Source: a phage
Direction: 5' to 3' (one strand)
Sequence record: NC_105788.1
Length of the DNA stretch: 49,689 bases
Shown here: positions 1-49,689 of the stretch, in pieces
Layout: each line of letters opens with the position of its first letter
Position numbering within the stretch: the first letter of the stretch is position 1
The notes under the pieces: generated by a model
Databases searched by the model: none
What the model was told of the DNA's origin: nothing
Seen by the model: the letters and a program-made list of their open reading frames with translations, nothing else
Program-made: the position numbers and the translations under genes

Positions 1-44
1 TCAATCATCGACAAGCTGAATCACTACAAAAAGGAGATCGCAAA

Positions 45-749
45 ATGAAGTTGATTTGGTCCCTATTCGACGGTTCCGGTCTTGCAGGTCATGAACTGGC
101 TAAGCAAGGTCACAAGGTGATGTGCTTCAACTTTGACGGAGCCGATCACGGAGATTATGCAAAGTACAATGCCCGAGTGGAGCATCCGAACATTGAGTAT
201 GTGAACGTGTTCATTGACGCAGCGTTTGAGCGTGATGCTATCGCTGGCGTGTATGGCAAGCCGGATTTCATTATGGCCTTCCCGCCGTGCACTGACCTAG
301 CTGTTAGTGGTGCCGCTCACTTCGCAAGAAAGCGTGAACGCGATCCGTTATTCCAGGAGAAGGCTGTTGCCACCGCCCGGATTGCTGCGAACATTGGCGA
401 TAGCCTGGGCGGGACTTACATCATTGAGAATCCGGTAAGCGTCCTGTCGTCTGCGTGGAGAAAACCAAATCACTCCTTCAATCCCTGGGAGTATGGCGGC
501 TATCTTCCTGAGAATGACTCACACCCCTGGTTCCCGATGTATATTGCGCCGCGCGATGCTTACCCGAAGAAAACTTGTCTGTGGACCTCTGACGATTTTG
601 TCATGCCTGAAAGAAAACCTGTAAGCCTGCCTGACGGGTACTCTGCACAGCACAGCAAGCTAGGCGGCAAGTCTGCCAAAACTAAACTGATACGCTCTCT
701 GTCGCCCAGGGGATTTTTTAAAGCGATCGCAAATAGCACTTTTTGTTAA
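45..749 (+). CDS. DNA (cytosine-5)-methyltransferase-like protein (short orphan MTase)
   Basis: ATG with AAGGAG RBS 8 nt upstream; N-terminal LFDGSG (motif I, FxGxG), FPPC (motif IV Pro-Cys), IIENP (motif VI ENV-like); last codons ANSTFC-stop are encoded by the conserved box. Confidence 0.55.
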   Translation: MKLIWSLFDGSGLAGHELAKQGHKVMCFNFDGADHGDYAKYNARVEHPNIEYVNVFIDAAFERDAIAGVYGKPDFIMAFPPCTDLAVSGAAHFARKRERDPLFQEKAVATARIAANIGDSLGGTYIIENPVSVLSSAWRKPNHSFNPWEYGGYLPENDSHPWFPMYIAPRDAYPKKTCLWTSDDFVMPERKPVSLPDGYSAQHSKLGGKSAKTKLIRSLSPRGFFKAIANSTFC

Positions 750-752
750 AAC
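733..752 (+). promoter_or_regulatory. conserved box ATAGCACTTTTTGTTAAAAC, followed by hairpin-free spacer, CATAAT and conserved leader TACCTCATCGAAACGAGA
   Basis: one of about 25 copies of the box; overlaps stop codon of upstream gene. Confidence 0.6.
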
Positions 753-810
753 TCGATCGGTGTGATTTGGCATAATTACCTCATCGAAACGAGATTGAGG
801 AAAAACAAAA

Positions 811-996
811 ATGGCACGTCGCATCACTAAAGACCTTAAAGTTCTGAACAAAGAAAACGTAGTTAAGATCCTGGTTATTTGGGGATACAGCGAAGAGTCA
901 GCAAAGCAGAAGGTCGATGCTGGTTATGACCTGGCTATCAAAGCAATGCCTAACGACGACGCTAAAGGTATTGCAAACTACGTATCTTTCTTCTAA
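811..996 (+). CDS. hypothetical small protein (61 aa)
   Basis: ORF track; ATG 811 preceded by GAGG; sits between two box cassettes. Confidence 0.5.
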   Translation: MARRITKDLKVLNKENVVKILVIWGYSEESAKQKVDAGYDLAIKAMPNDDAKGIANYVSFF

Positions 997-1011
997 TTAA
1001 CGGGCCAGAAA

Positions 1012-1197
1012 ATGAAAACAAAATTAGTTCATAAATCAGAGATCAAGATCGGCGATACTGTGATTCACAACGGAGAGCTTAAAACTGTTGGTAAGGAGTC
1101 GATAACCAAAGATGAATTTATGGGTCTATTGTTGTTCGGCGACTCCTATCGACTTGGTTACAAAATGGTTGAGCTTGTTGAGGATGTAAAATTCTAA
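1012..1197 (+). CDS. hypothetical small protein (61 aa)
   Basis: ORF track; stop immediately followed by box. Confidence 0.5.
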   Translation: MKTKLVHKSEIKIGDTVIHNGELKTVGKESITKDEFMGLLLFGDSYRLGYKMVELVEDVKF

Positions 1198-1217
1198 ATA
1201 GCACTTTTTGTTAAAAC
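1198..1217 (+). promoter_or_regulatory. conserved box ATAGCACTTTTTGTTAAAAC (start of a 65-bp cassette nearly identical to the one upstream of the Dam gene)
   Basis: sequence identity to other copies; followed by CATTAT and TACCTCATCGAAACGAGA leader. Confidence 0.6.
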
Positions 1218-1279
1218 TGCCGGAATGGAATCTGGCATTATTACCTCATCGAAACGAGATACACATCAGGAGCAAGAAA

Positions 1280-1615
1280 ATGAAATACGAAAATCGCGGT
1301 AACGAAATCATCAAAATCGAAAACGGCGTTGAGTACATCATGGTTGCTTGCAAGGTTAACGGAATGGACTCATTCGTTTGGGAAGAAATCAAAACTGAAG
1401 ACAAAGCAGCTAAATTCCTGACCTGTGTTAATCAGCCTGATATGGAACGCGATACCTTCACTCGTTACGGTAAATATGAAATCGTTCGCGAGACTTCCTG
1501 CTTCTGGTGGGTCAAGCCTAACAGCCAGTACAAATTCCCGCGCAAAATCAGCAAGCGCACTATGCGCGAATCTGGCTTCAAGAAAGCATACGCCGCCGAG
1601 TTTGACATTGATTAA
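1280..1615 (+). CDS. hypothetical protein (111 aa)
   Basis: internal ATG of ORF 1208..1615 preceded by CAGGAG RBS; upstream part of ORF is the box cassette. Confidence 0.55.
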   Translation: MKYENRGNEIIKIENGVEYIMVACKVNGMDSFVWEEIKTEDKAAKFLTCVNQPDMERDTFTRYGKYEIVRETSCFWWVKPNSQYKFPRKISKRTMRESGFKKAYAAEFDID

Positions 1616-1634
1616 TAGCACGAATTGCTAAACG
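1615..1634 (+). promoter_or_regulatory. conserved box ATAGCACGAATTGCTAAAC followed by hairpin CCCCGA..TCGGGG and TATAGT
   Basis: box copy overlapping stop TAA of upstream gene. Confidence 0.6.
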
Positions 1635-1689
1635 CCCCGAGTGAGATCGGGGTATAGTTAACACATCAACCAATCAGGAGAATCAACAG

Positions 1690-1920
1690 ATGGCAATTAA
1701 ACACCCCGGGCTGAAGAAGGCAATTCAGCGCGCCAATGATGAGGGATTCATTGTCTACAGAACGCATTACGGTCACATGGGTGGCTTGAAAGAGCATCAT
1801 ACAAAGATTGAGCTTGTCGACTTGTGGGAGGATTACGATACATTCCAGTATATCGCCACGTCTGACGTAGAAGCGCAAGTGAAATACATCAACGACACAA
1901 TTGATAGTTTCAGAGGGTAA
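1690..1920 (+). CDS. hypothetical protein (76 aa)
   Basis: ATG preceded by AACCAATCAGGAG conserved RBS block. Confidence 0.55.
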   Translation: MAIKHPGLKKAIQRANDEGFIVYRTHYGHMGGLKEHHTKIELVDLWEDYDTFQYIATSDVEAQVKYINDTIDSFRG

Positions 1921-1924
1921 TTAT

Positions 1925-2296
1925 ATGTTTAAACAATTCGTAGACCTGGACTTCTCAGCCAGCACGGCAATCCAGACTGACGAGAAAGAAAGCGTAGCGA
2001 TCGAGAACATCGCGCGCAAGATTTACAACAAGCAAGAGAAGGCCGTGAGAGCCGCTCTAAGCGCTTATTATGGTGTAAGTGATGCAATGGAGTGCGTTAA
2101 CCGCGTAACGCGCGTGGTGGACCGTTTGGGTGTGTCTAGTTTCGTCGATAAAGACACTGGAGAGGTAATCATCCAGCTAAACAACCCATCTATGCGTACT
2201 GAGTTAGGCAATATTGCACTGTGGGGAGTTGCTAACTATTCAATCACCGTCAACTCATGTGTAGCGGATCGTGTTAAGGAGGCATTGTATGAATGA
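1925..2296 (+). CDS. hypothetical protein (123 aa)
   Basis: ATG at 1925 with AGAGGG RBS; ORF track 1901..2296 begins at a TTG. Confidence 0.5.
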   Translation: MFKQFVDLDFSASTAIQTDEKESVAIENIARKIYNKQEKAVRAALSAYYGVSDAMECVNRVTRVVDRLGVSSFVDKDTGEVIIQLNNPSMRTELGNIALWGVANYSITVNSCVADRVKEALYE

Positions 2297-2489
2297 TAAT
2301 ATTTACCGCGTAGTTGCGATCTCACGCAAAACGCAAAAGAGTGTGATCGCTTACATGGGTAGTAGCGCCATTGAAGCTACGGATGCCTTCGAATTATTGA
2401 AGAACAACGAGGGATTTATGAACACGTTCCGCGTTCGACTTGAGCGCCTCGAACCTGTTATCATTGATGAAGCGCGAAAGTTATCCTGA
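2289..2489 (+). CDS. hypothetical protein (66 aa)
   Basis: ATG at 2289 with AAGGAGG RBS; 8-nt overlap with upstream gene. Confidence 0.5.
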   Translation: MNDNIYRVVAISRKTQKSVIAYMGSSAIEATDAFELLKNNEGFMNTFRVRLERLEPVIIDEARKLS

Positions 2490-2505
2490 CTGGTTAGGGG
2501 GAATA

Positions 2506-2979
2506 ATGAACCATACTTACAAAATCACAACGAAGTCACCGAAGATTAACGGAAGCACGGTTGCGGCACTAAATAACGCGGCGGCAATTCACGAGAAAAA
2601 CATCATGGAGCGCGTTAAGGCGGCGGTAGGCCGATTCTACGGAATCAACGCAGACATTGCCGACAGCAAACGACTGTTCAAGTATGTGCCAGGCCATCCA
2701 TATAGCCGGATGATTGATATTAAGCACGACAAAGAGCTTGTTAGAATCGGATCGCTTGGCGTTGACGAGTTCGACCACAGCATTAACCTAGTTACGGCAT
2801 ATCAAACGTTGTTAGAATCGGATCGCTTGGCGTTGACGAAAAGCATGATTTGGATTCACACCTTCTACACCGGAAAATTTAACAGCGTTATTCATAAGAG
2901 AGTTTACGAAAGCTACTCTGAAGCTAATAAACAGCATGAAGTTTTAGGTGGAACGCTTAAAGCATATATTCCGGCATAA
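2506..2979 (+). CDS. hypothetical protein (157 aa)
   Basis: ATG 2506 after AGGGGG RBS; contains a 31-bp perfect direct repeat. Confidence 0.5.
   Translation: MNHTYKITTKSPKINGSTVAALNNAAAIHEKNIMERVKAAVGRFYGINADIADSKRLFKYVPGHPYSRMIDIKHDKELVRIGSLGVDEFDHSINLVTAYQTLLESDRLALTKSMIWIHTFYTGKFNSVIHKRVYESYSEANKQHEVLGGTLKAYIPA
2738..2839 (+). repeat. 31-bp perfect direct repeat (TTGTTAGAATCGGATCGCTTGGCGTTGACGA) at about 2738-2768 and 2809-2839
   Basis: read directly; copies 71 bp apart so they are translated in different frames. Confidence 0.7.
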
Positions 2980-2999
2980 ATAGCACGAATTGCTAAAGA
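2980..2999 (+). promoter_or_regulatory. conserved box ATAGCACGAATTGCTAAAGA
   Basis: box copy directly after stop of 2506..2979. Confidence 0.6.
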
Positions 3000-3057
3000 C
3001 ATGCTATCGGGGGTGATATATATTACTCCCACACCAAACGAAACAAAGGAATCAAAA

Positions 3058-3282
3058 ATGAGCATTAAAGTTGAGAATATCATCAAGCACCTGAACGCGA
3101 AAGGTCGTGTAGTTATCAAAATGGATAAGTCTTCCGGTTTTATTTCAATGACGGTAACTAAGTCCCGTAACGGTAATAACGTTATCGGCAGTACGCCAGG
3201 CTCGCGCTTAGTAAATGCAACAGATGCGGATGTGCGCGCTACGCTTGAGTCTAACTCAATTTACATTAATTCATGGAGTTGA
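3058..3282 (+). CDS. hypothetical protein (74 aa)
   Basis: ATG 3058 after AAAGGA RBS (internal start of ORF 3001..3282). Confidence 0.5.
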   Translation: MSIKVENIIKHLNAKGRVVIKMDKSSGFISMTVTKSRNGNNVIGSTPGSRLVNATDADVRATLESNSIYINSWS

Positions 3283-3495
3283 TTGATGGAGCGGGATAAT
3301 TTCTAGACTCGTTATTTTGCCGCTCTTGATGCTGGGCTTAGCGCGGAATGGTGTATCAAGGTTGCGTATAAAGAAATTACGCTTGACGACGCGCTAGGGA
3401 ATATGGATATGGACGCGGAGAGTGAATATAATCCCGGCTTCGAGATGCCTGGTGATGATATTGATGAGGACGACGACGATTATATTCCCTGGTAA

Positions 3496-3515
3496 ATAGC
3501 ACGATTTGTTAATAT
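3496..3515 (+). promoter_or_regulatory. conserved box variant ATAGCACGATTTGTTAATAT
   Basis: box copy after an unannotated acidic open frame. Confidence 0.5.
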
Positions 3516-3575
3516 TGCCGTAAGGTCATTTGATAAAGTGGCCTTATTCAAGATAACCAATCAGGAGCGAACGCA

Positions 3576-3992
3576 ATGAAAACCATTAAACTTAAATGCA
3601 CTTCAGCAGACAAAATCACAGGATTCGAAGTAAACAATCTGTATAAAGGTCGTGAGCGCTATGATGGCACTCGCGAAGTAAAGTTAAAATGCGGTAAGTA
3701 TTTAAAACTTGAAAAGCATGATGAATTACAGATTCACGGATCTGATGAAATCTTCTTCGCGAAGTTCACCGAGTTGAAAACAAAGACGCTCAAGTGCACC
3801 GGACTTGACCATCGCAACCCGATGAAAAAATCATTCAAAGTTGGCAAGCGTTATCAGGTAGAAAGCGGTCGCGCTCTTGGTGGCGTAGCTGGTTACATCT
3901 TTGATGAAGATGGATATCGCTGGACCCTGTTTCGCGAAGAGGTTGGTTTTAGTATCGCAGACGGCACAACCTTTGAGGCCAAATACTTATAA
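3576..3992 (+). CDS. hypothetical protein (138 aa)
   Basis: ATG preceded by AACCAATCAGGAG block. Confidence 0.55.
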   Translation: MKTIKLKCTSADKITGFEVNNLYKGRERYDGTREVKLKCGKYLKLEKHDELQIHGSDEIFFAKFTELKTKTLKCTGLDHRNPMKKSFKVGKRYQVESGRALGGVAGYIFDEDGYRWTLFREEVGFSIADGTTFEAKYL

Positions 3993-3995
3993 CCA

Positions 3996-4015
3996 ATAGC
4001 ACTTTTTGCTAAACG
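3996..4015 (+). promoter_or_regulatory. conserved box ATAGCACTTTTTGCTAAACG
   Basis: box copy after stop of 3576..3992. Confidence 0.6.
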
Positions 4016-4068
4016 CGTGTACCATTGGCGGTGTATCATTCACACCGTCAACAAAGGAGTTTATTGTG

Positions 4069-5637
4069 ATGTTTAATATTAAGCCAAAACTGAATTACCA
4101 ACAGATTATTGAGATCGCAAATAGCACTGGAGTTAATCCGGTGGCGATCGCAATTCGTGAAAACAGCTATGGGGATTCAGTTTCGTTTTGGCAAGATCCG
4201 ATCGATATCAACAGTGGAAACGATAAGTTCCCGCTGATTTCGTTAGGTGGCGATAACCTGGTATTCGAATATGCAAAGGCAAAGGCTGAGTCTGTACAGT
4301 TTCCTGTTTCGTCTGCGTACGCTCATTTCATTGGGTGCATCTCAGCCGCGATGCTAGGGAAGTTTTGGGTGCAATATCACGGAGAAGAGCAACCGACCGC
4401 TCTTTATATGGTGATTAGTCAGCCACCTTCAACAGGTAAATCAGCTATTAACTCAGCGGCGATTACACCTATGCGTGCGGAGATTCAGCGGCTGAATGAA
4501 GAGCGAAAAAAGGAGCGCATCCGTTTAACCAGTCAGCTACGTCAGGTCGAGAAGGAAATCAAAAACGATCCAAAGGGTAATACGACGGCGGCGCTGTACG
4601 AAGACAAGGAAAAACTGGAAGAAAAGATCAAGAAGATGGCTGATATTGTTTTTGCGGTATCAGATCCTACACCTGAAGGTCTTGCGAAAGTTGCGGCTGT
4701 TCAAGGTCATTTCTCAGTAATCTCTGATGAGGCAACGGCAATAAATACATTGCTTGGCCTGACTTATGGCGGCTCTGATAAGAAATCAAACAGCGAGCTT
4801 ATACTCAAGGCGTGGGATAAAAACCATATGGAGGTTGCGCGTTCAAATCAGGACAACAACTTATCTCTTTGCCCGGTCGGTTCGATCTGCGTCATTGCGC
4901 AGGATGAAACAATCAAGGGTATCATGGACGCAGGCCAGCGCGGCATCGGTGTATCTGAGCGTTTCCTCCTGGTTCGCGAGGAACCGCTTTTAGGTACTCG
5001 TATTCTTTGCGATGAAAATGGTGATGCGCTGTATAAGGAAGTCGATCGAGGGTTGGTGAGTAAATATTATCGACTCGTGCACAACATTATGAAGGAGGAC
5101 AACATTGTTCTCTCTGTAAGCCGCAATGCTATGCGTGAATTAAACCTTGCGCGTCAGGCGATGGAGCCGGATTTCGCAGCCGGGGGAAAATACTCTCACT
5201 CAATGCTACGCGGTCATCTCGGCAAGTTCGATAAGCATGCCTTGCGTATTGCTTCAGTTCTCCACACGATCAAGAATTGGGAGGGTGAATCACCGAACCG
5301 TTCCAACCGTGAGATTGACCTTGAAACAATGCAGGAAGCAATCATGATTTTCAATGAGCTTTCCAGGACTTATCTGTCGTCTGCCAGCGCTGCCGGGTAT
5401 GCTGGTGATGAGGCTGAATCTCGTAAGCTGATTGATGTTATCACTGAGATCGCAAAGAAGAACAAAGGGCGCGCTCCGATTCATAGCATTGTTGCAAAGT
5501 GCCGGAATGTTACGCCGTTCAACGGTCAACAGAAAGTATCTGAGCGAATCGACAGCCTGCTGATCACGCTCGAAGAGATGAACTACACTTGCCGGATTGA
5601 TGATATTGTTTTCATCAACCCTCGACTGATGGGTTAA
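4069..5637 (+). CDS. large early protein of unknown function (about 522 aa) with P-loop-like PPSTGKS motif
   Basis: ATG 4069 (GTG 4066 possible) after AAAGGAG; long uninterrupted ORF; motif resembles DUF3987-type NTPase signatures but not verified. Confidence 0.55.
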   Translation: MFNIKPKLNYQQIIEIANSTGVNPVAIAIRENSYGDSVSFWQDPIDINSGNDKFPLISLGGDNLVFEYAKAKAESVQFPVSSAYAHFIGCISAAMLGKFWVQYHGEEQPTALYMVISQPPSTGKSAINSAAITPMRAEIQRLNEERKKERIRLTSQLRQVEKEIKNDPKGNTTAALYEDKEKLEEKIKKMADIVFAVSDPTPEGLAKVAAVQGHFSVISDEATAINTLLGLTYGGSDKKSNSELILKAWDKNHMEVARSNQDNNLSLCPVGSICVIAQDETIKGIMDAGQRGIGVSERFLLVREEPLLGTRILCDENGDALYKEVDRGLVSKYYRLVHNIMKEDNIVLSVSRNAMRELNLARQAMEPDFAAGGKYSHSMLRGHLGKFDKHALRIASVLHTIKNWEGESPNRSNREIDLETMQEAIMIFNELSRTYLSSASAAGYAGDEAESRKLIDVITEIAKKNKGRAPIHSIVAKCRNVTPFNGQQKVSERIDSLLITLEEMNYTCRIDDIVFINPRLMG

Positions 5638-5641
5638 TAAT

Positions 5642-6049
5642 ATGCTTCTTCTTTTAGATCTGTTCAGGTTCTGCGAAGGTTACGACAAATACACCCGACA
5701 GCACATAGCGAAATTTATATACGCCCACAATGAAAGTGAGCGATTTGCTAAGGCCGCCGGGATGACTCGCCGTGAATTTACAAGCGCGCTATCTAAGGAG
5801 TTTTGCGCACGTTGCGTGACTGAGGGTTATCTTGATTGCAGGGGTGGGTTTTACTGGTGCAAGGGAAAGATCAAGCGCCCGGTAATGATGAAGCTGATGT
5901 GTATTGATGGCTACAACAATCGATATACGTGGGAAATGATGCACATTGGAGAAATGAGTGATGAAGAATTGTTTGGCGAACGTAGAAACGTTGATAGATC
6001 GGAACGTCGAATTGTGCGCAAGGCTCCAGCTTACGAAAGAAGAATTTGA
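5642..6049 (+). CDS. hypothetical protein (135 aa)
   Basis: ORF track; overlaps next call by about 90 nt in another frame, so the true 3' end is uncertain. Confidence 0.4.
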   Translation: MLLLLDLFRFCEGYDKYTRQHIAKFIYAHNESERFAKAAGMTRREFTSALSKEFCARCVTEGYLDCRGGFYWCKGKIKRPVMMKLMCIDGYNNRYTWEMMHIGEMSDEELFGERRNVDRSERRIVRKAPAYERRI

Positions 6050-6161
6050 GCAAGGATTACTTAGCCTACTGCTCACTTCGATGAGGGCCAATAACGACGG
6101 TGAGCACAATCTTTGCGATCAGGATGGGGAGTTGCTACTTCACGTCAAAAGGTACAAATAG
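5961..6161 (+). CDS. hypothetical protein (66 aa)
   Basis: ATG after GGAG RBS; stop TAG lies inside a box copy, as for many other genes. Confidence 0.45.
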   Translation: MKNCLANVETLIDRNVELCARLQLTKEEFEQGLLSLLLTSMRANNDGEHNLCDQDGELLLHVKRYK

Positions 6162-6177
6162 CACTTTTTGTTAAAAC
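6158..6177 (+). promoter_or_regulatory. conserved box ATAGCACTTTTTGTTAAAAC followed by hairpin CCCGAT..ATCGGG, TATATT and TTCATCGAAACGAAACG leader
   Basis: box copy. Confidence 0.6.
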
Positions 6178-6238
6178 ACCCGATCTCGCATCGGGTATAT
6201 TTGTTTCATCGAAACGAAACGACCTGAAGGAAAACATC

Positions 6239-6454
6239 ATGGCTAACAAATTTTTAGTAGTTCGCGTTTACAATCACTCAAACGGTACTAGTAGTGAGAT
6301 TCCTACTCTTTACAGCAAGACTGATGGGTGGACTGAAGAAGCGGCGGTGGCGAACGAGAAGAAGGTCGCTGAGATGTACGGCGACACCTGTGAAATTGAA
6401 GTTCGCGAATACGCAAAACTCACGAACGAAAGTTACATGTGGGCTGATGCATAA
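6239..6454 (+). CDS. hypothetical protein (71 aa)
   Basis: ATG 6239 after GAAGGA RBS (internal start of ORF 6113..6454). Confidence 0.5.
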   Translation: MANKFLVVRVYNHSNGTSSEIPTLYSKTDGWTEEAAVANEKKVAEMYGDTCEIEVREYAKLTNESYMWADA

Positions 6455-6458
6455 AAGA

Positions 6459-6487
6459 AAAGGAGGCTTACGCCTCCTTTTTTTCGT
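6459..6487. terminator. bidirectional intrinsic terminator (AGGAGGC-TTAC-GCCTCCT flanked by A-run and T-run)
   Basis: GC stem plus T8 on + strand and A-run upstream; lies between convergent + and - transcription units. Confidence 0.7.
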
Positions 6488-6872
6488 CCTTACGAATTGA
6501 AAAATAAACCAGCAACAGGCCAATGAAAACGAGAGTCCATCCTACAATTGCATCGTACCAGTTTTCCGGTTTTGTTACTGTGATGCTTTCAGCGTTAACC
6601 GTGTTAGCCTGAATGGTTGACACTTCAATTGACTTCTTCAAGGAAGAGTCAATCTTTCCTACATTGGACTTCTCAACTTTAACATCTCGCTTATCTTCGG
6701 ATTTTGCGGTTACTCCTGCTAATTGCTTTGTGTTCTCCTCTCCGATTTGTGCTGTAACTTCCGGTTTAGATCCGATTAAACCGCTCATGGCAGATGCCGT
6801 CGAGCAACCGGATAGAGAAATAACACCAACAGCAACAGCAATCGCAATGCACGTTTTCTTCATTCTCATCAT
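6468..6872 (-). CDS. unimolecular spanin (u-spanin, T1 gp11-like)
   Basis: N-terminal lipoprotein signal with lipobox LSGC plus C-terminal transmembrane helix ([20 protein letters not shown]); directly downstream of endolysin with ATGA start/stop overlap. Confidence 0.75.
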
Positions 6873-7357
6873 AGTTCCTTAACGCAATACGCGTATTCTT
6901 CAGCGCGTCGGTTCTTGAGTCCTCTAGACACTTCGCGCTTTTTGGTTTTTGGGTTGTAGTAGTATACCCATCGCCATAACTGATTGCACGCTTCCTTGTG
7001 CTTACTCTGATTTATTAGCTTAAGCATTGTAGACGATCCGAACGCGCCAGTCCCAACGTTGAAAGTGAAGCTATACAGTGATGCGCGCATAGTTACCGGG
7101 ATATCAACCTTCACCTTTTTGTCGACGTATCGCTGAGCGACGCCGATATGTTTTATCAACAAGGCATCGCATTCTCGCTTAGTGTATTTCTTACCAGGTA
7201 TGACGTCAGGCCCGGTTATTCCGCTGCATACGGTAGGGACTCCGGCGATATCGTAATAAACCTCGTATTCTATACCTTCGATCCGTTCCAGTAGGGTAGG
7301 TGTCAACGTCAAAGCGGCCCCGATTGATGCGCCTATAACGTTATTTTTTAAACTCAT
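6869..7357 (-). CDS. SAR endolysin (lysozyme, phage 21 R-like)
   Basis: Gly/Ala-rich weakly hydrophobic N-terminal SAR-like segment followed by E..D..T lysozyme-type catalytic region; strong GGGGGAG RBS; position between holin and spanin. Confidence 0.7.
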
Positions 7358-7572
7358 TATCTCCCCCTGATCTTAAGCGCCTTATTTAGATCGCCATCGT
7401 TTAACGCCTCCTGAATTGCCTTACTATCACGATACTTCCAGTACGCTCCCCAGGCGCCAAAAAGCAGAAAGCAAATGAATGTAGCGCCAGCAATATAAAG
7501 TTGCCCTGTCGCCGCCCCTACCAACGAAGCGCCGCCTGTGCTGGACGTCGCAGCGGTTAAAAATTCTTTCAT
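7357..7572 (-). CDS. holin (pinholin-like, about 71 aa)
   Basis: small membrane protein immediately upstream of SAR endolysin; start chosen at internal ATG with GGTGAG RBS; upstream TTG start of ORF track not supported. Confidence 0.6.
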
Positions 7573-7690
7573 AATCTCACCATATATTTTTTGAACAAGT
7601 GAGTCGATTTTAACCTTCAAATTTACTTGATACAACGCAAAAAGGCCAGCATGTAAACCATGCCAGCCTGTAAGGTGATGAATGATATTG

Positions 7691-7867
7691 TTAATCTATC
7701 GCAATAAATTCCAGATAGCTGCCGTTCAGAGGAGCCTGGATTGCTGAACCTCGCCCGTCGTAAATCTCAAATAATCCCCCACCGAAATCATAACCAACAC
7801 TATAGATCTGATTTACGCGGAATGGAAGTGTTTTGGAGTCATTTCGGATGCACTTAACTCGTTTCAT
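7691..7867 (-). CDS. hypothetical small protein (58 aa, below ORF-track cutoff)
   Basis: manual translation MKRVKCIRNDSKTLPFRVNQIY...; AAGAGGA RBS 6 nt upstream; coordinates approximate. Confidence 0.4.
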   Translation of the reverse strand: MKRVKCIRNDSKTLPFRVNQIYSVGYDFGGGLFEIYDGRGSAIQAPLNGSYLEFIAID

Positions 7868-7921
7868 GATATATCCTCTTTGTTTTCGTTGTGGTTACTA
7901 TACCCGAATCCCTTCGGGCGT

Positions 7922-7939
7922 CTTTATCAATTAGTGCGA
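7922..7939 (-). promoter_or_regulatory. degenerate box copy (GCACTAATTGATAAAG) followed by hairpin CCCGAA..TTCGGG and TATAGT
   Basis: resembles box cassettes; overlaps stop codon of 7931..9082. Confidence 0.4.
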
Positions 7940-9082
7940 TCCTGTCATTTCTGGACGATATATGAAACGACCGATTTCCCCAAACTGCTTATCGTAAACA
8001 ATTACCGCCGCCTGGCGATACGATCGCCACCCTCCGCGTGCTGCGTATGCATCTTTCGCGCCTAACTGGCCGTGTACTTCATCAATACCAAGCGAGTGCT
8101 CAGTGATTGTCTGGTGATGCCAGTGACCACTATGAGTATACACATACTTGCTCTCGCCGAAGTCTGATCGGAAATCTGCCGCCATTGCTGCAAGTCTCGT
8201 ATCTGCCTTCTTCATAGTGTGACCGTGAGTGTATCCCAACAAAGTATTTCCCCAACGAGTCTTATGCAGAATCATAGGACTAACATCAACGAATACTCGC
8301 GGCTCGTCTTCATAATATGCCGACATTGCAGCTCGCAGCCAAATCATCCCAGACTGATCGTGGTTCCCTTCGATAACCTGGACCTCGACTTCTTTGTGTT
8401 TCATAAGCATTTTGTCGATGGCGCGACGCACAGAACGAATCGCTACATGCACCAATTTCGCATATCGTGAATCCTGATCCAGAACGTGACCGCTTGCCGG
8501 GGTAACAGCGTCAAGGCCGTCAGAGTGAAGGAAGTCGCCACCGATTAACAGAACAGCCTTCTCTGCGTTCGGCGCAATATCGATCGCGTAATTAAAGAAG
8601 TCGCTAAGCACTTTTTCCGCTACGTCGGTGGAATAGTTCTCACCGCATTCATGCTTATGAGCAAGCGCGCCAATATGGAGATCGAATACCGGATAGAGTG
8701 CCAGCTTACCCATCGCTGTCGTAAGCCCTTGCGAGGTTAGTAGCTCGGTTGGCTTTGCTCGCGGCAGGTCTTCACAGAATGCAATACGCGCCGCTTCCAT
8801 CATTGCCGCAATCTTCTCACGGTCCTGATCGGTTTTAACCCAGCGCACTACCTCGGTCCCATCTCCGCGAATCATCGTTGATGTGCCTTTTACCATGAAT
8901 CCTTCCGGTACGTTCTTAGCAACATGCTCGTTACCGTGGAAGTGGCCTTCTTTTGCCAATTTTGCGTGGCGAGCTTCAACCGTGCGAATGTGCATACCGT
9001 ACTTTTCCGCGATCTCGCGAAGTGTAAGTCCGTTCATGCGTTCTTCGATAAGTTGCTCGGTAGTGATTTTAGATTGTGACAT
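7931..9082 (-). CDS. HTH domain fused to calcineurin-like metallophosphoesterase (Mre11/SbcD-like nuclease or PPP-type phosphatase)
   Basis: N-terminal helix-turn-helix-like segment (LTLREIAEKYGMHIRTVEARHAKL); metallophosphoesterase motifs DLHIG, GGDFLHSD, GNHD, GHTMKK, GHWHH; AAGGA RBS. Confidence 0.65.
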   Translation of the reverse strand: MSQSKITTEQLIEERMNGLTLREIAEKYGMHIRTVEARHAKLAKEGHFHGNEHVAKNVPEGFMVKGTSTMIRGDGTEVVRWVKTDQDREKIAAMMEAARIAFCEDLPRAKPTELLTSQGLTTAMGKLALYPVFDLHIGALAHKHECGENYSTDVAEKVLSDFFNYAIDIAPNAEKAVLLIGGDFLHSDGLDAVTPASGHVLDQDSRYAKLVHVAIRSVRRAIDKMLMKHKEVEVQVIEGNHDQSGMIWLRAAMSAYYEDEPRVFVDVSPMILHKTRWGNTLLGYTHGHTMKKADTRLAAMAADFRSDFGESKYVYTHSGHWHHQTITEHSLGIDEVHGQLGAKDAYAARGGWRSYRQAAVIVYDKQFGEIGRFIYRPEMTGSH

Positions 9083-9160
9083 ATTTTAATCCTTACATGA
9101 TAATGAAATACATTACTGAAAATGAAATTAGCGGTGTTAATACTACAGCAAAATAAAGTC

Positions 9161-9562
9161 TCATGCCACAGCCTTTAACCAGAATCCTAGATCTGAAGAT
9201 TTAAACTCAACCAGTTTTCCATTAACCTCAAGCATCATACTGTTTCTACCTGGTGAGTAATAACCTATATGCAACTCTTGCTCGATCCCAATAGTGCAAA
9301 GCACATTAACGAAGTCAGGAGGCAACCAATCAGAGAAAGGGATTTTCTTAACCTGCTTCTTTCCGATCCATATGGTCTGGTAGTCATCTAAGTTAATGTT
9401 TAAGCCTGGAAGACTTGTTGCTCTTTGCTGTTTTTCGTTCTCGCTCAATTCTCTTTCCTTCTTCACGATAAAATTCAAGTGATGGGGTAGCTGGCACTCT
9501 ATGCATTTTTCTCGGCATATCTTCCATAAATGAAATCTTTCCGTTTGAGATAATGCTAACAT
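9161..9562 (-). CDS. C-terminal frame of a frame-disrupted gene (hypothetical)
   Basis: protein-like ORF with no credible RBS at its own ATG; overlaps 9393..9665 by 170 nt in another frame. Confidence 0.3.
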   Translation of the reverse strand: MLALSQTERFHLWKICREKCIECQLPHHLNFIVKKERELSENEKQQRATSLPGLNINLDDYQTIWIGKKQVKKIPFSDWLPPDFVNVLCTIGIEQELHIGYYSPGRNSMMLEVNGKLVEFKSSDLGFWLKAVA

Positions 9563-9665
9563 CCTTTATATCGAAATATTTTGCTATTAGTGCTATATCG
9601 TCTGAGATTCCGCATTCCTTTGCGTGCTCCCACACTTCGCGCTTACCTTTCTTTTTTATCAGCAT
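9393..9665 (-). CDS. N-terminal frame of a frame-disrupted gene (hypothetical)
   Basis: good GGAGAAA RBS at 9665 start; 3' part looks like out-of-frame readthrough (KR-rich). Confidence 0.35.
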   Translation of the reverse strand: MLIKKKGKREVWEHAKECGISDDIALIAKYFDIKDVSIISNGKISFMEDMPRKMHRVPATPSLEFYREEGKRIERERKTAKSNKSSRLKH

Positions 9666-9852
9666 TAGTTAATTTCTCCACGTCAGAGATGAAGCCTTCG
9701 ACTTCTTCAACCGAGCAACGGTAATAAGACATTTTAAGGAAGTTCATAGCAATATCCCAATCGAAGTTGCCACCTTGCTTACTCGTAATATGAACGGCCA
9801 TTTTTGCAGACTGCTGGGCGATATTGAAAAAGTTTGCGTTAATGCGTGCCAT
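9643..9852 (-). CDS. hypothetical protein (69 aa)
   Basis: internal ATG of ORF 9643..9867 with GAGGAA RBS. Confidence 0.45.
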   Translation of the reverse strand: MARINANFFNIAQQSAKMAVHITSKQGGNFDWDIAMNFLKMSYYRCSVEEVEGFISDVEKLTNADKKER

Positions 9853-9908
9853 CTTCTGATTCCTCATTTCGTTTCTATGAAATAACTATACCCGACTTTC
9901 GCCGGGTA

Positions 9909-9928
9909 GTTTTAGCAATTAGTGCTGT
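9909..9928 (-). promoter_or_regulatory. box variant (AGCACTAATTGCTAAAAC) followed by hairpin TACCCG..CGGGTA and TATAGT
   Basis: box-like sequence overlapping stop of 9919..10170. Confidence 0.45.
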
Positions 9929-10170
9929 GTGATTATCTCAGAAGAAAGTTCTTCTACGTCTTTTTGGATGATTGAAGGCCAACGCTCGATATATTCATTT
10001 TTTATCTCATCGAAAGACATATCAAGAGAACTGGTGAACTCCCACAGATCGCAACCAATAACATCCTGAGTCAATCCGTTTTGCTCCATAATTTCGCAGC
10101 ACGTAGCGCGATAAAGAAGCCATAAACCTTGCTCAGTTAATTTAACAGGAACCATTTTTTCGCTCATCAT
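9919..10170 (-). CDS. hypothetical protein (83 aa)
   Basis: ATGA overlap with Dam stop; GGTGAGGAAAG RBS. Confidence 0.5.
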   Translation of the reverse strand: MMSEKMVPVKLTEQGLWLLYRATCCEIMEQNGLTQDVIGCDLWEFTSSLDMSFDEIKNEYIERWPSIIQKDVEELSSEIITQH

Positions 10171-10880
10171 ACTTTCCTCACCTTTGCTCGTTTGTTTTTA
10201 ACCGAAGGGCAAATGCTTGTGATTGGGATATAGTGAGTTTGCTGTGTCTCACCCTCTTTAAGTTCGCGCATGATAAAAATTACCGAACCTTTGTTATTAC
10301 CATCTACGGCCTTTCCAGTTTCACCGGATATGAAAGCCAGGCGACCGGATCGTGCGTATTCATTGCCGTCAATATCCTCAGTCAAGTCCGCTTCAATCCA
10401 GATTATTTCAGCTGCGTTCTGTCGCGCCTCAGTAAACCACGCCGTAGAGTTATCTGCAGGTAAAAGCATATCGATCTGATTGTTGTGCTCCATTTGCTCA
10501 ATGGCCTTCTTGACAAATATATCAGGTCGGCTATAAGGAGGATTTAACCAAACGTGCTTATTCTTTCCCCACCAACGTTTTAAGCAGTTTGTTTCCTGAG
10601 AGTAAAACTTCTCGCAAACTTTATTTTCTTCGCTTGCCGCAGCGTCGAGATCATATTTCCCATAACGACCCTCAAGGTATGCAATAACCTCGCGCGGAGT
10701 TGACCATAAATCACGAACAGCGTCAGGGGTATTTGTCCCCTTGTATCGACGCCCTGAAATCTCTTTGCAGGTTGGCGTTTTCAATGCCTGATAATAACCG
10801 CCTGATGCTATTGCTTCGCGAGTGAATGAGCAACCAGTCTCTGCAAAGTCGATGGTTTCAATATCATTAAAGTCTTTCAT
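10167..10880 (-). CDS. dam: DNA N6-adenine methyltransferase (phage Dam-like)
   Basis: WLNPPYS catalytic motif (NPPY); GAGAGGA RBS; preceded by a full box cassette. Confidence 0.75.
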   Translation of the reverse strand: MKDFNDIETIDFAETGCSFTREAIASGGYYQALKTPTCKEISGRRYKGTNTPDAVRDLWSTPREVIAYLEGRYGKYDLDAAASEENKVCEKFYSQETNCLKRWWGKNKHVWLNPPYSRPDIFVKKAIEQMEHNNQIDMLLPADNSTAWFTEARQNAAEIIWIEADLTEDIDGNEYARSGRLAFISGETGKAVDGNNKGSVIFIMRELKEGETQQTHYIPITSICPSVKNKRAKVRKV

Positions 10881-10931
10881 CTTTAGTCCTCTCGTTTCGG
10901 TGAGATAATAATGCCAGATTCCATTCCAGCA

Positions 10932-10951
10932 GTTTTAACAAAAAGTGCTAT
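10932..10951 (-). promoter_or_regulatory. conserved box (minus strand reads ATAGCACTTTTTGTTAAAAC); cassette nearly identical to 1198-1265
   Basis: box copy overlapping TAG stop of VRR-NUC gene, upstream of Dam. Confidence 0.6.
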
Positions 10952-11364
10952 TTCATTAATTCGTAAATTGCGACCTTGAATTGCTCAAATCCGTATGCGA
11001 CGGCAGGGAAGCCGCCACGCTCACGGACCTTTCGGAGAAATTCCCTTTGCTTGTCGCTGACTGGTGACGCCTTTCCTTTGCCTGACTTATTAACCCGCTT
11101 AAGTTCGATTGCTGCAAACGGGTATCGTGAGTTAACACCAATCAGGATAACAAAGTCTGACACGCCTTTAAGTAATCCGGCCTGCTCATCCCTGAGCGCC
11201 GATGTGATTGTTTTTTCACCTTCATTGACAGTGTGCCAAAATAGAAGGTGAGGAAAATTGTATTTCAGCCAGGATACACAATCCACCTGATGAGCGTCCT
11301 CCTTTCTAGTGTCGCTTGGATCTCTCTCGTAAAATTCTAAATAATCACCTTTGTCTGTAATCAT
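10948..11364 (-). CDS. VRR-NUC domain nuclease
   Basis: PD-(D/E)xK-like arrangement (GVSDFVILIG ... AAIELK); GGAGGA RBS inside helicase 3' end. Confidence 0.6.
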   Translation of the reverse strand: MITDKGDYLEFYERDPSDTRKEDAHQVDCVSWLKYNFPHLLFWHTVNEGEKTITSALRDEQAGLLKGVSDFVILIGVNSRYPFAAIELKRVNKSGKGKASPVSDKQREFLRKVRERGGFPAVAYGFEQFKVAIYELMK

Positions 11365-13379
11365 TCCGGGATATCCTCCATACCAAAGTCTTTTCGTGAG
11401 ATAATATCTTCTTTCTTCTGGTTGCGACGATGAGTTACGCGCACCGGGTGAGCAATATGATGTGAGTATTGCAAAATCTTGATGGCGTTCTTCATTCCGA
11501 TAAAGTATCGGCGCATTTTAGGATCTGATACGTGTGGCAATACACCTTTAGTTTTCCATAGCGTACCGCAAATCTTAGAGTCAGACTCGGGGAAGAATTT
11601 TTCATACGCCTTGAACTCATCACCATCATCGTTAATAAGAGTGTATTTGTATATTATGCCTTTCTGGTTTTTGGTTAGCGTAACCTCAAAATTCTTTACT
11701 TCATACCAGTCATTCTTGGTGTACGCCTTACCGGATAACTTCAGGTTGGGATCGACAAGCGAAACATCACAACAACGACAGACTCGAGCCACAACGTCAT
11801 TCTCTGCACCGCATCCTTTAACAAGGATTTTCCCGGTACGTTCATCAACCTGGTCCTCGCAAATCTGAGAAGTCCAGAAATAATCGCAACGTTCACCATC
11901 AATAACATTAACGCATCGTCGAGCATAGAAGCTATTTACGCAACCGCATTTCGGACATGTTTTCGGATCTTTTCCGTTTTCAAATCGCTTTTGGAATTGC
12001 GCCTGCTCAAGTATCGGATCGAAATAAAGCTGCCCCAGCTCATCCATGGTGCCTGCAAAATCCCACACCAAATGGTCTTGCTTAACCATTCCCTCAGCAA
12101 CCTGCCAGGATTTAAGCAGACGCATACCCCTACCCAAAAGCTGAATCAACAGAGTGAGCGACCCTATCTTGCGGAGTATGACACTGAAATCCCAATTTGG
12201 AACGTTAACGCCAGTCGTGAGCGCCATGACCTGAAAGGTGTATTTAATCTTCCCAGCCCTTACATCGTCCAGAATCTTCTTGCGCGTTTTGGTGTCTGTG
12301 TCGCCAGTGATTATTGCATAGGTGCTTCCTGGAGGCAGTGCCGCAGCCGCCTCTTTACAGTGACGCACCCCCGCGCATGTAATCAGAACCGCGTTACGTT
12401 CTTCAGCCTTTTTGGCGACCATTTGCATGATTCGCTGAGTAAGAGATTTATCATGAAGGATCTCATCTTCCATTGCCTTCATATCTTTCTCTGCAAAGTC
12501 CTGTACGCCGTCCTCGCTTGATGCCTTGAACTTATCCAGGTCGTAGTGTACGCCGTCAGTCGAACCGAATATCGTCGGCACAACAGAGCCAAACTCAATC
12601 AGATAGTTTGTGTCGATATCAGTTACGCGCTCACGCCAGAATCCTAACGCATTTGGATTCTCCACCAGAATCGGAACAACGCCCCTAAATTCAGATCCTG
12701 TCATGCCAAATATTCTGAGGTCATGCCCGTGAATCTCTTTACAGCGACGCATCATCTCCATGATTACGATCGTGTACTGGCTTCGCTTAGTTCCAAGTAA
12801 AGGTTTCCCATCATTACCAATCAGAGGAATCTCCCCGTCCATAATAATTTTCCCTTTCTCGCCCCTCATCTGCTCCATCGTTTCTTTTCCTTCGATGGCT
12901 TGAGCAAGGTCTTCCCAATCCACCTGGTGACATTCGTCGATCCCAATTACATGCGGGACAAAATCAGCCAACTCATTGTCGAGGCCATTTGCAACCGTAC
13001 CCTCAGAGCCAACCACGATCGGGAAGTAGCAGGACTTGATTCCAAGCGATGCTGAGAAGATGGAGTTCGTTACCCCGAAGTTGTCGATCTCCTCACTATC
13101 CTGATCGACAATCTCACCCTGTCGGGCAAGCACAAGCATTTTCAGGCCCATTTTTTGACACTGCTTTGCCACCATAGCGAATATGATTGTTTTACCCGCA
13201 GATACTGACGCTTTAACAAAGAATGGATGCTCGTAATTTGACAGGCGTTTTGCGATCTCGGCATAAGCAACAACCTGATACGGATAAGGAACGACCTCAC
13301 CGACAGTGAATCGTTCTTGAGTGCGTTTTATATAGTCCTCGCCAAGTAATGCGATTTGCTTCTTGATGTTAATTGTCAC
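11361..13379 (-). CDS. SF2 DNA helicase with C-terminal Cys-rich (zinc-binding-like) region
   Basis: Walker A SAGKT, DExH box IDECHQ, C-terminal CPKCGC..C..C cluster; start codon appears to be GTG. Confidence 0.75.
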   Translation of the reverse strand: MTINIKKQIALLGEDYIKRTQERFTVGEVVPYPYQVVAYAEIAKRLSNYEHPFFVKASVSAGKTIIFAMVAKQCQKMGLKMLVLARQGEIVDQDSEEIDNFGVTNSIFSASLGIKSCYFPIVVGSEGTVANGLDNELADFVPHVIGIDECHQVDWEDLAQAIEGKETMEQMRGEKGKIIMDGEIPLIGNDGKPLLGTKRSQYTIVIMEMMRRCKEIHGHDLRIFGMTGSEFRGVVPILVENPNALGFWRERVTDIDTNYLIEFGSVVPTIFGSTDGVHYDLDKFKASSEDGVQDFAEKDMKAMEDEILHDKSLTQRIMQMVAKKAEERNAVLITCAGVRHCKEAAAALPPGSTYAIITGDTDTKTRKKILDDVRAGKIKYTFQVMALTTGVNVPNWDFSVILRKIGSLTLLIQLLGRGMRLLKSWQVAEGMVKQDHLVWDFAGTMDELGQLYFDPILEQAQFQKRFENGKDPKTCPKCGCVNSFYARRCVNVIDGERCDYFWTSQICEDQVDERTGKILVKGCGAENDVVARVCRCCDVSLVDPNLKLSGKAYTKNDWYEVKNFEVTLTKNQKGIIYKYTLINDDGDEFKAYEKFFPESDSKICGTLWKTKGVLPHVSDPKMRRYFIGMKNAIKILQYSHHIAHPVRVTHRRNQKKEDIISRKDFGMEDIPE

Positions 13380-13393
13380 GGCTATTTAATCCT

Positions 13394-13422
13394 TTGAATC
13401 GTTGTATCGTTTACGCTATAAT
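13394..13422 (+). promoter_or_regulatory. sigma70-type promoter (TTGAAT-17 bp-TATAAT) for Cro-like gene
   Basis: perfect -10 hexamer and 17-bp spacer read directly; a box copy lies at about +12 to +31. Confidence 0.55.
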
Positions 13423-13440
13423 ACACGACATACAGTAAAC

Positions 13441-13460
13441 GTTTTTAGCAAAAAGTGCTA
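13441..13460. promoter_or_regulatory. conserved box in inverted orientation (GTTTTTAGCAAAAAGTGCTA) between promoter and RBS
   Basis: operator-like position immediately downstream of predicted start site. Confidence 0.55.
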
Positions 13461-13473
13461 CAGGAGAATTAAG

Positions 13474-13926
13474 ATGAATATGCAACGTATCGCAGAATCA
13501 ACTGGTGAAATCGATAAACGTCACATTAATGGTAACAACGGAACGCGACGCGGTAAAGATAAAAAGCCTCGCCAACGCTGCGGTTTCTATATCCACAAAG
13601 AAGAAACACGCGCCGGACTGAGAGCGCGACTTGACGCTCTTATTGAATATTACGGCGGCCCAGCGGCCTGCGCAAAGGCTCTGAAAGTTAGCAATCAGAC
13701 CGTGCAAGGCTGGAAAGAGCGCAATATGATTTCGTGGCAAGGTGCTGAAGCTGCACATCGTGCTTACCGTCGTCAGGGTTGTAAAGGATTCCGCGCCGCA
13801 TGGTTGCGATTCGACCTCAAGTTTGACGGTAACGGCAAGTGTCTAGAGAAACGATGCAAGAACAAGAAGTTTATGCGAGTGGTGAGGAAGGAAGATATCG
13901 GGACGACCAATAGCATTTTTAGTTAA
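13474..13926 (+). CDS. Cro/C1-type HTH DNA-binding protein
   Basis: HTH segment GGPAACAKALKVSNQTVQGWKE; CAGGAG RBS; last codons TNSIFS-stop encoded by a box copy. Confidence 0.55.
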   Translation: MNMQRIAESTGEIDKRHINGNNGTRRGKDKKPRQRCGFYIHKEETRAGLRARLDALIEYYGGPAACAKALKVSNQTVQGWKERNMISWQGAEAAHRAYRRQGCKGFRAAWLRFDLKFDGNGKCLEKRCKNKKFMRVVRKEDIGTTNSIFS

Positions 13927-13929
13927 AAC
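13910..13929 (+). promoter_or_regulatory. conserved box variant ATAGCATTTTTAGTTAAAAC
   Basis: box copy overlapping 3' end of Cro-like gene. Confidence 0.5.
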
Positions 13930-13934
13930 AAACG

Positions 13935-13970
13935 ACGCGTAGCGGGGTAACATCCTTCTACGCGTTTTTT
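13935..13970 (+). terminator. intrinsic terminator (ACGCGTAG ... CTACGCGT + T6)
   Basis: 8-bp stem followed by T-run. Confidence 0.55.
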
Positions 13971-13986
13971 ATTTGGAGATCTGGAA

Positions 13987-14922
13987 GTGAACGAAGAATT
14001 TATGATGTTTCAGAAAGAGGACGTATTACCGTATATGAAGGGGTTATGGCGCGAGGCGTTCCAGTCCATATGCGGATTGCCTAACGAGGTTTTCAACAAG
14101 AAGCACCAACCTTGCCCTAACTGCGGCGGCAAAGACCGTTTTCGCTGGACTGACAATCTGAATACTCCCGGCGACGGCGGCGCGATCTGCAACTCATGCG
14201 GTAACGACTCAGGAATCGGTTGGCTAATGAAGCTAACTGGAATGCCGTACAGCGAATGCATAAACATCCTGGGGAGATTTCTCGGAAAGGTTCCGCAGGA
14301 ATACATTGTCAAGGCCAACAAAAAAGCGCGCCGAACTCCTGTATCTGGTGTTAATGTTATGATGGCAGACCACGAGGCAGTGATGAAAGTTATGGTGCGT
14401 ACAGAGAAGCGCGTAAACACGCCTCTAAGCACGTTTGAGTCACTACCTACTGAATCATTCGACGTTGGCGTAAAACGTCGCGAGGATGGCTCAGAATCAG
14501 TATTTCACACCATACCGTGTCAACTTGTACACGAGGACGGGCTTGATGATGAGTTCTGCAATATTTTGATTATTGATGAGGAAGGAAGAGAGTCATTCTA
14601 CGCGAAGAAATACACAAGCGGATCAGTTGCCGTGACTGGTAAAACTGAAAAGGCGATCTACTTATGCCTGAATTGGATTGATGCTCAGCACATTGCATTT
14701 CACACAAAACAAGAGGTATGGGCCTGCTTCACTCCTGAAAACCTAGAAATGGTTGCGTACAGATACAAAGGGGATCGCGAGGTAAGGGTGGCGTGCGAAC
14801 CTTCAGACAAAGATACTTTGTACATGGCTGACGATCGACAATTGAAGATAATCATCCCGAATCACGGAGGATACCGCTCAGGAATGCAAGCAAAATTATT
14901 CTCAGCAAGCGACCTACTTTAA
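13987..14922 (+). CDS. DNA primase with N-terminal zinc-ribbon (T7 gp4 / P4 alpha-like)
   Basis: CPNCGG..DRFRW..CNSCG zinc-ribbon motif typical of primase-helicase Zn-binding domain; GTG start after GGAG. Confidence 0.65.
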   Translation: MNEEFMMFQKEDVLPYMKGLWREAFQSICGLPNEVFNKKHQPCPNCGGKDRFRWTDNLNTPGDGGAICNSCGNDSGIGWLMKLTGMPYSECINILGRFLGKVPQEYIVKANKKARRTPVSGVNVMMADHEAVMKVMVRTEKRVNTPLSTFESLPTESFDVGVKRREDGSESVFHTIPCQLVHEDGLDDEFCNILIIDEEGRESFYAKKYTSGSVAVTGKTEKAIYLCLNWIDAQHIAFHTKQEVWACFTPENLEMVAYRYKGDREVRVACEPSDKDTLYMADDRQLKIIIPNHGGYRSGMQAKLFSASDLL

Positions 14923-14944
14923 CCGCCTTCGGGCGGTTTTTTAT
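14923..14944 (+). terminator. intrinsic terminator (CCGCC-TTCG-GGCGG + T6)
   Basis: GC hairpin with T-run immediately after primase stop. Confidence 0.7.
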
Positions 14945-14950
14945 TGCCCG

Positions 14951-14979
14951 TTGCAAGACCAGTACCACAATGATAAAAT
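14951..14979 (+). promoter_or_regulatory. sigma70-type promoter with extended -10 (TTGCAA-17 bp-TGaTAAAAT) for tail fibre gene
   Basis: read directly; box copy overlaps predicted start site. Confidence 0.55.
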
Positions 14980-14983
14980 CAGT

Positions 14984-15003
14984 GCTTAGCAATTCGTGCT
15001 ATT
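14984..15003. promoter_or_regulatory. conserved box in inverted orientation (GCTTAGCAATTCGTGCTATT) at predicted +1 region
   Basis: box copy between -10 and RBS. Confidence 0.55.
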
Positions 15004-15022
15004 TACTTAAGGAGTTTATACT

Positions 15023-16885
15023 ATGGCTTTATATAGACGCGGTACGGCATCAATGGATGCAGACGGAACGGTTCACGGAACCGATACAAAATGGAAAGAC
15101 CAACTAGCTCTGATTCGCGTAGGTGCAACTATCGTATTCCTGGAGCAACCAATTAAGCTGGCAGTGATTAGCGATATCGTTAGCGACACTGAATTAAAGG
15201 CTATCTCTACCGACGGTCAAACGGCGGCTAACGGTAAGTATGTGATCCTACTTAACGATTCACTGACTGTAAACGGCTTAGCTCAAAACGTCGCTGAGAC
15301 GCTTCGATACTATCAAAGCAAAGAGACTGAGATTGCCGGGGCAATGGATATCATTGCGAGTCTTGATATGGATAACCTTAACCGCATCGTTGAAGAAATT
15401 AAGGCGAACAAATCAGCCGCTGAATCTGCACAGAATCAAGCGGAACTTGCTCGAGACTCAGCGAATGCAGCACGTGACGAAGCTAAAGCCACCAAAGGAC
15501 AAGTTCAGCAAATTGTTGACGGGGCAGTAGGTAGCATCAATGCAGCAAAAGAACAAGCGATCACAGATGTAGGCTCTAAAGAATCAGCGGCGATTACGCA
15601 CATCGACACGGAAGAGAAAGCAGCCATTAAGGCAATCAATGACGCCAAAGGAGATCTGTCAGGTTACGTTAACAACGCTCAGGCGGCGGCGCAAACTGCA
15701 ACCTCAGCAAAAAACGACGCTCAGGCGGCACGAGACGCAGCGGTAAGATCAAAGGACGCAGCGGCAGTCAGCGCGCAGGAAGCTAAAGACGCAGCAAATA
15801 GCGTTGATGCATCCAATCTTCTTAAGAAGAGTGCCAACCTAAGCGACTTATCAAGTATTGGTGCGGCAATGGAGAATTTAGGTGTAGATAGGTTTGCTCA
15901 ATCTGAGAACAACGGAGAGACGCAGGTAAAAACAAAATCTAAATCAAAATGGATTTTCATAAAAGATAATAGTGATTGGGGGGCTTGGGATAATGCCAGC
16001 AGAAAAGCTATTCCGCTTCCGATTGGTTTCGGTGGCACGGGGCGCGGCGATAACGTCGCCATTTTCAGACAATTTAAATCAAACGGCGATTCACCGGACG
16101 GTGTTATTTTAAAGCAAAATGGTGATGGGTTCGGCGGTATTGGATGGGCCGATAAGAACGATAAGGTACGCTGGCGCGCAGGGATTGACGCCTCGGCGGG
16201 GCACTTTAAATGGTATTCATATGATTCTGCTGGGAACTACCGAGACACCATGCTGGAAATTACAGGGTTAGGTTTAGGCGGTATGGTGTGGTTTCGTGAT
16301 ATGACTGTACGCCCAACGGCAGCAGTTCCAGCGCGGTCTTTCGTACTAAACAATGGCAATGCAAGCGTACCCGCAGACAAACTTCGAACGATGTGGGATA
16401 CGGTTAACATTAACACCAATATCATCTATAAATATTTCGAAAAAGGTAACGGACAGGGTTTTACGATCAACTGGCCTACTACTGGCGGAACGCTGGCGCT
16501 TCAAGGCACGTCAGGGAGAGACTTTAAAAAGAACATTGAAGATGCTGATGTTATTGAGGCTGTAGAACGCATTGAGAAAATGCGAATGGTGCATTACGTG
16601 TATAAGGATGATGAGCAGGAGCGAGTTCGCTTCGGTATCATAGCAGAAGAAGCGGAGGAAATTGCGCCTCAATACATTAAGCATAGGGAAGAGGCATTCG
16701 ATGTTGAGATTGATCCTGAAACAAATGCTGTGATTGGGGAAAAAATTCGAGATCGACCTACTGTAGATAACAACCCAATCGTAATGGACTTGATGGGCTG
16801 CGCGCAGTATGCGATTCGTGAATGTAAGAGAATGGCGGCAGAAATTGAAGAACTCAAGGGGATTATTGAAGAATTGAGGGGGTAG
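15023..16885 (+). CDS. side tail fibre protein with C-terminal intramolecular chaperone (peptidase S74-like) domain
   Basis: Ala/Gln-rich coiled-coil-like central region; C-terminal region typical of auto-cleaving chaperone domains of phage fibres (T5 pb1 / endosialidase-like). Confidence 0.6.
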   Translation: MALYRRGTASMDADGTVHGTDTKWKDQLALIRVGATIVFLEQPIKLAVISDIVSDTELKAISTDGQTAANGKYVILLNDSLTVNGLAQNVAETLRYYQSKETEIAGAMDIIASLDMDNLNRIVEEIKANKSAAESAQNQAELARDSANAARDEAKATKGQVQQIVDGAVGSINAAKEQAITDVGSKESAAITHIDTEEKAAIKAINDAKGDLSGYVNNAQAAAQTATSAKNDAQAARDAAVRSKDAAAVSAQEAKDAANSVDASNLLKKSANLSDLSSIGAAMENLGVDRFAQSENNGETQVKTKSKSKWIFIKDNSDWGAWDNASRKAIPLPIGFGGTGRGDNVAIFRQFKSNGDSPDGVILKQNGDGFGGIGWADKNDKVRWRAGIDASAGHFKWYSYDSAGNYRDTMLEITGLGLGGMVWFRDMTVRPTAAVPARSFVLNNGNASVPADKLRTMWDTVNINTNIIYKYFEKGNGQGFTINWPTTGGTLALQGTSGRDFKKNIEDADVIEAVERIEKMRMVHYVYKDDEQERVRFGIIAEEAEEIAPQYIKHREEAFDVEIDPETNAVIGEKIRDRPTVDNNPIVMDLMGCAQYAIRECKRMAAEIEELKGIIEELRG

Positions 16886-16889
16886 ATGA

Positions 16890-16916
16890 AAGGGGCCAGC
16901 TGGCCCCTTTTTTTTG
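16890..16916 (+). terminator. intrinsic terminator (GGGGCCAGCTGGCCCC + T8)
   Basis: perfect palindromic GC stem followed by T8. Confidence 0.8.
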
Positions 16917-17333
16917 TTAGAACGGAATATCATCATCAAATGTTGACTGAGGATTTGGCTGTGGCTGTGATTGAGTTCGCTGTTGTTGCTGAGGTGCTCG
17001 TTGTTGCTGGTTGCTTTGTCCTCTCTGACTGAATACCAGCTTAGGAAAATCAGCAGCCTGCAATGAATTGTAAATCATTCCGTTGTGCTCACGTGATGAG
17101 ATCCTCAACGTCTCGCACGATACTGAGATTACTCTACCAACCTGGAACGCATCACGATACCAGTCAGCGAGACCAGGCTTCCCACCGTCGCTAAAAAAGA
17201 ATGTGTAGTTGGTGTATTCGCGATCGCCATCACGCGGCTTATAGCTTTCTGACAGTTCGATTATGTAAGTATTGCCGCCGTTACGTTCCAGAATCTTCGG
17301 TTCTTTGCGGATCTCTCCAGTGATAATATGCAT
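16917..17333 (-). CDS. ssb: single-stranded DNA-binding protein
   Basis: Gln/Pro-rich linker and hallmark acidic C-terminal tail DDDIPF. Confidence 0.75.
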   Translation of the reverse strand: MHIITGEIRKEPKILERNGGNTYIIELSESYKPRDGDREYTNYTFFFSDGGKPGLADWYRDAFQVGRVISVSCETLRISSREHNGMIYNSLQAADFPKLVFSQRGQSNQQQRAPQQQQRTQSQPQPNPQSTFDDDIPF

Positions 17334-17380
17334 GATTTTCTCTCCTAAAATTTATGGGCGACCGAAGCCGCCCGAAATTA

Positions 17381-18028
17381 CTATTCGAAGTTGGTTATTG
17401 ATTGAGATTGTACAGGTTTCGCGCTCGTTGCTTCAACCTGTTTTTTCTGTTCCGGTTGCGCCGGGCGAATGCCGCGAGCTTTTCCGATCTCAAACTTAGC
17501 CTTCAGTGCGTTGTAGTGATCCTGAATGATTGACTTGCTCGCCGTGTCAGTCTGGCGATAAGCATTGGCCCAAACATCCTTCAGTGACTCGATATCTTCG
17601 CACGCATCAAGTTCTTTCTTCCAGTCCTTGACGGATTTCACCGCAAGCTGCGCGTCGTCGTCACTTTGGCTAATTCCCAGCGCGGCGGCTAGAGAGTAAC
17701 GTCGAGCATACGTCATTGCGGAACCTACGCCTTGAGGATCTCGTTTTGCAATCGGCATCATCATGAAGAATTTGGCCCATTGCCCGGATTTGTGAATCAG
17801 CATAGTTTCAAGGTGGAATGTTGTTTCCGTGCTGGTATCAAGCATTGATTGCAGGATCATGATATCGTTATCGGTTAACGCCGGACTAACTGCCGCCATC
17901 ATTGCGTCAAGAGTTGCGTATGAATTTTTCAGGTGATTGTTTTTAGCGTCCTTCTTTGCCTTCGCGAATTTATTGCGAGCGTTGAACAGTGCCGGAAGGA
18001 TTTCATTGGTTTCTGGTGATAATTGCAT
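17381..18028 (-). CDS. erf: ERF-family single-strand annealing protein
   Basis: GSAMTYARRYSLAAALGI motif typical of ERF proteins; start moved to internal ATG preceded by ACCAATCAGGAG. Confidence 0.65.
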   Translation of the reverse strand: MQLSPETNEILPALFNARNKFAKAKKDAKNNHLKNSYATLDAMMAAVSPALTDNDIMILQSMLDTSTETTFHLETMLIHKSGQWAKFFMMMPIAKRDPQGVGSAMTYARRYSLAAALGISQSDDDAQLAVKSVKDWKKELDACEDIESLKDVWANAYRQTDTASKSIIQDHYNALKAKFEIGKARGIRPAQPEQKKQVEATSAKPVQSQSITNFE

Positions 18029-18102
18029 CTTAACTTCTCCTGATTGGTGTATGAGGTGCATTATAACACCTCACTAATTATTTGTTTAGCTATTTGTGCC
18101 GT

Positions 18103-19167
18103 TTACTTGTTTTGGTAGCGTACCCATGACGGCGTTTCAAGTTCGATCTCGCTTGCGTCGCCAGCGTATCCTGGCCAAACATCCATCTCAGAACAAGCCT
18201 TGTAAGTGTGGACAACGCTAACATACTGACTACGACCGATCCTGATTTGCTCCATAGTCATACGGTAAGCAAGTGCGATGTAAGGCTCTTTTTTCTCCTG
18301 CGCAAGCAATCGAACTACGATCGGGATATCTTCCGGGAAGTTTCCTTCAAAAGCGCCAGCTTGGATTGCACGTCGTAGCAGGTCATGCTGCAAGGCCATT
18401 TTAAGATAATACCCGTGATTGTATGCCAGTCTCGGGAACTCTAACGGGTTGGCGCTCATCGTGGTTTTGAAGTCAGTGATAATTAGCGCTTCAGGGAAAA
18501 TAACGTCTTCAAATACCGGATCGCCGTTATCATCATAACCAGTCAGTACGCGACCTGGTACATTCTCTTTGTAGTCCAAGTGATCGAGTCGAACCTTAAC
18601 CTTGACTCCGGATATTTCACCGAAGATTGAGATTTCACGCTGAGCCGTTTCACTGTTGATGCACGCTTCATGATCGGGGTTCTGTTCAAGTATAGCTCTC
18701 ATCTTCATGCAGGCGTCGTATTTATCAGCGTCTACGAGTTTCTTTCCTTCAGCACGCGCCTCAGCTTCTGCGATCAGTTCAATCAGGTATTGAACATTAA
18801 GGTCTTCGCCACAATCAACCATCATTTTGATGAGGTCCGGGTACTGCTTACCGGATGTACCTTTCAGGCCGAATGATTTTAATTTTGCTGCCAGCGCCGC
18901 CTGCGAAGTAATCAGATCCTTAAACTCTGCCGGAGCCGGGCAACGGGCATACGATGCAGTAAACAGATCTCGGCTCTCAAAGTTGGTATGCGACTGAGTA
19001 CCGAACTCCAGCGCTTTCGTTGTCTCATTCTTCTTGAATCGCCAGTTAGCCGGGCAAGTTTGATAGATTTCTGCAAGACTCGATCCGCTTACATACTCTG
19101 CCGCCCAACCTTCGTTACTATGATACTCGTCATTAGAAAGCTGACTTGATGTGAATACTTGGAACAT
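18103..19167 (-). CDS. recombination exonuclease (PD-(D/E)xK, RecE/YqaJ-like)
   Basis: PEALIITDFK PD-(D/E)xK-like motif; first gene of exo-erf-ssb module; AGGAGA RBS. Confidence 0.55.
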   Translation of the reverse strand: MFQVFTSSQLSNDEYHSNEGWAAEYVSGSSLAEIYQTCPANWRFKKNETTKALEFGTQSHTNFESRDLFTASYARCPAPAEFKDLITSQAALAAKLKSFGLKGTSGKQYPDLIKMMVDCGEDLNVQYLIELIAEAEARAEGKKLVDADKYDACMKMRAILEQNPDHEACINSETAQREISIFGEISGVKVKVRLDHLDYKENVPGRVLTGYDDNGDPVFEDVIFPEALIITDFKTTMSANPLEFPRLAYNHGYYLKMALQHDLLRRAIQAGAFEGNFPEDIPIVVRLLAQEKKEPYIALAYRMTMEQIRIGRSQYVSVVHTYKACSEMDVWPGYAGDASEIELETPSWVRYQNK

Positions 19168-19198
19168 TGCGTTTATCTCCTTCGTTTACGATGAATCC

Positions 19199-19226
19199 AT
19201 TATAGCCATTAACAGCGTTTAGTCAA
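19199..19226 (-). promoter_or_regulatory. near-consensus sigma70 promoter (TTGACT-16 bp-TATAAT) for recombination module
   Basis: read on minus strand about 30 nt upstream of exonuclease ATG. Confidence 0.6.
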
Positions 19227-19329
19227 TCGAATACATGTAATTGATGTGTAATTGCGTGTCTATATCGCTCAAGTTACAACCAGCATCAACGTAATCAATA
19301 GCTTAATCCTGTTTTTATGTGATGTCTAT

Positions 19330-19615
19330 TGCGTAACACTTGTAACCGCTTTTTCTTAGAAATACACAGATATCCATGAATAGAATCCCGATCGATTAAA
19401 TTTTGAGCATATATGATAGAAATTTGACGAATCAATCAAATCACCTGTTACACGATAGACAACTGTTACACAACAATAATTATATATATAAAGCTAAAAT
19501 TAAATATTATCTATCTATATGTATTATATAGAGTTTTTATCATATCTCCCTGCGGTCGGATGGGGTCGATTTTGTAACACCACCTCCAGTTACAAAAATA
19601 GACACCTGTTACACG
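19330..19615. repeat. AT-rich region with at least 5 copies of TGTTACA(C) / TGTAACA in both orientations
   Basis: read directly; divergent intergenic region between exonuclease and cor-like gene. Confidence 0.5.
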
Positions 19616-19635
19616 AAAAAATTGTAATCGGGCTA

Positions 19636-19664
19636 TTGCAATAAAAGTAAATGCGACATACAAT
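19636..19664 (+). promoter_or_regulatory. sigma70-type promoter (TTGCAA-17 bp-TACAAT) for cor-like gene
   Basis: read directly. Confidence 0.5.
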
Positions 19665-19693
19665 GCAATCACACTAACGACGAGGACATGCAA

Positions 19694-19921
19694 ATGAAAA
19701 AGTTAATCACCATTATCGCTGCGGCATTCATTCTGACTGGTTGCTCATCGATGCCTGAGCGCACTTGCACGGCAATTTATGAATCAGGTGGAGCGGAGTA
19801 CTCGGTTTACGTTTTTGGCTCTAAGATGCGCGGAAAGGAGATGGTATTGCGTGCTGGATACCCATTCTCCTTCAACTATGTATCAGAGAAAAACTTCAAA
19901 TCTCACGATTGCTCGATATAA
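19694..19921 (+). CDS. cor: Cor-like small outer-membrane lipoprotein (superinfection exclusion candidate)
   Basis: about 75 aa, signal peptide with lipobox LTGC; own promoter and terminator; position next to fibre genes matches cor of T1/phi80-type phages. Confidence 0.6.
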   Translation: MKKLITIIAAAFILTGCSSMPERTCTAIYESGGAEYSVYVFGSKMRGKEMVLRAGYPFSFNYVSEKNFKSHDCSI

Positions 19922-19943
19922 AAGAAAAGCCCCGCAAGGGGCT
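19919..19943 (-). terminator. intrinsic terminator (AGCCCC-TTGC-GGGGCT + T-run on minus strand)
   Basis: hairpin at end of late operon, shared with convergent cor gene. Confidence 0.65.
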
Positions 19944-20632
19944 TAGTCGTATGCTGCCGTTTTGATTGCTGTTATAATATTTCCATTATTCGTTGTGTTC
20001 ATTATCTGACCCGCCGCAGTGGTTGCTGCTGCATTTATTCTCGTTGTGCTCCCGTTGTACCTGCATGAACTTCCTGCTGTTGAGTTTCCTATTATTGGTT
20101 GCCCAGTTGGCAACCTACCAATAACAACTTGATAGTTGCCAAGTATAGTTGGAACAACCGCGTAGCTTCCGCTGAGTGTTGTGTCTATGTTTAATCCACC
20201 GCCAGCGTATCCAGGAGTGCCGATTGTAACCAAATCACTAAGGACTTTTGTCTCATTTGTCAGCACTAGCTTTCCTGACGCATCCCATATCGCCATACCC
20301 CAGCTCGGTAGTGACTGCTCAAATATGGCAAATATGTAATATGTTAGTGTGTATGATTGGTTTGCTGGATTTGTCCCCCTTATATAAACAGTTCCAACAT
20401 TGGGTCCACTTCTGAAAGTAAAGGCTGAAAGCGCGGTCCCCTGCTGCGTACTTGTTGTTTTGCAAAAAGCTATAACCGGAACACCTGTAGGTATCCGAAC
20501 ATATCTCTCCGCAACCTGTGAACCACTAACATTTACTGATTTAATTTCCCCTCTCGCATATAAAGCGAATGGCGTGGATAGCGGGGTTATGAATGGATTT
20601 CCGTTTACATCTATAAAAGCACCGTATGACAT
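19943..20632 (-). CDS. putative distal tail fibre / receptor-recognition protein (229 aa)
   Basis: last gene of late operon downstream of J; Gly/Thr/Asn-rich; shares a (A/S)IWDA(S/N)G motif with the preceding 101-aa protein. Confidence 0.4.
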   Translation of the reverse strand: MSYGAFIDVNGNPFITPLSTPFALYARGEIKSVNVSGSQVAERYVRIPTGVPVIAFCKTTSTQQGTALSAFTFRSGPNVGTVYIRGTNPANQSYTLTYYIFAIFEQSLPSWGMAIWDASGKLVLTNETKVLSDLVTIGTPGYAGGGLNIDTTLSGSYAVVPTILGNYQVVIGRLPTGQPIIGNSTAGSSCRYNGSTTRINAAATTAAGQIMNTTNNGNIITAIKTAAYD

Positions 20633-20937
20633 TAATCATTCTCCAGATATGCTATTAAGTAACAGTTTGATGATGGGTGCACGTTTGGCCCAGGTGAGTT
20701 TGCTGGCGTTACTGTTATCGTATTACCGCTAGCAATAATTTTCCTGCCAGGCCCACTAATGGCGCCATCGTCAAGGCTTATAACGTAGTTCACATGCATA
20801 CCAGGAGGCACTTGATAGCTGAACGATGCTGAATTCTGGCCTGCTGACAAAAAGTTCCAACCAACAACCGTGACAGGCTTAATCCCATAGTTATTATAAA
20901 CGCCATTTGCGTCCCAAGTTGATATACCGTACGCCAT
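20632..20937 (-). CDS. putative tail fibre-associated protein (101 aa)
   Basis: start at internal ATG with GGAGGA RBS; paralogous N-terminal motif with next gene. Confidence 0.4.
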   Translation of the reverse strand: MAYGISTWDANGVYNNYGIKPVTVVGWNFLSAGQNSASFSYQVPPGMHVNYVISLDDGAISGPGRKIIASGNTITVTPANSPGPNVHPSSNCYLIAYLEND

Positions 20938-20950
20938 AATAAATCCTCCA

Positions 20951-20978
20951 AAAGAAAAGGGCATCTCTCGATGCCCTT
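20951..20978 (-). terminator. hairpin plus T-run immediately after J
   Basis: AAGGGCATC-TCTCG-GATGCCCTT followed by TTTCTTTT on minus strand. Confidence 0.45.
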
Positions 20979-20982
20979 GATA

Positions 20983-23900
20983 TTACCATGAGCCAGTCAA
21001 CCTGCCAATCTGAACCCTAAGGCGACCACTCGCATCCCTAACAGATATTGTGGTATTGGTTTGCTTCATTGCACCCTCACCGTCACTTCCGTAGTTTTCA
21101 AATGTACCTCCCTTGTCAAGTCTCCAGCCAGCCTTGTTAACGACATAGTTATTCGATTGAATAACGTTACCAATCATCGCATTCGTGATGAATCCGTTCT
21201 TAATGATGGCACTATTAAGAATCACCTGATTACCTTCAACAACGAAAGGATACTGAGTCTGGCCATTCATTCCAGTCATGATTGCAAATCGTGACGCTTC
21301 GAATAGAATTTGCGCTTTAACCGCCGCGCCGGAACCAATCAGAGACATGGCCATGCCTGCGCTGTATTCCTGACCGTTATATTTCAGACCTAGCTTGACG
21401 CCGTACATTGCCCCAGTCGAATTAGCGTTACTCCATGAGTCTAATTTTTGAGCAAGTGCTGCCTCGTTATCTCCAAGCCTTGCGCTCAGCGTCAAGTCGG
21501 CTTGCGTTCTCGCCTCAGTTTCATTTGCGATAGCCTCGCGGATATCGGTCAAACTTGCCTGAATATCGTCACCAATCTGAGCCTTAAGCTGGTCAATCTC
21601 ACGCGATAAAGCCTCAGTTTCAGTTGCGATAACTTCACGCAGTTCGCTATTGCTTGCGCTAATCTGATCACCAAAACTTGCCCTCAACTGCTCAACTGCT
21701 GTTACTCGCGCCTGAGTCTCATCAGCAATTAGTTGCAGTGATTTGGTGTACTCTGCTTTTCGTTTTCCGTTCTCCTTCTTCATGTAGATCGCGTCTTTGT
21801 CATTAGCTAGTGCGTTCTCAATTGCTGCCTCTGCGTTCGCTGCGTTCTGCGACGCGTTGTCGGTTGCGTTATCAACAAGCCATTCGTAACCCGGCGAGTT
21901 TTCGATATCGACAGAAATCTCTCCGATGATATCGTCAACGTTTGTTGATGCCATGCCCCTGACAAAATCAGTCCACTGAGACACGTTACCGATCCTGTCA
22001 ACTGTCCTTACCCGATACCACACAATATTCCCTCCCGGCATCGGTGAGTGATAATACTCATGCTGCGGGTACGGAATCAAAGAAAGCAAACTTGCGTTAT
22101 CCACTGTTCCATCCGGTGACTGTTGCAACTCTGTATAGGCCGTATCTCCAGAACCATCAGAGAACCCCCATTTTGTACGGATACCAAAAACAACATCATC
22201 CGTAGCTGTAAGGTTAATCGGTCGGCCCGGCTCACCTTGTTTACCCGTCAGCGTCGCAGCTACGATATTTGACCATCCTGAAGTCGTACCGGAACCAGCG
22301 ACAGAGCGAACGCGAACCTGATAGTTGCCAGCGTAAATACCTTCAACGTATACCTCTTTATTTGCCGTCTGCGGTACATTTTGCCAGTTGCCGTTATCCT
22401 TTCGCCACTGGACGTCATAGAAAACTGCGTACGGCACTTTATCCCAGCTAACAATCATCGTTTCTACGCTCATCCCCTGGACGATTCTCGACTCTGAGGA
22501 CACTTGCACGTTTTCCGGTCTAGGGATCTGATCTGGTTCAACGATGCTCGTCGGTCGGTCGTCGATGTTAACTCCGTAATCAATCTCGTCGTACTTGTTA
22601 GGATCGTACTCCACCGCCGTGATTTTGTAGGTAAATTCCTCGTCATCATCGCCCTTATCGATTTTTGTCACGACGTACTGTTGTAGCGCAATGTCTGTGC
22701 GGTCGATAGCGAATACCGTGTTAGGCTTCACAGGAAAGCCAAAGCCAATGTTAACCTCTATAGTCTTACCATCCGCACTAACACTTGAGATTGTGCGCTT
22801 CACGGGCTTTCCGTCGGGCTTATTTACGATAATAAAGTCACCTGCGCGCGCATCCACACGGAACGGCAAGAAAATCTGGCTTCCAGACACTTCAAGCAAG
22901 CGCCCTGATAGGTTCATAGTCAAGTTGCTTGACCAGAAGTTGTCGGCTATTGCCACAACATCACCTATTGTCGGGATCATGCCCTCAAGCCCGGTCGCGA
23001 AGTTTACCGTAGTGCTGCGAAGGTTGGTCTTCAGAATCCATCGCCCTCGTCGGTTAGCCTCGCTTCGACGCGTGCAACCTATCGCTGTAATGCTGGTTAC
23101 GTTATTACCGAACCGCAGAGTCGCCTCACGATCGAATACTGGCTCAACGTCCTGTTGATACATGTTTTGTTCGTCGTCAAACATCACGTTACACGTCGTG
23201 TACATACTCTTTTCGCTTGCGAACGTATAGGAGAAGTCACCATTAACAACGTTGTCGTTAGTGAAGATGTACGCAGGCTCACGCGGTCTGTCGATGATTA
23301 CCGAGATGCTTTCACCATTCCAGAAGCTCATACCACGGAATATTGAGCAAATATCTCGAATCACCTTGTACGCATCAGTCTGTGACTGAATTATCACGTC
23401 GCAAAGGTAGCGAGGCTCCGTACCACCTTTCCCGTCGGGAACCATCTGGTCGCAATATTGCGCCGCCTCATAGAGCGCCCATTTATCGACGGAGATTCCA
23501 AGCTCCTTCTGATCCAGCCCGTAGCGCTGATTAATCATCAGGTCGTATAGAACCCATGCCGGGTTGTTAGTCCACGCCTTCTTGAAAGTCCCATCCCAAT
23601 TGCCGTTGTAGGTTCGTGATTCCGGATCGTAGTTTGATGGAACGTTTACAATCTTCCAGCGCTTACGAATTGAGATCGTAGGTAACTGGTTTGGGAACAT
23701 CTTCGAGTCGAACTCGACGAAAAGAAGACCTGTCAGAGGGTAACGGAATTTGGCATCAATCACCTCGGCATAGCTCTTTACTTGGATCGCATCAACAACG
23801 TTAGAGTCGTTAGAGTCTGGAGTCTTTCGAACAACTCTGAATATTACCTGACTGTTGAAGTTCGGAAGGTTTACGCGACGACTTCGATCGTAACCTGACA

Positions 23901-24402
23901 TTGTTTTGCCTTCGATTACATCGGTGAGCACCGTCTCAAACGAGCCACCATCAACAGCTTGTTGCACCTCGTACTCAACGCGAACGCCGTTTTTATCACC
24001 GTTACTTTCAATTCGCACGCCGCGAGGCATAAACATTTTGATGCGTATTGCCGATAGTGTTTTATTGGTCACTGAGATCGTGTAAGGGTTATCGGTAGTA
24101 ACCTCACGACTTACAGTTACCTCACTGGAACTATCTTCCATGCCCTTGATGTATTCCTGCGTCTGAGTTCCTGGCCTGAACTCAGCCTTTACTCCCTCGA
24201 AGTTAAATGAGCCATCCTCGTTTTGCACCGGGACTGAGTTAAACATCAACTGCTTTAGGCTGAATGTTTCGTCAATTTCACCATCAGATACAGCTAACAG
24301 GATCTTGATTTTGTTGATTGAGATTAGATTGTCTTCCATCTCAACTGGGTTATGAGGCTTCTGTGATCCACCTTTAGATCCACTTATCACTTTTTGAATC
24401 AT
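20983..24402 (-). CDS. central tail fibre / host specificity protein (lambda gpJ-like)
   Basis: N-terminus and internal blocks align by eye with lambda J (SKGG..NL.S...I..L.AVS.G.I.; SNYDPESRTYNGNWDGTFK; WALYEAAQYCDQMVPDGKGGTEPRY); 1139 aa. Confidence 0.9.
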   Translation of the reverse strand: MIQKVISGSKGGSQKPHNPVEMEDNLISINKIKILLAVSDGEIDETFSLKQLMFNSVPVQNEDGSFNFEGVKAEFRPGTQTQEYIKGMEDSSSEVTVSREVTTDNPYTISVTNKTLSAIRIKMFMPRGVRIESNGDKNGVRVEYEVQQAVDGGSFETVLTDVIEGKTMSGYDRSRRVNLPNFNSQVIFRVVRKTPDSNDSNVVDAIQVKSYAEVIDAKFRYPLTGLLFVEFDSKMFPNQLPTISIRKRWKIVNVPSNYDPESRTYNGNWDGTFKKAWTNNPAWVLYDLMINQRYGLDQKELGISVDKWALYEAAQYCDQMVPDGKGGTEPRYLCDVIIQSQTDAYKVIRDICSIFRGMSFWNGESISVIIDRPREPAYIFTNDNVVNGDFSYTFASEKSMYTTCNVMFDDEQNMYQQDVEPVFDREATLRFGNNVTSITAIGCTRRSEANRRGRWILKTNLRSTTVNFATGLEGMIPTIGDVVAIADNFWSSNLTMNLSGRLLEVSGSQIFLPFRVDARAGDFIIVNKPDGKPVKRTISSVSADGKTIEVNIGFGFPVKPNTVFAIDRTDIALQQYVVTKIDKGDDDEEFTYKITAVEYDPNKYDEIDYGVNIDDRPTSIVEPDQIPRPENVQVSSESRIVQGMSVETMIVSWDKVPYAVFYDVQWRKDNGNWQNVPQTANKEVYVEGIYAGNYQVRVRSVAGSGTTSGWSNIVAATLTGKQGEPGRPINLTATDDVVFGIRTKWGFSDGSGDTAYTELQQSPDGTVDNASLLSLIPYPQHEYYHSPMPGGNIVWYRVRTVDRIGNVSQWTDFVRGMASTNVDDIIGEISVDIENSPGYEWLVDNATDNASQNAANAEAAIENALANDKDAIYMKKENGKRKAEYTKSLQLIADETQARVTAVEQLRASFGDQISASNSELREVIATETEALSREIDQLKAQIGDDIQASLTDIREAIANETEARTQADLTLSARLGDNEAALAQKLDSWSNANSTGAMYGVKLGLKYNGQEYSAGMAMSLIGSGAAVKAQILFEASRFAIMTGMNGQTQYPFVVEGNQVILNSAIIKNGFITNAMIGNVIQSNNYVVNKAGWRLDKGGTFENYGSDGEGAMKQTNTTISVRDASGRLRVQIGRLTGSW
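21510..21710 (-). repeat. diverged tandem repeat of about 100 bp (33-aa coiled-coil unit) inside J-like gene
   Basis: GCCTCAGTTTCA(T/G)TTGCGATA recurs at 100-bp period. Confidence 0.5.
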
Positions 24403-24450
24403 GATGTTTACCTTTTTGTGCTATTTATCGGTAGACTCATTATACAGGCG

Positions 24451-24475
24451 AAAAAAAACCCGCGCAAGGCGGGTT
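24451..24475 (-). terminator. intra-operon hairpin plus T8 between gpI-like and gpJ-like genes
   Basis: AACCCGC-CTTGC-GCGGGTT + T8 on minus strand. Confidence 0.5.
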
Positions 24476-24479
24476 AATT

Positions 24480-25079
24480 TTAACTCATATCCTCGGCATA
24501 AGAACCTGCTGAGAAAGTTGCTCCACCTCCGGCGCGATATCCATATGGGACCGGGAGAGGGTATCCCGCCGCCGTCGTATTGACAGCACCGCCGAACGCG
24601 TACGAAGGTTTATTCTTGCTTGATTGAACTTCAAAGTTTGCGCCACCCGGCTGCGGTGAAATCATCTGCATCACGCCGCCCAGCACCATAGCGCCGCCCA
24701 TCATAAACAGAGACGAGGACATTGTGCCCATTAAAGCCAGAGACGCGCCGCCAGTATAGAATGCTGCAACCATTATTGCCGCGCCCAATACAACCTGGAA
24801 TAGACCTCCTGTCTTAGAGCCAGTAGGGATCGGTACGATTCTTATCTCTTTCGCGCACTTGAATTTTTCCTCTTCATGGTGTCCAACGTTAACGCCATCC
24901 ACAAATATCGCAAACTTGCTACGAGATCCTATCTCGCTTTGCATGTATTCTTTAAATCCATCCACCTGACTGGATAGCGCCCGTATGGCTTCCGGGTAAG
25001 AGTCAACAGCGTAACGGTGAAAGACGCCGAAACGCCTCCCAAGTGAACCTGACAATTTAATTACTTTTACATCATTCAT
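24480..25079 (-). CDS. tail assembly protein (lambda gpI-like)
   Basis: shared blocks with lambda I (EAIRAL; IVP..G.K.GG.FQVVLGAA; MVLGGV.QM). Confidence 0.85.
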   Translation of the reverse strand: MNDVKVIKLSGSLGRRFGVFHRYAVDSYPEAIRALSSQVDGFKEYMQSEIGSRSKFAIFVDGVNVGHHEEEKFKCAKEIRIVPIPTGSKTGGLFQVVLGAAIMVAAFYTGGASLALMGTMSSSLFMMGGAMVLGGVMQMISPQPGGANFEVQSSKNKPSYAFGGAVNTTAAGYPLPVPYGYRAGGGATFSAGSYAEDMS

Positions 25080-25810
25080 AATTTAAGATCCTTATGGCGA
25101 ACGATTAAAGCAGTATGATCCTGATACCATCCGGAATAAATATCACGACGAGATAGCTTGCCGAAGGCATGATGCAGGATCTGATTATCTCCCAGGTAAA
25201 TCCCTGCATGGTTCCATACCGGAACGTTTTGCCCTATCTGCATGATTACCATATCACCGAATGACGGATTATTCTGATCTGGAATCTCAACGAAGCCATC
25301 CTGCTTGTAATAATCCTGATAGAGATTAAGTCCGTGCTCAGGCTTCCACCATTCAAAATTCAATCGGCGATCACGCAACTCTACGCCATGCTCTTTATGC
25401 CACGCCATTACAAGGCCGTAACAGTCGAATGAACCTAATGACCACGGGCGACCAATCAGAGGCAATTTCTCAGGCTTCACAAAACGCATATCTCCTTCCG
25501 GTACGCTAACAATAATCCAGGTAACTTCCATCTCATTACACATGCACGTATCGTGAGCGCTGGGAAGAGTTGTAGCTCCGTCCCCGGTGTGGCTGTGGAC
25601 AATTGCGATCGTGGTTGAGTCTGCGTCGTCCTCAATACATGCGTATTGCACTGCGTCCATCATGAAGTGATTCTCAGGATCGCGATGTACATTATCAACG
25701 CGATGGTATTTTTGCACTCGGCCCTTTTGGGTGACTACCCCGCAGCATTCGCGTGGGTATTCTTCTTGAGCGTGAGTCATAATTTCAAGTTTAATTTTTG
25801 CACTAATCAT
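25076..25810 (-). CDS. tail assembly protein (lambda gpK-like; MPN/JAMM plus NlpC/P60)
   Basis: ECCGVV and HSHTGDG (JAMM-like) followed by Cys/His peptidase-like region; start at internal ATG with AGAGGA RBS. Confidence 0.75.
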   Translation of the reverse strand: MISAKIKLEIMTHAQEEYPRECCGVVTQKGRVQKYHRVDNVHRDPENHFMMDAVQYACIEDDADSTTIAIVHSHTGDGATTLPSAHDTCMCNEMEVTWIIVSVPEGDMRFVKPEKLPLIGRPWSLGSFDCYGLVMAWHKEHGVELRDRRLNFEWWKPEHGLNLYQDYYKQDGFVEIPDQNNPSFGDMVIMQIGQNVPVWNHAGIYLGDNQILHHAFGKLSRRDIYSGWYQDHTALIVRHKDLKL

Positions 25811-26589
25811 TGATTTTTCCTCTGTAGTGAAGCGACAGCGCAACCACCAAAATCCAATTCATTGTTTGCACCGAACCGCAGGCGGCAGGCCGTTACCGTG
25901 CCCGGGCAAAAGTCCAGTGAAGGATCATCTACTGGATTATTGTCTTTATCAAAGTAACCGTTTTGCCCGTTATATCCGCAGCCCTTCCCGGTTTTATACC
26001 ATCCACGCTGCGCCCAATAGCATACGCTTTGCGTGAGTCGAGACGGAATCATGATGCCGTCCATATCGTAAGGTGATGTGAGATCGAACCGCGCAACGCT
26101 TTTATCAACATAGTTCGGACGCTCGATATAGTATACCAGTTTGCGGTAAGCTCCATCAGCGATTGAGCCATCGGAGTTAATAAGCTCACGCTGAGTTATC
26201 CAGATAGTCACCTTAGCTTGCATTAGTCCGTTATATGCACGGATCATCGCAGATACGCGACTATCAATGTTTGCCACCGTTAATTGTGGTTTTGTTGCCT
26301 TTCCTGAACTGTCAAACGAGATCCCGGATATGCCGAACGGTCGCGCCCCGTATTTCTCGCCACGGAATGTAATTTCCTTCGGCGGTAGCGTTCCAGTTTG
26401 CTGGGCCTGCATGATTTCTTCTGGAGTGTACTGGATATTCTCACCGTGGAATCTGTACACCTGAGCGCCGAACTTACTACCATCAACTTCGATGAGAGTG
26501 ATTATCTCTCCCGGATATAGTGATTGTAGGCAGTTGTGAAACAGGCTTCTTCCGCTTTCTTCATCATAAAGTTTTTTGTTTTCGCTCAT
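25807..26589 (-). CDS. minor tail protein (lambda gpL-like)
   Basis: position between M-like and K-like genes; start at internal ATG with AGAGGA RBS. Confidence 0.65.
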   Translation of the reverse strand: MSENKKLYDEESGRSLFHNCLQSLYPGEIITLIEVDGSKFGAQVYRFHGENIQYTPEEIMQAQQTGTLPPKEITFRGEKYGARPFGISGISFDSSGKATKPQLTVANIDSRVSAMIRAYNGLMQAKVTIWITQRELINSDGSIADGAYRKLVYYIERPNYVDKSVARFDLTSPYDMDGIMIPSRLTQSVCYWAQRGWYKTGKGCGYNGQNGYFDKDNNPVDDPSLDFCPGTVTACRLRFGANNELDFGGCAVASLQRKNQ

Positions 26590-26630
26590 TGATTTTTCCT
26601 CTTGTTTACCTGCAACCATTCTACAGCTAC

Positions 26631-26652
26631 AAAAAAACCCGCGCAAGGCGGG
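26631..26652 (-). terminator. intra-operon hairpin plus T7 between gpM-like and gpL-like genes
   Basis: CCCGC-CTTGC-GCGGG + T7; near-identical to the hairpin at 24451-24475. Confidence 0.5.
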
Positions 26653-26668
26653 CTTTTGTTATGTGGCG

Positions 26669-27022
26669 TTAATCCATAGATGTAAACTGCTCCATAAACG
26701 TGACGTTAATCTCCATCACGTCGCGTGATACTGGCTTCGCTCCCAAACTGTTAGGCTTTACTACCCATATCCCGACCTTACCGTCCGGCGGCGTCCATGC
26801 GAACGGCTTAATGCGGTGAGAGTCACAGAAGTCGTAAACAGACATAAAATCTTCCCCAGCATAGACAACTGAATACTCGCGTCGAGTAGTGTTAAATCCA
26901 GACGACGCAAGCTGCATGTATCCGTTACCAAACTGGATGGAGCGGTCATTATTGGTAGTGGTAAGGGAGCCACCGCCCCCTTGAACCTGCGTACACCAAC
27001 CGAAAGTGTCAAGTGTCGCCAT
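26669..27022 (-). CDS. minor tail protein (lambda gpM-like)
   Basis: 117 aa; size, position and W..PP motif resemble lambda M. Confidence 0.65.
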   Translation of the reverse strand: MATLDTFGWCTQVQGGGGSLTTTNNDRSIQFGNGYMQLASSGFNTTRREYSVVYAGEDFMSVYDFCDSHRIKPFAWTPPDGKVGIWVVKPNSLGAKPVSRDVMEINVTFMEQFTSMD

Positions 27023-27024
27023 TA

Positions 27025-29898
27025 TTAGCCTCCTGTTTTTTCCTGAATGTAATTATAAACCTCACCGCCCTGCGAACAAGACTCGCGAATCATTTTTTTG
27101 AACATCATTTCTACCCCCTGAGAAATCCCCCTCGGATCTGATCCGTTGTCAACTCTCACCTCCATGCCGCTTACATCAACGACCGTTCCACCTCCTGAAT
27201 GGTTTACCACCTTTGGCGCCGAGTTTGATGCGTTGAATCCAGAGGTTGCCACACTACCCGCTGCGGCAGCAAGTGATACAGCGGCCCCACCGGAAGATAA
27301 AGATCTAAAAACAGAAGTGGCAGGCGCAGGGGTTGCCTGTGATGCCGCAGAAGCACCAGACGACGCCCCTCCAGCAAAGCTCCACGTCTTACCGCCCATC
27401 ATGCCTGAGATCGTATTGAAGATTACCATCTGAGCAATCATCTTTATAATCATGCCGATGATATTTTTCGCAAAGTCCTCAAAGTTCGCTTTTCCTGTGG
27501 TCAGAAATTGAACCATCATATCTGACATTCCGTTAAGGGCACTTGACGCGATCTCGTTAACATTGCCGTACATATCCATTGCTGCATCACCGTAATCAGC
27601 AAAAGCACTTTCAGCACCTGCCAACCAGTCAGCTCGCTTGGAATCTTCCGCAGCGTAGTAATCATTTTGCGCCTTAATCATGTTCTGAAGTTTCTCGTCT
27701 CCTTCGCTGCCACCGGAGTTGATGTAATCAGTGGTGATTTTAGCTAGTTCAGCTTGTCGTTCCATGTCGCGAGTACTAAGACCTCGTGAAGCGTTAAGCT
27801 GTTCCGTCGCCGCCGTCATCTCATTGACAAACTTCAGTGATTTGTCGGTAAGTGCGTTCAACTGCTGTTGCTTAACGATCTGATCGCCAATCTCGGCCTT
27901 CTGTTTCGCAAGCTCGACAACTTTCTCCTGACTTGCCAGTAACGCTTTTTCTTCCGCAGACAACTGACGCTTAGAGCTGGCTTCACGAAGAACAGCAATC
28001 GTAGCCTCGGTCGTAAACAGCGCCTTTCTCTGCGCGGAAAGTTTTTGACCGATCTCCTTATGCTCCTGCAATACCTTAAGTTGAGCCTTGAGTGAAATTA
28101 ACTCCTTGTCGAATTGCTCTGTCGGTGAGCGCACAATTTTCGACTGCTTATTTCGTTCTCGGTTTCGCTTCTCGATCTCTTCTGCTTCTTTCCTTATTGC
28201 TTCCTTAGTTTCCTCGCTGTACTGCTTTTCAAGAGTGCGACGCTGCTTCATCGCTTCAACGTATCCCATCTCGCCTTTTTCTACTCGAGCGTTAATAGCA
28301 TCAAGCTCTGAAGCCAACTGGTCGTAGTTGTCGCGAGAACTTTTTACGATGTTCTCCTGCTCCTTCAGAACATCAGCGCCGAAATCACTCATACCAGGAA
28401 GAGACTGTGTAGCCTTAATCGCAGAGGCAATAAAGTTTGAGATGTATTCGTCACCTTTCGCAAGAATCATTTTTACCTGAATCACTGTACCCTGAACCAC
28501 ATCAATAATCAGGTTTAGCGCCCCAAGTGTATGATCACCCACCCATCCCCACGCGTCCGAAGCCCATTGTTTAATATCGTTCCACATTTTTTCCAGATGG
28601 GTAGCATTATCCGCTATTGACTTCATTCGCTTTTCCATTACGTCGGCGAATAATTTCGTTGCTTCAGATACTGCCTCAGTTTCTCCTTTCGTCCGGCTTA
28701 ATGTATCGATATAGGTAAGCTGCCCTTTTTCAAGGAAATTATATTGCTCATTTAACTTCTTCAGACCTTTTACCGGATCGCTTGCGATTTTGTCGAACTC
28801 AGAAATAATTTGACTTGCTGATTTTCCTGTTGACGCTGACCACTCTGCGGTAGCCTTAGTGATGTTCTGGATCTGCTCGCGGGTGTACTTACCAGAACTT
28901 GCCAACTCCGTTACAATCTCGCGAATACTCCCAATGGTTGAGTTACTTGTCTGCGCGATCTTTTTAGACACTGAATCAAGATCTTCAGCCGTAACACCTG
29001 CATAACCGCCAGTCTCAATAAGCGCATTCTGAATATCAGTTATTGACTTGTAAGAGTCATAACCAGCTTTCGCCAGAAGACCTAACGAACCAACAAGAAC
29101 GCCAACACCTGCCGTGACCGGATTAATATAGCTAAGCAGTACTTTAAACGTATTACCGACACCGCCGAACGAGTCCTTGATCTGACCACCTTGCTGGATG
29201 GCAACCAGCCATACAGGCATACCGGAGGCGAGAGATGTTACGACGTCAGTGATCTGTGCCGGAAGCATTCTCATAGCCTGCTTATATTCCCCAGCGCTGA
29301 TACCTGCCGCATTCATTGCTCGCCCCTGCTCTTTCAGCTTTGCGATTAGTGGTGCTGCCTCATTCGAAAGTCCAAGCTCAGCCGCTTTCAGCTCCATCAA
29401 TTCAGCATGAGTCTTGCCGATCGCGTTAACTTGACCATTCAGGGCATCCATGAACGCCTTGCTTCGTGCTGCCGCCTGCTCTTTTGCTTTCGCTTCCTGC
29501 AATGCCGCCTGACCTTCTTCCGTAAGCATAGCCCGGCTGCGAGCAAGTTTTGCGTTTTGCAGATCCAGCATTTCACCCAAACGGAAAAAAGTCTCATCTG
29601 GAACGACTCCCTGCTGCCAGAGTTTATCAAGCTGCTGAGATGCAATCTTCAACCTTTCCATTTTTGATACTGTAGGATCGATTGCCTTCTCCACGGCCTC
29701 ATACTCTTTTCTCTGGCGCCTGAGTTGTTCAGCGTGTTCTTTGGCCTTCTGTTTTGCAACCTCTGACTCATTGATTAAAGAACCCATAGAATCAGCGGCC
29801 TGGTCGTTGGCCTTTGAAAACTCTTTCAGTGACTTGACGGCGCGCTGCACTGTTGACACATCAACGTCAAGCGACAGACCTGCTACCTTATCAACCAT
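27025..29898 (-). CDS. tail tape measure protein
   Basis: 957 aa, extensive coiled-coil and Ala/Gly/Ser-rich C-terminus; downstream of G/G-T; start at internal ATG with GGGGG RBS. Confidence 0.85.
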
Positions 29899-29914
29899 AT
29901 AACCCCCTATATAC

Positions 29915-29936
29915 GAAAAAACCGCCAAACGGCGGC
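29915..29936 (-). terminator. intra-operon hairpin plus T6 between G-T and tape measure genes
   Basis: CCGCC-GTTT-GGCGG + T6. Confidence 0.45.
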
Positions 29937-30571
29937 TTAGTTGTTTTGCTTAGCAATCATTTCAAGCGCTTTCGCTTCCATGATCCTAACGTCCTGCAAT
30001 GCCAGTTCTTCATCTTCTATTTTATAGATTTTGAACAACATAGGCAAAACATTATAGTCAAGGCCATAAGCTCCAGCGCCTGAACTTCTCCACTGAGTGA
30101 GCATTGACGTAAAAACATTCCACGCCTTCACCATTTCAGCATCGCCGATTATCGTTTCCGGTTCCTCATCTTCATAGTCAGAAAGGCTGAGGCCAACCGA
30201 TCTTAATTGCTCTTCTGTCGGCGGTTTCTGATATAACAGATAAACCGCCCTTTTTAGTTTTTTGCGCGGTGTCCGGCGAGCGCCTTGATGTAAGTTGCCG
30301 TCAGATTGTACGCTGCGGAAGGATAATACTGTACCAGTTTACGCGTATTCTCTTCGTTAAATTCTTCTTCCAGATTCCAGCCTGACGCGATCTTAGTAAT
30401 GAAATCGCTATCATTCATTTCGCCCTGCTTCGCATACATATCTTGCACTTCTTTACTGGAAAGGTGGCGCACTGTAAAAATAATAGTCGCATCCTCACCG
30501 TTTGGCATGGTGAACGTAACCGGAAGTTTGAAGTCTGGAAGCTGGCCCAACACGAAATTGAATTTAGCCAT
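29937..30571 (-). CDS. tail assembly chaperone G-T fusion produced by -1 programmed ribosomal frameshift
   Basis: -1 frame is open from the slippery site to stop at 29937; arrangement identical to lambda G/GT. Confidence 0.65.
30254..30571 (-). CDS. tail assembly chaperone (lambda gpG-like)
   Basis: 105 aa between major tail and tape measure genes; ends ...RAKN-stop with slippery heptamer in last codons; ACCAATCAGGAG RBS. Confidence 0.75.
   Translation of the reverse strand: MAKFNFVLGQLPDFKLPVTFTMPNGEDATIIFTVRHLSSKEVQDMYAKQGEMNDSDFITKIASGWNLEEEFNEENTRKLVQYYPSAAYNLTATYIKALAGHRAKN
30257..30263 (-). other. -1 frameshift slippery heptamer A_AAA_AAC
   Basis: zero-frame codons GCA AAA AAC TAA; canonical X_XXY_YYZ site 1 codon before G stop. 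Confidence 0.7.
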
Positions 30572-30592
30572 AATGTTTCTCCTGATTGGTTG

Positions 30593-30612
30593 ATAGCACT
30601 TTTTGTTAAAAT
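30593..30612. promoter_or_regulatory. conserved box (ATAGCACTTTTTGTTAAAAT, inverted relative to gene) directly abutting the gpG RBS
   Basis: box copy inside late operon. Confidence 0.5.
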
Positions 30613-30684
30613 TTAATCGAATAAAGTTGATAAGATGATTTTACAGAAATGAATAAGGGGGCGCAAGCCCCCTATGGATGGTAT

Positions 30685-31353
30685 TTAAGCACCAGGCGAT
30701 GCCAGAGTGGAGGAAATGAAAGTAAAGTCACCTTTCAGGGATACGGCGAGTTCCACCGTTTCCATTTCGTTAACCTGCGTGGATGGGATATCGTTAAACG
30801 ACAAGATGCCAGCCCACATACGCATTTCGCTCGCTTTCGGCACGTACATTCGAACCGCTGTTACCTGGCCAGACGAATCCAGCTTGCGCAGAATCGGGTA
30901 GATCGGGTTATCAAATTCGTGCGCGAAAGTGTACGTTAGCGATACCGCAGATTTAAACGTTGGAATCTGCTGCTCTTTATCGTCGGACAAACACTGATAA
31001 GTGTAATACTGCTGCTCGCCGCCGTCCTGACCAATCTCCTGCACGCAAGGGATCTCAGTCCATCCAGTAATTTTTGCGAAGCTCATCGTACCGCCAGCCG
31101 GGAAAACAAGTGTATCAGAGGTGTCAATTCCAGCAAGAGTGATGCTTGTTTCCTGAGCGTCAGTAACAATTAGCACTCGACTAACCATCTTTGCCCAAGT
31201 TGACTGAGTTACAATAACGTAATCACCTTTTGCCAAGTCACCCTTAGATGCAACTGTAGCAACAGGATTTTCTGCGTTAGTGACAGCGGTTGCCTCAACC
31301 TCTACCCCTCGAGAGGTTTCCACGAAAATTTGTGCGCCATTTGGTAAGTGCAT
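30685..31353 (-). CDS. major tail protein (lambda gpV-like)
   Basis: 223 aa immediately upstream of G; start at internal ATG with AAGGAG RBS. Confidence 0.7.
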   Translation of the reverse strand: MHLPNGAQIFVETSRGVEVEATAVTNAENPVATVASKGDLAKGDYVIVTQSTWAKMVSRVLIVTDAQETSITLAGIDTSDTLVFPAGGTMSFAKITGWTEIPCVQEIGQDGGEQQYYTYQCLSDDKEQQIPTFKSAVSLTYTFAHEFDNPIYPILRKLDSSGQVTAVRMYVPKASEMRMWAGILSFNDIPSTQVNEMETVELAVSLKGDFTFISSTLASPGA

Positions 31354-31355
31354 AA

Positions 31356-31754
31356 TTAAGTCTCCTTTGTGTCTACTCGTACTGTAAAGCGAACCGGAAT
31401 CATCCACCCGCTTTCATGTTTAACAATTTGATGCACGATTGCACCCTCGAAAATATAACCAACGTTAAGCATTTTACCATCTTTGAAAAAATCAGCAATC
31501 TCTTTTGCTTTCAATCTTGCTTCGTCAACGCCGGAGCCTGGAGGGAACACTACGCCGATCTGAACGATTGCGATGTAAGATTTACACTTTCTGTCAATGG
31601 ATAGATAAAGCGTATCCCCTTCAATGTAGTTGAACCTCAGCCACATACCGCCATCCTTCGGAGGTGTGAAATTTCTGTTTTCCATGTAGTGAGGAAAGTC
31701 TCTGTACTTTGATAGAAAAGCGGCTCGCGCCGCCGCTGATAACTCATAGTGCAT
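31356..31754 (-). CDS. tail terminator protein (lambda gpU-like)
   Basis: 132 aa, position immediately upstream of major tail gene. Confidence 0.5.
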   Translation of the reverse strand: MHYELSAAARAAFLSKYRDFPHYMENRNFTPPKDGGMWLRFNYIEGDTLYLSIDRKCKSYIAIVQIGVVFPPGSGVDEARLKAKEIADFFKDGKMLNVGYIFEGAIVHQIVKHESGWMIPVRFTVRVDTKET

Positions 31755-32187
31755 TTTGCTGTCTCCTTGCCTGCTTGATTGCGTCAGCCATATATGATCT
31801 CAGCCTTAATGCCACAAGGCCGACAACGCCGCTCGGCGCTTGCTGTGAATGACCGTACTCAAGAGCGTTTGCATAAATCAACATGTTTGAAAAGTGAACT
31901 GATGTTATCGCGCCGCCACGGCTGAACATGCCATAAGTTTTAGCCTGCTCCTCACCTCTGACGACACCGCCAGTTTTATCGTATCGGTTTAATGCGTGGT
32001 TAGGGATTTCGTTAAAAGTTATCTGCCAGTTACCCTTGAATCGACCTGTATCAACAGGGGAGCGGCTAACAAGAGCGTCGTGAACATCCCTTACGAATAT
32101 CTCAATGGCATGTTCTAACGTGCTTTCAGCTGCCTTAATCCACGCATCAATCTCGCCTTGAAATCTACGAATCTGATAATTAGCCAC
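31744..32187 (-). CDS. tail completion protein (lambda gpZ-like), start uncertain
   Basis: position; start placed at GTG overlapping upstream stop after GGAGGG; ORF-track start would overlap upstream gene by about 100 nt. Confidence 0.4.
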   Translation of the reverse strand: MANYQIRRFQGEIDAWIKAAESTLEHAIEIFVRDVHDALVSRSPVDTGRFKGNWQITFNEIPNHALNRYDKTGGVVRGEEQAKTYGMFSRGGAITSVHFSNMLIYANALEYGHSQQAPSGVVGLVALRLRSYMADAIKQARRQQNAL

Positions 32188-32551
32188 CGACTGATACCCT
32201 CCGTAATACTGGACGATAGGCGACTGGTTCCAGTGACGCCTGAACCGGGCGAGCATCAACAACAACATGACGAATGCCATCAATCTCTATATAGTCACCT
32301 TCGTTTATTTCATGATCATTATTGAAGATCCCCAAAATATCTGAGGCGCGGATAGTTTCCCCATCAATCTCACGCGCGTTCGGTCTTCTCGTCGCGCCGG
32401 ATATTGGAATGACCTGTTCCATCGGTGGGATCTCGAATCCGTTTTCATCATATCCGTATTCACCTTGTTTTATCAGGTTCATAGGTCTTGACGGATCGGT
32501 GAAGAAAGCAACGCCTTTGCGAGCCATCCTTTCAATTTGTGAGTAGTTCAT
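32180..32551 (-). CDS. head-tail joining protein (lambda gpFII-like)
   Basis: position; internal ATG with GGAGGA RBS. Confidence 0.45.
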   Translation of the reverse strand: MNYSQIERMARKGVAFFTDPSRPMNLIKQGEYGYDENGFEIPPMEQVIPISGATRRPNAREIDGETIRASDILGIFNNDHEINEGDYIEIDGIRHVVVDARPVQASLEPVAYRPVLRRVSVGG

Positions 32552-32961
32552 TAGTGGCATCCTCCACGGAGTCCTGTCATTAATGCGAATCTACCACGGC
32601 GTCGCGCTTTAAGCTGTTCGAACATCTTACCCCACGGCGTCGAAAGCATCATGTTCCCTGACTGGTTCTTCGTAACCTCTCCGAAAGTCTGACTAAATTC
32701 ACCGCTCAGGGAGAATGACGTAACGCGTCGTGAGTACGATTCCAGATCCTCATCTTCACCTTTTAGCGCCCCGTCAAGGAAAGCAAGGTGCAATGCATAA
32801 AGAGCGAGCGCTTTGACGTATGCGTCTTTAAAGGTCTTCTGGCAGACGAATAGCTCAGCCATTTCTACCCACGCATAAAGCGTTTCGTCTGGAACCTTAC
32901 GAAGTGCCGGAACCAGCTTTCGCATTTGCTCAACAACTGCAATTAAAGTTTCTTGATTCAT
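32551..32961 (-). CDS. head completion / head-tail connector protein
   Basis: 136 aa, position between capsid and tail-joining genes. Confidence 0.45.
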   Translation of the reverse strand: MNQETLIAVVEQMRKLVPALRKVPDETLYAWVEMAELFVCQKTFKDAYVKALALYALHLAFLDGALKGEDEDLESYSRRVTSFSLSGEFSQTFGEVTKNQSGNMMLSTPWGKMFEQLKARRRGRFALMTGLRGGCH

Positions 32962-33005
32962 AACTTACCCCCATAAAAAAAGGCGCTACATGAGCGCCTT
33001 GATGA

Positions 33006-33293
33006 TTAATATTCGCCGCCGTCCTCAAGCTCTTTAACGCTTTTGCTATCCCACGGATCTGGCTTCGTGATCTTTGCCATTTCAGCACGGATTTTGCGGT
33101 TGGTTGCACTGTCGTCTTTAACTTCGATTTCTTCGCGAGCAATTAAGCAACGCAGGCCAGGCAAATCAAGAACGGACGCCGGAAGCGTGACCTCTTCATC
33201 TGGAAGAACTTTAGCAAAGGAGCCATCTTCAAGACGGAACATCTGAAGAGCTACACCAACGTTTACGATAACAACAGTTTTTTCTTTAGCCAT
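33006..33293 (-). CDS. hypothetical structural-module protein (95 aa)
   Basis: ORF track; GGAG RBS; directly after terminator following capsid gene. Confidence 0.5.
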   Translation of the reverse strand: MAKEKTVVIVNVGVALQMFRLEDGSFAKVLPDEEVTLPASVLDLPGLRCLIAREEIEVKDDSATNRKIRAEMAKITKPDPWDSKSVKELEDGGEY

Positions 33294-33306
33294 TTTGATT
33301 TCTCCA

Positions 33307-33335
33307 ATAAAAAAGGGACTAACTAAGTTAGCCCC
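33307..33335 (-). terminator. hairpin plus T6 immediately after major capsid gene
   Basis: AGGGGCTAAC-TTA-GTTAGTCCCT + T6 on minus strand. Confidence 0.55.
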
Positions 33336-33342
33336 TATAATA

Positions 33343-34302
33343 TTACACGCCAGTAATTAAGACAATAGTCATCGGGCGATAAATTGTAAGACCAGTACAC
33401 TTAGAGGTGCAAGGCACTTTGAAGTGCAAGTCTTTCGGCTGCGCTGGCAGCATGTTAAATGCTTCCGGGATCTCGATGGACATGTTCATCGGATTCTTTT
33501 CGTACACCAGCACACCTTTAGTGCCTGCGCCGTCGATATCCTCAAGCTCTGCGATAGAGTCGATTTCGATACCGGAGTTCTGAGACTTGAAATAGTCCAG
33601 ATAAGACATAGTAGTCTCAGGCATACGAATCGCCAAAACCTTACGCATGGAAGGCGGAATCAGGATGTTGGTTGCTCGGTGTTGGCCCCGAGTAATCGTC
33701 TCGATGGTTTCGATCGCTTGAGTTAGCTCAGCTTCCGCAGTTTCCGGCTTCATAGTAGATGCATCAATCCACTTACCGGAGGTAATTTTAGTGATGTTCG
33801 GATGGTTAAACACGGACACAATCTTGTGCGGTGCGGAACCTTTGAACACCAGGCGGTTAACAAGCTGATCATGCGCCAACTGGCACGCGCTCGCCTTACG
33901 GGTTGACAGTGGGCGACCAGTTGCCTGACCTGCTTTGATTTCGTCGATTGAGATCAGATACGCATTACCCAAACGGAACACCTTACCAAATTCAGAAGTA
34001 CCAAGCGCATCAACCAGAGGCAGGTCATCGGTATAGTCAGCGATAATCTGAGCAGTACCAACCTTATCAAAAGTCATGTACTCAAACGTCTTGTCGGTCG
34101 GAGAGAGTTCGGTTGTAACCGGGAATACTCGTAGTGCTGAGCCTACCGGATAGTCTTCTTCGTAAGACTGGCTTTTGATGCGGTGTAGTTCCTGAGCGGT
34201 CCAGATACCCATCGTTGCGGCTGCATCCTGTTTTACGCCAGCCTGGATCAGATACATTTCAACATTACTTTTATCTGCTTCATCAAATTTTTTAGTAGTC
34301 AT
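33343..34302 (-). CDS. major capsid protein
   Basis: 319 aa; lambda-like gene order (protease - decoration - capsid); GGAGAAG RBS; flanked by terminator hairpins. Confidence 0.7.
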   Translation of the reverse strand: MTTKKFDEADKSNVEMYLIQAGVKQDAAATMGIWTAQELHRIKSQSYEEDYPVGSALRVFPVTTELSPTDKTFEYMTFDKVGTAQIIADYTDDLPLVDALGTSEFGKVFRLGNAYLISIDEIKAGQATGRPLSTRKASACQLAHDQLVNRLVFKGSAPHKIVSVFNHPNITKITSGKWIDASTMKPETAEAELTQAIETIETITRGQHRATNILIPPSMRKVLAIRMPETTMSYLDYFKSQNSGIEIDSIAELEDIDGAGTKGVLVYEKNPMNMSIEIPEAFNMLPAQPKDLHFKVPCTSKCTGLTIYRPMTIVLITGV

Positions 34303-34323
34303 GATTACTTCTCCGTAGTTAAT

Positions 34324-34350
34324 AAAAAAGCCGTGATTATGTTCACGGCT
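34324..34350 (-). terminator. hairpin plus T6 upstream of major capsid gene
   Basis: AGCCGTGA-ACATAA-TCACGGCT + T6. Confidence 0.5.
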
Positions 34351-34356
34351 TCAATA

Positions 34357-34376
34357 ATAGCACTTTTTGTTAAAGC
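34357..34376. promoter_or_regulatory. conserved box (ATAGCACTTTTTGTTAAAGC, inverted relative to local genes)
   Basis: box copy between decoration-like gene and capsid gene. Confidence 0.5.
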
Positions 34377-34393
34377 GTCAAAGTGTTTTTATG

Positions 34394-35161
34394 TTATGCA
34401 TCAACCTCTGGAGTTGGCACTGCCTCTACGCGATAAGCAATGTTTGCCGTCGTCTTGCTGGCATCGTTAGCCGTCCAGGTAATATTGAAATCACCGACCA
34501 CCTCTCCACCAACAGGAGTTACAAGACCTGAGTCCGGATCGACAGTGGCGATATTGGTAGCGTCGATTGACCATCTACCAGTCTTATCGGTTGCATTAGC
34601 CGGAAGAGCATTAGCTACACACTGGATCGTAACATTGTTTGGTTGAGGACTTTCCTTGTCAGTGGTGATTGTAGCGGACTCAACAAGAACAACAGGTGGC
34701 GGCGGCGGTGGAACGATGAAAGCATTTTGTTTCACCTGAACCTCAATAATGTGCCCGTCTTCGTGCTTAACAAAGCCACCCGCAAAGGTCCAACCAACAT
34801 AATCATCAACTCCAGTTACTGAGCCTCCAGCGCCAAATTTAAGTTTTGAGAATAGTTCCGGAGCGTCACCAATAGAAGTAAGCGCCCACACGCGACCGTG
34901 AGAAACGACGTTGCACACTTCACCGTCAAGGATTTTACCGCTCAGGTGTTCATATTGGGAACGGAAAGCGATACCGTAAGGAGTTCCACCATCAGAAAGC
35001 GCCGTCACAACTTTTACACCGTCAACGATGCCGACAACCTGAACCGCTGAGCCGAACTCAATGTCACCTTGAGCCACACAAGCACCATCAATATTGTAGT
35101 CTGAAGTATCAGAAAGATTTCCCGGGCACGCCGGGCGCAACATTAAATTTTCGTAAGCCAT
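34394..35161 (-). CDS. capsid decoration-like protein with C-terminal Ig-like (Big_2-like) domain
   Basis: N-terminal 150 aa paralogous to 35221..35700 product; poly-Pro linker PPPPPP then Ig-like domain. Confidence 0.5.
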   Translation of the reverse strand: MAYENLMLRPACPGNLSDTSDYNIDGACVAQGDIEFGSAVQVVGIVDGVKVVTALSDGGTPYGIAFRSQYEHLSGKILDGEVCNVVSHGRVWALTSIGDAPELFSKLKFGAGGSVTGVDDYVGWTFAGGFVKHEDGHIIEVQVKQNAFIVPPPPPPVVLVESATITTDKESPQPNNVTIQCVANALPANATDKTGRWSIDATNIATVDPDSGLVTPVGGEVVGDFNITWTANDASKTTANIAYRVEAVPTPEVDA

Positions 35162-35175
35162 AATGATTTCTCCAT

Positions 35176-35205
35176 AAAAAAAGGACTATCCAAAAGGATA
35201 GTCCT
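35176..35205 (-). terminator. hairpin plus T7 between the two decoration-like genes
   Basis: AGGACTATCC-TTTT-GGATAGTCCT + T7. Confidence 0.55.
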
Positions 35206-35220
35206 TATATTAAATGCTAA

Positions 35221-35700
35221 TTACAGTTGATGCAACTGAACTTCTACAAGCTGAATATCTTTATATTTGGCAAAGCCGCCAGCATAAGTCCAGTTAGTAG
35301 TGATTGTTCCGTCAGATTTCTCCTTGCCGTCAACATCCAACTTAACCGCTGTTCCGAAAGTTGGCGCCGCGACAGATTTGGAAAGCATCCAAACTCGACC
35401 GGATGTAATTACGTTGATAGCACCGCCCTCTTCATAAACCATCTGACCTTGAGAGTTAACAGTTTGCCAGTGAGATCGAATTGCCACGCCGTAAGGATAT
35501 TTTTCCGCTTCCATAACCTTAACAAGTTTATGACCGTCAACCGCTTGCGCTGCGACAACCTGCACGGCAGCTCCAACCAAAACATCACCCCCTACACTAA
35601 CGACGCAAGCGCCGTCAACGTTGTATTTAGAGGTATCCGAAATCATGCCCGGGAGGGCGATCGCCATGTCGCGCTGATAAGATGCGTTAATCTGTGCCAT
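35221..35700 (-). CDS. capsid decoration-like protein (paralog 1)
   Basis: shares motifs with 34394..35161 product (DTS.YN.DGACV; GRVW.L; AGGF.K); AAGGAG RBS. Confidence 0.5.
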   Translation of the reverse strand: MAQINASYQRDMAIALPGMISDTSKYNVDGACVVSVGGDVLVGAAVQVVAAQAVDGHKLVKVMEAEKYPYGVAIRSHWQTVNSQGQMVYEEGGAINVITSGRVWMLSKSVAAPTFGTAVKLDVDGKEKSDGTITTNWTYAGGFAKYKDIQLVEVQLHQL

Positions 35701-35711
35701 GATATTTCTCC

Positions 35712-36824
35712 TTACATTACTTTGCTTAAACGTGAATTTGGCGTAACAGGAGCGGCGTCGTTTTTCTCTTCCGGCTTACCGCCTTCGATAGAGTCGCCTT
35801 TTACTGCTTTACGCTGAATAGCCATGATATCAGAATCTTTAGCAACATCAAACATAGCGTCGATATATGCGTCTGATTTTTCACTAACATCTTTATCAAG
35901 CATGGCTTTAACTACGGCAATCTTGACGTCTTTGATATCAAGACCATCATGTTTGACGCCTGCGGTTTCTGCTACTGCGGTAACTTCTGCGCGTGCGGCG
36001 GCATCGGCTTTTTGCTTCTCTACCTCTGCCTTCACAAGTTCCGGCAGAGAGTCAACCTTAACCTTCAGCGCATCGCGCTCAGCTTCGAAGCCATCAGCTT
36101 TCCCCTGAATGGTGGCAATCTGCGCGGTTAATTTTTCGATATGGTTCGCAACGTCTTCGGTTACTTCCACATCAACTGAGTCGATCTTAATTTTTTTCAT
36201 TTGCTTGTCCTCGTTAGTTAATTGAACGTTATTATCATACGGGAACTCCTGTTCGGCATCAAGATTTAATTTAGCAATTCCCGCACGACCTTTAAAAACT
36301 AGGGCAATATGGTTGACCTTGATATTAGTTTGTACCGCGTCGAATTTCACCCAACCTTCAGGCGGCGCTTCGTCCTGTTTCATATCCTCTTCGAAGATAT
36401 ATTCTCCAGTCTCATTTGAACCCCAGCCGGGCTTATCAATATCTACCGACGTATACCCTACAGATAATTCCCCGGCCTCCTTCGCTTTAGCTTTGCTGAT
36501 CGCGTAGTCGCTGTAAATACTCAAAGGAACTTCAACGCCAACCCCTGAAGCAATACCAGCGCCAGCACACGATCCGACAACAACGTCCTTAGCATTTTGG
36601 GGTGTCACCGTTACGTGACCGACTGTTATCGGCTTGCCTGCAAAACTTTGCAAGGAATCTTGCTTGAAAACTTCGGACGCCGGACGGAACTCAACTCGAT
36701 CGCCGTGAGGCGTTTTGTAAACCTGAGCGCCGATTCGCGCCACGATTGGGCGGTCAACTAAAAAACCGTTATCATCAAAGTGAGCCTTGATTTTTACTGA
36801 ATCGAATCTTTGCTTTGCCTTCAT
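35712..36824 (-). CDS. prohead protease / scaffolding protein
   Basis: position between head morphogenesis and decoration/capsid genes; coiled-coil Lys/Glu/Ala-rich C-terminal half; start at internal ATG with AGGAGA RBS. Confidence 0.55.
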   Translation of the reverse strand: MKAKQRFDSVKIKAHFDDNGFLVDRPIVARIGAQVYKTPHGDRVEFRPASEVFKQDSLQSFAGKPITVGHVTVTPQNAKDVVVGSCAGAGIASGVGVEVPLSIYSDYAISKAKAKEAGELSVGYTSVDIDKPGWGSNETGEYIFEEDMKQDEAPPEGWVKFDAVQTNIKVNHIALVFKGRAGIAKLNLDAEQEFPYDNNVQLTNEDKQMKKIKIDSVDVEVTEDVANHIEKLTAQIATIQGKADGFEAERDALKVKVDSLPELVKAEVEKQKADAAARAEVTAVAETAGVKHDGLDIKDVKIAVVKAMLDKDVSEKSDAYIDAMFDVAKDSDIMAIQRKAVKGDSIEGGKPEEKNDAAPVTPNSRLSKVM

Positions 36825-36826
36825 TT

Positions 36827-37588
36827 TTAATCTCCTGTAGAAAAGTCTGGAACAGCCCAACAGCGGCAGTTGTATTCTTCACCCGGGAATACGTGATCGG
36901 AATCTACCGCTATGCGCTTACCTTCCCATCTTACATGTTTTTCACGTTCGCGTAAATCCATCACCCCGCGCCAGAAATAGTAAGATACACCAGCGTCTTT
37001 TATGCGCTGCCGCATCAGTCTACTGTTCCAGGTTCCGACAATTCCCGACGCTCTATTTTTGGCCCAGCTACGGTAAATACCAAATCGCTCCTTAGCAAGT
37101 TCAACAACAAAATCCTTGCTTTTACCCTGACCGGATGCCGCACGAAGTTTATCAGTGAAATCAGTAACCATGTTGGCGGCAAATTTCCTGATAGAAGTAG
37201 TCACCTGCGATCGCCACAGATTATATTGTCCTGAGTACCAGCTTTCGGCAGCGGTAGGACCAATCAGGGCAAGTAGCATCACAGCTTGATTCTTCTTACC
37301 TCCAGAATTGCGAGCGATGCGCAGCCACTGCTTAGAGTTGAATTTATAGATCGCGAGCGCAACGGATGATAGAGAACCAATAATCGGAGCGATGAGTGAT
37401 TCGACGTAATCAAGCAATGACCTTTCTGCCTGATCTATCTCTTCGTCGGTAGCGTCAAATTTCATCGGCTTTAATTCGTCACGCATTTTTTCAGTTAGTT
37501 TGGCTGCAACATCCTGTAGGGAGCGCGACATTGCGCGCTCGCTCATTTCAGGATAGCGCCACTGTGTTGCAACGCCATTAATTTTCAT
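36827..37588 (-). CDS. head morphogenesis protein (Mu gpF / SPP1 gp7-like minor capsid protein)
   Basis: position directly after portal; GGGGGGAAG RBS. Confidence 0.55.
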   Translation of the reverse strand: MKINGVATQWRYPEMSERAMSRSLQDVAAKLTEKMRDELKPMKFDATDEEIDQAERSLLDYVESLIAPIIGSLSSVALAIYKFNSKQWLRIARNSGGKKNQAVMLLALIGPTAAESWYSGQYNLWRSQVTTSIRKFAANMVTDFTDKLRAASGQGKSKDFVVELAKERFGIYRSWAKNRASGIVGTWNSRLMRQRIKDAGVSYYFWRGVMDLREREKHVRWEGKRIAVDSDHVFPGEEYNCRCWAVPDFSTGD

Positions 37589-38861
37589 TTTCTAACTTCC
37601 CCCCTAATCCCGGCTCCGGCTCGGTTGTTTCTTCAGGTTCGCGAATGTTGATGTTATTTCCATCCTTGAGTTTAAACTCAGGGGCAATAGATCGCAACGT
37701 GTCGCGAGCTTCTTCCAGATCGATGATTTGCTCAGTGATAGCCTTTGTGACTGACTCAACGTTATTCTTCGTGATCTCTGATTCCTCTTTCTTACTCGGA
37801 ACAGACAAAGGCTCAAACTCGATCGACCACTCTTCCTCATCAACAATGAACGGCAACAAGAACTCAAGAAGCGGCCTGTAATCTTCCTCGCGTTTGCGAT
37901 CGACTAGCTTATAGAAAGTCTCAAGTGCTGTGTTTTGGCTCGCTGATACGCCGCCTACGTTCTTGTTCTTAATGATAATCTCATGAATCCCGGATAGGGA
38001 GACGATGCGATCCATCTTGCTTGACAAGAACTCAGGAACTCCGCTGATATCAGAGTTGAGAACGTCATATTCCTCAGTCTCAGCATCAATACCGATCGCA
38101 CGGCCTACGCCGGAGTTATCATCAACCTGAGCAAGTCGCAGTCGCGCGGCATACTGAGCGTCATCATCATCACACATTTCAGCAAGACCTTTGACCTTCC
38201 ATACAGCCTGTTGCTTACGTCGCAAGATCTGAGTAGCCAGAGATTCACAGTAATCATAGTCACAGATTGCATCAATCAGTGACTTGTTCAATACCGAAGC
38301 TCCCCATCCTTGATTCTGCTTTCTTGCCTGTTGCGTTACTCGTTCACCATCAGCAATAAAGACTCTTGAGTGATGAATCAGATACGGCTGCATATTGTCG
38401 CCAGGGGATACCTTGTAAATTTCAGGCTCACCATAGCGAGGGGATCTTGCATTGGTGACTCGCTTTTCAACAGTGATAGCAAATCGATCGTAAACTCGGA
38501 CGCCTTCAAGTTTAGCTCCAGGCTTTGCCTGACTGGTTAACATCCGGTTGTCTTTGATGATTGCAACCATCGCCGCGCCACCGTAAAGTCGCGCCCAACA
38601 AAGAAGATCCACCAGACTTGAATCAAGTTTGTAGCTATCCCATAAAGACTTGAACTCTTTTTCATCCTTAACGCCTGACATTTTAAAACCAGCCGTCACC
38701 ATCTCTTCCGGGATAACATCCACAATTCGCTTCGCGGTTGCGTTGTCGTTGTAGAAAGAACCGACGTGATATGATGCATCAGACATAAAGAATGGCTTAG
38801 GCGATCCATCTGCACCGCCGTTAAAAATATCGTTATATCCATCATGTTTAACAATTTTCAT
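37578..38861 (-). CDS. portal protein
   Basis: position directly after TerL; about 427 aa; acidic C-terminus; start at internal ATG with GGAGGAAAC RBS. Confidence 0.65.
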   Translation of the reverse strand: MKIVKHDGYNDIFNGGADGSPKPFFMSDASYHVGSFYNDNATAKRIVDVIPEEMVTAGFKMSGVKDEKEFKSLWDSYKLDSSLVDLLCWARLYGGAAMVAIIKDNRMLTSQAKPGAKLEGVRVYDRFAITVEKRVTNARSPRYGEPEIYKVSPGDNMQPYLIHHSRVFIADGERVTQQARKQNQGWGASVLNKSLIDAICDYDYCESLATQILRRKQQAVWKVKGLAEMCDDDDAQYAARLRLAQVDDNSGVGRAIGIDAETEEYDVLNSDISGVPEFLSSKMDRIVSLSGIHEIIIKNKNVGGVSASQNTALETFYKLVDRKREEDYRPLLEFLLPFIVDEEEWSIEFEPLSVPSKKEESEITKNNVESVTKAITEQIIDLEEARDTLRSIAPEFKLKDGNNINIREPEETTEPEPGLGGKLENEN

Positions 38862-38872
38862 GTTTCCTCCAA

Positions 38873-38899
38873 TAAAAAGGGCCGTCAATTGACAGCCCT
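38873..38899 (-). terminator. hairpin plus T5 between TerL and portal genes
   Basis: near-palindrome GGGC(T/C)GTCAATTGAC(G/A)GCCC + T5. Confidence 0.4.
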
Positions 38900-38915
38900 G
38901 ATTATATCTCATTTA

Positions 38916-40484
38916 TTACCGCTTAACCATCCCGGCGAGTCGCTTCATTCGCTCGATAGGATCGTCAATTGTCAGTAATTCGATATTCGCCGCATCCATG
39001 AAGTTATCGACGATATCATCATGCGGGTGAGTGTCATCGTAAGTGAATGCGCTGTGTTCCGCGATAATTTCCGCAAGCATGGGGTGCTCTTCTGGCAGAA
39101 CCACGCGCCCGGCTTTAATAACTGGCTGGGCGTCCATAGCTCGGGTAACTTTGTCTTTGTTACGCTGCAATGGAGTGATGGATATCGGAGTCTTTTTCCT
39201 TAGATTCTGGATTAAGCCCGTACCGCTCGCCTTATCTTCCACATAGATTTTACGAAGCACCCCCATTGATTTATTGTGCCTCCATGCCTGGTTGACGAAA
39301 GCGGTAAATTGCTTCTCCATATCCGGCGCTTCCCACTTTCCGCGAATGCCGTCGATAAAGTAAACCTTATCATTCTTCTTGCCCCACAAACAAAATACCG
39401 TGTAGTCGTTTAGCTCGCCTGTCTTCTGAGCGGTATCGGCAGTGATGAATCGGTAATCATATTTACCCGGATCTGGCTCGTCAGCGTCAAGGCTACTGCC
39501 GTAATAAGTCCACCACTCTGAGTTAAACACGGAGCCACCCAGCGCGATCGGCTTCTGCTGATACTGAGAATCAAAGGTATACTGATCTGCTTCTCGTAAA
39601 GCTAGCAGGTCGTGCACACTTTCCTTGCTGGGCCAAAAAGAGTAATGCTTAACGCCATCCAATTCTACATACTCAGACGATAAAACATCACGAGCAAAGT
39701 AAGGCTGTAACCAATCAGGAAGTGTCTTTCCGTATTCTTCCGTCACCAGCGCCGGGATTGAGATTTGGTCAAACTCAATACCCATCCCGCCATTCATCAT
39801 GAACCAGGTTGAATCCTGAGCATGTAGTCGTTGCTGAATTGCAATAATAGGCGTCTCGTTATGCATACGACGGGATCGAATGGTGTTTTTCAATAGCATG
39901 TGCGTACGCTCACGCTTAACCTTTGAGAACATATCATCAGGCTTGTCGATATCGTCTAGCATTACCATCCCCGAGAATCCCGGCGTCATGTAGCCACCAC
40001 GCGAACCAGTAATACGACCGCCAGCCGCTGCGGATATCAACTCAAACCAAACCTTTCCATCTTCGTTAAGAACCTGCATCTCCTCATCTTTCGATGTACC
40101 GAACTTGCAAGGCCATAGCTCTTGAAATTCGTTGCTGCTGATAATCTCACGGACGCGCTTACTGTTACGCTTAACCAGGCTGTCAGCAAACGACACGTTA
40201 AGGTTTCGCACCTTCTTACACTTAAGCATTGCGTATACCGGAAGGTGAATTGAGAACACTTCAGTTTTACCGGAACCCGGCGTGACGTTAAAGATAGTGT
40301 TGCCGCGTCGGCCTGCAATTATTTCCTCCACTTCGTGACATAGGTAAAGGTGATGCCAGTTAGGCTGGAACTGCTGCGCCTGCATAAGCTGGAACCAGAT
40401 CCGAATCATTTTTTCGAAATTGGCCTCGCTCATTTTCTTGATCGCTAACTTCTGCGTTGCGTTAAGGTCTTCCCATTGAATCAT
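38916..40484 (-). CDS. terminase large subunit
   Basis: Walker A-like TPGSGKTE and Walker B-like VMLDDIDK followed by nuclease-like C-terminal half; start at internal ATG with GGGAGA RBS. Confidence 0.85.
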   Translation of the reverse strand: MIQWEDLNATQKLAIKKMSEANFEKMIRIWFQLMQAQQFQPNWHHLYLCHEVEEIIAGRRGNTIFNVTPGSGKTEVFSIHLPVYAMLKCKKVRNLNVSFADSLVKRNSKRVREIISSNEFQELWPCKFGTSKDEEMQVLNEDGKVWFELISAAAGGRITGSRGGYMTPGFSGMVMLDDIDKPDDMFSKVKRERTHMLLKNTIRSRRMHNETPIIAIQQRLHAQDSTWFMMNGGMGIEFDQISIPALVTEEYGKTLPDWLQPYFARDVLSSEYVELDGVKHYSFWPSKESVHDLLALREADQYTFDSQYQQKPIALGGSVFNSEWWTYYGSSLDADEPDPGKYDYRFITADTAQKTGELNDYTVFCLWGKKNDKVYFIDGIRGKWEAPDMEKQFTAFVNQAWRHNKSMGVLRKIYVEDKASGTGLIQNLRKKTPISITPLQRNKDKVTRAMDAQPVIKAGRVVLPEEHPMLAEIIAEHSAFTYDDTHPHDDIVDNFMDAANIELLTIDDPIERMKRLAGMVKR

Positions 40485-40523
40485 GATTAAGTCTCCCATG
40501 TGGGCGCTCGCGCGCCCGTAACG

Positions 40524-41048
40524 TTAAAGCATGTCAAGAATGCTATTTACTGCCTCTTTCATTGCATCCTCAGTAGTGGCGACTACTGTCGATGCGGAAG
40601 CTGACGAGTTTTCGATATTGATTGAGGCTGGCTTATCGATTCCGAGATCCTTACCGATAAAGGAGGCATTAATAACACCGTTGGCGGCAAGCTGGAATTT
40701 TTGCTCGTTGATTACCGATTCCACAAACTCCATAACCTCACTGTATTCTTCCTCTCGCTTCCACTTAATGATTGCGGCCTCGCTTGCACCGATGAATAGT
40801 CGGTATCCGGTCCAGGTGAAGACTCGCGGCTTATGAACTAGCGATTCATAAACGCCACCCTGAAAGCTGGCTGATTCTGACGCCTTGATTGCGTTGTCCT
40901 CAGCCCATTCGAAATACTTAACTGACAGATCGAATAGTTGCTCAGGCGTCATTGCCCGGTTTTTAGCAAGAACAGTGCCGAACTTTTTCTTGTATAGCTC
41001 TTTGAAATTACCTCCATGGACTACTGGGGCGTTCTTAGGTTCACTCAT
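40524..41048 (-). CDS. terminase small subunit
   Basis: position immediately upstream of TerL; start at internal ATG with AAGAGGA RBS. Confidence 0.55.
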   Translation of the reverse strand: MSEPKNAPVVHGGNFKELYKKKFGTVLAKNRAMTPEQLFDLSVKYFEWAEDNAIKASESASFQGGVYESLVHKPRVFTWTGYRLFIGASEAAIIKWKREEEYSEVMEFVESVINEQKFQLAANGVINASFIGKDLGIDKPASINIENSSASASTVVATTEDAMKEAVNSILDML

Positions 41049-41063
41049 AAATCCATCCTCTTT

Positions 41064-41089
41064 GTTTAACATTTAGTGCTATTTTACCA
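41064..41089 (-). promoter_or_regulatory. box copy (ATAGCACTAAATGTTAAAC) overlapping an extended -10 (TGGTAAAAT) upstream of TerS
   Basis: read directly on minus strand. Confidence 0.45.
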
Positions 41090-41101
41090 TATTGCAGGCA
41101 T

Positions 41102-41123
41102 AAAAAAACCCGCCGAAGCGGGT
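41102..41123 (-). terminator. intrinsic terminator (CCCGC-TTCG-GCGGG + T7) at end of minus-strand early arm
   Basis: GC hairpin plus T7. Confidence 0.65.
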
Positions 41124-41132
41124 TAGTATTTA

Positions 41133-41360
41133 TCACGATAATCGTCGTTTAATGCCTTTAGGGTGGGTCTGAGCTTTAGAGTAGCAGTGAGCAAGGTCGC
41201 CAGTCATTTCCCATTGATCCTTCTTAGGCGAGTAGGTCAGCCATACACCAGTTTTATCCTTCGCGTCCATCGCAATTGCTGCCGCCACAAGTGCGAAGCC
41301 AGCAAACAAACCAGCACCAAAAATAATGACACCAGCGATAATCAATAAAAAAATTGTCAT
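41133..41360 (-). CDS. small membrane protein (75 aa)
   Basis: N-terminal hydrophobic helix IFLLIIAGVIIFGAGLFAGFALVAAAIA; AAGGAG RBS. Confidence 0.5.
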   Translation of the reverse strand: MTIFLLIIAGVIIFGAGLFAGFALVAAAIAMDAKDKTGVWLTYSPKKDQWEMTGDLAHCYSKAQTHPKGIKRRLS

Positions 41361-41361
41361 G

Positions 41362-41547
41362 TTAAATCTCCTTGATTAATTCAATATTTATTTTGTGAGT
41401 GTCAAGGTTAGCGCCGGAAAGTTTTTTTGCTTTCGTGATGGCTTCATCCTGACTGGTTGCTGATAATTCAGTTTCGAAAGATTGCTTGCACGACTGGCAA
41501 AACATTCCCATCTTTCGAATAATTAATTTAACCTTGAATCGCTTCAT
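41362..41547 (-). CDS. hypothetical protein (61 aa)
   Basis: ORF track. Confidence 0.4.
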   Translation of the reverse strand: MKRFKVKLIIRKMGMFCQSCKQSFETELSATSQDEAITKAKKLSGANLDTHKINIELIKEI

Positions 41548-41689
41548 CTTCCTGGGCCTTAATCATAACGCCAGCAATGCGACCAATTACAGCCTCGCCG
41601 GGATTTAATCGCTTTTTATAACGAGTTGTTTTACCGTTGCGAGTTACTTTAATTTCAATTTTGACTGTTTCATCTTTAGTGTTTTGCAT
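41528..41689 (-). CDS. hypothetical small protein (53 aa, below ORF-track cutoff)
   Basis: manual translation MQNTKDETVKIEIKVTRNGK...; AAGAGGA RBS; coordinates approximate. Confidence 0.35.
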   Translation of the reverse strand: MQNTKDETVKIEIKVTRNGKTTRYKKRLNPGEAVIGRIAGVMIKAQEDEAIQG

Positions 41690-41853
41690 TATGCAATCCT
41701 CTTGAATTTTTGCCGCTTACGGGTCTGCGGAGTTGCTTAACCACTATGCAACCGAGCTTTTTAGCTGGAAGTGTGAGAATCGTCTCACGCGTTGCGCTTA
41801 GTTGCGCCTCGTCTGTCTACGGGATTAATACTATCACCGCTCAGGGATGTAGG

Positions 41854-42057
41854 TCAATCATTAATTTCGAATTGACCATTAGTCACATCCTGCGGGTAAT
41901 CAATCTCATGCATGTTCCCATCGTCGCCGTAAACATACACAAGCCTCTTTGCTTTACTGACTTTTTCAACGTCATACATGCACCCCGCTGAGAAGGCATC
42001 ACCATTTCGTGAAGTGACGCATAGCACCTGATCGCCTTTCTTCGGTAAGTTAGCCAT
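41854..42057 (-). CDS. hypothetical protein (67 aa)
   Basis: ORF track; AAGGGGA RBS. Confidence 0.45.
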   Translation of the reverse strand: MANLPKKGDQVLCVTSRNGDAFSAGCMYDVEKVSKAKRLVYVYGDDGNMHEIDYPQDVTNGQFEIND

Positions 42058-42287
42058 TATTCGTAATCCCCTTCTTTGTTCCCTACGCGCCCAGCAATGT
42101 ACCCAGCAGTCCAGACAAATTTGTATCGGTCGATGAGTAGCTCGACCTTTTTGTGGTGAGTCGAGATTACGTCAATCATAATCTTGTCGTTTTTCCGATC
42201 TTCTTTCTTCATTCCGCTGACGAATTTATTTAATTCTTTCGCGGCACGCTTTACTACGTTCCATTCTGCTTCACTTAAACCGAACAT
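42057..42287 (-). CDS. hypothetical protein (76 aa)
   Basis: ORF track; GGGAGAGG RBS. Confidence 0.45.
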   Translation of the reverse strand: MFGLSEAEWNVVKRAAKELNKFVSGMKKEDRKNDKIMIDVISTHHKKVELLIDRYKFVWTAGYIAGRVGNKEGDYE

Positions 42288-42631
42288 TATTTACCTCTCC
42301 CAAATGAAAAATTAACACCTAAAACCTGATTGCAAACCGACTCCATGTATCGCAACTGATATTGAGCAACCTTTGAAGGACTTAATTCATCGGAAAATAA
42401 ATCCTCAACATTGATTTCTTTTTTATGCTTGCGCTTCCATGCCTTGATGATATTTGGCAGGATTCGCTCACTTTTCCAGGCTGCAAACTCCGCTTGGTTG
42501 GTTGATGTTGGGGTAAGTTGTCTTTCGATCTGGTTAAGAATCTCAGCAGTAGCGCCTTTTACGTGAAGCTGTTCGCCGATAGTGTCGAGGATTTCACGCG
42601 CTTGTTTATCTGACAGGTTAATCGTGATCAT
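42287..42631 (-). CDS. hypothetical protein (114 aa)
   Basis: ORF track; AAGGAG RBS. Confidence 0.5.
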   Translation of the reverse strand: MITINLSDKQAREILDTIGEQLHVKGATAEILNQIERQLTPTSTNQAEFAAWKSERILPNIIKAWKRKHKKEINVEDLFSDELSPSKVAQYQLRYMESVCNQVLGVNFSFGRGK

Positions 42632-42837
42632 GCTTCTTCTCCTTCATCTTCGATCGGGGTAAAAAACTGAGTATTCACTGCCGGGTTATAATAAACCCCA
42701 TCGTCATAGTCGCTTTCTTTCACTTCAATGAAAACGTCGCAACCGTCATGCATGAAGTCACCATTATCAGTATGAACCAGTTCGAATACTTCAGAAGTTT
42801 TAGTGCAAGTGAAAAACTTATCAGTTGATACCATCAT
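42628..42837 (-). CDS. hypothetical protein (69 aa)
   Basis: ORF track; preceded by box cassette. Confidence 0.45.
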   Translation of the reverse strand: MMVSTDKFFTCTKTSEVFELVHTDNGDFMHDGCDVFIEVKESDYDDGVYYNPAVNTQFFTPIEDEGEEA

Positions 42838-42893
42838 TTCGATTTTCTCTCTTCGTTGTCGATGAGGTAACTATATCAAGTCACCCCACCGAC

Positions 42894-42913
42894 GTTTTAG
42901 CAATTCGTGCTAT
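42894..42913 (-). promoter_or_regulatory. conserved box (minus strand ATAGCACGAATTGCTAAAAC)
   Basis: box copy overlapping TAG stop of kinase gene. Confidence 0.6.
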
Positions 42914-43482
42914 TTGTTGATGAACGTGGCGGCTATGTGCTGAGCGGTAATTTCTGGATGACCTTCGACAGAAAAGAAGTCACATTCCTGATAACCGTTA
43001 ACCCCGATCATGTCGTCAAGATAGATATAGTCTCGGCTGTCGTTATCAAAGCTGCAACCGTTGCGATGGATTCGACATAGCTTAACCTGGATATCACCTT
43101 CAATCATCTGCAAGATCTCATCTTTGAATCCACCGTCAGTAAATACCGAAAGGGAGTGCGACTCTTTCACCTTGCTTTCCGCTCGCATACCGAAGAAGCG
43201 ATTTCCGAACTGCGGCTTGATGACCTCCTCGCTAATCCAGATCATAAACTGGCGCGGGCTTTTACCGTTCAGGATTGATGCTGGCTCTTCTTTATAGCGA
43301 CGGTCCTCATACAAGAACATGAAATACTCAAAATTAGTCTCACCCAGGATTGCTCGGGCAATCTCAAACATTGGAGCTTTAAAGCTGCGTAGAGCTACAT
43401 GATCGTAAGTGTCAGCCAGGATGCACCCTATAGTGTCTTTTCCCGCGCCAGGCGCACCGTTTAAAATGATAGCTGTTTTCAT
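42910..43482 (-). CDS. deoxynucleoside monophosphate kinase (T4 Dnk-like)
   Basis: Walker A LNGAPGAGKDT and LNGKSP block that also occur in T4 Dnk (recalled, not searched). Confidence 0.6.
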   Translation of the reverse strand: MKTAIILNGAPGAGKDTIGCILADTYDHVALRSFKAPMFEIARAILGETNFEYFMFLYEDRRYKEEPASILNGKSPRQFMIWISEEVIKPQFGNRFFGMRAESKVKESHSLSVFTDGGFKDEILQMIEGDIQVKLCRIHRNGCSFDNDSRDYIYLDDMIGVNGYQECDFFSVEGHPEITAQHIAATFINK

Positions 43483-43483
43483 G

Positions 43484-43594
43484 TCAGTATCTCCCTAAAA
43501 ATAATTTCGCCACATTGATGATGGTGGAGTTTATGATTAACAGAATGATAACTGTTAGTACCGGATGTGCTGCAATAAATTCGTATAGGTTCAC
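43484..43594 (-). CDS. tiny hydrophobic peptide (36 aa, GTG start, below ORF-track cutoff)
   Basis: GTGA overlap with phosphatase stop, AAGGAG RBS; predicted single TM helix; coordinates approximate. Confidence 0.3.
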   Translation of the reverse strand: MNLYEFIAAHPVLTVIILLIINSTIINVAKLFLGRY

Positions 43595-44202
43595 TTCAAT
43601 AACTCCTTGCACTTAATGCAAATTTTCTCACCAAATGGCGGTAGCGGCTCAGATGGTTCATGATTGCAAACCTCATCTACCCCGTGAGATTTTAAATGAT
43701 CGTGGACTTTATCGCCATAGTCAACTACAGCATAAGTGGTTATTCCAAGCGACCGGAATAATGGAATAATTTGCGGTGAGTCATCCCATGCCGCCAGAAT
43801 GTTCTCAATGCCGATCGCGCGCACCGCCTCTTCTTTCATTACTGTGTCTTTCCGGTTATCGGTGTGTGGTCGCATAATCAGGTAATCATATCGAGCGCCG
43901 TGATGCTTGAGCCATAACTCAGATGCGTAACGCACCTCATCACTTCGCCCGGTTAAAATGATCACATGATACCCAGCGGCAAACATAGAGTTCATCACTT
44001 CAATCGTACTCTTGATTGGGTTATCAAATATTGCCGCTCGGTTAAACTCTGACCAGCTTTCAGTTAGGTGCAAATCCTTTGTCGGTAGCAGGTGAAGTCT
44101 ACCTGATCCGTCACTAAGTGTCCCGTCAAAGTCAAAGATTGCTACGCGGCGAGTACCGAGAAACAGGTTGATTGTCTGGCCCCAAATGGTAATTTTATCC
44201 AT
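43591..44202 (-). CDS. HAD-superfamily phosphatase
   Basis: N-terminal DFDGTLS (DxDxT) motif; C-terminal Cys cluster; CAATCAGAGGA RBS. Confidence 0.6.
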   Translation of the reverse strand: MDKITIWGQTINLFLGTRRVAIFDFDGTLSDGSGRLHLLPTKDLHLTESWSEFNRAAIFDNPIKSTIEVMNSMFAAGYHVIILTGRSDEVRYASELWLKHHGARYDYLIMRPHTDNRKDTVMKEEAVRAIGIENILAAWDDSPQIIPLFRSLGITTYAVVDYGDKVHDHLKSHGVDEVCNHEPSEPLPPFGEKICIKCKELLK

Positions 44203-44266
44203 GATTTATTCCTCTGATTGGTTGCTTAACTCAACGAAGGGCATTCTAACAAATGCCCTTGAGCAA

Positions 44267-44286
44267 GTTTTAGCAATTCGTGCTAT
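44267..44286 (-). promoter_or_regulatory. conserved box (minus strand ATAGCACGAATTGCTAAAAC) followed by hairpin AAGGGCA..TGCCCTT
   Basis: box copy after TAA stop of upstream gene. Confidence 0.6.
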
Positions 44287-44732
44287 TACCAACAAGTGAT
44301 CTCATAGTTGGCCCAGTCATCAAAGATACCCTGGCTGAAGTCGCCACCGTAGTTTTCCATAAGTTCATCGATCAGGAAGTAGCAGGATTCGCCGTTACGA
44401 TAGAAGTATGAATCTGCAACGTTACGCGCCCAGCGTCCGGCATCTTTCTTGCTCATCTTCCAGTATTTCATTGCAATTTTCTTGAATGCTCGCACGACAC
44501 GCTTGCGGATCTTGATATTCTTGTACACCGAATTGCAGCCGTAGGCCATATATTCGTTATTTCCAAGATTCTGCATGATGTACGGATTAACCTCTTTTGA
44601 GGTAATCATCAGATCGCCATCGCCGCGACGCGCATCATAAATACTTGCTGTCATGTAGTGACCTTTGAACATTCCGATGCCGTGCAGGGTGTATTCATCG
44701 TTAGGCGTTTCAATGCAAATCAAATGTTTCAT
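44286..44732 (-). CDS. hypothetical protein (about 148 aa)
   Basis: internal ATG with GAGGGA RBS. Confidence 0.45.
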   Translation of the reverse strand: MKHLICIETPNDEYTLHGIGMFKGHYMTASIYDARRGDGDLMITSKEVNPYIMQNLGNNEYMAYGCNSVYKNIKIRKRVVRAFKKIAMKYWKMSKKDAGRWARNVADSYFYRNGESCYFLIDELMENYGGDFSQGIFDDWANYEITCW

Positions 44733-44786
44733 GAGTGTTCCCTCGTTTTTTGGTGTAGGGGAATCATAGCGCATTCCCCTTGATAG

Positions 44787-44806
44787 GTTTTAGCAATTCG
44801 TGCTAT
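44787..44806 (-). promoter_or_regulatory. conserved box (minus strand ATAGCACGAATTGCTAAAAC) followed by hairpin AGGGGAATG..CATTCCCCT
   Basis: box encodes C-terminal TNSTNC-stop of upstream gene. Confidence 0.6.
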
Positions 44807-45008
44807 TCGTTTTAATAGTGATGCAAAAATAATTTTTTAAGCACGTCACCACGCGCGCTGAATCGACTTGTGGGAGCCTTAAAATTTCGTGGACCAATTG
44901 CACTGCCGACACCTCAGATTTGTAGTAGTGTGCGATTCTTGAGGTATTTGGGCGCATTCCTTCCACTGCGTCACGCGCTGCATCTTCTGTTGTCATGATA
45001 GTAGCCAT
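44790..45008 (-). CDS. hypothetical protein (72 aa)
   Basis: ORF track. Confidence 0.45.
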   Translation of the reverse strand: MATIMTTEDAARDAVEGMRPNTSRIAHYYKSEVSAVQLVHEILRLPQVDSARVVTCLKNYFCITIKTNSTNC

Positions 45009-45112
45009 AAAACACCCTTAAGAGATAATGTCAGGACCAGGAGGCAGAATAGCAACTCCTGAAATGATGGCGGCTCGTTATTCCAGTTGGAAAAGTCTGG
45101 CATAGTGTTTTC

Positions 45113-45148
45113 TCCAAAAGAAAGGGGAACCGTTCAGAGCCGATTCCC
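45113..45148 (-). terminator. hairpin plus T-run after 45157..45795 gene
   Basis: GGGGAATCGG..CCGTTCCCC followed by TTTCTTTT on minus strand. Confidence 0.45.
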
Positions 45149-45156
45149 CATTAAAA

Positions 45157-45795
45157 TTACATAATGAAAAACAGCGAAATCGCAGCCACCAGGAGAACAA
45201 TCGCAACAGCCAGGCCGGATAAATCCGCTTTCTCTTCAAACTTCATTGCTGGCTTGCGGTCAACATCAATAGGCTTGACGTTGCTAATCTTGCTGGTGTT
45301 GATCTTGCCGTTGACGCGGAAAGTTCGCTTACGCTTCTTGCCGAACGTTGCAAACTTAGTACCGCCGCTATTCCAGCGAAGACCCTCGCCGTTGTGCGTT
45401 ACGGTTGCAATGCGGTTGCGGCCCGTGTCGTCGGTAATTACAGCTGTGTGCTTTGCGTGCTCGGTCGGTACATCGTAGATATTGCCAACGGTAAATTTTT
45501 TGGTGTTATCGCTGATACATTCGAATTTCATAGTTTTTACCTCTTTATTATGCAGTTGGTTGATTGCTTCGATTACGTCGTTAAATTTAACACCATCCAC
45601 GATTCGATGGAAGATATATTTTGAGCTACCGCCATAAGGCAGGAAAATTTCCTGATATTCGTGACGCCGTACAACGTTCACGTTGCAACCGTTCTCATCA
45701 GTAATGATGAAGCTGTCATCATTTACGCGAACACCTTTGTAAGTTTTTCCCCACTTAAAACCAGATCCGCTACTTGATACGCACTCAAATTTCAT
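45157..45795 (-). CDS. tail-anchored membrane protein with two tandem homologous domains
   Basis: two repeats both starting MKFEC(V/I)S with shared I(I/V)TD(E/D).G.N core; C-terminal TM helix LSGLAVAIVLLVAAISLFFIM. Confidence 0.55.
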   Translation of the reverse strand: MKFECVSSSGSGFKWGKTYKGVRVNDDSFIITDENGCNVNVVRRHEYQEIFLPYGGSSKYIFHRIVDGVKFNDVIEAINQLHNKEVKTMKFECISDNTKKFTVGNIYDVPTEHAKHTAVITDDTGRNRIATVTHNGEGLRWNSGGTKFATFGKKRKRTFRVNGKINTSKISNVKPIDVDRKPAMKFEEKADLSGLAVAIVLLVAAISLFFIM

Positions 45796-46079
45796 GGTCT
45801 AACCTTCCTGTAAGGCTTGATTGATAACATCACGTATTGCGTGAAGTCGCATTCTTGCTCGTCATAACCGCGATTGATGTATGGCGTCACGTCTGTAACA
45901 TCGGACACCCTTGCGTGAACTTCCCACCCGGTAAATTCGTCACGATCGAACTCGCGTAGCTCAAGGATATCACCAACCTGGAAGTTGCGGTCATTGACGC
46001 GGAACTCTGCCGTTTTGGTTCCGTTCATTACACCAATGAAATGTACCGGGGAGATTTTTAACTTATGAGTTTTGCTCAT
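45792..46079 (-). CDS. ASCH/PUA-like small protein (DUF3850-like)
   Basis: pattern KISPVHF..V..G.KTAEFR.NDR.FQVGD.L.L.E typical of ASCH-fold proteins (recalled, not searched). Confidence 0.5.
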   Translation of the reverse strand: MSKTHKLKISPVHFIGVMNGTKTAEFRVNDRNFQVGDILELREFDRDEFTGWEVHARVSDVTDVTPYINRGYDEQECDFTQYVMLSIKPYRKVRP

Positions 46080-46269
46080 CTTTCTTTACCTCGAATGTCA
46101 CGTTCCAGAATTTATTGCCGCATGAGTGATAGATTACGTCCTGAGACGTGAGTTCGTGCAATGCGTGCCCGATAATCTCCATGCGGTCGTTCGGTGCCAG
46201 TCCGCGAAGCGATTCACGAAGGCGTGAGGCCTTGTCGTAAATCTGCCACTGAGTTAGTCGTGTAGCCAT
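46063..46269 (-). CDS. hypothetical protein (68 aa)
   Basis: internal ATG preceded by AACCAATCAGAGGA. Confidence 0.45.
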   Translation of the reverse strand: MATRLTQWQIYDKASRLRESLRGLAPNDRMEIIGHALHELTSQDVIYHSCGNKFWNVTFEVKKDEQNS

Positions 46270-46334
46270 AGCTGATTCCTCTGATTGGTTGCCTTGCTTC
46301 AATAAGGCCACTATATCAAATGGACTTGCGGAAG

Positions 46335-46353
46335 GTTTAGCAATTCGTGCTAT
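46335..46353 (-). promoter_or_regulatory. conserved box (minus strand ATAGCACGAATTGCTAAAC)
   Basis: box copy overlapping stop of a small unannotated ORF. Confidence 0.6.
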
Positions 46354-46499
46354 CGTTTAACGCACATCGTTTTTACTTCGTATCCGAACGGCTTGTTCTC
46401 TGAAATCACCTCCCGAGCCTTGTTGCATGATTGTTGGCTTTCCATGTATACGTGTTCTGGCCCGGTACTCATCAAGATAATCAAAATCCACGCCGCCAT
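46350..46499 (-). CDS. small protein with hydrophobic N-terminus (49 aa, below ORF-track cutoff)
   Basis: manual translation MAAWILIILMSTGPEHVYMESQQSCNK...; GAGGTGA RBS; TAATG overlap with upstream gene; stop TAG inside box; coordinates approximate. Confidence 0.4.
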   Translation of the reverse strand: MAAWILIILMSTGPEHVYMESQQSCNKAREVISENKPFGYEVKTMCVKR

Positions 46500-47005
46500 T
46501 ATTTCACCTCATAGCGTACAAGTGTTCCGCGCTTAACGCTTATTTCACCTGATACCGTTTTGTGCTTAAAGCTGCCGTAATGCAATAGGAGAATCACTAC
46601 ATCATCATGCACCTCAATAGTTTTAGGTGTGGCGGTAATCTCGATCCAGGATTCGCTATCAAGTTGAACGCCCTTTAGCGTAGCGCTCAATGGCATGTTC
46701 TCGATCTGAGTGCATTGTAACATCGGTTTAATTTCTGGCTTTGCGGGGTGGAAGATGGATCGATCAGTTTTCCAACCATCATACTTTCCGTACGAATCCT
46801 GACTACCACTAATAATGTAATGGTAATCCTTCTTGTCTGAGTTTTCAGGATTTACTTCATTGTGCCGATTGATAAACCAATCCAACTTAAGCTGAGACAC
46901 CTCATCAGTGGCCCACTTGCCTTTATCTTCACTGGTGAATGTAATTTCACCGCAACCCAGGCTGATAAATTTAATCGGGAATTTTACGTCTTCTAATTTT
47001 AACAT
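46499..47005 (-). CDS. hypothetical protein (168 aa)
   Basis: ORF track; AGAGGAA RBS. Confidence 0.5.
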   Translation of the reverse strand: MLKLEDVKFPIKFISLGCGEITFTSEDKGKWATDEVSQLKLDWFINRHNEVNPENSDKKDYHYIISGSQDSYGKYDGWKTDRSIFHPAKPEIKPMLQCTQIENMPLSATLKGVQLDSESWIEITATPKTIEVHDDVVILLLHYGSFKHKTVSGEISVKRGTLVRYEVK

Positions 47006-47060
47006 GATACTTTCCTCTTAGTGGTTTATGTGGGGATTATACCAGTCAGGCCAAATCCCC

Positions 47061-47080
47061 CTTTAACAATTCGTGCTTAG
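47061..47080 (-). promoter_or_regulatory. box variant (minus strand CTAAGCACGAATTGTTAAAG)
   Basis: box-like copy overlapping stop of upstream gene. Confidence 0.5.
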
Positions 47081-47565
47081 TAAACTAACTCGCACTCAAT
47101 ATCGAACGGTTCTGGATCTCGATGGAAGAAGCAGAGCGCCTCTTTATTCATACCGCCGACAAATCCAACTGCTCGCAACTGCTCATCGTTAACGTATGCC
47201 AGGTTGCTAGTGATTTCTTCAAAATCAACGATAACCGGGAACGTGCGGTTCTCATACCCCGAGCGCATCGGGTATCCGCCACTATTGAGAAGTCGAACCT
47301 TGCGCGGCTTAGGATTTGACTGGACTTCCCACTCGAAGAAGAACATCGTTCCGTCTTTCTCATTGAAGTCTGCCGGACCGACTACCTGGCTAACCGAAAG
47401 TCCATAATCCAGATCGTACGCGCCAGCTTTTACCAGATCGTCAACCTTAACACGGTAGCCTCCAGTACTGGAATCACACTTCACCGCATCAACCACGATA
47501 GGGTCCGCTTCCAGATCTCGGGTAAATCCCTTGTAACCGCCAGTGCAAATTAATTTGATTTTCAT
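47077..47565 (-). CDS. hypothetical protein (162 aa)
   Basis: ORF track; GAGGA RBS. Confidence 0.5.
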   Translation of the reverse strand: MKIKLICTGGYKGFTRDLEADPIVVDAVKCDSSTGGYRVKVDDLVKAGAYDLDYGLSVSQVVGPADFNEKDGTMFFFEWEVQSNPKPRKVRLLNSGGYPMRSGYENRTFPVIVDFEEITSNLAYVNDEQLRAVGFVGGMNKEALCFFHRDPEPFDIECELVY

Positions 47566-47620
47566 GCTATCGTCCTCGCTCGTTGTCGATGGGGTTACTA
47601 TATCGCAACCCCGGAATTTA

Positions 47621-47640
47621 TTTTTAACAAAAAGTGCTAT
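47621..47640 (-). promoter_or_regulatory. conserved box (minus strand ATAGCACTTTTTGTTAAAAA)
   Basis: box copy overlapping TAG stop of upstream gene. Confidence 0.6.
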
Positions 47641-48107
47641 TTGGTGAGATACTTTACCTCACTGCCTGACATCATATTCCAACCATCATCAAAGAATACG
47701 CTATAGCATGTTGCCGAACGCTGGCGAATCTTAGATACAGTGCGCCACACCTTACGACCCGAGTAACCAGTCAGCACACGCATCCCTGGCAATAGCTCAC
47801 ACGACTTTCTCACCTTGATAGTCACATCAGCATCAAGTTCGAACGACTCAAGGCGAACCGGATTGACCATCTCAAACATTCGCATAACTTCGTGATCTTC
47901 CTTCCACTCGCAGCCGCCGCTAGCTTTAACGGCTTCAATGAAATTACTCAGTTTGTCAGTGAGCAGTTCGTCATCGTACGCCTCAATTGATATGACCGTG
48001 TAGTGAGTGTACGTATGCCAGTGCGAGCCGGTTTTATGCTCAAACGCAAAGAATGACATTTCGCCATCAAGCTCATCTTTAGCAAGAAATACGGTAATTG
48101 TCGCCAT
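47637..48107 (-). CDS. hypothetical protein (156 aa)
   Basis: ORF track; GGAGG RBS. Confidence 0.5.
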   Translation of the reverse strand: MATITVFLAKDELDGEMSFFAFEHKTGSHWHTYTHYTVISIEAYDDELLTDKLSNFIEAVKASGGCEWKEDHEVMRMFEMVNPVRLESFELDADVTIKVRKSCELLPGMRVLTGYSGRKVWRTVSKIRQRSATCYSVFFDDGWNMMSGSEVKYLTK

Positions 48108-48109
48108 GA

Positions 48110-48304
48110 TTAAGCCTCCGCAAAGTAAGTGTTAAAGCCTTTGAGTTTATAGTCGCTGCCTACGCGCACCACGTTCCAGGTGAGGCCCGAGTGATATGCA
48201 ACCATATCCTCAAGGTCGATCGTGATTTCCGTTCCTTTCTTGAACAAACCCTTTTCATGAGTTGAGTCTCGCTGAACAACCACTACGTCAAGTTGCGTTT
48301 CCAT
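48110..48304 (-). CDS. hypothetical protein (64 aa)
   Basis: ORF track; AAGGAA RBS. Confidence 0.45.
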   Translation of the reverse strand: METQLDVVVVQRDSTHEKGLFKKGTEITIDLEDMVAYHSGLTWNVVRVGSDYKLKGFNTYFAEA

Positions 48305-48359
48305 CTTCGTTTCCTTATTCGTTGTCGATGGGATAACTATACCAGGTTATCCCGATCCG

Positions 48360-48379
48360 GTTTTAACAAAAAGTGCTAT
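48360..48379 (-). promoter_or_regulatory. conserved box (minus strand ATAGCACTTTTTGTTAAAAC)
   Basis: box copy after first gene of minus early arm. Confidence 0.6.
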
Positions 48380-48393
48380 TTACCTCTCAGCGC

Positions 48394-48909
48394 TTACAGT
48401 CCACACTTTTCGATATGCGCTTTCATCTGGCGCACGATCTCATTTACATCACGAACCATTAACTCGCTGTCGCTCAGCTTGCTAACATCAACATCAAACG
48501 AGTCCAGGCAATCAGCCAAGCTAACTTTTTTCCGGCTGCGGCGCTTCTTCACCGGAACCTCTTCGTCGGTAACGATAACGGTTATCATCGTGATTGCCGC
48601 GTCATTCCGGCCTACCTTCACCTTTGCCACCTTGCCATACTTGCAAAAGTGTCGGGTAATGATCGGAGTGATGAAAGCGGACTTGAATCTCTTCTCTACC
48701 TCCCCCTGGTTCTGGTCAACCCATCCGGCAGCGGCAGATTCAAGATCGGCATCGCTTACCTCCTGGCCCCGAAAGTAGAATCGCGCTGCTTCTAGGGCCA
48801 TATCATCAGCCACGAAAGAGAACTCATTCATGCCTTTGTCGCGGTACATTGCATCGCAGGTTAGTCGAATCATGTCGGTGATTTTTAATTCCTGATTGGT
48901 ATTGCTCAT
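48394..48909 (-). CDS. hypothetical protein (171 aa), first gene of minus-strand early arm
   Basis: ORF track; directly downstream of AT-rich regulatory hub. Confidence 0.5.
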   Translation of the reverse strand: MSNTNQELKITDMIRLTCDAMYRDKGMNEFSFVADDMALEAARFYFRGQEVSDADLESAAAGWVDQNQGEVEKRFKSAFITPIITRHFCKYGKVAKVKVGRNDAAITMITVIVTDEEVPVKKRRSRKKVSLADCLDSFDVDVSKLSDSELMVRDVNEIVRQMKAHIEKCGL

Positions 48910-48929
48910 AATATGCTCTCTTTGTCTAT

Positions 48930-49300
48930 TGGTGTGTAAATGGTGTCATAACATGTCAACAATTGCCATTGTGACAGAGCGACGTAGAGCTGTCAACGAC
49001 TGCAAGCCAATTTTAAGCCGTGTAATATTTGTCTAGCCGTCTAGAGTCACTATAGAAATATATAGCCCTCAAAAAAGTACTGTATATATAAACATGCAGA
49101 TAGAAATATGCCAGCAGTACGCTAGACAATGTAAGACGGCTATACACAACTATTACAATATAATTATCTATATATATAAATAAAAAAAACACTATATATA
49201 TTATATATATACATATATCTATATGTCTATTGTGATGCGTCACAGTGCGTAATTTTGTCACAAGTGCGATTCTAGACAAATATTACAGTCGTGACAAGTT
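48930..49300. promoter_or_regulatory. AT-rich divergent control region with inverted repeats (TAATATTTGTCTAG ... CTAGACAAATATTA) and repeated TGTCAC/GTGACA motifs
   Basis: read directly; separates divergent early transcription units. Confidence 0.5.
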
Positions 49301-49312
49301 AAAGTGTAATCG

Positions 49313-49332
49313 ATAGCACGTTTTGCTAAAAA
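49313..49332 (+). promoter_or_regulatory. conserved box ATAGCACGTTTTGCTAAAAA
   Basis: box copy. Confidence 0.55.
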
Positions 49333-49517
49333 TGGAGATGACTACCAGGCGAACCGGGTAACACTAAATCCTCCCTCTCACAATCATTGCATTCTAAGCA
49401 ACAATCACATCAACAGTTGCACACCATGCAACAATCGCATTTCATCATTCGAGATCAATCGGGATCGCAATTATTCCAGATATTCCATTGCTGGTGGAAT
49501 AATGAGCAACTATTGGA

Positions 49518-49537
49518 ATAGCATTTTTTGCTAACGA
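49518..49537 (+). promoter_or_regulatory. conserved box ATAGCATTTTTTGCTAACGA followed 23 nt later by TATGAT and AACCAATCAGAGGA RBS block
   Basis: box copy. Confidence 0.55.
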
Positions 49538-49592
49538 TTTGGTCAGGCTGGCAGGGTATGATTCATATCATCAACCAATCAGAGGAATCGAC

Positions 49593-49689
49593 ATGAATAT
49601 TGCAAACATCAACGCAGCCATTAATCGTTACGAACACATCTATCGCGTAGCTCTGTTCTCTGACATGGCGCTAGCCAACAAGTCGAAGT
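49593..49689 (+). CDS. 5' fragment of an early gene truncated by window end
   Basis: ATG preceded by AACCAATCAGAGGA; open to end of window (MNIANINAAINRYEHIYRVALFSDMALANKSK...). Confidence 0.4.
   Translation, partial: MNIANINAAINRYEHIYRVALFSDMALANKSK

Follow-up and report, generated by a model that had tools for sequence, protein, structure and literature searches.

The minus-strand gene at 7931–9082 of the window (the whole stretch of 49,689 nucleotides that was analysed) encodes a 383-aa protein whose metallophosphoesterase (MPE) active site is intact and conserved, and whose fold has its affinity with nuclease-type MPEs. It is likely that the product is an active phosphodiesterase acting on DNA. 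The reading that we prefer is narrower and carries a probability of roughly 0.35–0.4: a stand-alone DNA nuclease resembling Mre11, SbcD and DP1, tethered by a helix-turn-helix (HTH) and with a role in host-DNA breakdown. The first-pass annotation had proposed an HTH combined with a full calcineurin-like MPE, and this architecture was supported by the motifs, by their conservation and by an AlphaFold model (pLDDT 92) containing a three-helix HTH, a conserved beta-hairpin, a helix and an MPE core with the fold of the calcineurin-like superfamily. The gene and the element directly upstream of it are as follows:

7931–9082, minus strand: complete coding sequence, HTH plus hairpin/helix plus metallophosphoesterase (ORF list, PHROG 704, matches to CLB_P3 and T1)
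9090–9094, minus strand: Shine-Dalgarno-like AAGGA, 8–12 nt 5' of the ATG (direct sequence reading)

A catalogued gene of T1-like phages

The ORF list places an open reading frame with an ATG start at exactly these minus-strand coordinates, and it is a real, catalogued gene of T1-like phages. The window and the 383-aa protein were 100% identical to the T1-like Escherichia phage CLB_P3 (OL770108), and the 'DNA repair exonuclease' of T1 was 71% identical to the protein. By sequence comparison, the protein is orthologous to T1 ST16 and TLS gp66; these two and SH6 gp63 belong to the same family over their full length and occupy the same slot upstream of the lysis cassette, with no structural difference. 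Homologue alignments began at residues 1–5 and ended at about residue 380, indicating that the called ATG start is right. The match to PHROG 704, 'DNA repair exonuclease', covered residues 4–380 and profile positions 2–389 of 390 (E 1.3e-157), and phrog_284, 'exonuclease', followed as the second-best functional family (E 4.9e-13). PHROG 704 is an already catalogued family and, as a sequence feature, ordinary, and its name is an inference from remote similarity. RefSeq carries the label 'DNA repair exonuclease' on the T1, TLS and SH6 (gp63) members, and the OL770108 record of CLB_P3 labels the 383-aa product 'hypothetical protein'.

The size of the PHROG 704 family is about 2,000 phage records, with 4,647 clusters at 50% identity, and the gene was reported as core in 508 of 522 Drexlerviridae (PMC13164509). 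No copy of the MPE gene was found in complete E. coli genomes, and only five matches to the protein were labelled 'plasmid'. Many family members come from apparent proteobacterial prophages, where they lie in nin-like regions beside NinB, NinG and the antiterminator Q. The searchable literature yielded no biochemical or genetic study of any member of the family; the Metis preprint deals with other proteins, a bacterial MPE and HAD defence system and T4 denA.

Catalytic core and nuclease-type relatives

The catalytic core and its metal-binding motifs map to the following positions:

7958–8716, minus strand: metallophosphoesterase catalytic core, residues 123–375
8675–8683, minus strand: motif I, D134-L-H136, metal ligands (sequence; invariant in 114 homologues)
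8525–8539, minus strand: motif II, G182-D183-F-L-H186, bridging Asp and Mre11-like fifth-position His (G182 and D183 invariant, H186 at least 90%)
8357–8368, minus strand: motif III, G239-N240-H241-D242, ligand Asn and catalytic His (N240 and H241 invariant)
8225–8227, minus strand: motif IV, H286, metal ligand (invariant)
8117–8128, minus strand: motif V, G319-H320-W-H322, metal ligands (G319 and H322 invariant, H320 at least 90%)

This motif set is far beyond chance. Across a sample of 114 diverse homologues (30–67% identity), D134, H136, G182, D183, N240, H241, H286, G319 and H322 were invariant and H186 and H320 were conserved in at least 90%, so that the conservation of metal-binding residues on which the first-pass annotation had made its proposal depend was indeed observed. 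Its list of motifs stood for D-x-H, GNHD and GHxH, whereas the GDxxD that it gave for motif II is wrong and should read GDFLH. The fifth residue of this motif is His, as in Mre11, with an Asp two positions further on, and in the family profile the motif aligned to GDLLHS of T. maritima Mre11/SbcD.

Against the Pfam Metallophos model (PF00149), the protein scored 16.0 bits, below the gathering threshold of 21.5, and only 27 of the 114 members matched this model at E ≤ 0.01. Superfamily membership therefore rests on motifs and fold, because the Pfam model does not capture so divergent a family. The Pfam search that had been proposed at the outset left both Metallophos and HTH below the curated thresholds in the query, a point against the preferred reading, and returned HTH models in other family members. 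The NCBIfam SbcD/Mre11 models gave no match, the sole MPE-type match being PdeM (TIGR04123; 12 bits, with a cut-off of 150).

A PDB search with the single protein sequence returned nothing meaningful, but the family profile gave weak, consistent matches. Against T4 gp47 (Mre11/SbcD), the profile aligned over 184 columns spanning motifs I–V, with a probability of 68% and an E value of 4.7e-5. Nuclease-type MPEs came first both by fold and by profile, the closest being recombination and repair nucleases, and similarity to the Mre11/SbcD nuclease domain was found at the level of profile as well as structure. The 383-aa protein has the same five motifs as Mre11, SbcD and gp47, including the Mre11-like GDxxH and GNHD. 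However, it ends about 60 residues past motif V and lacks the capping domain of Mre11, and where Mre11, SbcD and gp47 are accompanied by the Rad50, SbcC or gp46 ATPase, it has an N-terminal HTH and hairpin instead; the missing capping domain and Rad50/SbcC partner both speak against the preferred reading. According to the T4 database record, gp46/47 are needed for recombination and host-DNA degradation. The core also shares the fold of the PDE domain of PolD DP1, an archaeal proofreading 3'-5' exonuclease, with an identity of only 12%. The OB-fold of DP1 is not present here, a two-stranded hairpin (62–86) and one helix preceding the core, nor is its partner DP2, and T1-like phages encode no DNA polymerase (SH6 annotation; PMC11447400).

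These comparisons bear on the choice between nuclease and phosphatase, which the first-pass annotation had left undecided: the match to gp47 favours the nuclease side, and the phosphatase side was not favoured. A Ser/Thr/Tyr protein phosphatase like lambda NinI (PP-lambda) would belong to the same superfamily, and in 8 loci a homologue of the antiterminator Q directly follows the MPE gene, so that some prophage members occupy the same pre-Q slot as NinI. However, hhalign of the family against NinI gave a probability of 0.6%, and the signatures of PPP-type enzymes are absent, with DLHIG where these have GDxHG, GDFLH where they have GDxVDRG, and GNHD where they have GNHE. A NinI-like protein phosphatase, already disfavoured, is extremely improbable.

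N-terminal HTH and hairpin-helix element

Two elements precede the core:

8951–9061, minus strand: three-helix HTH, probably of LuxR/GerE or sigma-70 region 4 type, residues 8–44 (model, profile, Pfam matches of family members)
8774–8911, minus strand: beta-hairpin (62–71 / 77–86) followed by a helix (88–103), residues 58–103 (model secondary structure, conservation)

The N-terminal segment, initially described as HTH-like, is probably an HTH of LuxR/sigma-4 type, judging by profile, by the Pfam matches of family members and in the AlphaFold model, where its helices span residues 8–16, 21–27 and 32–44 with pLDDT 94–97. The HTH of the query itself scored below threshold (Sigma70_r4_2, 15.9 bits with a cut-off of 25.7; HTH_23, 15.4 bits). 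The family profile matched the LuxR-type HTH chains of GerE, RhlR and DesR (E 0.018–0.2; GerE 0.018), and Pfam HTH models were matched by family members, namely HTH_1 in 26, HTH_8 in 21, Sigma70_r4_2 in 12 (best E 1.5e-9) and GerE in 6 (best E 2.4e-8). Judging from sequence and model, the HTH is a presumed DNA-binding module. A zinc ribbon (CxxC...CxxC) took its place in 3 of 103 loci, a swap that fits an exchangeable nucleic-acid-targeting module. HTH domains can also serve protein contacts, which counts against the preferred reading. The hairpin carries the family signature KG.STLY..DG....QWVKT, with G75 and W81 conserved in at least 90%; the hairpin-helix element matched no known family, and could be a DNA-contact or core-docking element.

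T5 A1 (PHROG 1745) follows the same design, with an N-terminal DNA-binding domain and a C-terminal nuclease-like MPE. Both are phage early proteins, and Pfam matches revealed that relatives in the A1 family also carry swappable N-terminal HTH domains. At 556 aa, T5 A1 has about 200 extra residues, and it is pre-early and essential. The comparison with T5 A1 suggested by the first-pass annotation holds as an architectural analogy only. Membership in the same family was tested twice and rejected: hhalign gave a probability of 21% over 54 columns, all of them around motif III, and A1 matched only phrog_1745, while the query matched phrog_704 and phrog_284 and not 1745.

Given its HTH, the protein might be mainly a regulator, acting through a sigma-4/LuxR-like HTH on promoter DNA or RNA polymerase in the switch from early to late or lysis functions, with the MPE as a sensor or accessory part. 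The Sigma70_r4_2 and GerE matches among family members are consistent with such a role, as are the position of the gene directly upstream of late functions (lysis here, Q or terminase elsewhere) and the interaction with RNA polymerase reported for T5 A1 (10.64898/2026.04.02.716235). However, the catalytic residues are invariant across the family, indicating selection for enzymatic activity, and the HTH is the least conserved part of the protein and is replaced by the zinc ribbon in some members. We consider a mainly regulatory role very improbable.

Genomic context and a candidate role in host-DNA breakdown

Three further features of the window bear on the function of the MPE gene:

7903–7918, minus strand: GC-rich hairpin CCCGAAGGGATTCGGG with a weak T tract, 13 nt past the stop codon (scan and sequence)
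43591–44202, minus strand: HAD-type polynucleotide 3'-phosphatase domain protein (Pfam HAD_PNKP, E 1.7e-16; PHROG 415)
42910–43482, minus strand: P-loop dNMP-kinase-like protein (PHROG 139, 'deoxynucleoside monophosphate kinase', E 2.1e-46)

Around the MPE gene lie small ORFs together with Dam, VRR-NUC, SH3 and holin. It ends the replication/recombination block (helicase, VRR-NUC, Dam) and adjoins the lysis genes. The CCCGAAGGGATTCGGG hairpin is a possible attenuating terminator between the MPE gene and the SH3/lysis genes, and a rho-independent terminator is annotated at the corresponding site in T1.

In this window, about 35 kb separate the HAD and kinase genes from the MPE gene, a distance that counts against the preferred reading. 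Related loci were searched with a 12-sequence sub-alignment as seed, their ORFs were called by a simple longest-ORF heuristic, and greedy clustering at 55% yielded 20 lineages, superseding single linkage at 60% identity, which was too coarse (14 lineages). By these rough lineage counts, the HAD_PNKP gene stood at +1 after the MPE gene in 4/20 lineages and the dNMP-kinase-like gene at +2 in 4/20; within five genes, they were found in 22 and 25 of 148 loci, respectively. Kagunavirus K1G has a three-gene cassette of MPE, HAD_PNKP phosphatase and dNMP-kinase-like gene, and the adjacency of the three has also been reported by others (PMC13164509). Both proteins are putative functional partners of the MPE, and no partner gene is universal in the family. 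Relatives label the HAD_PNKP protein 'polynucleotide kinase'.

The fact that several lineages link the MPE gene to a kinase and a PNKP-type phosphatase would also suit an MPE with a target other than DNA. Such an enzyme could heal RNA or oligonucleotide ends together with HAD_PNKP and the P-loop kinase, through 2',3'-cyclic phosphodiesterase or 3'-phosphoesterase activity, or it could be an anti-defence second-messenger phosphodiesterase. The Pnkp RNA-repair enzyme of Clostridium thermocellum uses an MPE-fold phosphoesterase, a precedent in favour of end healing. However, the conserved HTH (or zinc ribbon) points to a nucleic-acid polymer rather than small molecules as the target, and no RNA ligase appears in the T1-like genome annotation. 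In addition, none of the PADLOC defence-related models matched the 383-aa protein, and its ranking by fold and profile puts nuclease-type MPEs first. Taken together, we regard a non-DNA target as improbable.

The same HTH-tethered, Mre11-like chemistry could instead be directed at phage DNA. The enzyme would then trim or open ends, hairpins and branched intermediates for recombination-dependent replication and concatemers, acting with the RecE-like exonuclease, Erf annealase, SSB and VRR-NUC resolvase, which is the sense of the 'DNA repair exonuclease' label. The place of the gene in the replication/recombination block of T1-like phages, with helicase, VRR-NUC and Dam upstream, is consistent with this, as are the prophage members beside NinB (a recombination mediator) and NinG (a junction endonuclease) and the recombination/repair nucleases found as closest folds and profile match. 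Given that wholesale host-DNA destruction is not expected of temperate elements, which also carry the family, a recombination function fits the nin-like prophage context better. However, Mre11-type enzymes normally need a Rad50/SbcC partner for end processing, and no gene for such an ATPase was found among the neighbours in the window, in collinear phage SH6, whose annotation is complete, or in the T1 region as annotated. T1-like phages also already encode a RecE/Erf system, and nucleotide salvage explains the linkage to the 3'-phosphatase and the dNMP kinase more simply. Action on phage DNA is possible, but we consider it rather unlikely.

For the HTH-tethered nuclease acting in host-DNA breakdown, which we prefer, four points are inferred: that the substrate is DNA, that the HTH binds DNA, which metal is used, and that the role is host-DNA degradation. 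The LuxR/sigma-4-type HTH would tether the enzyme to DNA, to which the conserved hairpin-helix probably adds, and, given that there is no Rad50/SbcC-type ATPase partner, the HTH would take its place as the DNA-targeting device. A di-metal centre formed by D134, H136, D183, N240, H286, H320 and H322, presumably loaded with Mn2+, would hydrolyse DNA phosphodiester bonds together with H241, as transition-state or leaving-group His, and the Mre11-like H186 of motif II. Encoded by the last sizeable gene before lysis, which closes the early replication/recombination operon, the nuclease would break down host chromosomal DNA for nucleotide reuse, and in many relatives the adjacent HAD 3'-phosphatase and dNMP kinase would process what it releases.

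Both T1 and TLS break down the host genome and recycle its nucleotides, and the 2024 re-annotation did not identify the early genes responsible (PMC11447400). Literature searches on phosphoesterases of T1-like phages, on escaper mutants and on how T1 breaks down host DNA found nothing relevant. Given that no gene has been assigned to this function, the MPE gene is a testable candidate, and a cheap one to test, for the old question of how the host chromosome is broken down by T1 and TLS. Other nucleases of T1-like phages, namely RecE-like exonuclease VIII, VRR-NUC and the HNH enzymes found in some of these phages, could degrade host DNA, which counts against a host-DNA role of the MPE gene. The classical T1 'gene 2.5' is defined by host-DNA-degradation mutants, and we claim no correspondence between it and the MPE gene.

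In phages, the destruction of host DNA can fall to an MPE-fold protein: T5 A1 was reported to be both required for host DNA degradation and sufficient to cause it (10.64898/2026.04.02.716235; 10.1101/2022.08.27.505566), and the mycobacteriophage MPE Gp48 disrupts the genomic DNA of its host (PMC12287305). In the most far-reaching form of our proposal, the family would be the host-chromosome nuclease of T1 and TLS, an independently derived functional analogue of T5 A1 within the MPE superfamily, namely an HTH-guided, Mre11-like DNase that works without a partner and whose products pass via 3'-phosphatase and dNMP kinase into phage DNA. We regard this form as doubtful. If it were true, it would explain the generalized transduction biology of T1, and the high-frequency-transducing phenotype known from classical work on T1 (Roberts & Drexler 1981, as cited in PMC11447400) would follow from losing the gene. 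The gene might also make the phage visible to defences that respond to the degradation of genomes, or conceal it from them. It would open a way to transducing and therapeutic Drexlerviridae that are safer or better, and would provide a minimal model of an Mre11-like nuclease with an HTH in place of Rad50.

Active site and N-terminal module of the metallophosphoesterase

Over 3 kb around the metallophosphoesterase (MPE) gene, identity is 100% to Escherichia phage CLB_P3 (OL770108, 49,721 bp) and 92–96% to further Tunavirus genomes, Shigella phage SH6 among them, which indicates that the window is an essentially complete T1-like (Drexlerviridae) genome. The gene has exactly the coordinates given in the first-pass annotation, and its product gave a full-length match to PHROG 704 ("DNA repair exonuclease"; E = 1.3e-157), arguing against a chance ORF; homologues align with it from near the N-terminus to residue ~380.

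Features of the MPE gene and its product (gene from the ORF list; ribosome-binding site and motifs read from the sequence; helices, hairpin and core from the AlphaFold2 model)
7931..9082, minus strand: MPE gene, ATG start, 383 aa
8–12 nt upstream of the ATG, minus strand: AAGGA ribosome-binding site
Residues 8–16, 21–27 and 32–44: three helices, a classical helix-turn-helix (HTH)
Residues 62–71 and 77–86: beta-hairpin
Residues 88–103: helix after the hairpin
About residue 123 to 375: alpha/beta MPE core
D134-L-H136: motif I
G182-D183-F-L-H186: motif II
G239-N240-H241-D242: motif III
H286: motif IV
G319-H320-W-H322: motif V

In an alignment of 114 sequences with 30–67% identity to the query, D134, H136, G182, D183, N240, H241, H286, G319 and H322 were invariant, and H186, H320, D188, D202, D204, R206 and D242, among others, were at least 90% conserved, indicating strong selection on the catalytic centre of the family. 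With metal ligands conserved to this degree, the complete metallophosphoesterase proposed in the first-pass annotation stands, as do its motifs, except that the reported GDxxD is really GDFLH, a Mre11-like form. AlphaFold2 was run on the same alignment (mean pLDDT 92, pTM 0.79). In the protein, an HTH and a conserved hairpin-helix come before a Mre11/SbcD/DP1-like MPE core, whose two-metal active site is intact and invariant.

The N-terminal third of the family is more variable, yet it keeps the HTH signature GS...AA..LG, and it includes a strikingly conserved element, KG.STLY..DG....QWVKT, in which G75 and W81 are at least 90% conserved. The query's own Pfam scores were below threshold, including every match to an HTH model, while family members scanned individually matched HTH_1 (26/114), HTH_8 (21/114), HTH_50 (14/114), Sigma70_r4_2 (12/114, best E = 1.5e-9) and GerE (6/114, best E = 2.4e-8). 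The N-terminus of the family profile also matched GerE, RhlR and DesR-type HTH domains in the PDB sequence set (E = 0.018–0.2). The matches among family members support the HTH-like segment of the first-pass annotation as a putative DNA-binding module. Three loci (L067, L073 and L094) carry a double-CxxC zinc ribbon (MICPRCG...CGKCG) instead of the HTH, while the conserved hairpin and the MPE core that follow are unchanged in kind, and this swap suggests that the N-terminal module targets nucleic acids and can be exchanged. That the protein is a regulator seems very improbable.

Relation to Mre11-type nucleases and predicted activity

Searched against the PDB sequence set, the family profile gave weak matches to Thermotoga maritima Mre11/SbcD chains and a bacterial "Nuclease MPE". 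T4 gp47, the phage Mre11/SbcD, aligned with the family in hhalign over 184 columns including motifs I–V (probability 68%, E = 4.7e-5). With the lambda NinI phosphatase, hhalign found no similarity (probability 0.6%), and with T5 A1 the match was confined to the surroundings of motif III, both for a single A1 sequence and for a 36-member A1 family alignment (probability 21%). From these comparisons, the catalytic domain groups with nuclease-type MPEs and belongs neither to the PPP phosphatases nor to the T5 A1 family, which narrows the earlier choice between nuclease and phosphatase to the nuclease side; a protein phosphatase is scarcely credible.

The literature searched held no experimental study of a family member. 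T1 and TLS break down the genome of their host and reuse nucleotides from it, and TLS gp66, which belongs to the family, is given only as a "proof-reading exonuclease" (PMC11447400). Mycobacteriophage A10ZJ24 Gp48, an MPE, acts as a phosphodiesterase and disrupts the genomic DNA of its host (PMC12287305), and T4 gp46/47 (Rad50/Mre11) is listed as necessary for both recombination and breakdown of host DNA (T4 record). T5 A1, a putative metallophosphatase, combines features of double-strand break repair nucleases and proofreading nucleases with a DNA-binding domain at its N-terminus; it was reported to be the only factor that degradation of host DNA requires, and to suffice for it (10.64898/2026.04.02.716235; 10.1101/2022.08.27.505566). 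In the mechanism we propose, the HTH would tether the enzyme to DNA, filling the role that Rad50/SbcC has for Mre11/SbcD, and the MPE core would then hydrolyse DNA phosphodiester bonds. We put the probability that the protein is an active phosphodiesterase acting on DNA at about 0.65; a substrate other than DNA, in RNA end healing or signal degradation, is improbable. The protein is of interest as a putative minimal, partner-less Mre11-like nuclease.

The T5 A1 family itself reaches past Demerecviridae-type proteins, to seven relatives (P0342, P0344–P0346, P0348, P0372 and P0384) with ~45% identity to A1 over only ~87% of its length. Their N-terminal HTH domains differ (HTH_23, HTH_38, HTH_7 and CENP-B N), so that in this family, too, the DNA-binding module at the N-terminus looks interchangeable.

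Genomic context and possible biological role

On the minus strand, the window carries, in order, a helicase (placed from the collinear SH6 and T1 annotations), VRR-NUC, Dam methylase, three small ORFs, the MPE gene, a GC-rich hairpin, the SH3/DUF7244 gene, holin, endolysin and spanin.

Other genes discussed
10948..11364, minus strand: VRR-NUC
10167..10880, minus strand: Dam methylase
7691..7867, minus strand: stand-alone SH3-like protein, 58 aa (DUF7244, E = 2e-28), between the MPE gene and holin
43591..44202, minus strand: HAD phosphatase gene (Pfam HAD_PNKP, E = 1.7e-16; DxDGT motif at FDFDGT)
42910..43482, minus strand: dNMP-kinase-like P-loop protein, 190 aa (GAPGAGKDT; PHROG 139 "deoxynucleoside monophosphate kinase", E = 2e-46)

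T1 and SH6 share this gene order. The early replication/recombination block thus ends, as far as sizeable genes go, with the MPE gene; a stand-alone SH3-like gene before holin was recently described for Tunavirus (PMC13164509). Upstream of the MPE gene, a 133-aa ORF (9161..9562, minus strand) matched PHROGs only over residues 50–133 (phrog_4596, phrog_38834) and overlaps a 90-aa ORF (9393..9665, minus strand) in a different frame. The stretch looks intergenic, and the start and coding frame given here are tentative.

The HAD and kinase genes adjoin each other ~35 kb from the MPE gene. The former is labelled "polynucleotide kinase" in relatives (SH6 gp18, K1G gp21, PHROG 415), a name that looks misleading given that its sole PNKP domain is the HAD-type phosphatase and it has no P-loop; we regard its product as a putative 3'-phosphatase of polynucleotides or nucleotides. 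The P-loop protein matched no Pfam family above threshold.

We compared 148 loci from viral contigs and bacterial genomes by simple ORF calling, followed by clustering (all-against-all BLAST) and greedy dereplication at 55% into 20 lineages, and found no universal partner of the MPE gene among them. In these statistics, for which ORFs were called heuristically and dereplication was coarse, the HAD phosphatase and the dNMP-kinase-like protein occupied positions +1 and +2 in 4 of the 20 lineages, and lay at most five genes away in 22/148 and 25/148 loci, respectively. Both directly follow the MPE gene in Klebsiella T1-like phages, Kagunavirus K1G has a self-contained MPE-HAD-kinase cassette inserted in its tail module, and this neighbourhood was independently noted (PMC13164509). 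The MPE gene closes the early block, and enzymes acting on nucleotide ends or the nucleotide pool often come after it. Proteins with DUF3310 and dATP/dGTP diphosphohydrolase N-terminal domains, nucleotide-pool modifiers, occurred within a few genes in 4–6 of 111 distant loci (L137, L081 and others), another loose link to nucleotide metabolism.

The protein may break down host DNA for nucleotide salvage, with a route from nuclease through 3'-phosphatase to dNMP kinase; we favour this role tentatively. The MPE gene is a specific, easily testable candidate for the host-DNA-degrading activity of T1 and TLS, of which the RecE-like exonuclease VIII, VRR-NUC and HNH proteins of T1-like phages could equally be the source. 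The main alternative, with the same chemistry directed at phage recombination and replication intermediates, is somewhat less likely; the nin-like and prophage contexts of the family speak for it. Endolysin and lysis genes were recurrent neighbours across the 148 loci, and loci in proteobacterial genomes had NinB, NinG, antiterminator Q homologue or terminase genes nearby. A Q homologue lay immediately downstream in eight loci (L058, L090 and six others), some prophage-type loci upstream of Q also having NinB or NinG close by, so that the prophage-type position is a lambda-nin-like slot. In lambda (L159, 2725..3390) this pre-Q slot holds NinI, an MPE of the unrelated PPP clade; one genomic slot has two different MPE clades as occupants.

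Distribution of the family

As a core gene of T1-like phages, the MPE gene is ordinary and already catalogued, and its function is putative. The exonuclease-holin-endolysin-spanin module was found in 508/522 Drexlerviridae, with its gene families classed as "persistent" (2026; PMC13164509). Using tblastn, we detected the protein in 2,018 phage records, including T1 (ST16, 71% identity, RefSeq label "DNA repair exonuclease"), TLS (gp66), Klebsiella Webervirus, Guernseyvirinae (K1G, SETP13), Casjensviridae (RcAqua), Schitoviridae (EE36phi1), Zobellviridae and many Vibrio phages. An exhaustive HMMER search of 1.84 billion cluster representatives returned 4,647 clusters at E ≤ 1e-3 and 965 at E ≤ 1e-30, mostly 370–420 aa in length. 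The gene was absent from the complete E. coli genomes and essentially absent from the plasmids searched, and present in contigs of many alpha-, beta- and gammaproteobacterial genomes.

Near-complete T1-like phages (61–72% protein identity, ~47–50 kb) appeared under unlikely labels (H61, CP124687.1; H34, MG065670.1; L088; L089), namely a Paraclostridium bifermentans "plasmid", Campylobacter phages, a Nitratidesulfovibrio contig and a Bacillota MAG contig. Contamination with coliphage, or mis-binning, is the probable cause, in agreement with the repute of T1 as a laboratory contaminant.

Follow-up and report, generated by a model that had tools for sequence, protein, structure and literature searches.

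At lambda OR, CI bound to a site with its centre at -42 activates PRM and represses the divergent PR, and in the middle promoters of T4 the MotA box, whose sequence differs from the one described below and whose centre lies near -30, stands in for the -35 element. In the host chromosome, a marbox within the core promoter mediates the repression of rob, purA and hdeA, in addition to that of pbpG, and we know of no site of repression by MarA, SoxS or Rob as far downstream as +9 to +38. The marbox through which these three proteins repress pbpG lies in the promoter spacer (PMC12052159), while the activating class II sites are forward, lie near -41 and belong to promoters without a recognisable -35 (PMC10268841, PMC12052159, PMC8811837). 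The 21-nt direct repeats aaATAGCACnnnTTGnTAAAA of phage TLS, reported for T1, Rtp and Rogue1 as well, are stated to run with the direction of transcription, and their function was left open between stoperator, enhancer site and UP element (PMC11447400).

The window, the whole stretch of 49,689 nucleotides that was analysed (NC_105788.1), comes from the genome of Escherichia phage CLB_P3, a T1-like Tunavirus. It holds about 29 copies, 28 of them intergenic, of an asymmetric box of 18-20 bp, ATAGCAC-N5-GYTAAA. GCAC and G13 are invariant, with G4, C5, C7 and G13 invariant or nearly so in the box alignment (C7 in 27 of the 29 boxes). About half of the boxes carry the dyad TAGCA-N5-TGCTA (5-5-5), with its centre at -42, without a mismatch; the dyad partner of C7 is T11, likewise in 27/29, and A1, A17 and A18 are without symmetric partners. 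The marbox consensus itself has GCA...TGC. The box fits the definition of the TLS direct repeat (consensus aaATAGCACnnnTTGnTAAAA, about 20 intergenic copies), and the two are the same element, the TLS table having equivalents of the capsid copy (DR7, negative strand) and of the gpJ copy (DR8). However, the TLS account (PMC11447400) does not mention that a -10 follows at a fixed 20 nt or that the repeat matches the marbox, and it does not treat the inverted or occluding copies as such. The intergenic DNA holding the 29 boxes amounts to only about 6.1 kb, and a random 80-nt intergenic window is estimated to have a box nearly half the time. Because boxes are so dense in short intergenic DNA, co-location statistics are uninformative, and the co-location of a box with a promoter has by itself no significance over chance.

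What goes beyond chance is the box family itself, its selective conservation in 14 Tunavirus genomes and the recurrence of the arrangements in other genera. A -10 hexamer lies exactly 20 nt past the box in 20/29 copies of CLB_P3, with the gene start about 55-65 nt downstream, and a good -10 at exactly this spacing (N20) accompanies 16/25 boxes in T1, 14/18 in KLPN1 and 13/19 in DTL, other spacings being rare. The orientation of these canonical boxes is always that of the downstream gene, and their orientation to the -10 is fixed. On the plus strand, they are located at 733-750 (N20 CATAAT), 1198-1215 (N20 CATTAT), 1615-1632 (N20 TATAGT), 2980-2997 (N19 TATATA), 3496-3513 (N20 TAAAGT, with TGn), 3996-4013 (N20 TATCAT) and 6158-6175 (N20 TATATT). 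On the minus strand, TATAGT follows at N20 the boxes at 7923-7940, 9911-9928, 42896-42913, 46336-46353, 47623-47640 and 48362-48379, and the remaining N20 hexamers are CATTAT (10934-10951), TAGAAT (44269-44286), TATGAT (44789-44806) and TATAAT (47062-47079). The recombinase gene has a box promoter at 18085-18102 (minus strand; TATAAT at N19, with TGn), the box at 49518-49535 (plus strand) has TATGAT at N21, and the box at 9579-9596 (minus strand), near gene 9161-9562, has TAGCAT at N20; the box at 49313-49330 (plus strand) is without a -10 at N20. The usual -10 hexamers of the canonical copies are TATAGT, CATAAT and TATAAT, preceded by TGn in 13/24, and a recognisable -35 is absent (best match two or three of six positions in 20/24).

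We read the box as mainly a promoter element that takes the place of the -35. It is not itself a -35 element, since 22 nt separate its TTGYTA from the -10, more than a -35 allows. The likeness to T4 middle promoters consists in an activator box that replaces the -35 while a normal sigma70 -10 is kept; however, with its centre near -41, against near -30 for the MotA box, the phage box falls outside the definition of a MotA promoter, and no AsiA family is among the 25 of 31 matched families listed for 54 non-structural proteins searched with Pfam. The stoperators of mycobacteriophage L5, asymmetric repressor sites that lie within transcribed DNA and run with transcription, are likewise a poor match, as most boxes lie at a fixed spacing upstream of a -10 and several are inverted; L5 is a temperate phage, and no integrase stands in the annotation tables of T1 or CLB_P3.

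The sequence of the box points to the host. With AYnGCACnnWnnRYYAAAYn, which we take to be a marbox consensus, 22 matches with at most one mismatch were found against 1.05 expected. The consensus GCAHWWWWTGYYAAA (PMC6900184) gave 24 matches at the same threshold against 1.34 expected, and 0 of 100 shuffles reached 24. A weight matrix made only from the phage boxes was applied to three host regions (micF, marRAB and rob). The known marbox was the unique top match in E. coli micF (10.5, the next at -0.8) and in E. coli marRAB (16.0, the next at -1.9), and two marbox-like matches were obtained upstream of E. coli rob. The layout of micF is ACAGCACTGAATGTCAAA, N20, TAGAAT, 7 nt and +1, and its spacing is that of the phage promoters. 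Judged by sequence, the box fits both the marbox consensus and the class II geometry of micF, which is new here; no link of marbox or Rob to T1-like phages was found in the literature.

What the phage promoters share with the class II promoters dependent on MarA, SoxS, Rob or RamA, such as micF, is a forward asymmetric marbox-type site with 20 nt from ...AAA to the -10, a box centre near -41 as measured from predicted starts, the lack of a -35 and a canonical -10. In contrast to these, the sites of CLB_P3 lie in a virulent phage and not in the host chromosome, and their spacer, or the region surrounding the -10, has a stem-loop. Whereas host marboxes are degenerate and scattered, the phage boxes, about 29 per 50 kb, hardly differ from one another, are close to the consensus and conserve A3, T11 and T12 in addition. 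This uniformity, together with the three extra positions, could indicate a more stringent reader, different from MarA, SoxS and Rob.

The gene of a Cro-like regulator (13474-13926, plus strand, ATG 13474), a protein of 150 aa with one helix-turn-helix, is preceded by the sigma70-type promoter P_reg (13394-13422, plus strand), which consists of TTGAAT (13394-13399), a 17-nt spacer and TATAAT (13417-13422) and agrees with the consensus in 10/12 positions. It is conserved in KLPN1 (TTGTCA-16-TATAAT) and DTL (TACAAT). The box GTAGCACTTTTTGCTAAA (13444-13461, minus strand) is inverted with respect to the regulator gene, lies at about +16 to +33 relative to the predicted start, directly next to the RBS AGGAG; a near-consensus promoter with an inverted box between the -10 and the RBS is therefore present as the original prediction had it. 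The same arrangement is found in KLPN1 and DTL, and only 1/18 columns of the box varies among 14 Tunavirus genomes. The further claim, that this copy is a repressor operator and not a promoter, is not supported. On the minus strand, for which the box is forward, the -10 TATTAT of a helicase promoter (13418-13423) lies exactly 20 nt from it, and the DNA helicase gene served by this promoter (11361-13379, minus strand) starts at 13379, 64 nt from the box. The copy needs no operator explanation because it is a canonical element of the divergent helicase promoter, and a dual role is possible. The helicase -10, with 0/7 columns variable among the 14 genomes, and the TATAAT of P_reg, which is on the opposite strand, share bases. 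A further box ATAGCATTTTTAGTTAAA (13910-13927, plus strand), kept in T1 and KLPN1, is located where the regulator gene ends, upstream of the primase gene; its TAACAT at 20 nt sits in the loop of a terminator (13934-13971).

The other two sites named in the original prediction were also recovered. The promoter of the side (lateral) tail fibre gene (14951-14979, plus strand) consists of TTGCAA (14951-14956), a 17-nt spacer and TGaTAAAAT (14971-14979), and the inverted box ATAGCACGAATTGCTAAG (14985-15002, minus strand) covers about -2 to +17, between the -10 and the RBS (15008-15013) of the gene (15023-16885, plus strand, ATG 15023). On its own strand, this box has no usable -10 at the canonical spacing (TACTGG) and no gene to serve. 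Among the 14 Tunavirus genomes, variable columns number 0/6 in the -35, 8/14 in the spacer, 0/9 in the TGn-10, 3/5 in the gap and 2/18 in the box, and the distant Loudonvirus DTL repeats the layout (TGCTACAAT, 5 nt and then an inverted box). Upstream of TerS (40524-41048, minus strand), the extended -10 TGGTAAAAT (41081-41089, minus strand), which is preceded by a terminator at about 41102-41124, is overlapped in its last two bases by the forward box ATAGCACTAAATGTTAAA (41065-41082, minus strand; about -8 to +10). The TerS start is taken at ATG 41048, as in T1. In the CLB_P3 record, the start is ATG 41072, inside the box. The TerS box has no -10 at 20 nt (GTGAAC) and no gene of its own to serve. 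Variable columns are 1/9 in the TGn-10, 2/16 in the box and 11/16 and 14/16 in the flanks; the n of TGn varies between G, C and A in the relatives, with TG and TAAAAT constant. In L037, DTL and KLPN1 the TerS box is missing, and TGnTATAAT is retained.

A placement absent from the original prediction was found at the major capsid gene. Its promoter (TTGACG-16-TATTAT, 34354-34381, minus strand; 10/12, with TG) is conserved in five genera, and the inverted box ATAGCACTTTTTGTTAAA (34357-34374, plus strand), common to the five genera, fills the spacer and the first bases of the -10 (-27 to -10). The rob promoter region of E. coli (AACAGCAAAAAATGCTATTAT) has a backward box running into TATTAT, the layout of the phage capsid promoter. 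The logic of occlusion holds more strongly here than at the side fibre and TerS. At gpJ, a site likewise missing from the original prediction, the forward box ATAGCACAAAAAGGTAAA (24407-24424, minus strand) lies 14 nt past TATAAT (24444-24439) and overlaps the RBS of gpJ (ATG 24402), likewise in T1. An inverted box at 30593-30610 (plus strand) lies 27 nt past TAAAAT (30643-30638), directly before the RBS of gene 30254-30571.

The view that the box is an operator and not a promoter is thus only partly supported. It has support at the side-fibre and TerS copies, which have no -10 of their own, overlap the start-site region of an independent promoter and are conserved amid variable flanks, and it is wrong for the box family as a whole, 20/29 of which have a good -10 at exactly 20 nt. 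At the side fibre, TerS and capsid, the site overlaps the spacer, -10 or start of a self-sufficient promoter, whereas at the Cro-like gene it lies downstream. An operator-like role of the side-fibre, TerS, capsid and gpJ copies is plausible because the placements are conserved across Drexlerviridae genera; the copies may repress, and any role in timing is putative. The likeness to promoters repressed through a marbox, such as pbpG, is a box over the spacer or -10 of a promoter that otherwise suffices by itself, with repression putative in the phage. Some phage boxes (+9 to +38) lie further downstream than the host sites of marbox repression known to us, and at gpJ, gene 30571 and the regulator the position is ill suited to repression by a small monomer. 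As MarA can activate also from unusual positions (PMC12781870), occlusion is not the sole reading.

Our best explanation, to which we give about an even chance, is that one asymmetric protein-binding site is used in two ways and that its likeliest occupant is a host monomer of the MarA/SoxS/Rob type, since the box is a marbox in both sequence and geometry. The occupant would be Rob, or MarA or SoxS under stress, or RamA in Klebsiella. As an activator site, some 20-24 forward copies, placed 20 nt before the -10 with the centre at about -41, would replace the -35 in class II activator-dependent promoters that drive nearly all non-structural gene clusters. As an occluding site, a few copies would lie on a second, self-sufficient promoter of a structural gene (in the capsid spacer, at -10/+1 of TerS, at +1 for the side fibre and, for gpJ, within the 5' leader), where the bound protein would hinder RNA polymerase. 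At the regulator/helicase site, occupancy would favour leftward firing and disfavour P_reg, because the two promoters share a -10 region on opposite strands. A link to timing could be, for example, that the late promoters are relieved as the factor becomes titrated by replicating phage DNA. Sequence, geometry and conservation are observed here, whereas the identity of the binder, activation, repression and any link to timing are inferred from them.

The candidate binders are thus host Rob, MarA or SoxS and the phage's own Cro-like regulator, of which the host proteins are favoured. Rob is constitutively present. Against the host reading, MarA and SoxS are scarce without stress and much of Rob is held inactive, and we know of no report of rob, marA or soxS mutants restricting T1. 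A MarA-like protein encoded by the phage was rejected, as tblastn with MarA and SoxS gave a best E of 0.45; no AraC/XylS-type protein was found among the 25 of 31 matched Pfam families listed for the 54 non-structural proteins, an exclusion that is not absolute, since 25 of the 31 were listed.

The possibility that the box is the operator and activator site of the Cro-like regulator is less likely, although it remains a serious candidate. Host polymerase alone would fire P_reg, and a regulator dimer would then bind the TAGCA-N5-TGCTA core, activate some 20 box promoters from about -42, shut P_reg and hold or modulate the boxed late promoters. The regulator gene is conserved (824 homologous records) and is situated right beside a bidirectional promoter with a box, consensus-type promoters such as P_reg are very few in the CLB_P3 genome, and the box is found between its -10 and the RBS in three subfamilies. 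The perfect 5-5-5 dyad of half the boxes, centred at -42, could let a dimer activate in the way of lambda CI, and the helix-turn-helix is Cro/C2-like: Pfam gives P22_Cro at E=4.5e-5, under the family cutoff, the T1 record annotates the counterpart with HHpred similarity to P22 C2, and a sequence search against solved structures gave only a marginal match to P22 Cro (E=0.81). With lambda OR, the locus would share one site between two back-to-back promoters with opposite outcomes, as proposed here, and an HTH regulator gene at the switch. However, lambda has a tripartite dyad operator and CLB_P3 a single asymmetric site with overlapping -10 hexamers; CLB_P3 is virulent, and binding by its regulator is putative.

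Several observations weigh against the regulator. The asymmetry of the box is strictly conserved and its orientation to the -10 fixed, the full marbox match and the micF spacing would be coincidence, and the clusters of small ORFs at the two ends of the genome, having box promoters, would have to await regulator synthesis. The putative recognition helix differs between genera (NQTVQGW, PQAVEEW and IQVVQQW), whereas the box is invariant there. Box modules are also found complete in T4-like KP15 phages, which apparently have no regulator of this kind (no detectable homologue), and in which the modules may be inactive relics. The lack of an AraC/XylS-type protein among the Pfam families listed, the invariant box beside a variable helix and the KP15 modules lead us to favour a host factor over a phage factor.

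That the copies at late promoters are antisense or divergent promoter elements, or neutral leftovers of promoter duplication, and not operators, is improbable. The regulator-site box is indeed a bona fide divergent promoter element, and on its own strand the box at 30593(+) has TGaTAAGAT at N20, conserved in T1, which makes an antisense promoter at 30593-30610 possible; the capsid box at 34357(+) has TGtTATGCA. However, that hexamer is not conserved in KLPN1, NBD2 and K50, and no acceptable -10 at N19-21 was found for the side-fibre, TerS and gpJ boxes, which rules out antisense promoters at these three; conservation of the boxes relative to their flanks and across genera speaks against neutral relics.

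Least probable of all is direct reading by RNA polymerase, without a separate factor, as a UP-like or unusual -35-like element with late copies devoid of regulatory meaning. In its favour, the stretches between the conserved blocks of the box are rich in A/T, the box lies at -50 to -31 and would then function in any phage, KP15 included, and the UP element was raised as a possibility for TLS (PMC11447400). Against it stand the invariant GCAC and G13, a TTGYTA too far from the -10, and the inverted boxes conserved within other promoters or downstream of them, which this reading leaves unexplained. A UP element in the strict sense was rejected for the invariant GCAC and G13. An RNA-level element was rejected because both orientations occur and the position relative to the predicted start site differs between copies. 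The UP-element consensus is A/T-rich, spans -40 to -60 and has no fixed G/C positions.

To our knowledge, none of the classic T phages is less well understood than T1, whose promoters and early-to-late switch have never been defined. The sole paper found to describe the repeat leaves its function open (PMC11447400), and the marbox/micF reading makes the question experimentally tractable. If the phage regulator is the reader, the regulator/helicase locus would be a compact switch for both directions, in which a single site goes with two -10 elements that overlap. The wider proposal for the host factor is tentative, and we lean somewhat against it: T1-like phages may have wired nearly their whole transcription programme to host MarA, SoxS and Rob, with about 20 consensus marboxes as class II "on" switches of the early and middle genes and a few more placed so as to hold down the capsid, terminase and fibre promoters, and titration of the factor by the replicating DNA of the phage could drive the early-to-late switch. 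If the host-factor reading is true, infection would read the Rob/MarA/SoxS state of the host (bile salts, antibiotics, oxidative stress), and phage gene expression would respond to the known inducers of these regulators, such as bile salts, salicylate or oxidants. A large phage family, with hosts in E. coli and Klebsiella, would then depend on multidrug-resistance regulators, and many phages of this T1-like family are considered for therapy.

Escherichia phage CLB_P3 is a T1-like Tunavirus of the Drexlerviridae, and the window is a rotated copy of OL770108.1, with 100% identity over the query used (whole genomes were also compared). Window 1-5901, aligned with OL770108.1 43781-49659, showed 99.6% identity with nine gap openings; the deposited CLB_P3 record differs there, and the differences shift some ORF boundaries, e.g., 2440-2979. 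The box was defined by repeat finding and pattern scans as ATAGCAC-N5-G(C/T)TAAA, usually flanked as aaATAGCAC...TAAAAc, and, allowing up to two mismatches, the window has 29 copies, of which 28 are intergenic. The box-like sequence TAAGCACGTTTGGTTAAA at 10543-10560 (minus strand) lies within the DNA adenine methyltransferase gene, is kept in T1 and KLPN1, and is probably coding sequence and not a site. A perfect box at 49313-49330 (plus strand), equivalent to T1 103-120 (minus) near one end of the T1 record, has no -10 at the canonical spacing. The repeat was published for phage TLS and mentioned for T1, Rtp and Rogue1, its function being left open (PMC11447400).

A good -10 stands exactly 20 nt past ...TAAA in 20 of the 29 copies in the window, 16 of 25 in T1, 14 of 18 in the Klebsiella Webervirus KLPN1 and 13 of 19 in the Loudonvirus DTL, other spacings being rare. 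These canonical copies always point the same way as the gene downstream, with 53-66 nt from the box to the start codon of that gene; TGn occurs ahead of the -10 in 13 of 24, and just 2-3 of six bases at the -35 position agree with TTGACA. Clusters of non-structural genes at either end of the genome, and genes for replication, recombination and lysis, are served by these copies. The window has few consensus-type sigma70 promoters, a scarcity that the TLS authors also report (PMC11447400). By its arrangement, the box in the large majority of copies is a promoter element, and the original prediction of an operator rather than a promoter fails for these.

A stem-loop with variable stem sequence and conserved pairing was observed at canonical box promoters, within the 20-nt spacer or around the -10, in the 42 nt after each box (e.g., 1633-1674; 42854-42895 and 44747-44788, both minus strand). 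The mean folding-energy z of these 42 nt was -2.55 in the window (n=23), -2.99 in KLPN1 and -2.11 in DTL; the stem-loop is absent at the non-canonical copies, those on another promoter, where z is near 0. Box promoters are accompanied by two other conserved motifs (e.g., 778-790, 1243-1255 and 42840-42855, the last on the minus strand): CATCGA(A/C)AACGA lies 5-6 nt downstream of the -10, at the predicted transcript 5' end, and AACCAATCAGGAG precedes many start codons; these motifs also occur in KLPN1 and DTL. Annotation places one ORF start at 3001, just 3 nt past a box; a start near 3076 is more likely (window 3001-3076).

The older 19-20 nt marbox consensus, AYnGCACnnWnnRYYAAAYn, has 22 matches in the window against 1.05 expected. 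With at most one mismatch, the published consensus GCAHWWWWTGYYAAA (PMC6900184) has 24, against 1.34 expected. A weight matrix made from the phage box copies alone and run on the E. coli micF and marRAB regions gave the known marboxes as unique top matches: ACAGCACTGAATGTCAAA, forward, upstream of micF and ATGCCACGTTTTGCTAAA, backward, in the marRAB control region. At micF, the marbox is followed after 20 nt by TAGAAT and 7 nt later by the annotated MicF 5' end, so that the spacing from site to -10 is exactly that of the phage box promoters. Class II sites for MarA, SoxS, Rob or RamA are forward, near -41, at promoters without a recognisable -35 (PMC12052159, PMC8811837, PMC10268841), and the phage box promoters have all of these features. 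Moreover, the asymmetry of the box is strictly conserved among copies, which fits how MarA/SoxS/Rob family proteins bind, as monomers, to an asymmetric site (PMC6900184). Judged on sequence and geometry, the box is a marbox.

A host factor is, on balance, the probable reader of the box. The full match to the marbox consensus and spacing supports this, neither tblastn with MarA and SoxS nor the families listed from Pfam scans of 54 non-structural proteins brought out an AraC-type protein of the phage, and the box is invariant across Escherichia and Klebsiella phages, whereas the presumed recognition helix of the phage's own Cro-like regulator is variable. Two complete box modules also occur in T4-like KP15 phages (117 records), and none of 30 evenly spaced matches sampled from 824 to the regulator belonged to a large phage. 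In Klebsiella phage KP15 (GU295964.1), a 174-kb T4-like Slopekvirus, the two T1-type modules at about 10040-10430 (stretches L049 9990-10090 and L102 270-700) have the order box, hairpin spacer, TATAGT or TATCTT, CATCGAAACA and RBS, and the record labels both 'putative middle promoter'. Four Drexlerviridae genomes were checked for the small ORFs that follow and hold no homologue of them. That the Cro-like regulator itself binds the box is rather unlikely; in its favour, its place at a switch that bears a box is conserved, it is expressed from one of the few consensus promoters, and half of the boxes hold a 5-5-5 dyad whose centre at -42 is a position like that from which lambda CI activates.

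At the regulator gene, TTGAAT-17-TATAAT (13394-13422) is followed, as predicted, by an inverted box (13444-13461) adjoining the RBS. On the opposite strand, the same box forms a canonical promoter with TATTAT at 13423-13418, 20 nt away, and the helicase start at 13379 is 64 nt from it. As the box is the canonical element of this divergent helicase promoter, no operator explanation is needed, and the claim of an operator rather than a promoter was not upheld here. The two -10 hexamers share five bases, and KLPN1 and DTL repeat the whole arrangement: a consensus-type regulator promoter whose -10 and RBS flank an inverted box, and a helicase promoter dependent on the box. Since the -10 region is common to both promoters, a one-site bidirectional switch is plausible.

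The predicted placements at the side fibre and TerS genes were also seen. TTGCAA-17-TGaTAAAAT (14951-14979) of the side fibre precedes an inverted box (14985-15002) spanning about -2 to +17, with no usable -10 and no gene on the box's own strand. Across 14 Tunavirus genomes, variable columns numbered 0/6 in the -35, 0/9 in TGn-10 and 2/18 in the box, against 8/14 in the spacer and 3/5 between -10 and box; DTL has a matching layout (TGCTACAAT, five bases, inverted box). Upstream of TerS (minus strand), TGGTAAAAT at 41089-41081 is overlapped by a forward box (41082-41065) spanning about -8 to +10. Here, variation among the 14 genomes touches just two columns of the box and the n of TGn; the flanks vary at 11/16 and 14/16 columns. 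The box is kept down to about 70% TerS identity, and relatives below this retain the extended -10 without the box. The CLB_P3 record puts the TerS start at ATG 41072, inside the box (window 41048-41072); ATG 41048 is favoured by the annotation of T1 and by the RBS, AAGAGGA.

A box beside a promoter is weak evidence by itself, since the intergenic DNA, approximately 6.1 kb, is densely filled with boxes; the weight lies on the conservation of the placements. Three further copies of the same kind, absent from the original prediction, lie at the major capsid promoter (TTGACG-16-TATTAT, 34381-34354), where an inverted box fills the spacer and runs into the -10, at gpJ (forward box 14 nt past TATAAT, overlapping the RBS) and at the gene 30254-30571 (inverted box 27 nt past TAAAAT). 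All boxes of the structural-gene region are in non-canonical, promoter-proximal positions. The E. coli rob control region contains AACAGCAAAAAATGCTATTAT in the same layout as the capsid promoter, a backward box into TATTAT, and MarA, SoxS and Rob act as repressors of rob. These factors also repress pbpG via a marbox in the promoter spacer (PMC12052159). The capsid copy is DR7 in the TLS list of direct repeats (PMC11447400), and its layout is kept in Tunavirus, Webervirus, Hanrivervirus, Vilniusvirus and a K50-type Klebsiella phage. Copies at +9 to +38 would be badly placed for a small monomer to repress from, and activation by MarA from unusual positions also occurs (PMC12781870). An operator-like function of the non-canonical copies, those at the side fibre and TerS promoters included, is plausible.

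At the head of late operons stands a recurring unit of a terminator followed by a -10, in which about 15 nt hold a GC hairpin together with a T-run and TG(n)TA(T/G/A)AAT (24438-24482, 26617-26661, 41088-41132); this fits the 'transcripton' idea credited by the TLS paper to the T1 genome paper (PMC11447400).

The literature search returned no paper tying the T1-type repeat to marboxes or Rob/MarA/SoxS. Activator-dependent class II promoters and the reuse of a transcription factor site for occlusion are already known in kind. As far as the literature found shows, three things are new: the promoter architecture with its fixed N20, a geometry identical to that of micF, and the conservation of the occluding copies. 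The marbox reading of the box is directly testable.

Follow-up and report, generated by a model that had tools for sequence, protein, structure and literature searches.

The fibre gene between primase and SSB in Escherichia phage CLB_P3: a probable lateral tail fibre at an ancestral locus with a recombined, S74-bearing tip

The locus between the primase gene and the recombination genes (SSB/Erf/RecE) has been described as the lateral tail fibre locus of the Drexlerviridae, conserved only at its 5′ end, in the BASEL collection (S1C Fig legend, PMC8594841), whose authors also remarked that the role of the fibre in this family "has never been directly demonstrated". In the Cronobacter phages CRES7 and CRES9, which belong to the same family, host range across O-serotypes and adsorption both shift with two residues of gp28, a fibre that bears a chaperone (PMC12090712). 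The T5-like phage DT57C has LtfB, an O-antigen-recognising fibre subunit that was studied experimentally and attributed to O81 (PMC4728585). A further feature of these genomes is a 21-nt intergenic direct repeat, aaATAGCACnnnTTGnTAAAA, described in TLS, where the copies were reported to run along the direction of transcription, ~76 nt upstream of start codons (PMC11447400).

The window analysed here, the 49,689 nt of sequence record NC_105788.1, is Escherichia phage CLB_P3 (Tunavirus, Drexlerviridae), a T1-like coliphage, with 100% identity to OL770108.1 over 4021 nt. The isolation host of CLB_P3, E. coli 55989, is O104, not O81. A preliminary description had placed a 620-aa fibre on the plus strand between primase and SSB, and this was borne out by the open reading frame at 15023–16885, by Pfam and PHROG matches for the primase and a PHROG match for SSB (Table 1); the fibre protein itself matches 11 PHROG tail fibre families. 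The gene is very probably an ordinary Drexlerviridae lateral (side) tail fibre gene, which encodes a four-part S74 protein at an ancestral locus and has had its tip exchanged by recombination. As such the feature is already known: the gene is labelled 'tail fiber' in the OL770108.1 record (UNI73318.1), the locus is published, and S74-bearing fibres that determine O-antigen host range have been published for Drexlerviridae. The fibre unit spans about 14921–16911, and the range 13987–16885 takes in two genes, 13987 being the primase start codon. The fibre gene lies on the strand opposite to the morphogenesis genes and shows no GC anomaly. Its supposed remoteness from the other structural genes was overstated, as only three recombination genes and cor separate it from the tail-module genes, the nearest of which are ~3 kb off.

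Table 1 Features of the CLB_P3 fibre locus and its surroundings (coordinates of the window).
Feature	Position	Strand	Remarks
C2/Cro-like helix-turn-helix protein gene	13474–13926		two genes upstream of fibre gene
Primase gene	13987–14922	+	Zn_Ribbon_Prim, PHROG 510; upstream of fibre gene
Rho-independent terminator	14921–14938	+	AACCGCCTTCGGGCGGTT then TTTTTTATT; directly 3′ of primase stop codon
Sigma-70-type promoter-like site, extended -10	14951–14979	+	TTGCAA, 17-nt spacer, TG-a-TAAAAT
Box	14986–15004	-	TTAGCAATTCGTGCTATTT; 19 bp; perfect copy of Drexlerviridae intergenic repeat ATAGCACnnnTTGnTAA
Shine-Dalgarno AAGGAG	15009–15014	+	8 nt before fibre ATG; read from sequence
Lateral tail fibre gene	15023–16885	+	620 aa plus stop codon; PHROG tail fibre families, best E=2e-80
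N-terminal domain, residues 1–129	15023–15409	+	conserved
Alanine-rich shaft, residues 130–267	15410–15823	+	ends at left recombination breakpoint
Glycine-rich, beta-rich distal part, residues 268–496	15824–16510	+	exchanged segment
Variable cassette	15826–16909	+	no DNA homology to T1, Chapo, SA30RD (blastn breakpoints)
Peptidase_S74 intramolecular chaperone, residues 497–620	16511–16882	+	Pfam PF13884
Predicted autocleavage Ser497	codon 16511–16513	+	partner Lys502, codon 16526–16528
Terminator, fibre/SSB	16888–16911	both	GAAAGGGGCCAGCTGGCCCCTTTT then more T; 10-bp stem
SSB gene	16917–17333	-	PHROG 44; downstream, convergent with fibre gene
Nearest tail-module genes	19943–20632 and J 20983–24402	-	start ~3 kb from fibre gene

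Comparison across the family showed the fibre gene directly after primase in nine Drexlerviridae genera, represented by T1, TLS, ACG-M12, AKS96, PGN590, slyngel, Stevie, 12210I and CS01; in KP36, of a tenth genus (Webervirus), an inversion of the recombination block has placed the fibre gene after SSB instead. The shared order in nine genera means that the position is ancestral and not an insertion, contrary to the initial suggestion that the gene had been acquired. Judged from these comparisons, the primase-fibre position and its layout are ancestral to the Drexlerviridae.

The four parts of the protein differ strongly in their conservation. The N-terminal domain is present in 847 phage records (tblastn), its identity is 95–99% within Tunavirus and 48–64% to TLS, ACG-M12 and KP36, tracking phage taxonomy, and residues 1–164 match the sequence of the Klebsiella phage RAD2 depolymerase (PDB 7LZJ); this domain probably attaches the fibre to the virion tail. 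The shaft (25% Ala over residues 111–275) is 78–95% identical within Tunavirus and at background level outside the genus. The distal part (14% Gly over residues 276–497) is only 17–27% identical to T1, Chapo and SA30RD versus 64–65% to the Dhillonvirus Oekolampad, and its residues 358–496 are 60% identical to DT57C LtfB. In an AlphaFold2 monomer model of residues 268–620 (mean pLDDT 66.9, pTM 0.31) the distal part was beta-rich at low confidence, and Foldseek with this low-confidence model gave no confident fold match for the receptor-binding part.

DNA homology to T1, Chapo and SA30RD (blastn) ends inside the gene at 15805–15825 and returns at 16910–16917; the exchange was therefore confined to the 3′ ~1.08 kb, in contrast to the exchange as a module first proposed. 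On the evidence of these breakpoints, the exchanged unit comprises residues ~268–620, that is, the distal domain plus the chaperone, without regulatory signals. Against the same three phages, identity is 87–92% over the promoter region and the initial ~800 nt of the gene, and by this comparison promoter, N-terminal anchor and shaft have been inherited vertically. The variable cassette is 70–72% identical at the DNA level to Oekolampad (15947–16851) and to DT57C ltfB (16159–16810); the 3′ segments of CLB_P3 and ADB-2 belong to the type seen in the fibres of Dhillonvirus and in T5-like LtfB, while the C-terminus in T1 and Chapo bears PF25670 in place of S74. Host-range variation would then arise through recombination within the fibre gene, replacing the 3′ ~1.08 kb.

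The closest described fibres each share a different portion of this architecture. Orf26 of T1 (CPTT1_053, AAP49973.1), the type Tunavirus, has the same primase/SSB locus, terminator, promoter-like site and inverted box and is 95% identical over residues 1–129 and 78% over residues 130–267, but beyond residue 268 it is unrelated (17–27%), ending in PF25670 without S74. The ADB-2 tail fibre (YP_007112729.1) is a 620-aa S74 protein at the same locus with 86% overall identity; however, DNA identity to ADB-2 drops to 65–77% over 16073–16822 compared with ~90% elsewhere, and residues 358–496 are 67% identical, so the receptor-binding region has diverged or been exchanged again. LtfB of DT57C and DT571/2 (Demerecviridae) shares the distal domain and S74 (66.7% identity over residues 358–612, E=1e-117), but is 788 aa long, comes from another phage family and genome context, is proposed to branch off LtfA, and reaches only a background-level 22–26% identity to CLB_P3 residues 1–357 when aligned globally. 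Since the CLB_P3 fibre carries a T1-type anchor and only background identity over this stretch, it shares a module with LtfB and is not its orthologue. Fibres of Dhillonvirus type (Oekolampad gp27, SECphi18, Sodalis phage SO-1 gp25) are 70–75% identical over residues ~260–606, including S74, and are likewise encoded by a lone gene between opposite-strand genes, but their N-terminal 250 residues are unrelated (22–29%) and the gene adjoins the J/receptor-binding locus instead of primase. CRES7/CRES9 gp28, also from the Drexlerviridae, is a fibre whose intramolecular chaperone domain is auto-processing, and the related phage CS01 has the primase-fibre arrangement and shares the N-terminal domain (47% identity); genus and host of the Cronobacter phages differ, however, and the gp28 distal domain has no close similarity.

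In S74 chaperones the dyad consists of the cleavage-site serine and a lysine five residues on, as in the endoNF Ser911/Lys916 type. The C-terminal S74 auto-chaperone named in the preliminary description was confirmed by a Peptidase_S74 HMM search, which matched residues 498–551 to profile positions 2–56 of 58 with 44.2 bits (cut-off 22, E=2.4e-11), at the extreme C-terminus of the 620-residue protein. S497 and K502 sit in QGTSGRDFKKNI, and both are the same in all 40 homologues aligned. The stretch QGTS497GRDFK502KNI can be aligned with DT57C LtfA (its chain in PDB 8HQZ, E=1.7e-45), and K502 pairs with the lysine in the chaperone domain of MyRF (7DC3). This domain was modelled with a pLDDT of 72–91, and the top nine Foldseek matches were chains of the intramolecular chaperones 3GW6 and 7DC3, with 3GUD also matched (E from 3.5e-4, probability 0.96–1.0, TM 0.43–0.50 against single-domain targets). 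The resemblance to the K1F endosialidase chaperone (3GW6, the founding MEROPS/Pfam S74 member) and to the T5 pb1 fibre thus includes the HMM match, the Ser/Lys(+5) dyad, the C-terminal position and the fold, whereas identity to 3GW6 is 13–14%, the CLB_P3 passenger is a fibre tip and not a sialidase, and its cleavage is a prediction. If it behaves like its counterparts in the K1F endosialidase and in the fibres of T5 and DT57C, the domain would template trimer folding and would then cleave itself off at Ser497 via Lys502, an autoproteolytic release that would leave a mature fibre of ~496 residues.

A role in host range, also proposed at the outset, is supported for the distal part by its homology to LtfB (PMC4728585) and by the findings on gp28 (PMC12090712), and the distal part of the CLB_P3 fibre is by homology a probable host-range determinant. 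Residues 268–496 may bind a surface glycan, most likely the O-antigen, but the receptor specificity of LtfB cannot be transferred to the CLB_P3 fibre at 60–70% identity. The fibre is presumably a virion component that binds the primary (glycan) receptor. Gel-band mass spectrometry of Rogunavirus phages (AKS96-type) found seven virion proteins, the J-like fibre included and the lateral fibre not among them (PMC4070988), and in the literature we found no direct virion proteomic evidence for the lateral fibre in T1-like phages. The TLS virion has a 78-kDa band without protein assignment.

The transcription signals around the gene are arranged compactly. The terminator behind primase has a 7-bp stem with 5 GC pairs (-11.8 kcal/mol, z=-3.2, U6), is kept in T1, Chapo, SA30RD, ADB-2 and ACG-M12 and carries a terminator label in the records of T1, Chapo and SA30RD; it separates the fibre gene from the regulator-primase transcript. 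The promoter-like site that follows would start transcription near 14986. Its hexamers are invariant among five Tunavirus genomes while the spacer varies, and the Chapo record annotates it as a promoter. The own extended -10 promoter, the box and the strong terminator of the preliminary description are all present as elements, but the number of promoter-like matches in the region taken alone is at chance level (6 found versus 5.8 expected in shuffled sequence). The site owes its credibility solely to its recurrence: in 9 of 11 representative phages the fibre ATG is preceded by a terminator and then a TGnTAnnnT motif, in surroundings that cannot be aligned. Two Tlsvirus phages carry TTGCAT-17-CATAAT in place of TGnTAnnnT, and Webervirus KP36 keeps the layout of terminator and TGcTATTAT although SSB, not primase, is its upstream neighbour. 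We infer promoter function for this site from these sequence patterns. Downstream, the fibre/SSB terminator reaches -18.2 kcal/mol with U8 on the plus strand and -16.6 kcal/mol with a weaker U tract on the minus strand, and the SA30RD record annotates it on both strands. With a terminator upstream, its own promoter-like site and a bidirectional terminator downstream, the fibre gene appears to be a one-gene transcription unit, in line with the claim of an independently regulated gene, and this layout is conserved across genera.

These results bear on three other accounts of the locus. The first, in which the promoter-like site is a chance match and the fibre gene depends on transcripts of the regulator-primase operon (promoter 13394–13422) that run past a leaky terminator, is unlikely. 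The chance-level count of such matches is what it would predict, all three genes are co-oriented, and our search of the literature found no T1 transcript-start or RNA-seq data and no transcript mapping for any T1-like phage that would speak to it; yet the primase terminator is strong and conserved, the order of terminator and extended -10 motif recurs in 9 of 11 representatives, and KP36 has retained both elements behind a different neighbour. The two remaining accounts concern the gene and its product. The terminators on both sides, the own promoter-like site and the strand opposite to the morphogenesis genes could mark the whole fibre gene, with promoter and terminators, as a mobile host-range cassette acquired or exchanged among T1-like phages, but we regard this as highly improbable given the same post-primase position in nine genera, homology to T1, Chapo and SA30RD that continues through the promoter region and breaks inside the gene, an N-terminal domain that tracks taxonomy and the lack of a GC anomaly.

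An enzymatic tailspike or depolymerase instead of a binding fibre is just as hard to reconcile with the data and very improbable: Pfam detects S74 only and no catalytic domain, the region from shaft to chaperone measures only ~230 residues and is homologous to the distal part of the O-antigen-recognising LtfB, and the low-confidence model yielded no beta-helix or depolymerase fold match in Foldseek. What lends this account some appeal is that the orthologous Klebsiella Webervirus locus encodes capsule depolymerases with the same N-terminal domain (RAD2, PDB 7LZJ; KP36 gp50) and that S74 chaperones were first described on an endosialidase. The lateral tail fibre with an exchanged tip accordingly remains the preferred reading.

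The box in the fibre leader is an inverted copy of a repeat that is common in the window, with 23 copies at ≤1 mismatch versus 0.05 expected. At 14986–15002 the minus strand fits the consensus ATAGCACnnnTTGnTAA at 17/17 positions, and the box contains the dyad TAGCA-N5-TGCTA centred at 14994. It overlaps the predicted +1 to +19 and is inverted relative to the fibre gene, ending 18 nt before the ATG (20 nt for the 17-nt core); no other copy is both inverted and overlapping a predicted transcription start. A -10 hexamer lies 21 nt downstream of the repeat in 18 of the 23 copies, and at the fibre box no -10 hexamer is found at this offset on either side. Compared with the TLS repeat, whose consensus it matches, the fibre copy is thus inverted, close to the ATG and downstream of the -10 hexamer. 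Box and inversion are conserved in T1, ADB-2, Chapo, SA30RD, ACG-M12 and 12210I, and CS01 has no box upstream of its fibre gene. A full-text literature search for the exact box sequence returned no paper. As RNA, the box would form a weak 5-bp hairpin (-3.8 kcal/mol; -1.3 for the T-type variant), and the whole fibre leader folds like shuffled sequence (z=0.0). Reading the box as a leftward (antisense) promoter was discarded, with only TACTGG, not a -10 hexamer, at the canonical offset. For the variant dyad at 13446–13460, a role as operator by which the regulator gene controls itself was likewise rejected as the primary reading; this box has the canonical orientation, and on the minus strand a -10 hexamer follows it at 21 nt, hence it is the box of the helicase promoter.

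We tentatively put forward a possible, if doubtful, function for the repeat (17–21 nt), namely that of an operator for a dimeric transcription factor that would activate most sites and repress the fibre gene. The best candidate for this factor would be the phage's own C2/Cro-like helix-turn-helix protein. At ~18 promoters without a -35 element the dyad would be centred near -42, where lambda cI sits at PRM and where class II activators bind, and the factor would activate. In the fibre leader, where the inverted site would be centred near +9 and the promoter has its own -35-like hexamer and extended -10, it would instead obstruct RNA polymerase. Expression of the fibre would in that case be opposite to that of the other regulon members, for instance off while the factor is abundant and on once replicating genomes titrate it.

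The fibre gene itself is routine, and its interest extends to transcriptional control in T1-like phages. CLB_P3, which serves in models of gut colonisation and of therapy directed at E. coli 55989, combines a T1-type anchor with a Dhillonvirus/T5-like distal tip. The breakpoint at codon ~262–268, the end of the alanine-rich shaft, is a practical swap point, and distal cassettes with a built-in chaperone could retarget T1-like phages without a separate assembly factor. If the operator reading is true, it would give the repeat a function, which Kropinski and co-authors list as open for T1-like phages, and would account for the fibre gene remaining a unit of its own within the replication module. 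Among the conserved copies, the one in the fibre leader is alone in being inverted and overlapping a predicted transcription start, which makes the leader a natural test site for the role of the repeat.

The locus described here belongs to the Tunavirus Escherichia phage CLB_P3, since a 4-kb query around the fibre gene was 100% identical to its record OL770108.1 (Drexlerviridae; host E. coli 55989, O104) and 60-95% identical to 67 further T1-like records. The preliminary description was correct in placing a 620-aa fibre on the plus strand between the primase and SSB genes, although the range it gave covers two genes and starts at the primase start codon. The open reading frame is already annotated as "tail fiber" (UNI73318.1) in OL770108.1 and matched 11 PHROG tail fibre families (best E=2e-80). 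The fibre gene had also been described as far from the other structural genes. It does lie outside, and on the opposite strand from, the minus-strand morphogenesis block, which extends from 19943 to ~41072 and contains J (20983-24402) and the genes for the major tail protein, the major head protein and the small terminase subunit, but the end of this block is only ~3 kb away. The 49,689-nt sequence is also shifted by 5,908 nt against the GenBank record of 49,721 nt (13380 corresponds to OL770108.1 position 7472); it therefore seems to represent the same phage either circularly permuted or in another assembly.

Features of the fibre locus and copies of the intergenic repeat
Feature	Position	Strand	Description
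Primase gene	13987-14922		upstream of the fibre gene; Zn_Ribbon_Prim, PHROG 510
Terminator	14921-14938		after the primase stop; AACCGCCTTCGGGCGGTT and T-run, -11.8 kcal/mol
Promoter-like site	14951-14979		TTGCAA-17-TGaTAAAAT
Box	14986-15004		19 bp, TTAGCAATTCGTGCTATTT
AAGGAG			between the box and the fibre ATG at 15023
Fibre ORF	15023-16885	+	620 aa
Terminator hairpin	16888-16911		after the fibre stop; 10 bp, GC-rich, eight U, -18.2 kcal/mol
SSB gene	16917-17333		downstream, convergent with the fibre gene; followed by Erf and RecE-like exonuclease
Repeat copies, examples	733-749, 1198-1214, 1615-1631, 2980-2996, 42897-42913, 44270-44286, 47624-47640, 48363-48379
Non-canonical repeat copy	34357-34373	+	inverted; closely followed by a terminator that precedes the major head protein gene
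Non-canonical repeat copy	30593-30609	+	inverted; tail assembly chaperone ATG 21 nt downstream
Non-canonical repeat copy	41066-41082	-	co-oriented; small terminase ATG 17 nt downstream, too close for a -10 hexamer in between

The position of the CLB_P3 fibre gene is not unusual. The order regulator-primase-fibre, facing SSB-Erf-RecE, is present in T1, TLS and ACG-M12, and the fibre gene directly follows the primase gene in AKS96 (Rogunavirus), PGN590 and slyngel (Hanrivervirus), Stevie (Tlsvirus), 12210I (Veterinaerplatzvirus) and CS01 (Kyungwonvirus). In the Webervirus KP36 the fibre/depolymerase gene follows SSB instead, owing to an inversion of the recombination block. Residues 1-129 were found in 847 phage records, among them Klebsiella depolymerases such as RAD2 (PDB 7LZJ). 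The same position is the lateral tail fibre locus of the Drexlerviridae in the BASEL paper (PMC8594841), with conserved primase/helicase and recombination flanks and only the 5′ end conserved within the fibre gene. What the preliminary description covers is the standard lateral tail fibre locus of T1-like phages, already published, in a genome that has been deposited and annotated. Gel-band mass spectrometry of the virions of four Rogunavirus phages identified the 124-kDa J-like fibre and did not list the primase-adjacent fibre (PMC4070988). Direct proof of this fibre as a component of Drexlerviridae virions seems thin.

The proposed S74-type C-terminal domain was confirmed by an HMM search, in which Peptidase_S74 was the single Pfam domain of the fibre (residues 498-551, 44.2 bits, cut-off 22 bits, E=2.4e-11). 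Alignments to the DT57C LtfA chain of PDB 8HQZ (E=1.7e-45) and to the auto-processing chaperone domain of MyRF (7DC3) cover the last 147 residues. In the motif QGTS497GRDFK502KNI, the Ser-Lys spacing is that of the catalytic dyad of the S74 family, and both S497 and K502 are invariant among 40 aligned homologues. An AlphaFold2 model of residues 268-620 was mediocre overall (pLDDT 66.9) and better in the chaperone part (72-91). The best nine Foldseek matches were intramolecular chaperones, namely chains of K1F endoNF (3GW6) and MyRF (7DC3), and the phage GA-1 chaperone 3GUD was also matched (probabilities 0.96-1.0); this search yielded no confident match for the receptor-binding part. S74-bearing fibres are already known in the family: the Stevie annotation cites PF13884, and gp28 of CRES7 and CRES9 also carries the chaperone. 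T1 Orf26 (4644-6830 in the T1 locus, L002) and the Chapo fibre (2144-4270 in the Chapo locus, L003) have no S74 domain and carry PF25670, "Phage tail protein C-terminal domain", at the end instead; the fibre C-terminus is therefore built in two different ways among closely related Tunavirus phages.

We compared the fibre segment by segment with its relatives, using Oekolampad as the Dhillonvirus representative.

Amino acid identity of CLB_P3 fibre segments to related fibres
Residues	T1	Chapo/SA30RD	Oekolampad	DT57C LtfB
1-129	95%	98%	22%	26%
130-267	78%	95%	29%	26%
268-357	26%	26%/27%	64%	22%
358-496	18%	17%	65%	60%
497-620	19%	17%	80%	70%

At DNA level, T1, Chapo and SA30RD are homologous from the helicase boundary across the promoter into the fibre gene; the homology ends at 15805-15825 and picks up again at 16910-16917. 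Together, the segment identities and these breakpoints identify the 3′ ~1.08 kb of the fibre gene, encoding the distal domain with its built-in chaperone, as the swapped unit; promoter, anchor and shaft were inherited vertically. The combination of distal domain and chaperone is common to three siphovirus groups. The suggestion that the gene as a whole is a plausible host-range cassette, acquired or exchanged as a module, is contradicted by this result, and the cassette idea holds for the distal 1.08 kb only; the host-range idea is supported. Only ADB-2 shares the whole CLB_P3 fibre architecture (86% identity), yet the DNA identity of its locus (L007) drops from ~90% elsewhere to 65-77% across 16073-16822 before reaching 92% again at the 3′ end, which points to rapid divergence or to another, nested round of exchange. 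This dip takes in the receptor-binding domain together with most of the chaperone. In the chaperone-bearing gp28 of CRES7 and CRES9, two residues alter O-serotype host range and adsorption (PMC12090712). DT57C LtfB has been attributed to the O81 O-antigen (PMC4728585), a specificity that is not transferable to CLB_P3 because the identity is just 60-70%.

The terminators and the box assigned to the fibre gene are all present, and the downstream hairpin also folds on the minus strand, where it serves SSB. The extended -10 promoter attributed to the gene exists as a conserved site, but promoter-like matches in the region were at chance level (6 versus 5.8 expected), so that the call rests on conservation. 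Five Tunavirus genomes agree fully in the upstream terminator, the two promoter hexamers and the box, and differ in the promoter spacer. In 9 of 11 representative phages, TGnTAnnnT comes after a terminator, 40-55 nt ahead of the fibre ATG, within a region that otherwise cannot be aligned; both Tlsvirus genomes have TTGCAT-17-CATAAT instead. A putative dedicated promoter consequently has good comparative support; no transcript mapping for T1-like phages was found in the literature searched.

The box is a copy of the TLS repeat described by Kropinski and co-authors (PMC11447400), aaATAGCACnnnTTGnTAAAA, which occurs in 18 intergenic copies in the direction of transcription, ~76 nt upstream of start codons, and whose role is explicitly listed there as an open question. 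The window contains 23 copies of ATAGCACnnnTTGnTAA with at most one mismatch (0.05 expected). Downstream of 18 of these lies a [T/C]AnnnT hexamer, at a distance of 21 nt in 17 cases and 22 nt in one, preceded by TGn in about half, and a -35 element at the usual distance is missing from all 18. After the hexamer, many copies have a conserved leader resembling CATCGAAACGA, then a ribosome-binding site and ATG. Given the fixed spacing, the leader and the ribosome-binding site, the repeat looks like a repeated promoter cassette without a -35 element. The spacing places the dyad TAGCA-N5-TGCTA near -42, an arrangement resembling lambda cI at PRM and class II activators. No statement of a fixed distance between repeat and -10 was found in PMC11447400.

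The fibre copy differs: it is inverted, its canonical offset holds no -10 hexamer, and it lies downstream of the fibre's own -10, centred near +9. Of the 19 copies in ACG-M12 (Braunvirinae), only the fibre copy is truly inverted with respect to its gene. The inverted copy also occurs in 12210I and is absent from TLS, Stevie, KP36, AKS96, the two Hanrivervirus phages and CS01. None of the three other non-canonical copies of CLB_P3 has a counterpart at the equivalent place in ACG-M12, and the copy at 30593 has a canonical -10 (TGaTAAGAT) on the antisense strand. The primase gene is preceded (13910-13985) by a degenerate copy with 2 mismatches, whose predicted -10 (TAACAT) forms part of the loop in the regulator-gene terminator hairpin (GCGTAG...CTACGC, then a T-run), so that this terminator and the primase promoter are interleaved. 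In the divergent control region (13380-13473), a near-consensus sigma-70 promoter, TTGAAT-17-TATAAT (13394-13422), is directed towards the regulator gene on the plus strand, and the minus-strand helicase operon has a canonical repeat-type promoter with its box (13445-13461) inside the regulator's leader.

A plausible reading is that a putative dimeric factor would activate from -42 and repress from +9, that is, at the fibre copy, with the adjacent C2/Cro-like regulator (13474-13926) as a candidate. Examined as an RNA element, the box yields a weak 5-bp hairpin (-3.8 kcal/mol), and the leader as a whole is no more stable than its shuffled versions (z=0.0), which speaks neither for nor against an RNA role. 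What remains of interest is regulatory, namely the repeat copy at the fibre gene, conserved and inverted, which overlaps the predicted transcription start.

Follow-up and report, generated by a model that had tools for sequence, protein, structure and literature searches.

A selectively maintained, duplicated repeat array around an AT-rich core upstream of exo is a candidate replication origin in T1-like phages

Replication origins often adjoin the gene for their initiator, and modules that combine iterons with a DNA-unwinding element are already known as a kind. Lambda-type and plasmid origins unite iterons, an AT-rich region and IHF (review cited within PMC7145576). In satellite phage P4, two regions are annotated in the RefSeq record as ori and crr (“cis required region for replication”), each with “ori type 1 repeats”; we read these repeats as TGTTCACC 8-mers that lie in both orientations, spaced by 10–11 bp, and surround DNA rich in A+T. 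T1 belongs to the original T phages, and members of its family, the Drexlerviridae, commonly contaminate laboratories and are candidates for therapy. Neither T1 nor TLS has a known origin (PMC11447400, PMC7718038), no oriC-like site has been found (PMC7718038), and a re-annotation of TLS reported no iterons anywhere in its genome (PMC11447400). Our own search of the literature for a T1 origin or transcriptome returned nothing relevant.

Here we examine a gap of 520 bp in a phage sequence of 49,689 bp (NC_105788.1; hereafter the window). The gap is 100% identical to the corresponding DNA of Escherichia phage CLB_P3 (OL770108.1), a T1-like Tunavirus, and as a query it matched 64 phage records; the full-length matches are all at least 92% identical, and those fetched are Tunavirus. 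As the initial annotation had described, it separates the recombination genes from the divergently oriented cor:
16917–17333, minus strand: ssb, in the exo-erf-ssb operon
17381–18061, minus strand: Erf gene, in the exo-erf-ssb operon
18103–19167, minus strand: exo (PDDEXK domain), in the recombination operon exo-erf-ssb to the left of the gap
19199–19226, minus strand: P_exo, a sigma-70-type promoter for exo-erf-ssb (TTGACT-16-TATAAT, 11/12 consensus matches)
19636–19664, plus strand: candidate cor promoter (TTGCAA-17-TACAAT, 9/12 consensus matches; 10% of columns variable; an annotated promoter in SA32RD)
ATG at 19688 or 19694, plus strand: cor, a lipoprotein gene to the right of the gap

The gap is also present in relatives without cor and is therefore not mainly about that gene. 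No regulator gene adjoins it, its flanks being exo and cor; the gene for a Cro-like HTH protein lies about 5.7 kb away, and the replication genes are 5–15 kb distant, a separation that counts against an origin. The comparisons below establish that the gap holds a selectively maintained, non-coding, duplicated and family-wide array of putative protein-binding repeats around an unwinding-prone core, and that it contains the exo and cor promoters. Our tentative reading, held with somewhat less than even confidence, is that the gap may be an iteron-flanked unwinding element, one of two sister origins, with outer repeats that also serve the exo and cor promoters.

The initial annotation counted at least five copies of TGTTACA. 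The clustering is confirmed, with a smaller tally: the window contains six exact heptamers, of which four lie in the gap (19446, 19464 and 19607 on the plus strand, 19573 on the minus strand), and further copies there carry one mismatch (AGTTACA at 19272 and 19588, TGTAACC at 19341). The 14-mer CACCTGTTACACGA occurs twice, at 19442 and 19603, as first noticed; a scan of viral contigs with it gave about 120 matches, nearly all of them chance occurrences in unrelated contigs, and the relevant ones were confined to T1 and IME18. Because the base before GTTACA varies (T or A), the conserved functional unit is the hexamer GTTACA and not TGTTACA, and it often appears as ATAGACA-N2-TGTTACAC. Seven of the 21 genome copies of GTTACA/TGTAAC fall within the gap, where their frequency elsewhere in the genome predicts 0.15 (Poisson 3e-10), and a maximal 6-mer count of at least 7 arises in 0.3% of dinucleotide shuffles. 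For (G/A)TTACA, 10 copies are observed and 1.2 expected, a count that 0 of 1000 shuffles reach. ATAGACA has half of its eight genome copies inside the gap, two on the minus strand to the left and two on the plus strand to the right, so that each points with its neighbouring transcription unit; three of the four belong to a bipartite unit ATAGACA-N2-(T/A)(G/A)TTACAC. From left to right, the elements between the two promoters are:
19236–19252, minus strand: two ATTACA hexamers (plus-strand TGTAAT at 19236 and 19247), separated by 11 bp and without variation across the Tunavirus alignment
19257–19278, both strands: ATAGACA at 19257–19263 (minus) and GTTACA at 19273–19278 (plus)
19293–19305, plus strand: exact IHF consensus AATCAATAGCTTA (WATCAANNNNTTR), one of three genome matches, with 0.03 expected in the gap
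19323–19346, minus strand: ATAGACA at 19323–19329, a variable GTAACA at 19333–19338 and an invariant TGTAAC at 19341–19346, from the inverted repeat and the alignment
19442–19473, plus strand: left inner repeat block CACC-TGTTACAC-G-ATAGACA-AC-TGTTACAC-AA, from two repeat families; 10–15% of columns variable
19474–19546, no strand: AT core of 73 bp, a candidate DNA-unwinding element by composition (G+C 0.14; 0.137), conservation and duplex stability
19547–19567, no strand: short, hypervariable island richer in G+C, 70% of columns variable
19573–19628, both strands: right repeat block with a TGTAAC-N10-GTTACA inverted pair, ATAGACA at 19598, GTTACA at 19608 and TGTAAT at 19623, from the inverted repeat and the same two repeat families

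The very AT-rich stretch thus sits where the first reading had placed it. Nearest-neighbour free energies rank this AT core and that of a second, paralogous region (region 2, below) as the two least stable 50–100-bp duplex segments of the genome, with instability z-scores of 5.0–5.5 for the gap core and 5.8–6.3 for the region 2 core versus 3.2–3.6 for the next-ranked sites. At the IHF site, the consensus positions are conserved among Tunavirus relatives while the N positions vary. In the gap, DnaA boxes do not exceed chance and GATC occurs once, with no cluster, which is not expected to matter because the initiator would be phage-specified. G+C skew, which had been put forward as a check, was computed; it tracks only gene orientation and transcription and is uninformative on replication.

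To follow selection on the gap, we aligned 15 Tunavirus genomes. Variable columns make up 21.5% of the gap versus 58% of exo third codon positions, and by this measure the gap is under purifying selection. The constraint is concentrated at four places: P_exo (0–5% of columns 19188–19227 variable), the hexamers, the AT core, and the cor promoter with its ribosome-binding site. Variable positions amount to 2/60 in the ten hexamers and 5/73 in the AT core against 92/259 in the remaining gap (Fisher 4e-8 and 4e-7, respectively), so the repeats are conserved in related phages, one of the points on which the initial annotation had made its proposal depend. Between TGTAAC (19573) and GTTACA (19589), both of which are invariant, the 10-nt spacer is free in sequence and fixed in length. 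Constrained hexamers and core, together with free spacers of fixed length, are a signature of protein-binding sites.

The comparison was then widened to 46 Drexlerviridae loci with an exo relative, down to 42% exo identity. In 46/46, the 560 bp upstream of exo are AT-rich (G+C 0.31–0.38) and enriched in short repeats. We read the layout base by base in T1, SRT8, IME347, ESCO41, TLS and four further lineages, and the nine share a common order: P_exo, left repeat clusters, a repeat pair, the AT core and a right-hand cluster of two or three repeats. A block equivalent to 19442–19473 precedes the AT core in SRT8, IME347, ESCO41 and the TLS-like lineages, and the core itself resembles ..TATATATAATAATAA..TATTATATAG.. 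across lineages. TLS-like lineages carry an additional inverted repeat pair between the core and the right-hand cluster. The repeat sequence differs from lineage to lineage:
Tunavirus: GTTACA
SRT8 (Sertoctavirus): (G)ATTACA, 10 copies
IME347: GTTACA plus GTGACA
ESCO41: GTTAC plus GTATAC
TLS-like and Webervirus-like: (G/A)AACA(A), mostly in tandem pairs 8–11 bp apart

Pairs of (G/A)AACA number 4–9 where about 0.1 is expected (0/1000 shuffles). In gaps of the TLS type, TGTTCAC also stands to the left and GTGAACA to the right, each at a conserved flanking position, and four of the eight TGTTCAC-type sites in the TLS genome fall within regions 1 (the gap) and 2. TLS has no cor, yet its composite is fully kept; the gene upstream, for a J-like tail protein, converges on the element and nothing is transcribed rightward from it. 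The repeats are lineage-specific though all the hosts are enterobacteria, which argues for a binding protein that is phage-encoded and not a host factor. A host transcription factor, OmpR- or ArcA-like, was rejected as the binder because the motif differs between phages that share a host. Of the initial proposal of iterons beside an unwinding element, protein-binding repeats and an unwinding-prone core are therefore well supported by conservation, stability and recurrence across the family, and origin function is the part that we hold only tentatively.

The genome’s other G+C minimum, at 48900–49350, sits between two divergent early operons and contains a second copy of the element:
49130–49312, plus strand: paralogous second composite, found by local alignment to region 1, with TAGACA, GTGACA and ATTACA repeats flanking its core
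49150–49225, no strand: region 2 AT core, G+C 0.11, the least stable DNA of the genome

Local alignment of regions 1 and 2 in the same orientation scores 48–65 in CLB_P3, T1, SRT8 and TLS versus a shuffle mean of about 23 (sd about 2.7; maxima 33–39), so that the copy was found in all four genomes examined; the SRT8 alignment extends over about 310 nt. In TLS, the repeats flanking the region 2 core are GAACA/TGTTCACG. The AT-rich intergenic region as a whole spans 48910–49595 and includes a perfect 16-nt inverted repeat (49021–49036 and 49272–49287).

Several considerations lead us to favour an origin. TLS keeps the whole composite without a rightward gene; a second paralogous copy exists, a two-copy arrangement parallel to P4 ori/crr; the layout is that of iterons plus an unwinding element, with an IHF site; the repeat core is common with P4, to which the primase is also homologous; and the family has no known origin. 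The reading is further supported because the phage encodes its own replicative-type DUF3987 helicase, with a winged-helix gene immediately downstream. The proteins concerned are encoded at:
3576–3989: two-domain protein, before the DUF3987 gene with one gene between in T1; its N-terminal half is hypervariable among genera
4069–5634: DUF3987 protein (Pfam E 1e-42)
5642–6046: small winged-helix protein, directly downstream of the DUF3987 gene
13474–13923: Cro/C2-like HTH protein (Pfam P22_Cro 4.5e-5; PHROG “transcriptional regulator”)
13987–14919: primase, preceded by the Cro/C2-like HTH gene

A published analysis assigns the DUF3987 family to the MCM-like SF6 replicative helicases (PMC4889955), and 5′-3′ helicase activity has been demonstrated for one of its members (PMC11724360). 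In five Drexlerviridae genomes, the primase matches residues 1–263 of P4 alpha, its primase domain (P4 alpha gene 4636–6969), with E values of 1e-10 to 1e-12. We also looked for the protein that reads the repeats. Among the candidates T1 056, 070, 073 and DUF3987, none co-varies cleanly with repeat type: the N-terminal domain of 073 tracks SRT8 and not ESCO41; position 2 of the 056 helix splits TTACA-type from AACA-type lineages and is otherwise unconstrained; 070 and DUF3987 show no tracking. The N-terminal domain of the 3576–3989 protein diverges specifically in SRT8, where it has 35–40% identity versus about 90% for the C-terminal half, and is TLS-like in ESCO41 despite the GTTAC repeats there. 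PDB sequence searches with 056, 070, 071 and 073 gave nothing significant.

These elements suggest how the site could work. The gap would be a cis-acting nucleoprotein assembly site, at which a phage-encoded, sequence-specific protein would bind the (G/A)TTACA hexamers, several of them in bipartite ATAGACA-N2-TGTTACAC units. IHF at its site would bend the left arm, and protein bound on both flanks would open the 73-bp AT core; recruitment of the MCM-like DUF3987 helicase and the P4-alpha-type primase would follow. Simultaneously, P_exo and P_cor would be tuned by the hexamers farthest out, which stand at about -45, -57/-60 and -80 from each start.

A purely transcriptional control region is the strongest competing explanation, possible though doubtful to our minds. 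The hexamers would then be operator or activator sites of a phage regulator, such as the Cro/C2-like HTH protein, which would switch early promoters at two paralogous hubs as in lambda OL/OR, and the AT core would be a UP-like or bent promoter-upstream element or a weak promoter. Such a role would explain much of the same data through the divergent gene heads and the positions of the outer hexamers. Both copies lie between divergent operons, and the phage does encode a Cro-like HTH protein. The outer hexamers occupy typical activator/UP-element positions, about -45 to -95 from both starts: they stand at about -45, -57 and -83 from the start of P_exo, the first two being the ATTACA pair (~45 and 57 nt upstream of the inferred start), and at about -45, -60, -80 and -95 from that of P_cor. 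In SRT8 and L163, a repeat pair likewise begins about 10 nt beyond the P_exo -35, the same place as the CLB_P3 pair, and in TLS one TTGTT pentamer sits within the P_exo spacer. P_exo has already been annotated as a promoter by others in T1 and SA32RD, and the region 2 core holds TAGACA-18-TATAAT, with 11/12 promoter matches. Yet no Tunavirus hexamer overlaps a core promoter; in CLB_P3, none touches a -35 or -10, the nearest starting 10 nt (P_exo) and 8 nt (P_cor) upstream of the -35. The idea that the hexamers are themselves the -35 elements of stacked promoters was rejected, since only one of 11 (GTTACA at 19465, with TATAAA at 16 nt) has a -10-like partner at 16–18 bp. The region 1 core offers no usable -35, no promoter within the AT core is conserved from lineage to lineage, and TLS retains the AT core, inverted pair and right cluster about 250 bp from P_exo with no rightward gene. 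In the Cro-like protein, SRT8 and IME347 have the same recognition helix, and this helix is very variable among the AACA-type lineages. The two roles are compatible and not exclusive, and we retain an origin with regulatory outer repeats as the preferred reading.

Hexamer arrays with an IHF site also occur at phage P1 pac. A DNA-transaction site other than an origin, such as a pac/terminase recognition site or a recombination or concatemer-resolution site beside the recombination genes, is nevertheless improbable. Such a role gains from the mapped genome terminus, which lies inside region 2: coordinate 1 of TLS is its mapped pac site (HindIII at 5876, EcoRV at 2733), and the 2.8-kb terminal repeat of T1 (1–2800) begins at the homologous place, near 49431 in the window and some 200–230 bp to the early-right of the AT core. 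This terminus, however, is about 200–230 bp beyond the paralogous segment, in sequence that region 1 does not share, and some 20 kb separate region 1 from the terminase genes. Were there a second pac at 19.5 kb, it would yield a second submolar fragment series, whereas only one pac fragment is described in the TLS study (PMC11447400). In several Tunavirus records, the sequence is linearised at the position homologous to the TLS terminus. Near this presumed terminus lie four copies of ATTCCA/TGGAAT (49473–49519) and two 24-nt direct repeats, TTGCA..GCAACAATC(A/G)CAT (49387–49440), which may be terminase recognition sites.

The weakest explanation, a hidden small gene or non-coding RNA behind the conservation, is highly improbable: conservation is strongest in 6-bp units that occur in both orientations, relatives carry stops or frameshifts in four of the five small ORFs (among them three CLB_P3 hypothetical proteins and 19511–19693 on the minus strand, frameshifted in 7/15 and already suspected to be non-coding), and the weak terminator-like hairpin at 19548–19565 lies in the most variable part of the gap, without covariation by RNAalifold (term -0.04). 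The fifth ORF, 19295–19435 on the minus strand (CPTT1_049 in the T1 annotation), is open in 15/15 Tunavirus genomes. Its variable sites fall 8/14/12 at codon positions 1/2/3, with 29 nonsynonymous versus 11 synonymous codon types, and other genera lack a syntenic homolog; with neither a coding-type pattern nor a homolog elsewhere, it is probably not a gene. An Rfam scan of 18900–20100 returned a single snoRNA-family match, far below threshold and attributable to chance, and a terminator or small RNA at 19548–19567 was rejected on the hypervariability of that segment and its lack of covariation. The gap, as judged from these comparisons, is non-coding.

The origin reading can be extended, more speculatively, to the whole family. 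On this broader and rather unlikely proposal, the Drexlerviridae would replicate from two paralogous unwinding elements flanked by repeats, the first located upstream of exo and the second in the terminal-repeat/early-promoter region, with an initiator split between the DUF3987 helicase and the small winged-helix protein and with a P4-alpha-type primase. If true, it would bring archaeal-ORB-like or P4 ori/crr-like origin logic to a classical virulent coliphage and would answer where T1 replication starts; should the element prove to be only regulatory, it would instead mark out the family's early control hubs. With two precisely bounded candidate elements that recur across the family, their conserved positions and a short list of candidate binders, the origin question can be tested directly. 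This element, its duplication, the lineage-specific repeats of the Drexlerviridae and the link to P4 appear to be new, none having been found in the literature searched.

The closest described repeat in the same genome is a 21-nt intergenic direct repeat of T1-like phages, aaATAGCACnnnTTGnTAAAA, whose function the TLS paper calls unknown (PMC11447400). It resembles the gap repeats in its first half (ATAGCAC versus ATAGACAC), and both it and the ATAGACA of the gap point with the neighbouring transcription unit. Unlike the lineage-specific gap repeats, it is conserved from genus to genus, and it stands about 20 nt before a -10-like element, as the gap repeats do not. Of the 24 copies of ATAGCAC and 19 full-motif copies, ATAGCAC-N3-TTG-N-TA(AAA), in the window, none lies within 19168–19687. 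The 19 sites of ATAGCA(C/T)-N3-TTG-N-TA (for example 733, 1198, 1615 and 6158 on the plus strand; 42913, 44806, 47640 and 48379 on the minus strand) always run with transcription, and the -10-like element that follows is of the extended type; at 12 of them a hairpin (z < -2) encloses or abuts the -10, followed by a conserved CATCGAMAACGA leader. They have the look of a separate class of phage promoter. Immediately upstream of the cor promoter, the sequence (TGTAATCGGGCTATTGCAATAAAAG, 19628–19664) resembles the region 2 junction (TGTAATCGATAGCACGTTTTGCTAAAAATG, 49305–49335), and on this likeness the cor promoter may derive from the direct-repeat type as a degenerate copy.

As with lambda OL/OR, a pair of paralogous regulatory regions heads the divergent early operons, and the phage encodes a Cro-like HTH protein; unlike the lambda operators, the Tunavirus hexamers stay clear of -35 and -10, are mostly not palindromic 17-bp sites and have no adjacent regulator gene. 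With the origins of staphylococcal pathogenicity islands (SaPI), iteron plasmids and lambda the gap has in common two sets of short iterons that flank an AT-rich melting region. Those origins, however, lie inside or beside an initiator gene, whereas the element here is upstream of a recombination operon, and its repeats measure just 6 bp, or some 17 bp when taken as bipartite units. In P4, the repeats are bound by the C-terminal domain of the alpha primase-helicase, of which no homolog was detected here: tblastn of the alpha C-terminus against five Drexlerviridae genomes gave E > 0.4, with no homolog of the origin-binding domain, and hhalign of that domain against the winged-helix protein family gave a probability of 0.3%. 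The Drexlerviridae helicase is likewise of the DUF3987/MCM-like kind and not the helicase domain of alpha, and P4 function is established by experiment while that of the gap is a proposal. The likenesses are as follows: P4 ori/crr also comprises two separate cis regions with the same short repeat both ways, about 10–11 bp apart, in AT-rich DNA; TGTTCACC has a TGTTCAC core in common with the TLS-type repeats; the Tunavirus TGTTACAC is one inserted base away from this P4/TLS core; and the Drexlerviridae primase is homologous to alpha in its primase domain only.

Follow-up and report, generated by a model that had tools for sequence, protein, structure and literature searches.

The cor gene of the T1-type phage CLB_P3 as part of a receptor-specificity locus

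Between the exonuclease operon and the tail genes of a T1-type phage lies a short gene that runs against its neighbours on both sides. Its position raises the questions of what it encodes, which signals would drive and end its transcription, and whether it belongs to the tail locus that it adjoins or stands free of it. We examined the gene in a window of 49,689 nt (the whole stretch of DNA analysed here, to which all positions refer). A sequence-only reading of the window had put forward a Cor-like lipoprotein, and sequence comparison shows that this is essentially right: the feature is the cor gene of the virulent siphophage CLB_P3, an ordinary gene and one already described.

Identity of the gene and of its product

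The 601 bases spanning the cor locus are 100% identical, by sequence comparison, to Escherichia phage CLB_P3 (OL770108.1), and the DNA of the locus is about 96.5% identical to that of phage T1. The final 11.7 kb of the window corresponds to CLB_P3 positions 32092–43781 with zero mismatches, and the two coordinate systems are offset, such that position 19400 of the window (49689 nt) equals position 13492 of the CLB_P3 record (49721 nt) and window position 49689 equals record position 43781. The offset coordinates and the mismatch-free match together identify the window as a circular permutation of the genome of CLB_P3, a T1-type virulent siphophage (Tunavirus, Drexlerviridae) with E. coli 55989 as its isolation host.

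The coding sequence of cor runs from 19694 to 19921 on the plus strand, begins MKKLITIIAAAFILTGC and comprises 75 codons and a TAA stop, in agreement with the curated T1 record. A Shine–Dalgarno sequence, GAGG (19682–19685, plus strand), lies 8 nt before the ATG at 19694, and the T1 record has a ribosome binding site at the same place. The program-made list of open reading frames gave a longer version of 77 aa that starts two codons earlier, at 19688. We rejected this start because GAGG would be only 2 nt away, and the ATG at 19688 reads ATA in T1, JMPW1 and Sfin-3; the spacing of GAGG and the lack of the upstream ATG in these three phages make 75 aa the right call, the length that the sequence-only reading had given. 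In an alignment of the cor locus of five Tunavirus genomes, 32 of the 228 columns of the coding sequence vary, and 25 of these 32 fall at codon position 3, as expected of a real gene under purifying selection. A chance open reading frame is rejected on this third-position variation in the five genomes and on conservation down to 33% identity in 36 homologues. Transcription opposite to the flanking genes, also claimed earlier, is borne out: the recE-like exonuclease gene from the list of open reading frames (18103–19167) and the gene for a 229-aa protein (19943–20632) both lie on the minus strand.

Several comparisons place the protein in the Cor family. First, it is 100% identical to T1 Cor (orf30, AAP49969.1), which the T1 record names "lysogenic conversion protein Cor". 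The two loci also share the promoter hexamers, the ribosome binding site, the 3′ hairpin and the neighbouring genes; apart from lacking the extra in-frame ATG at 19688 and differing by a few intergenic substitutions, T1 departs from CLB_P3 in nothing of substance. Second, the curated equivalog NCBIfam NF047972 (phage exclusion lipoprotein Cor) scores 55.8 bits (cut-off 31) over residues 1–73 and profile positions 1–76 of 78; in addition, the PHROG 1119 family (Cor superinfection exclusion protein) matches with an E value of 3.3e-30. Third, identity to the Cor proteins of phi80 and N15 is 33–37%; phi80 Cor aligns at 37% over the full length and has in common the lipobox, two further cysteines and the motif RAGYPF. 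Across the 36 homologues, Gly16, Cys17, Cys25, Gly55, Tyr56, Pro57 and Cys73 are invariant, and Cys25, Cys73, Gly55, Tyr56 and Pro57 are common to phi80 and N15 Cor as well. The Pfam family PF24052 (Phage_lipoprotein, the Rtp45 type) was rejected, with 17.7 bits against a cut-off of 27, mostly from the signal peptide; Rtp45 itself scores 125.5 bits. That the gene is a cor orthologue is close to certain. The earlier wording, Cor-like, thus understated an identity to T1 Cor that the search against known Cor proteins, which it had proposed as a check, makes explicit.

The Cor proteins of the temperate phages phi80, N15, HK022 and mEp167 belong to the same family, above the cut-off, with similar length and with the lipobox, the two further cysteines and RAGYPF. 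For such temperate-phage homologues, exclusion of FhuA-dependent phages and inactivation of FhuA transport have been reported (PMC9586334; bioRxiv 10.64898/2026.03.26.714494). We found no direct experiment on the T1 cor allele in the literature searched, where statements about T1 Cor cite the homologues of phi80, N15, mEp167 and HK022.

A lipoprotein signal peptide occupies residues 1–16 and is followed by Cys17 (19694–19744, plus strand). The N-terminus consists of MKK, an 11-residue hydrophobic core and the lipobox LTGC at residues 14–17 (encoded at 19733–19744, with the Cys17 codon at 19742–19744). The Pfam model LPAM_1 matches at its threshold (20.1 bits against a cut-off of 20), a lipobox regular expression also matches and Cys17 is invariant in the 36 homologues, all in keeping with the lipoprotein signal described in the sequence-only reading. 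An aspartate at position +2 retains a lipoprotein in the inner membrane. In Cor the residue at +2 after Cys17 is serine, which predicts sorting to the outer membrane. From these features we infer export, lipidation at Cys17, cleavage and Lol-dependent sorting of Cor to the outer membrane.

Predicted fold and mode of action

The mature domain (58 aa, encoded at 19745–19918 on the plus strand) is predicted to be β-rich and contains RAGYPF together with Cys25 and Cys73 (mature Cys9 and Cys57). An AlphaFold2 model built with 36 homologues has a mean pLDDT of 84.4, with values above 90 for residues 21–75. The solved structure that superposes best on it is FhuA-bound Llp of phage T5 (8a60_B), with a TM score of 0.63 (normalised to Llp) and an r.m.s.d. 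of 2.7 Å; the superposition covers 59 columns at 20% identity, its Foldseek E value is a weak 0.19, and small barrels of the Tudor-like type reach comparable scores. A search of the PDB with the Cor family profile also finds Llp, at an E value of 3.8e-5, with only the signal peptide and about 25 mature residues (the first strands) aligned. As to homology to Llp, for which the sequence-only reading had proposed a search, the profile reaches Llp through the N-terminal half only, and identity in the structural alignment is about 20%. In BFVD, a library of viral structures, the top matches are Cor and T5-like lipoproteins.

The likeness extends to the cysteines and to the biology of the phages. 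T5 Llp (8A60 chain B, 7QJF) likewise comes from a virulent siphophage that depends on FhuA and is a small lipoprotein of the outer membrane, and a disulfide between Cys11 and Cys58 links its two ends at positions that correspond to Cys9 and Cys57 of mature Cor, where we propose a putative bond. The llp gene differs in its genome context, adjoining the unrelated receptor-binding protein pb5, and direct binding to FhuA is proven for Llp but only modelled for Cor. Llp binds the periplasmic face of FhuA, keeps the plug non-native and makes the loops EL7 and EL8 fold across the site at which phage binds; the same paper anticipates a similar action for Cor (PMC9586334). An AlphaFold 3 model of a close Tunavirus Cor with FhuA places Cor on the periplasmic side with an ipTM of 0.84 (PMC13164509), and the predicted structures of Cor and Llp have been judged to form one family (bioRxiv 10.64898/2026.03.26.714494). 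Taken with the fold predicted here, these models make it probable that Cor acts by direct, Llp-like binding to FhuA.

Exclusion by Cor could also be indirect, passing through several abundant outer-membrane proteins or through TonB coupling and not through binding of the FhuA plug. A 2018 study by Arguijo-Hernandez and colleagues reportedly points this way, its title suggesting an indirect Cor route through other outer-membrane proteins. The T5 preprint calls the mechanism of Cor not elucidated (bioRxiv 10.64898/2026.03.26.714494), and both the low identity to Llp and the confinement of the profile match to the N-terminal half leave room for a different action. The indirect route is nevertheless unlikely, given that the predicted fold superposes best on Llp in its FhuA-bound form, that the putative disulfide is equivalently placed and that cor co-occurs across phages with receptor-binding alleles of the FhuA type (PMC13164509; PMC8594841).

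Transcription signals around cor

The sequence-only reading gave cor a promoter of its own, and the sequence elements are present exactly as described. A candidate sigma-70 promoter lies at 19636–19664 on the plus strand, with TTGCAA (19636–19641), a 17-nt spacer and TACAAT (19659–19664), from which transcription would be expected to start near 19671. The hexamers match the consensus at 9 of 12 positions and are by themselves not significant, as matches of this grade occur five times in the 1-kb region, where shuffled sequence gives an expectation of 4.2. It is conservation that lends support: across the five Tunavirus genomes, only 2 of the 58 columns from the −35 hexamer to the ATG vary, against 70 of the 469 remaining intergenic columns (Fisher p = 0.014), and both hexamers are invariant in T1, JMPW1, Sfin-3 and ADB-2. 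No other stretch of the locus is as constrained, and this speaks for a functional promoter and leader in the segment. A stronger match upstream, TAGACA-18-TGTAAT (10 of 12, ending 65 nt before the ATG), was set aside. Its −35 hexamer reads TATACG in T1 and is thus not conserved there, for which reason we keep TTGCAA-17-TACAAT as the main candidate; cor may have tandem promoters. We found no usable transcriptome or promoter-mapping data for T1-type phages in the literature searched.

Upstream of the candidate promoter lies an AT-rich intergenic region (19168–19635) from which the exonuclease operon and cor diverge; the 526 nt that separate the exonuclease gene from the cor start codon (19168–19693) have a GC content of 34%. 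The strongest promoter match in the region points away from cor. This candidate exonuclease promoter, TTGACT-16-TATAAT (19226 to 19199, minus strand), matches the sigma-70 consensus at 11 of 12 positions and lies 32 nt upstream of the exonuclease gene.

The same region is rich in short repeats. Seven of the 21 GTTACA/TGTAAC hexamers in the window cluster at 19268–19620, where 0.22 would be expected, in an array that includes CACCTGTTACACGA twice (at 19442 and 19603) and CAACTGTTACACAA (at 19460). T1, JMPW1 and Sfin-3 retain the full set of seven sites and ADB-2 retains six; the equivalent region has five hexamers in Sd1, three in Rtp and none in Hanrivervirus. The cluster may be an operator or iteron array, with binding sites for some factor, placed between the divergent candidate promoters of the recE operon and of cor. 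About 40 nt upstream of the −35 hexamer of cor there is, in addition, a perfect inverted repeat, TTTTGTAAC-N10-GTTACAAAA (19570–19597). Its arms are identical in CLB_P3, T1, JMPW1 and Sfin-3, with one substitution in the right arm in ADB-2 (GATTACAAAA), and its 10-nt spacer differs among the five phages. Conserved arms around a varying spacer look like the pattern expected of a protein-binding palindrome and not of an RNA hairpin.

Small open reading frames of 41–46 aa at 19295–19435 (minus strand) and 19403–19644 (plus strand) are annotated differently between records, the T1 record having one 46-aa minus-strand coding sequence there and the CLB_P3 record three on the plus strand. In two Rogunavirinae phages, Shigella phage Sd1 and MM01 (about 645–750 of each compared locus), a small open reading frame precedes cor on the same strand; its predicted product is hydrophobic and about 34 aa long (MTNLTTNVISAIFGVAVTGFFVWVLLLASNFNGF), and the frame stops 14 nt short of the cor start.

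Downstream of cor lies the terminator that the sequence-only reading called bidirectional; it is a clear intrinsic terminator for the tail-gene strand only. A GC-rich hairpin, AAGCCCC-TTGC-GGGGCTT (19927–19944), forms seven pairs with about −13.5 kcal/mol on either strand, but only the minus strand has a T-run 3′ of it (19917–19926, TTCTTTTATA); after the hairpin the cor strand reads AGTCGTATG, which has no T-run. A terminator scan reports the hairpin for the minus strand alone, and in the curated T1 record it is assigned to the strand of the tail genes only. The position of the T-run identifies the hairpin as the intrinsic terminator of the tail and receptor-binding operon. In the Hanrivervirus counterpart, the hairpin has T-runs on both sides, and there the idea of a bidirectional terminator holds. 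Among the relatives compared, the stem is invariant and the loop (19934–19937) reads GCAA, GGAA or GAAA on the cor strand, a GNRA tetraloop in every one of them. These loops hint at additional selection on the hairpin, as a structure that gives the cor RNA a stable 3′ end.

cor within the receptor-specificity locus

The tail genes that cor meets head-on at this hairpin are not fibre genes in the usual sense. The convergent gene at 19943–20632 (minus strand) encodes a 229-aa homologue of T1 orf31 and of phi80 and N15 gp23 (52% identity to phi80 gp23; PHROG 425). It is preceded by a gene for a 101-aa protein (start MAYGI; 20632–20937, minus strand) homologous to T1 orf32 and to phi80 and N15 gp22 (56% identity to phi80 gp22; PHROG 557), and upstream of both lies the gene for a J-like tail tip or host specificity protein of 1139 aa (20983–24402, minus strand), assigned from the list of open reading frames and from the CLB_P3 and T1 annotations. 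The sequence-only reading had placed cor next to fibre genes, and this is correct insofar as cor adjoins gp23-type and gp22-type genes downstream of a J-like gene.

The order J, gp22, gp23, cor is common to phi80 and N15, and the gp22-like and gp23-like genes travel together with cor in T1-like phages, Dhillonvirus, phi80 and N15. In the temperate phages, too, cor follows the gp22 and gp23 homologues downstream of a J-like gene, and the presumed target is FhuA. The difference lies in orientation. In phi80 and N15, cor reads in the direction of the tail genes, begins after a 111-nt gap behind gp23 and is expressed from the prophage. In CLB_P3, as in other small siphophages that are virulent, the gene is inverted so that it converges on the tail operon, and it is served by the divergent intergenic region, which looks early. 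We observed the inverted arrangement, with cor convergent with the gp23-type gene, in every virulent relative compared (Tunavirus, Wilsonroadvirus, an unclassified Rogunavirinae phage, Hanrivervirus and Dhillonvirus); in these relatives the inverted cor is fed from an AT-rich region common to the divergent neighbouring operon.

The contents of the locus are known to follow the receptor. Its alleles downstream of gpJ match the terminal receptor without exception (PMC8594841; bioRxiv 10.64898/2026.04.02.716166), cor and the two-gene cassette are found in FhuA-dependent phages (PMC13164509), and the literature regards the small proteins encoded 3′ of gpJ as the bona fide receptor-binding module for FhuA. 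Rtp uses LptD, and there the slot between the J module and the recE operon is filled instead by rtp45, the gene of another lipoprotein. Rtp45 (PF24052; PDB 9RPS chain D), an LptD exclusion factor of a Drexlerviridae phage, has the same size as Cor, is likewise a lipoprotein transcribed against the J gene and follows a similar logic of inactivating the receptor from the periplasmic side (bioRxiv 10.64898/2026.04.02.716166). It differs from Cor in belonging to another sequence family, in targeting LptDE and in being co-transcribed with its own receptor-binding gene.

These observations bear on whether cor is a moron, as the sequence-only reading had called it: a free-standing, independently mobile unit of promoter, gene and terminator, unrelated to the neighbouring tail genes. 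Such a unit would fit the conserved promoter candidate, the opposite orientation, the hairpin at the 3′ end and a function dispensable for growth. The co-travel of the gp22-like, gp23-like and cor genes argues against it, as do the occupation of the slot in Rtp by a different lipoprotein gene beside a different receptor-binding gene and the published match of locus alleles to receptor specificity. Moreover, the GC content of cor (44%) is at the level of the genome (46%), and the cor genes of Sd1 and MM01 come second in a two-gene unit, after the small open reading frame, with no promoter directly upstream of them. We therefore consider a free-standing unit quite improbable. The label of moron fits only loosely, since the phage is virulent and there is no prophage expression. 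With the slot swapped in Rtp, the alleles matched to the receptor and the cor and two-gene cassette present in FhuA-dependent phages, cor is more aptly seen as the half that provides exclusion within an exchangeable receptor-specificity locus located 3′ of gpJ.

A more speculative possibility gives the inversion itself a regulatory role. Since the cor strand has no proper terminator and cor would be driven from a region dense in conserved GTTACA sites, its transcripts might read through the hairpin and run antisense to the receptor-binding and tail genes early in infection, and a phage or host factor bound at GTTACA might time a switch from cor and recE to the tail genes; we regard this as a long shot. 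Least credible is another lipoprotein role for the gene, in lysis, tail assembly or host physiology, such that the annotation as Cor would be untrue for virulent T1-type phages: the literature searched held no direct experiment on the T1 allele and the tested proteins, those of phi80 and N15, are only 33–37% identical, but the match to the curated equivalog is full-length and above its cut-off, none of the conserved cysteines, the motif or the cassette context is missing and the T1 lysis genes, a separate spanin included, are located elsewhere.

Cor as an exclusion factor directed at FhuA would work as follows. Host sigma-70 RNA polymerase would start cor transcription at the gene's own promoter, within the AT-rich stretch from which the recombination operon diverges, a location that would make cor independent of the opposing late tail operon. 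The 75-aa precursor would then be exported, lipidated on Cys17 and cleaved by signal peptidase II, and the resulting 58-residue β domain, stapled by the putative disulfide, would bind the periplasmic face of FhuA, the receptor of T1. FhuA would thereby be locked in a state that receptor-binding proteins cannot use, as structurally shown for T5 Llp, and the infected cell and its debris would no longer adsorb T1, T5, phi80 and similar phages. For a virulent phage, the presumed benefit is that the infected cell is protected and that progeny are not lost on debris (PMC11990801). We infer the use and timing of the cor promoter, the direct binding to FhuA and the exclusion phenotype. To the explanation as a whole (cor identity, own promoter, lipidated export and an Llp-like block of FhuA) we assign a probability of roughly 0.8.

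The gene, its name, its family, the link to FhuA, the similarity to Llp and the place in the receptor locus are all already published: cor was annotated in the 2004 T1 genome and is treated in recent structural and comparative papers. For CLB_P3, a cor-type lipoprotein together with gp22-type and gp23-type genes 3′ of gpJ is a marker that predicts FhuA as the terminal receptor. The same marker predicts that CLB_P3-infected cells would be refractory to other FhuA-dependent phages, which is relevant to the design of phage cocktails.
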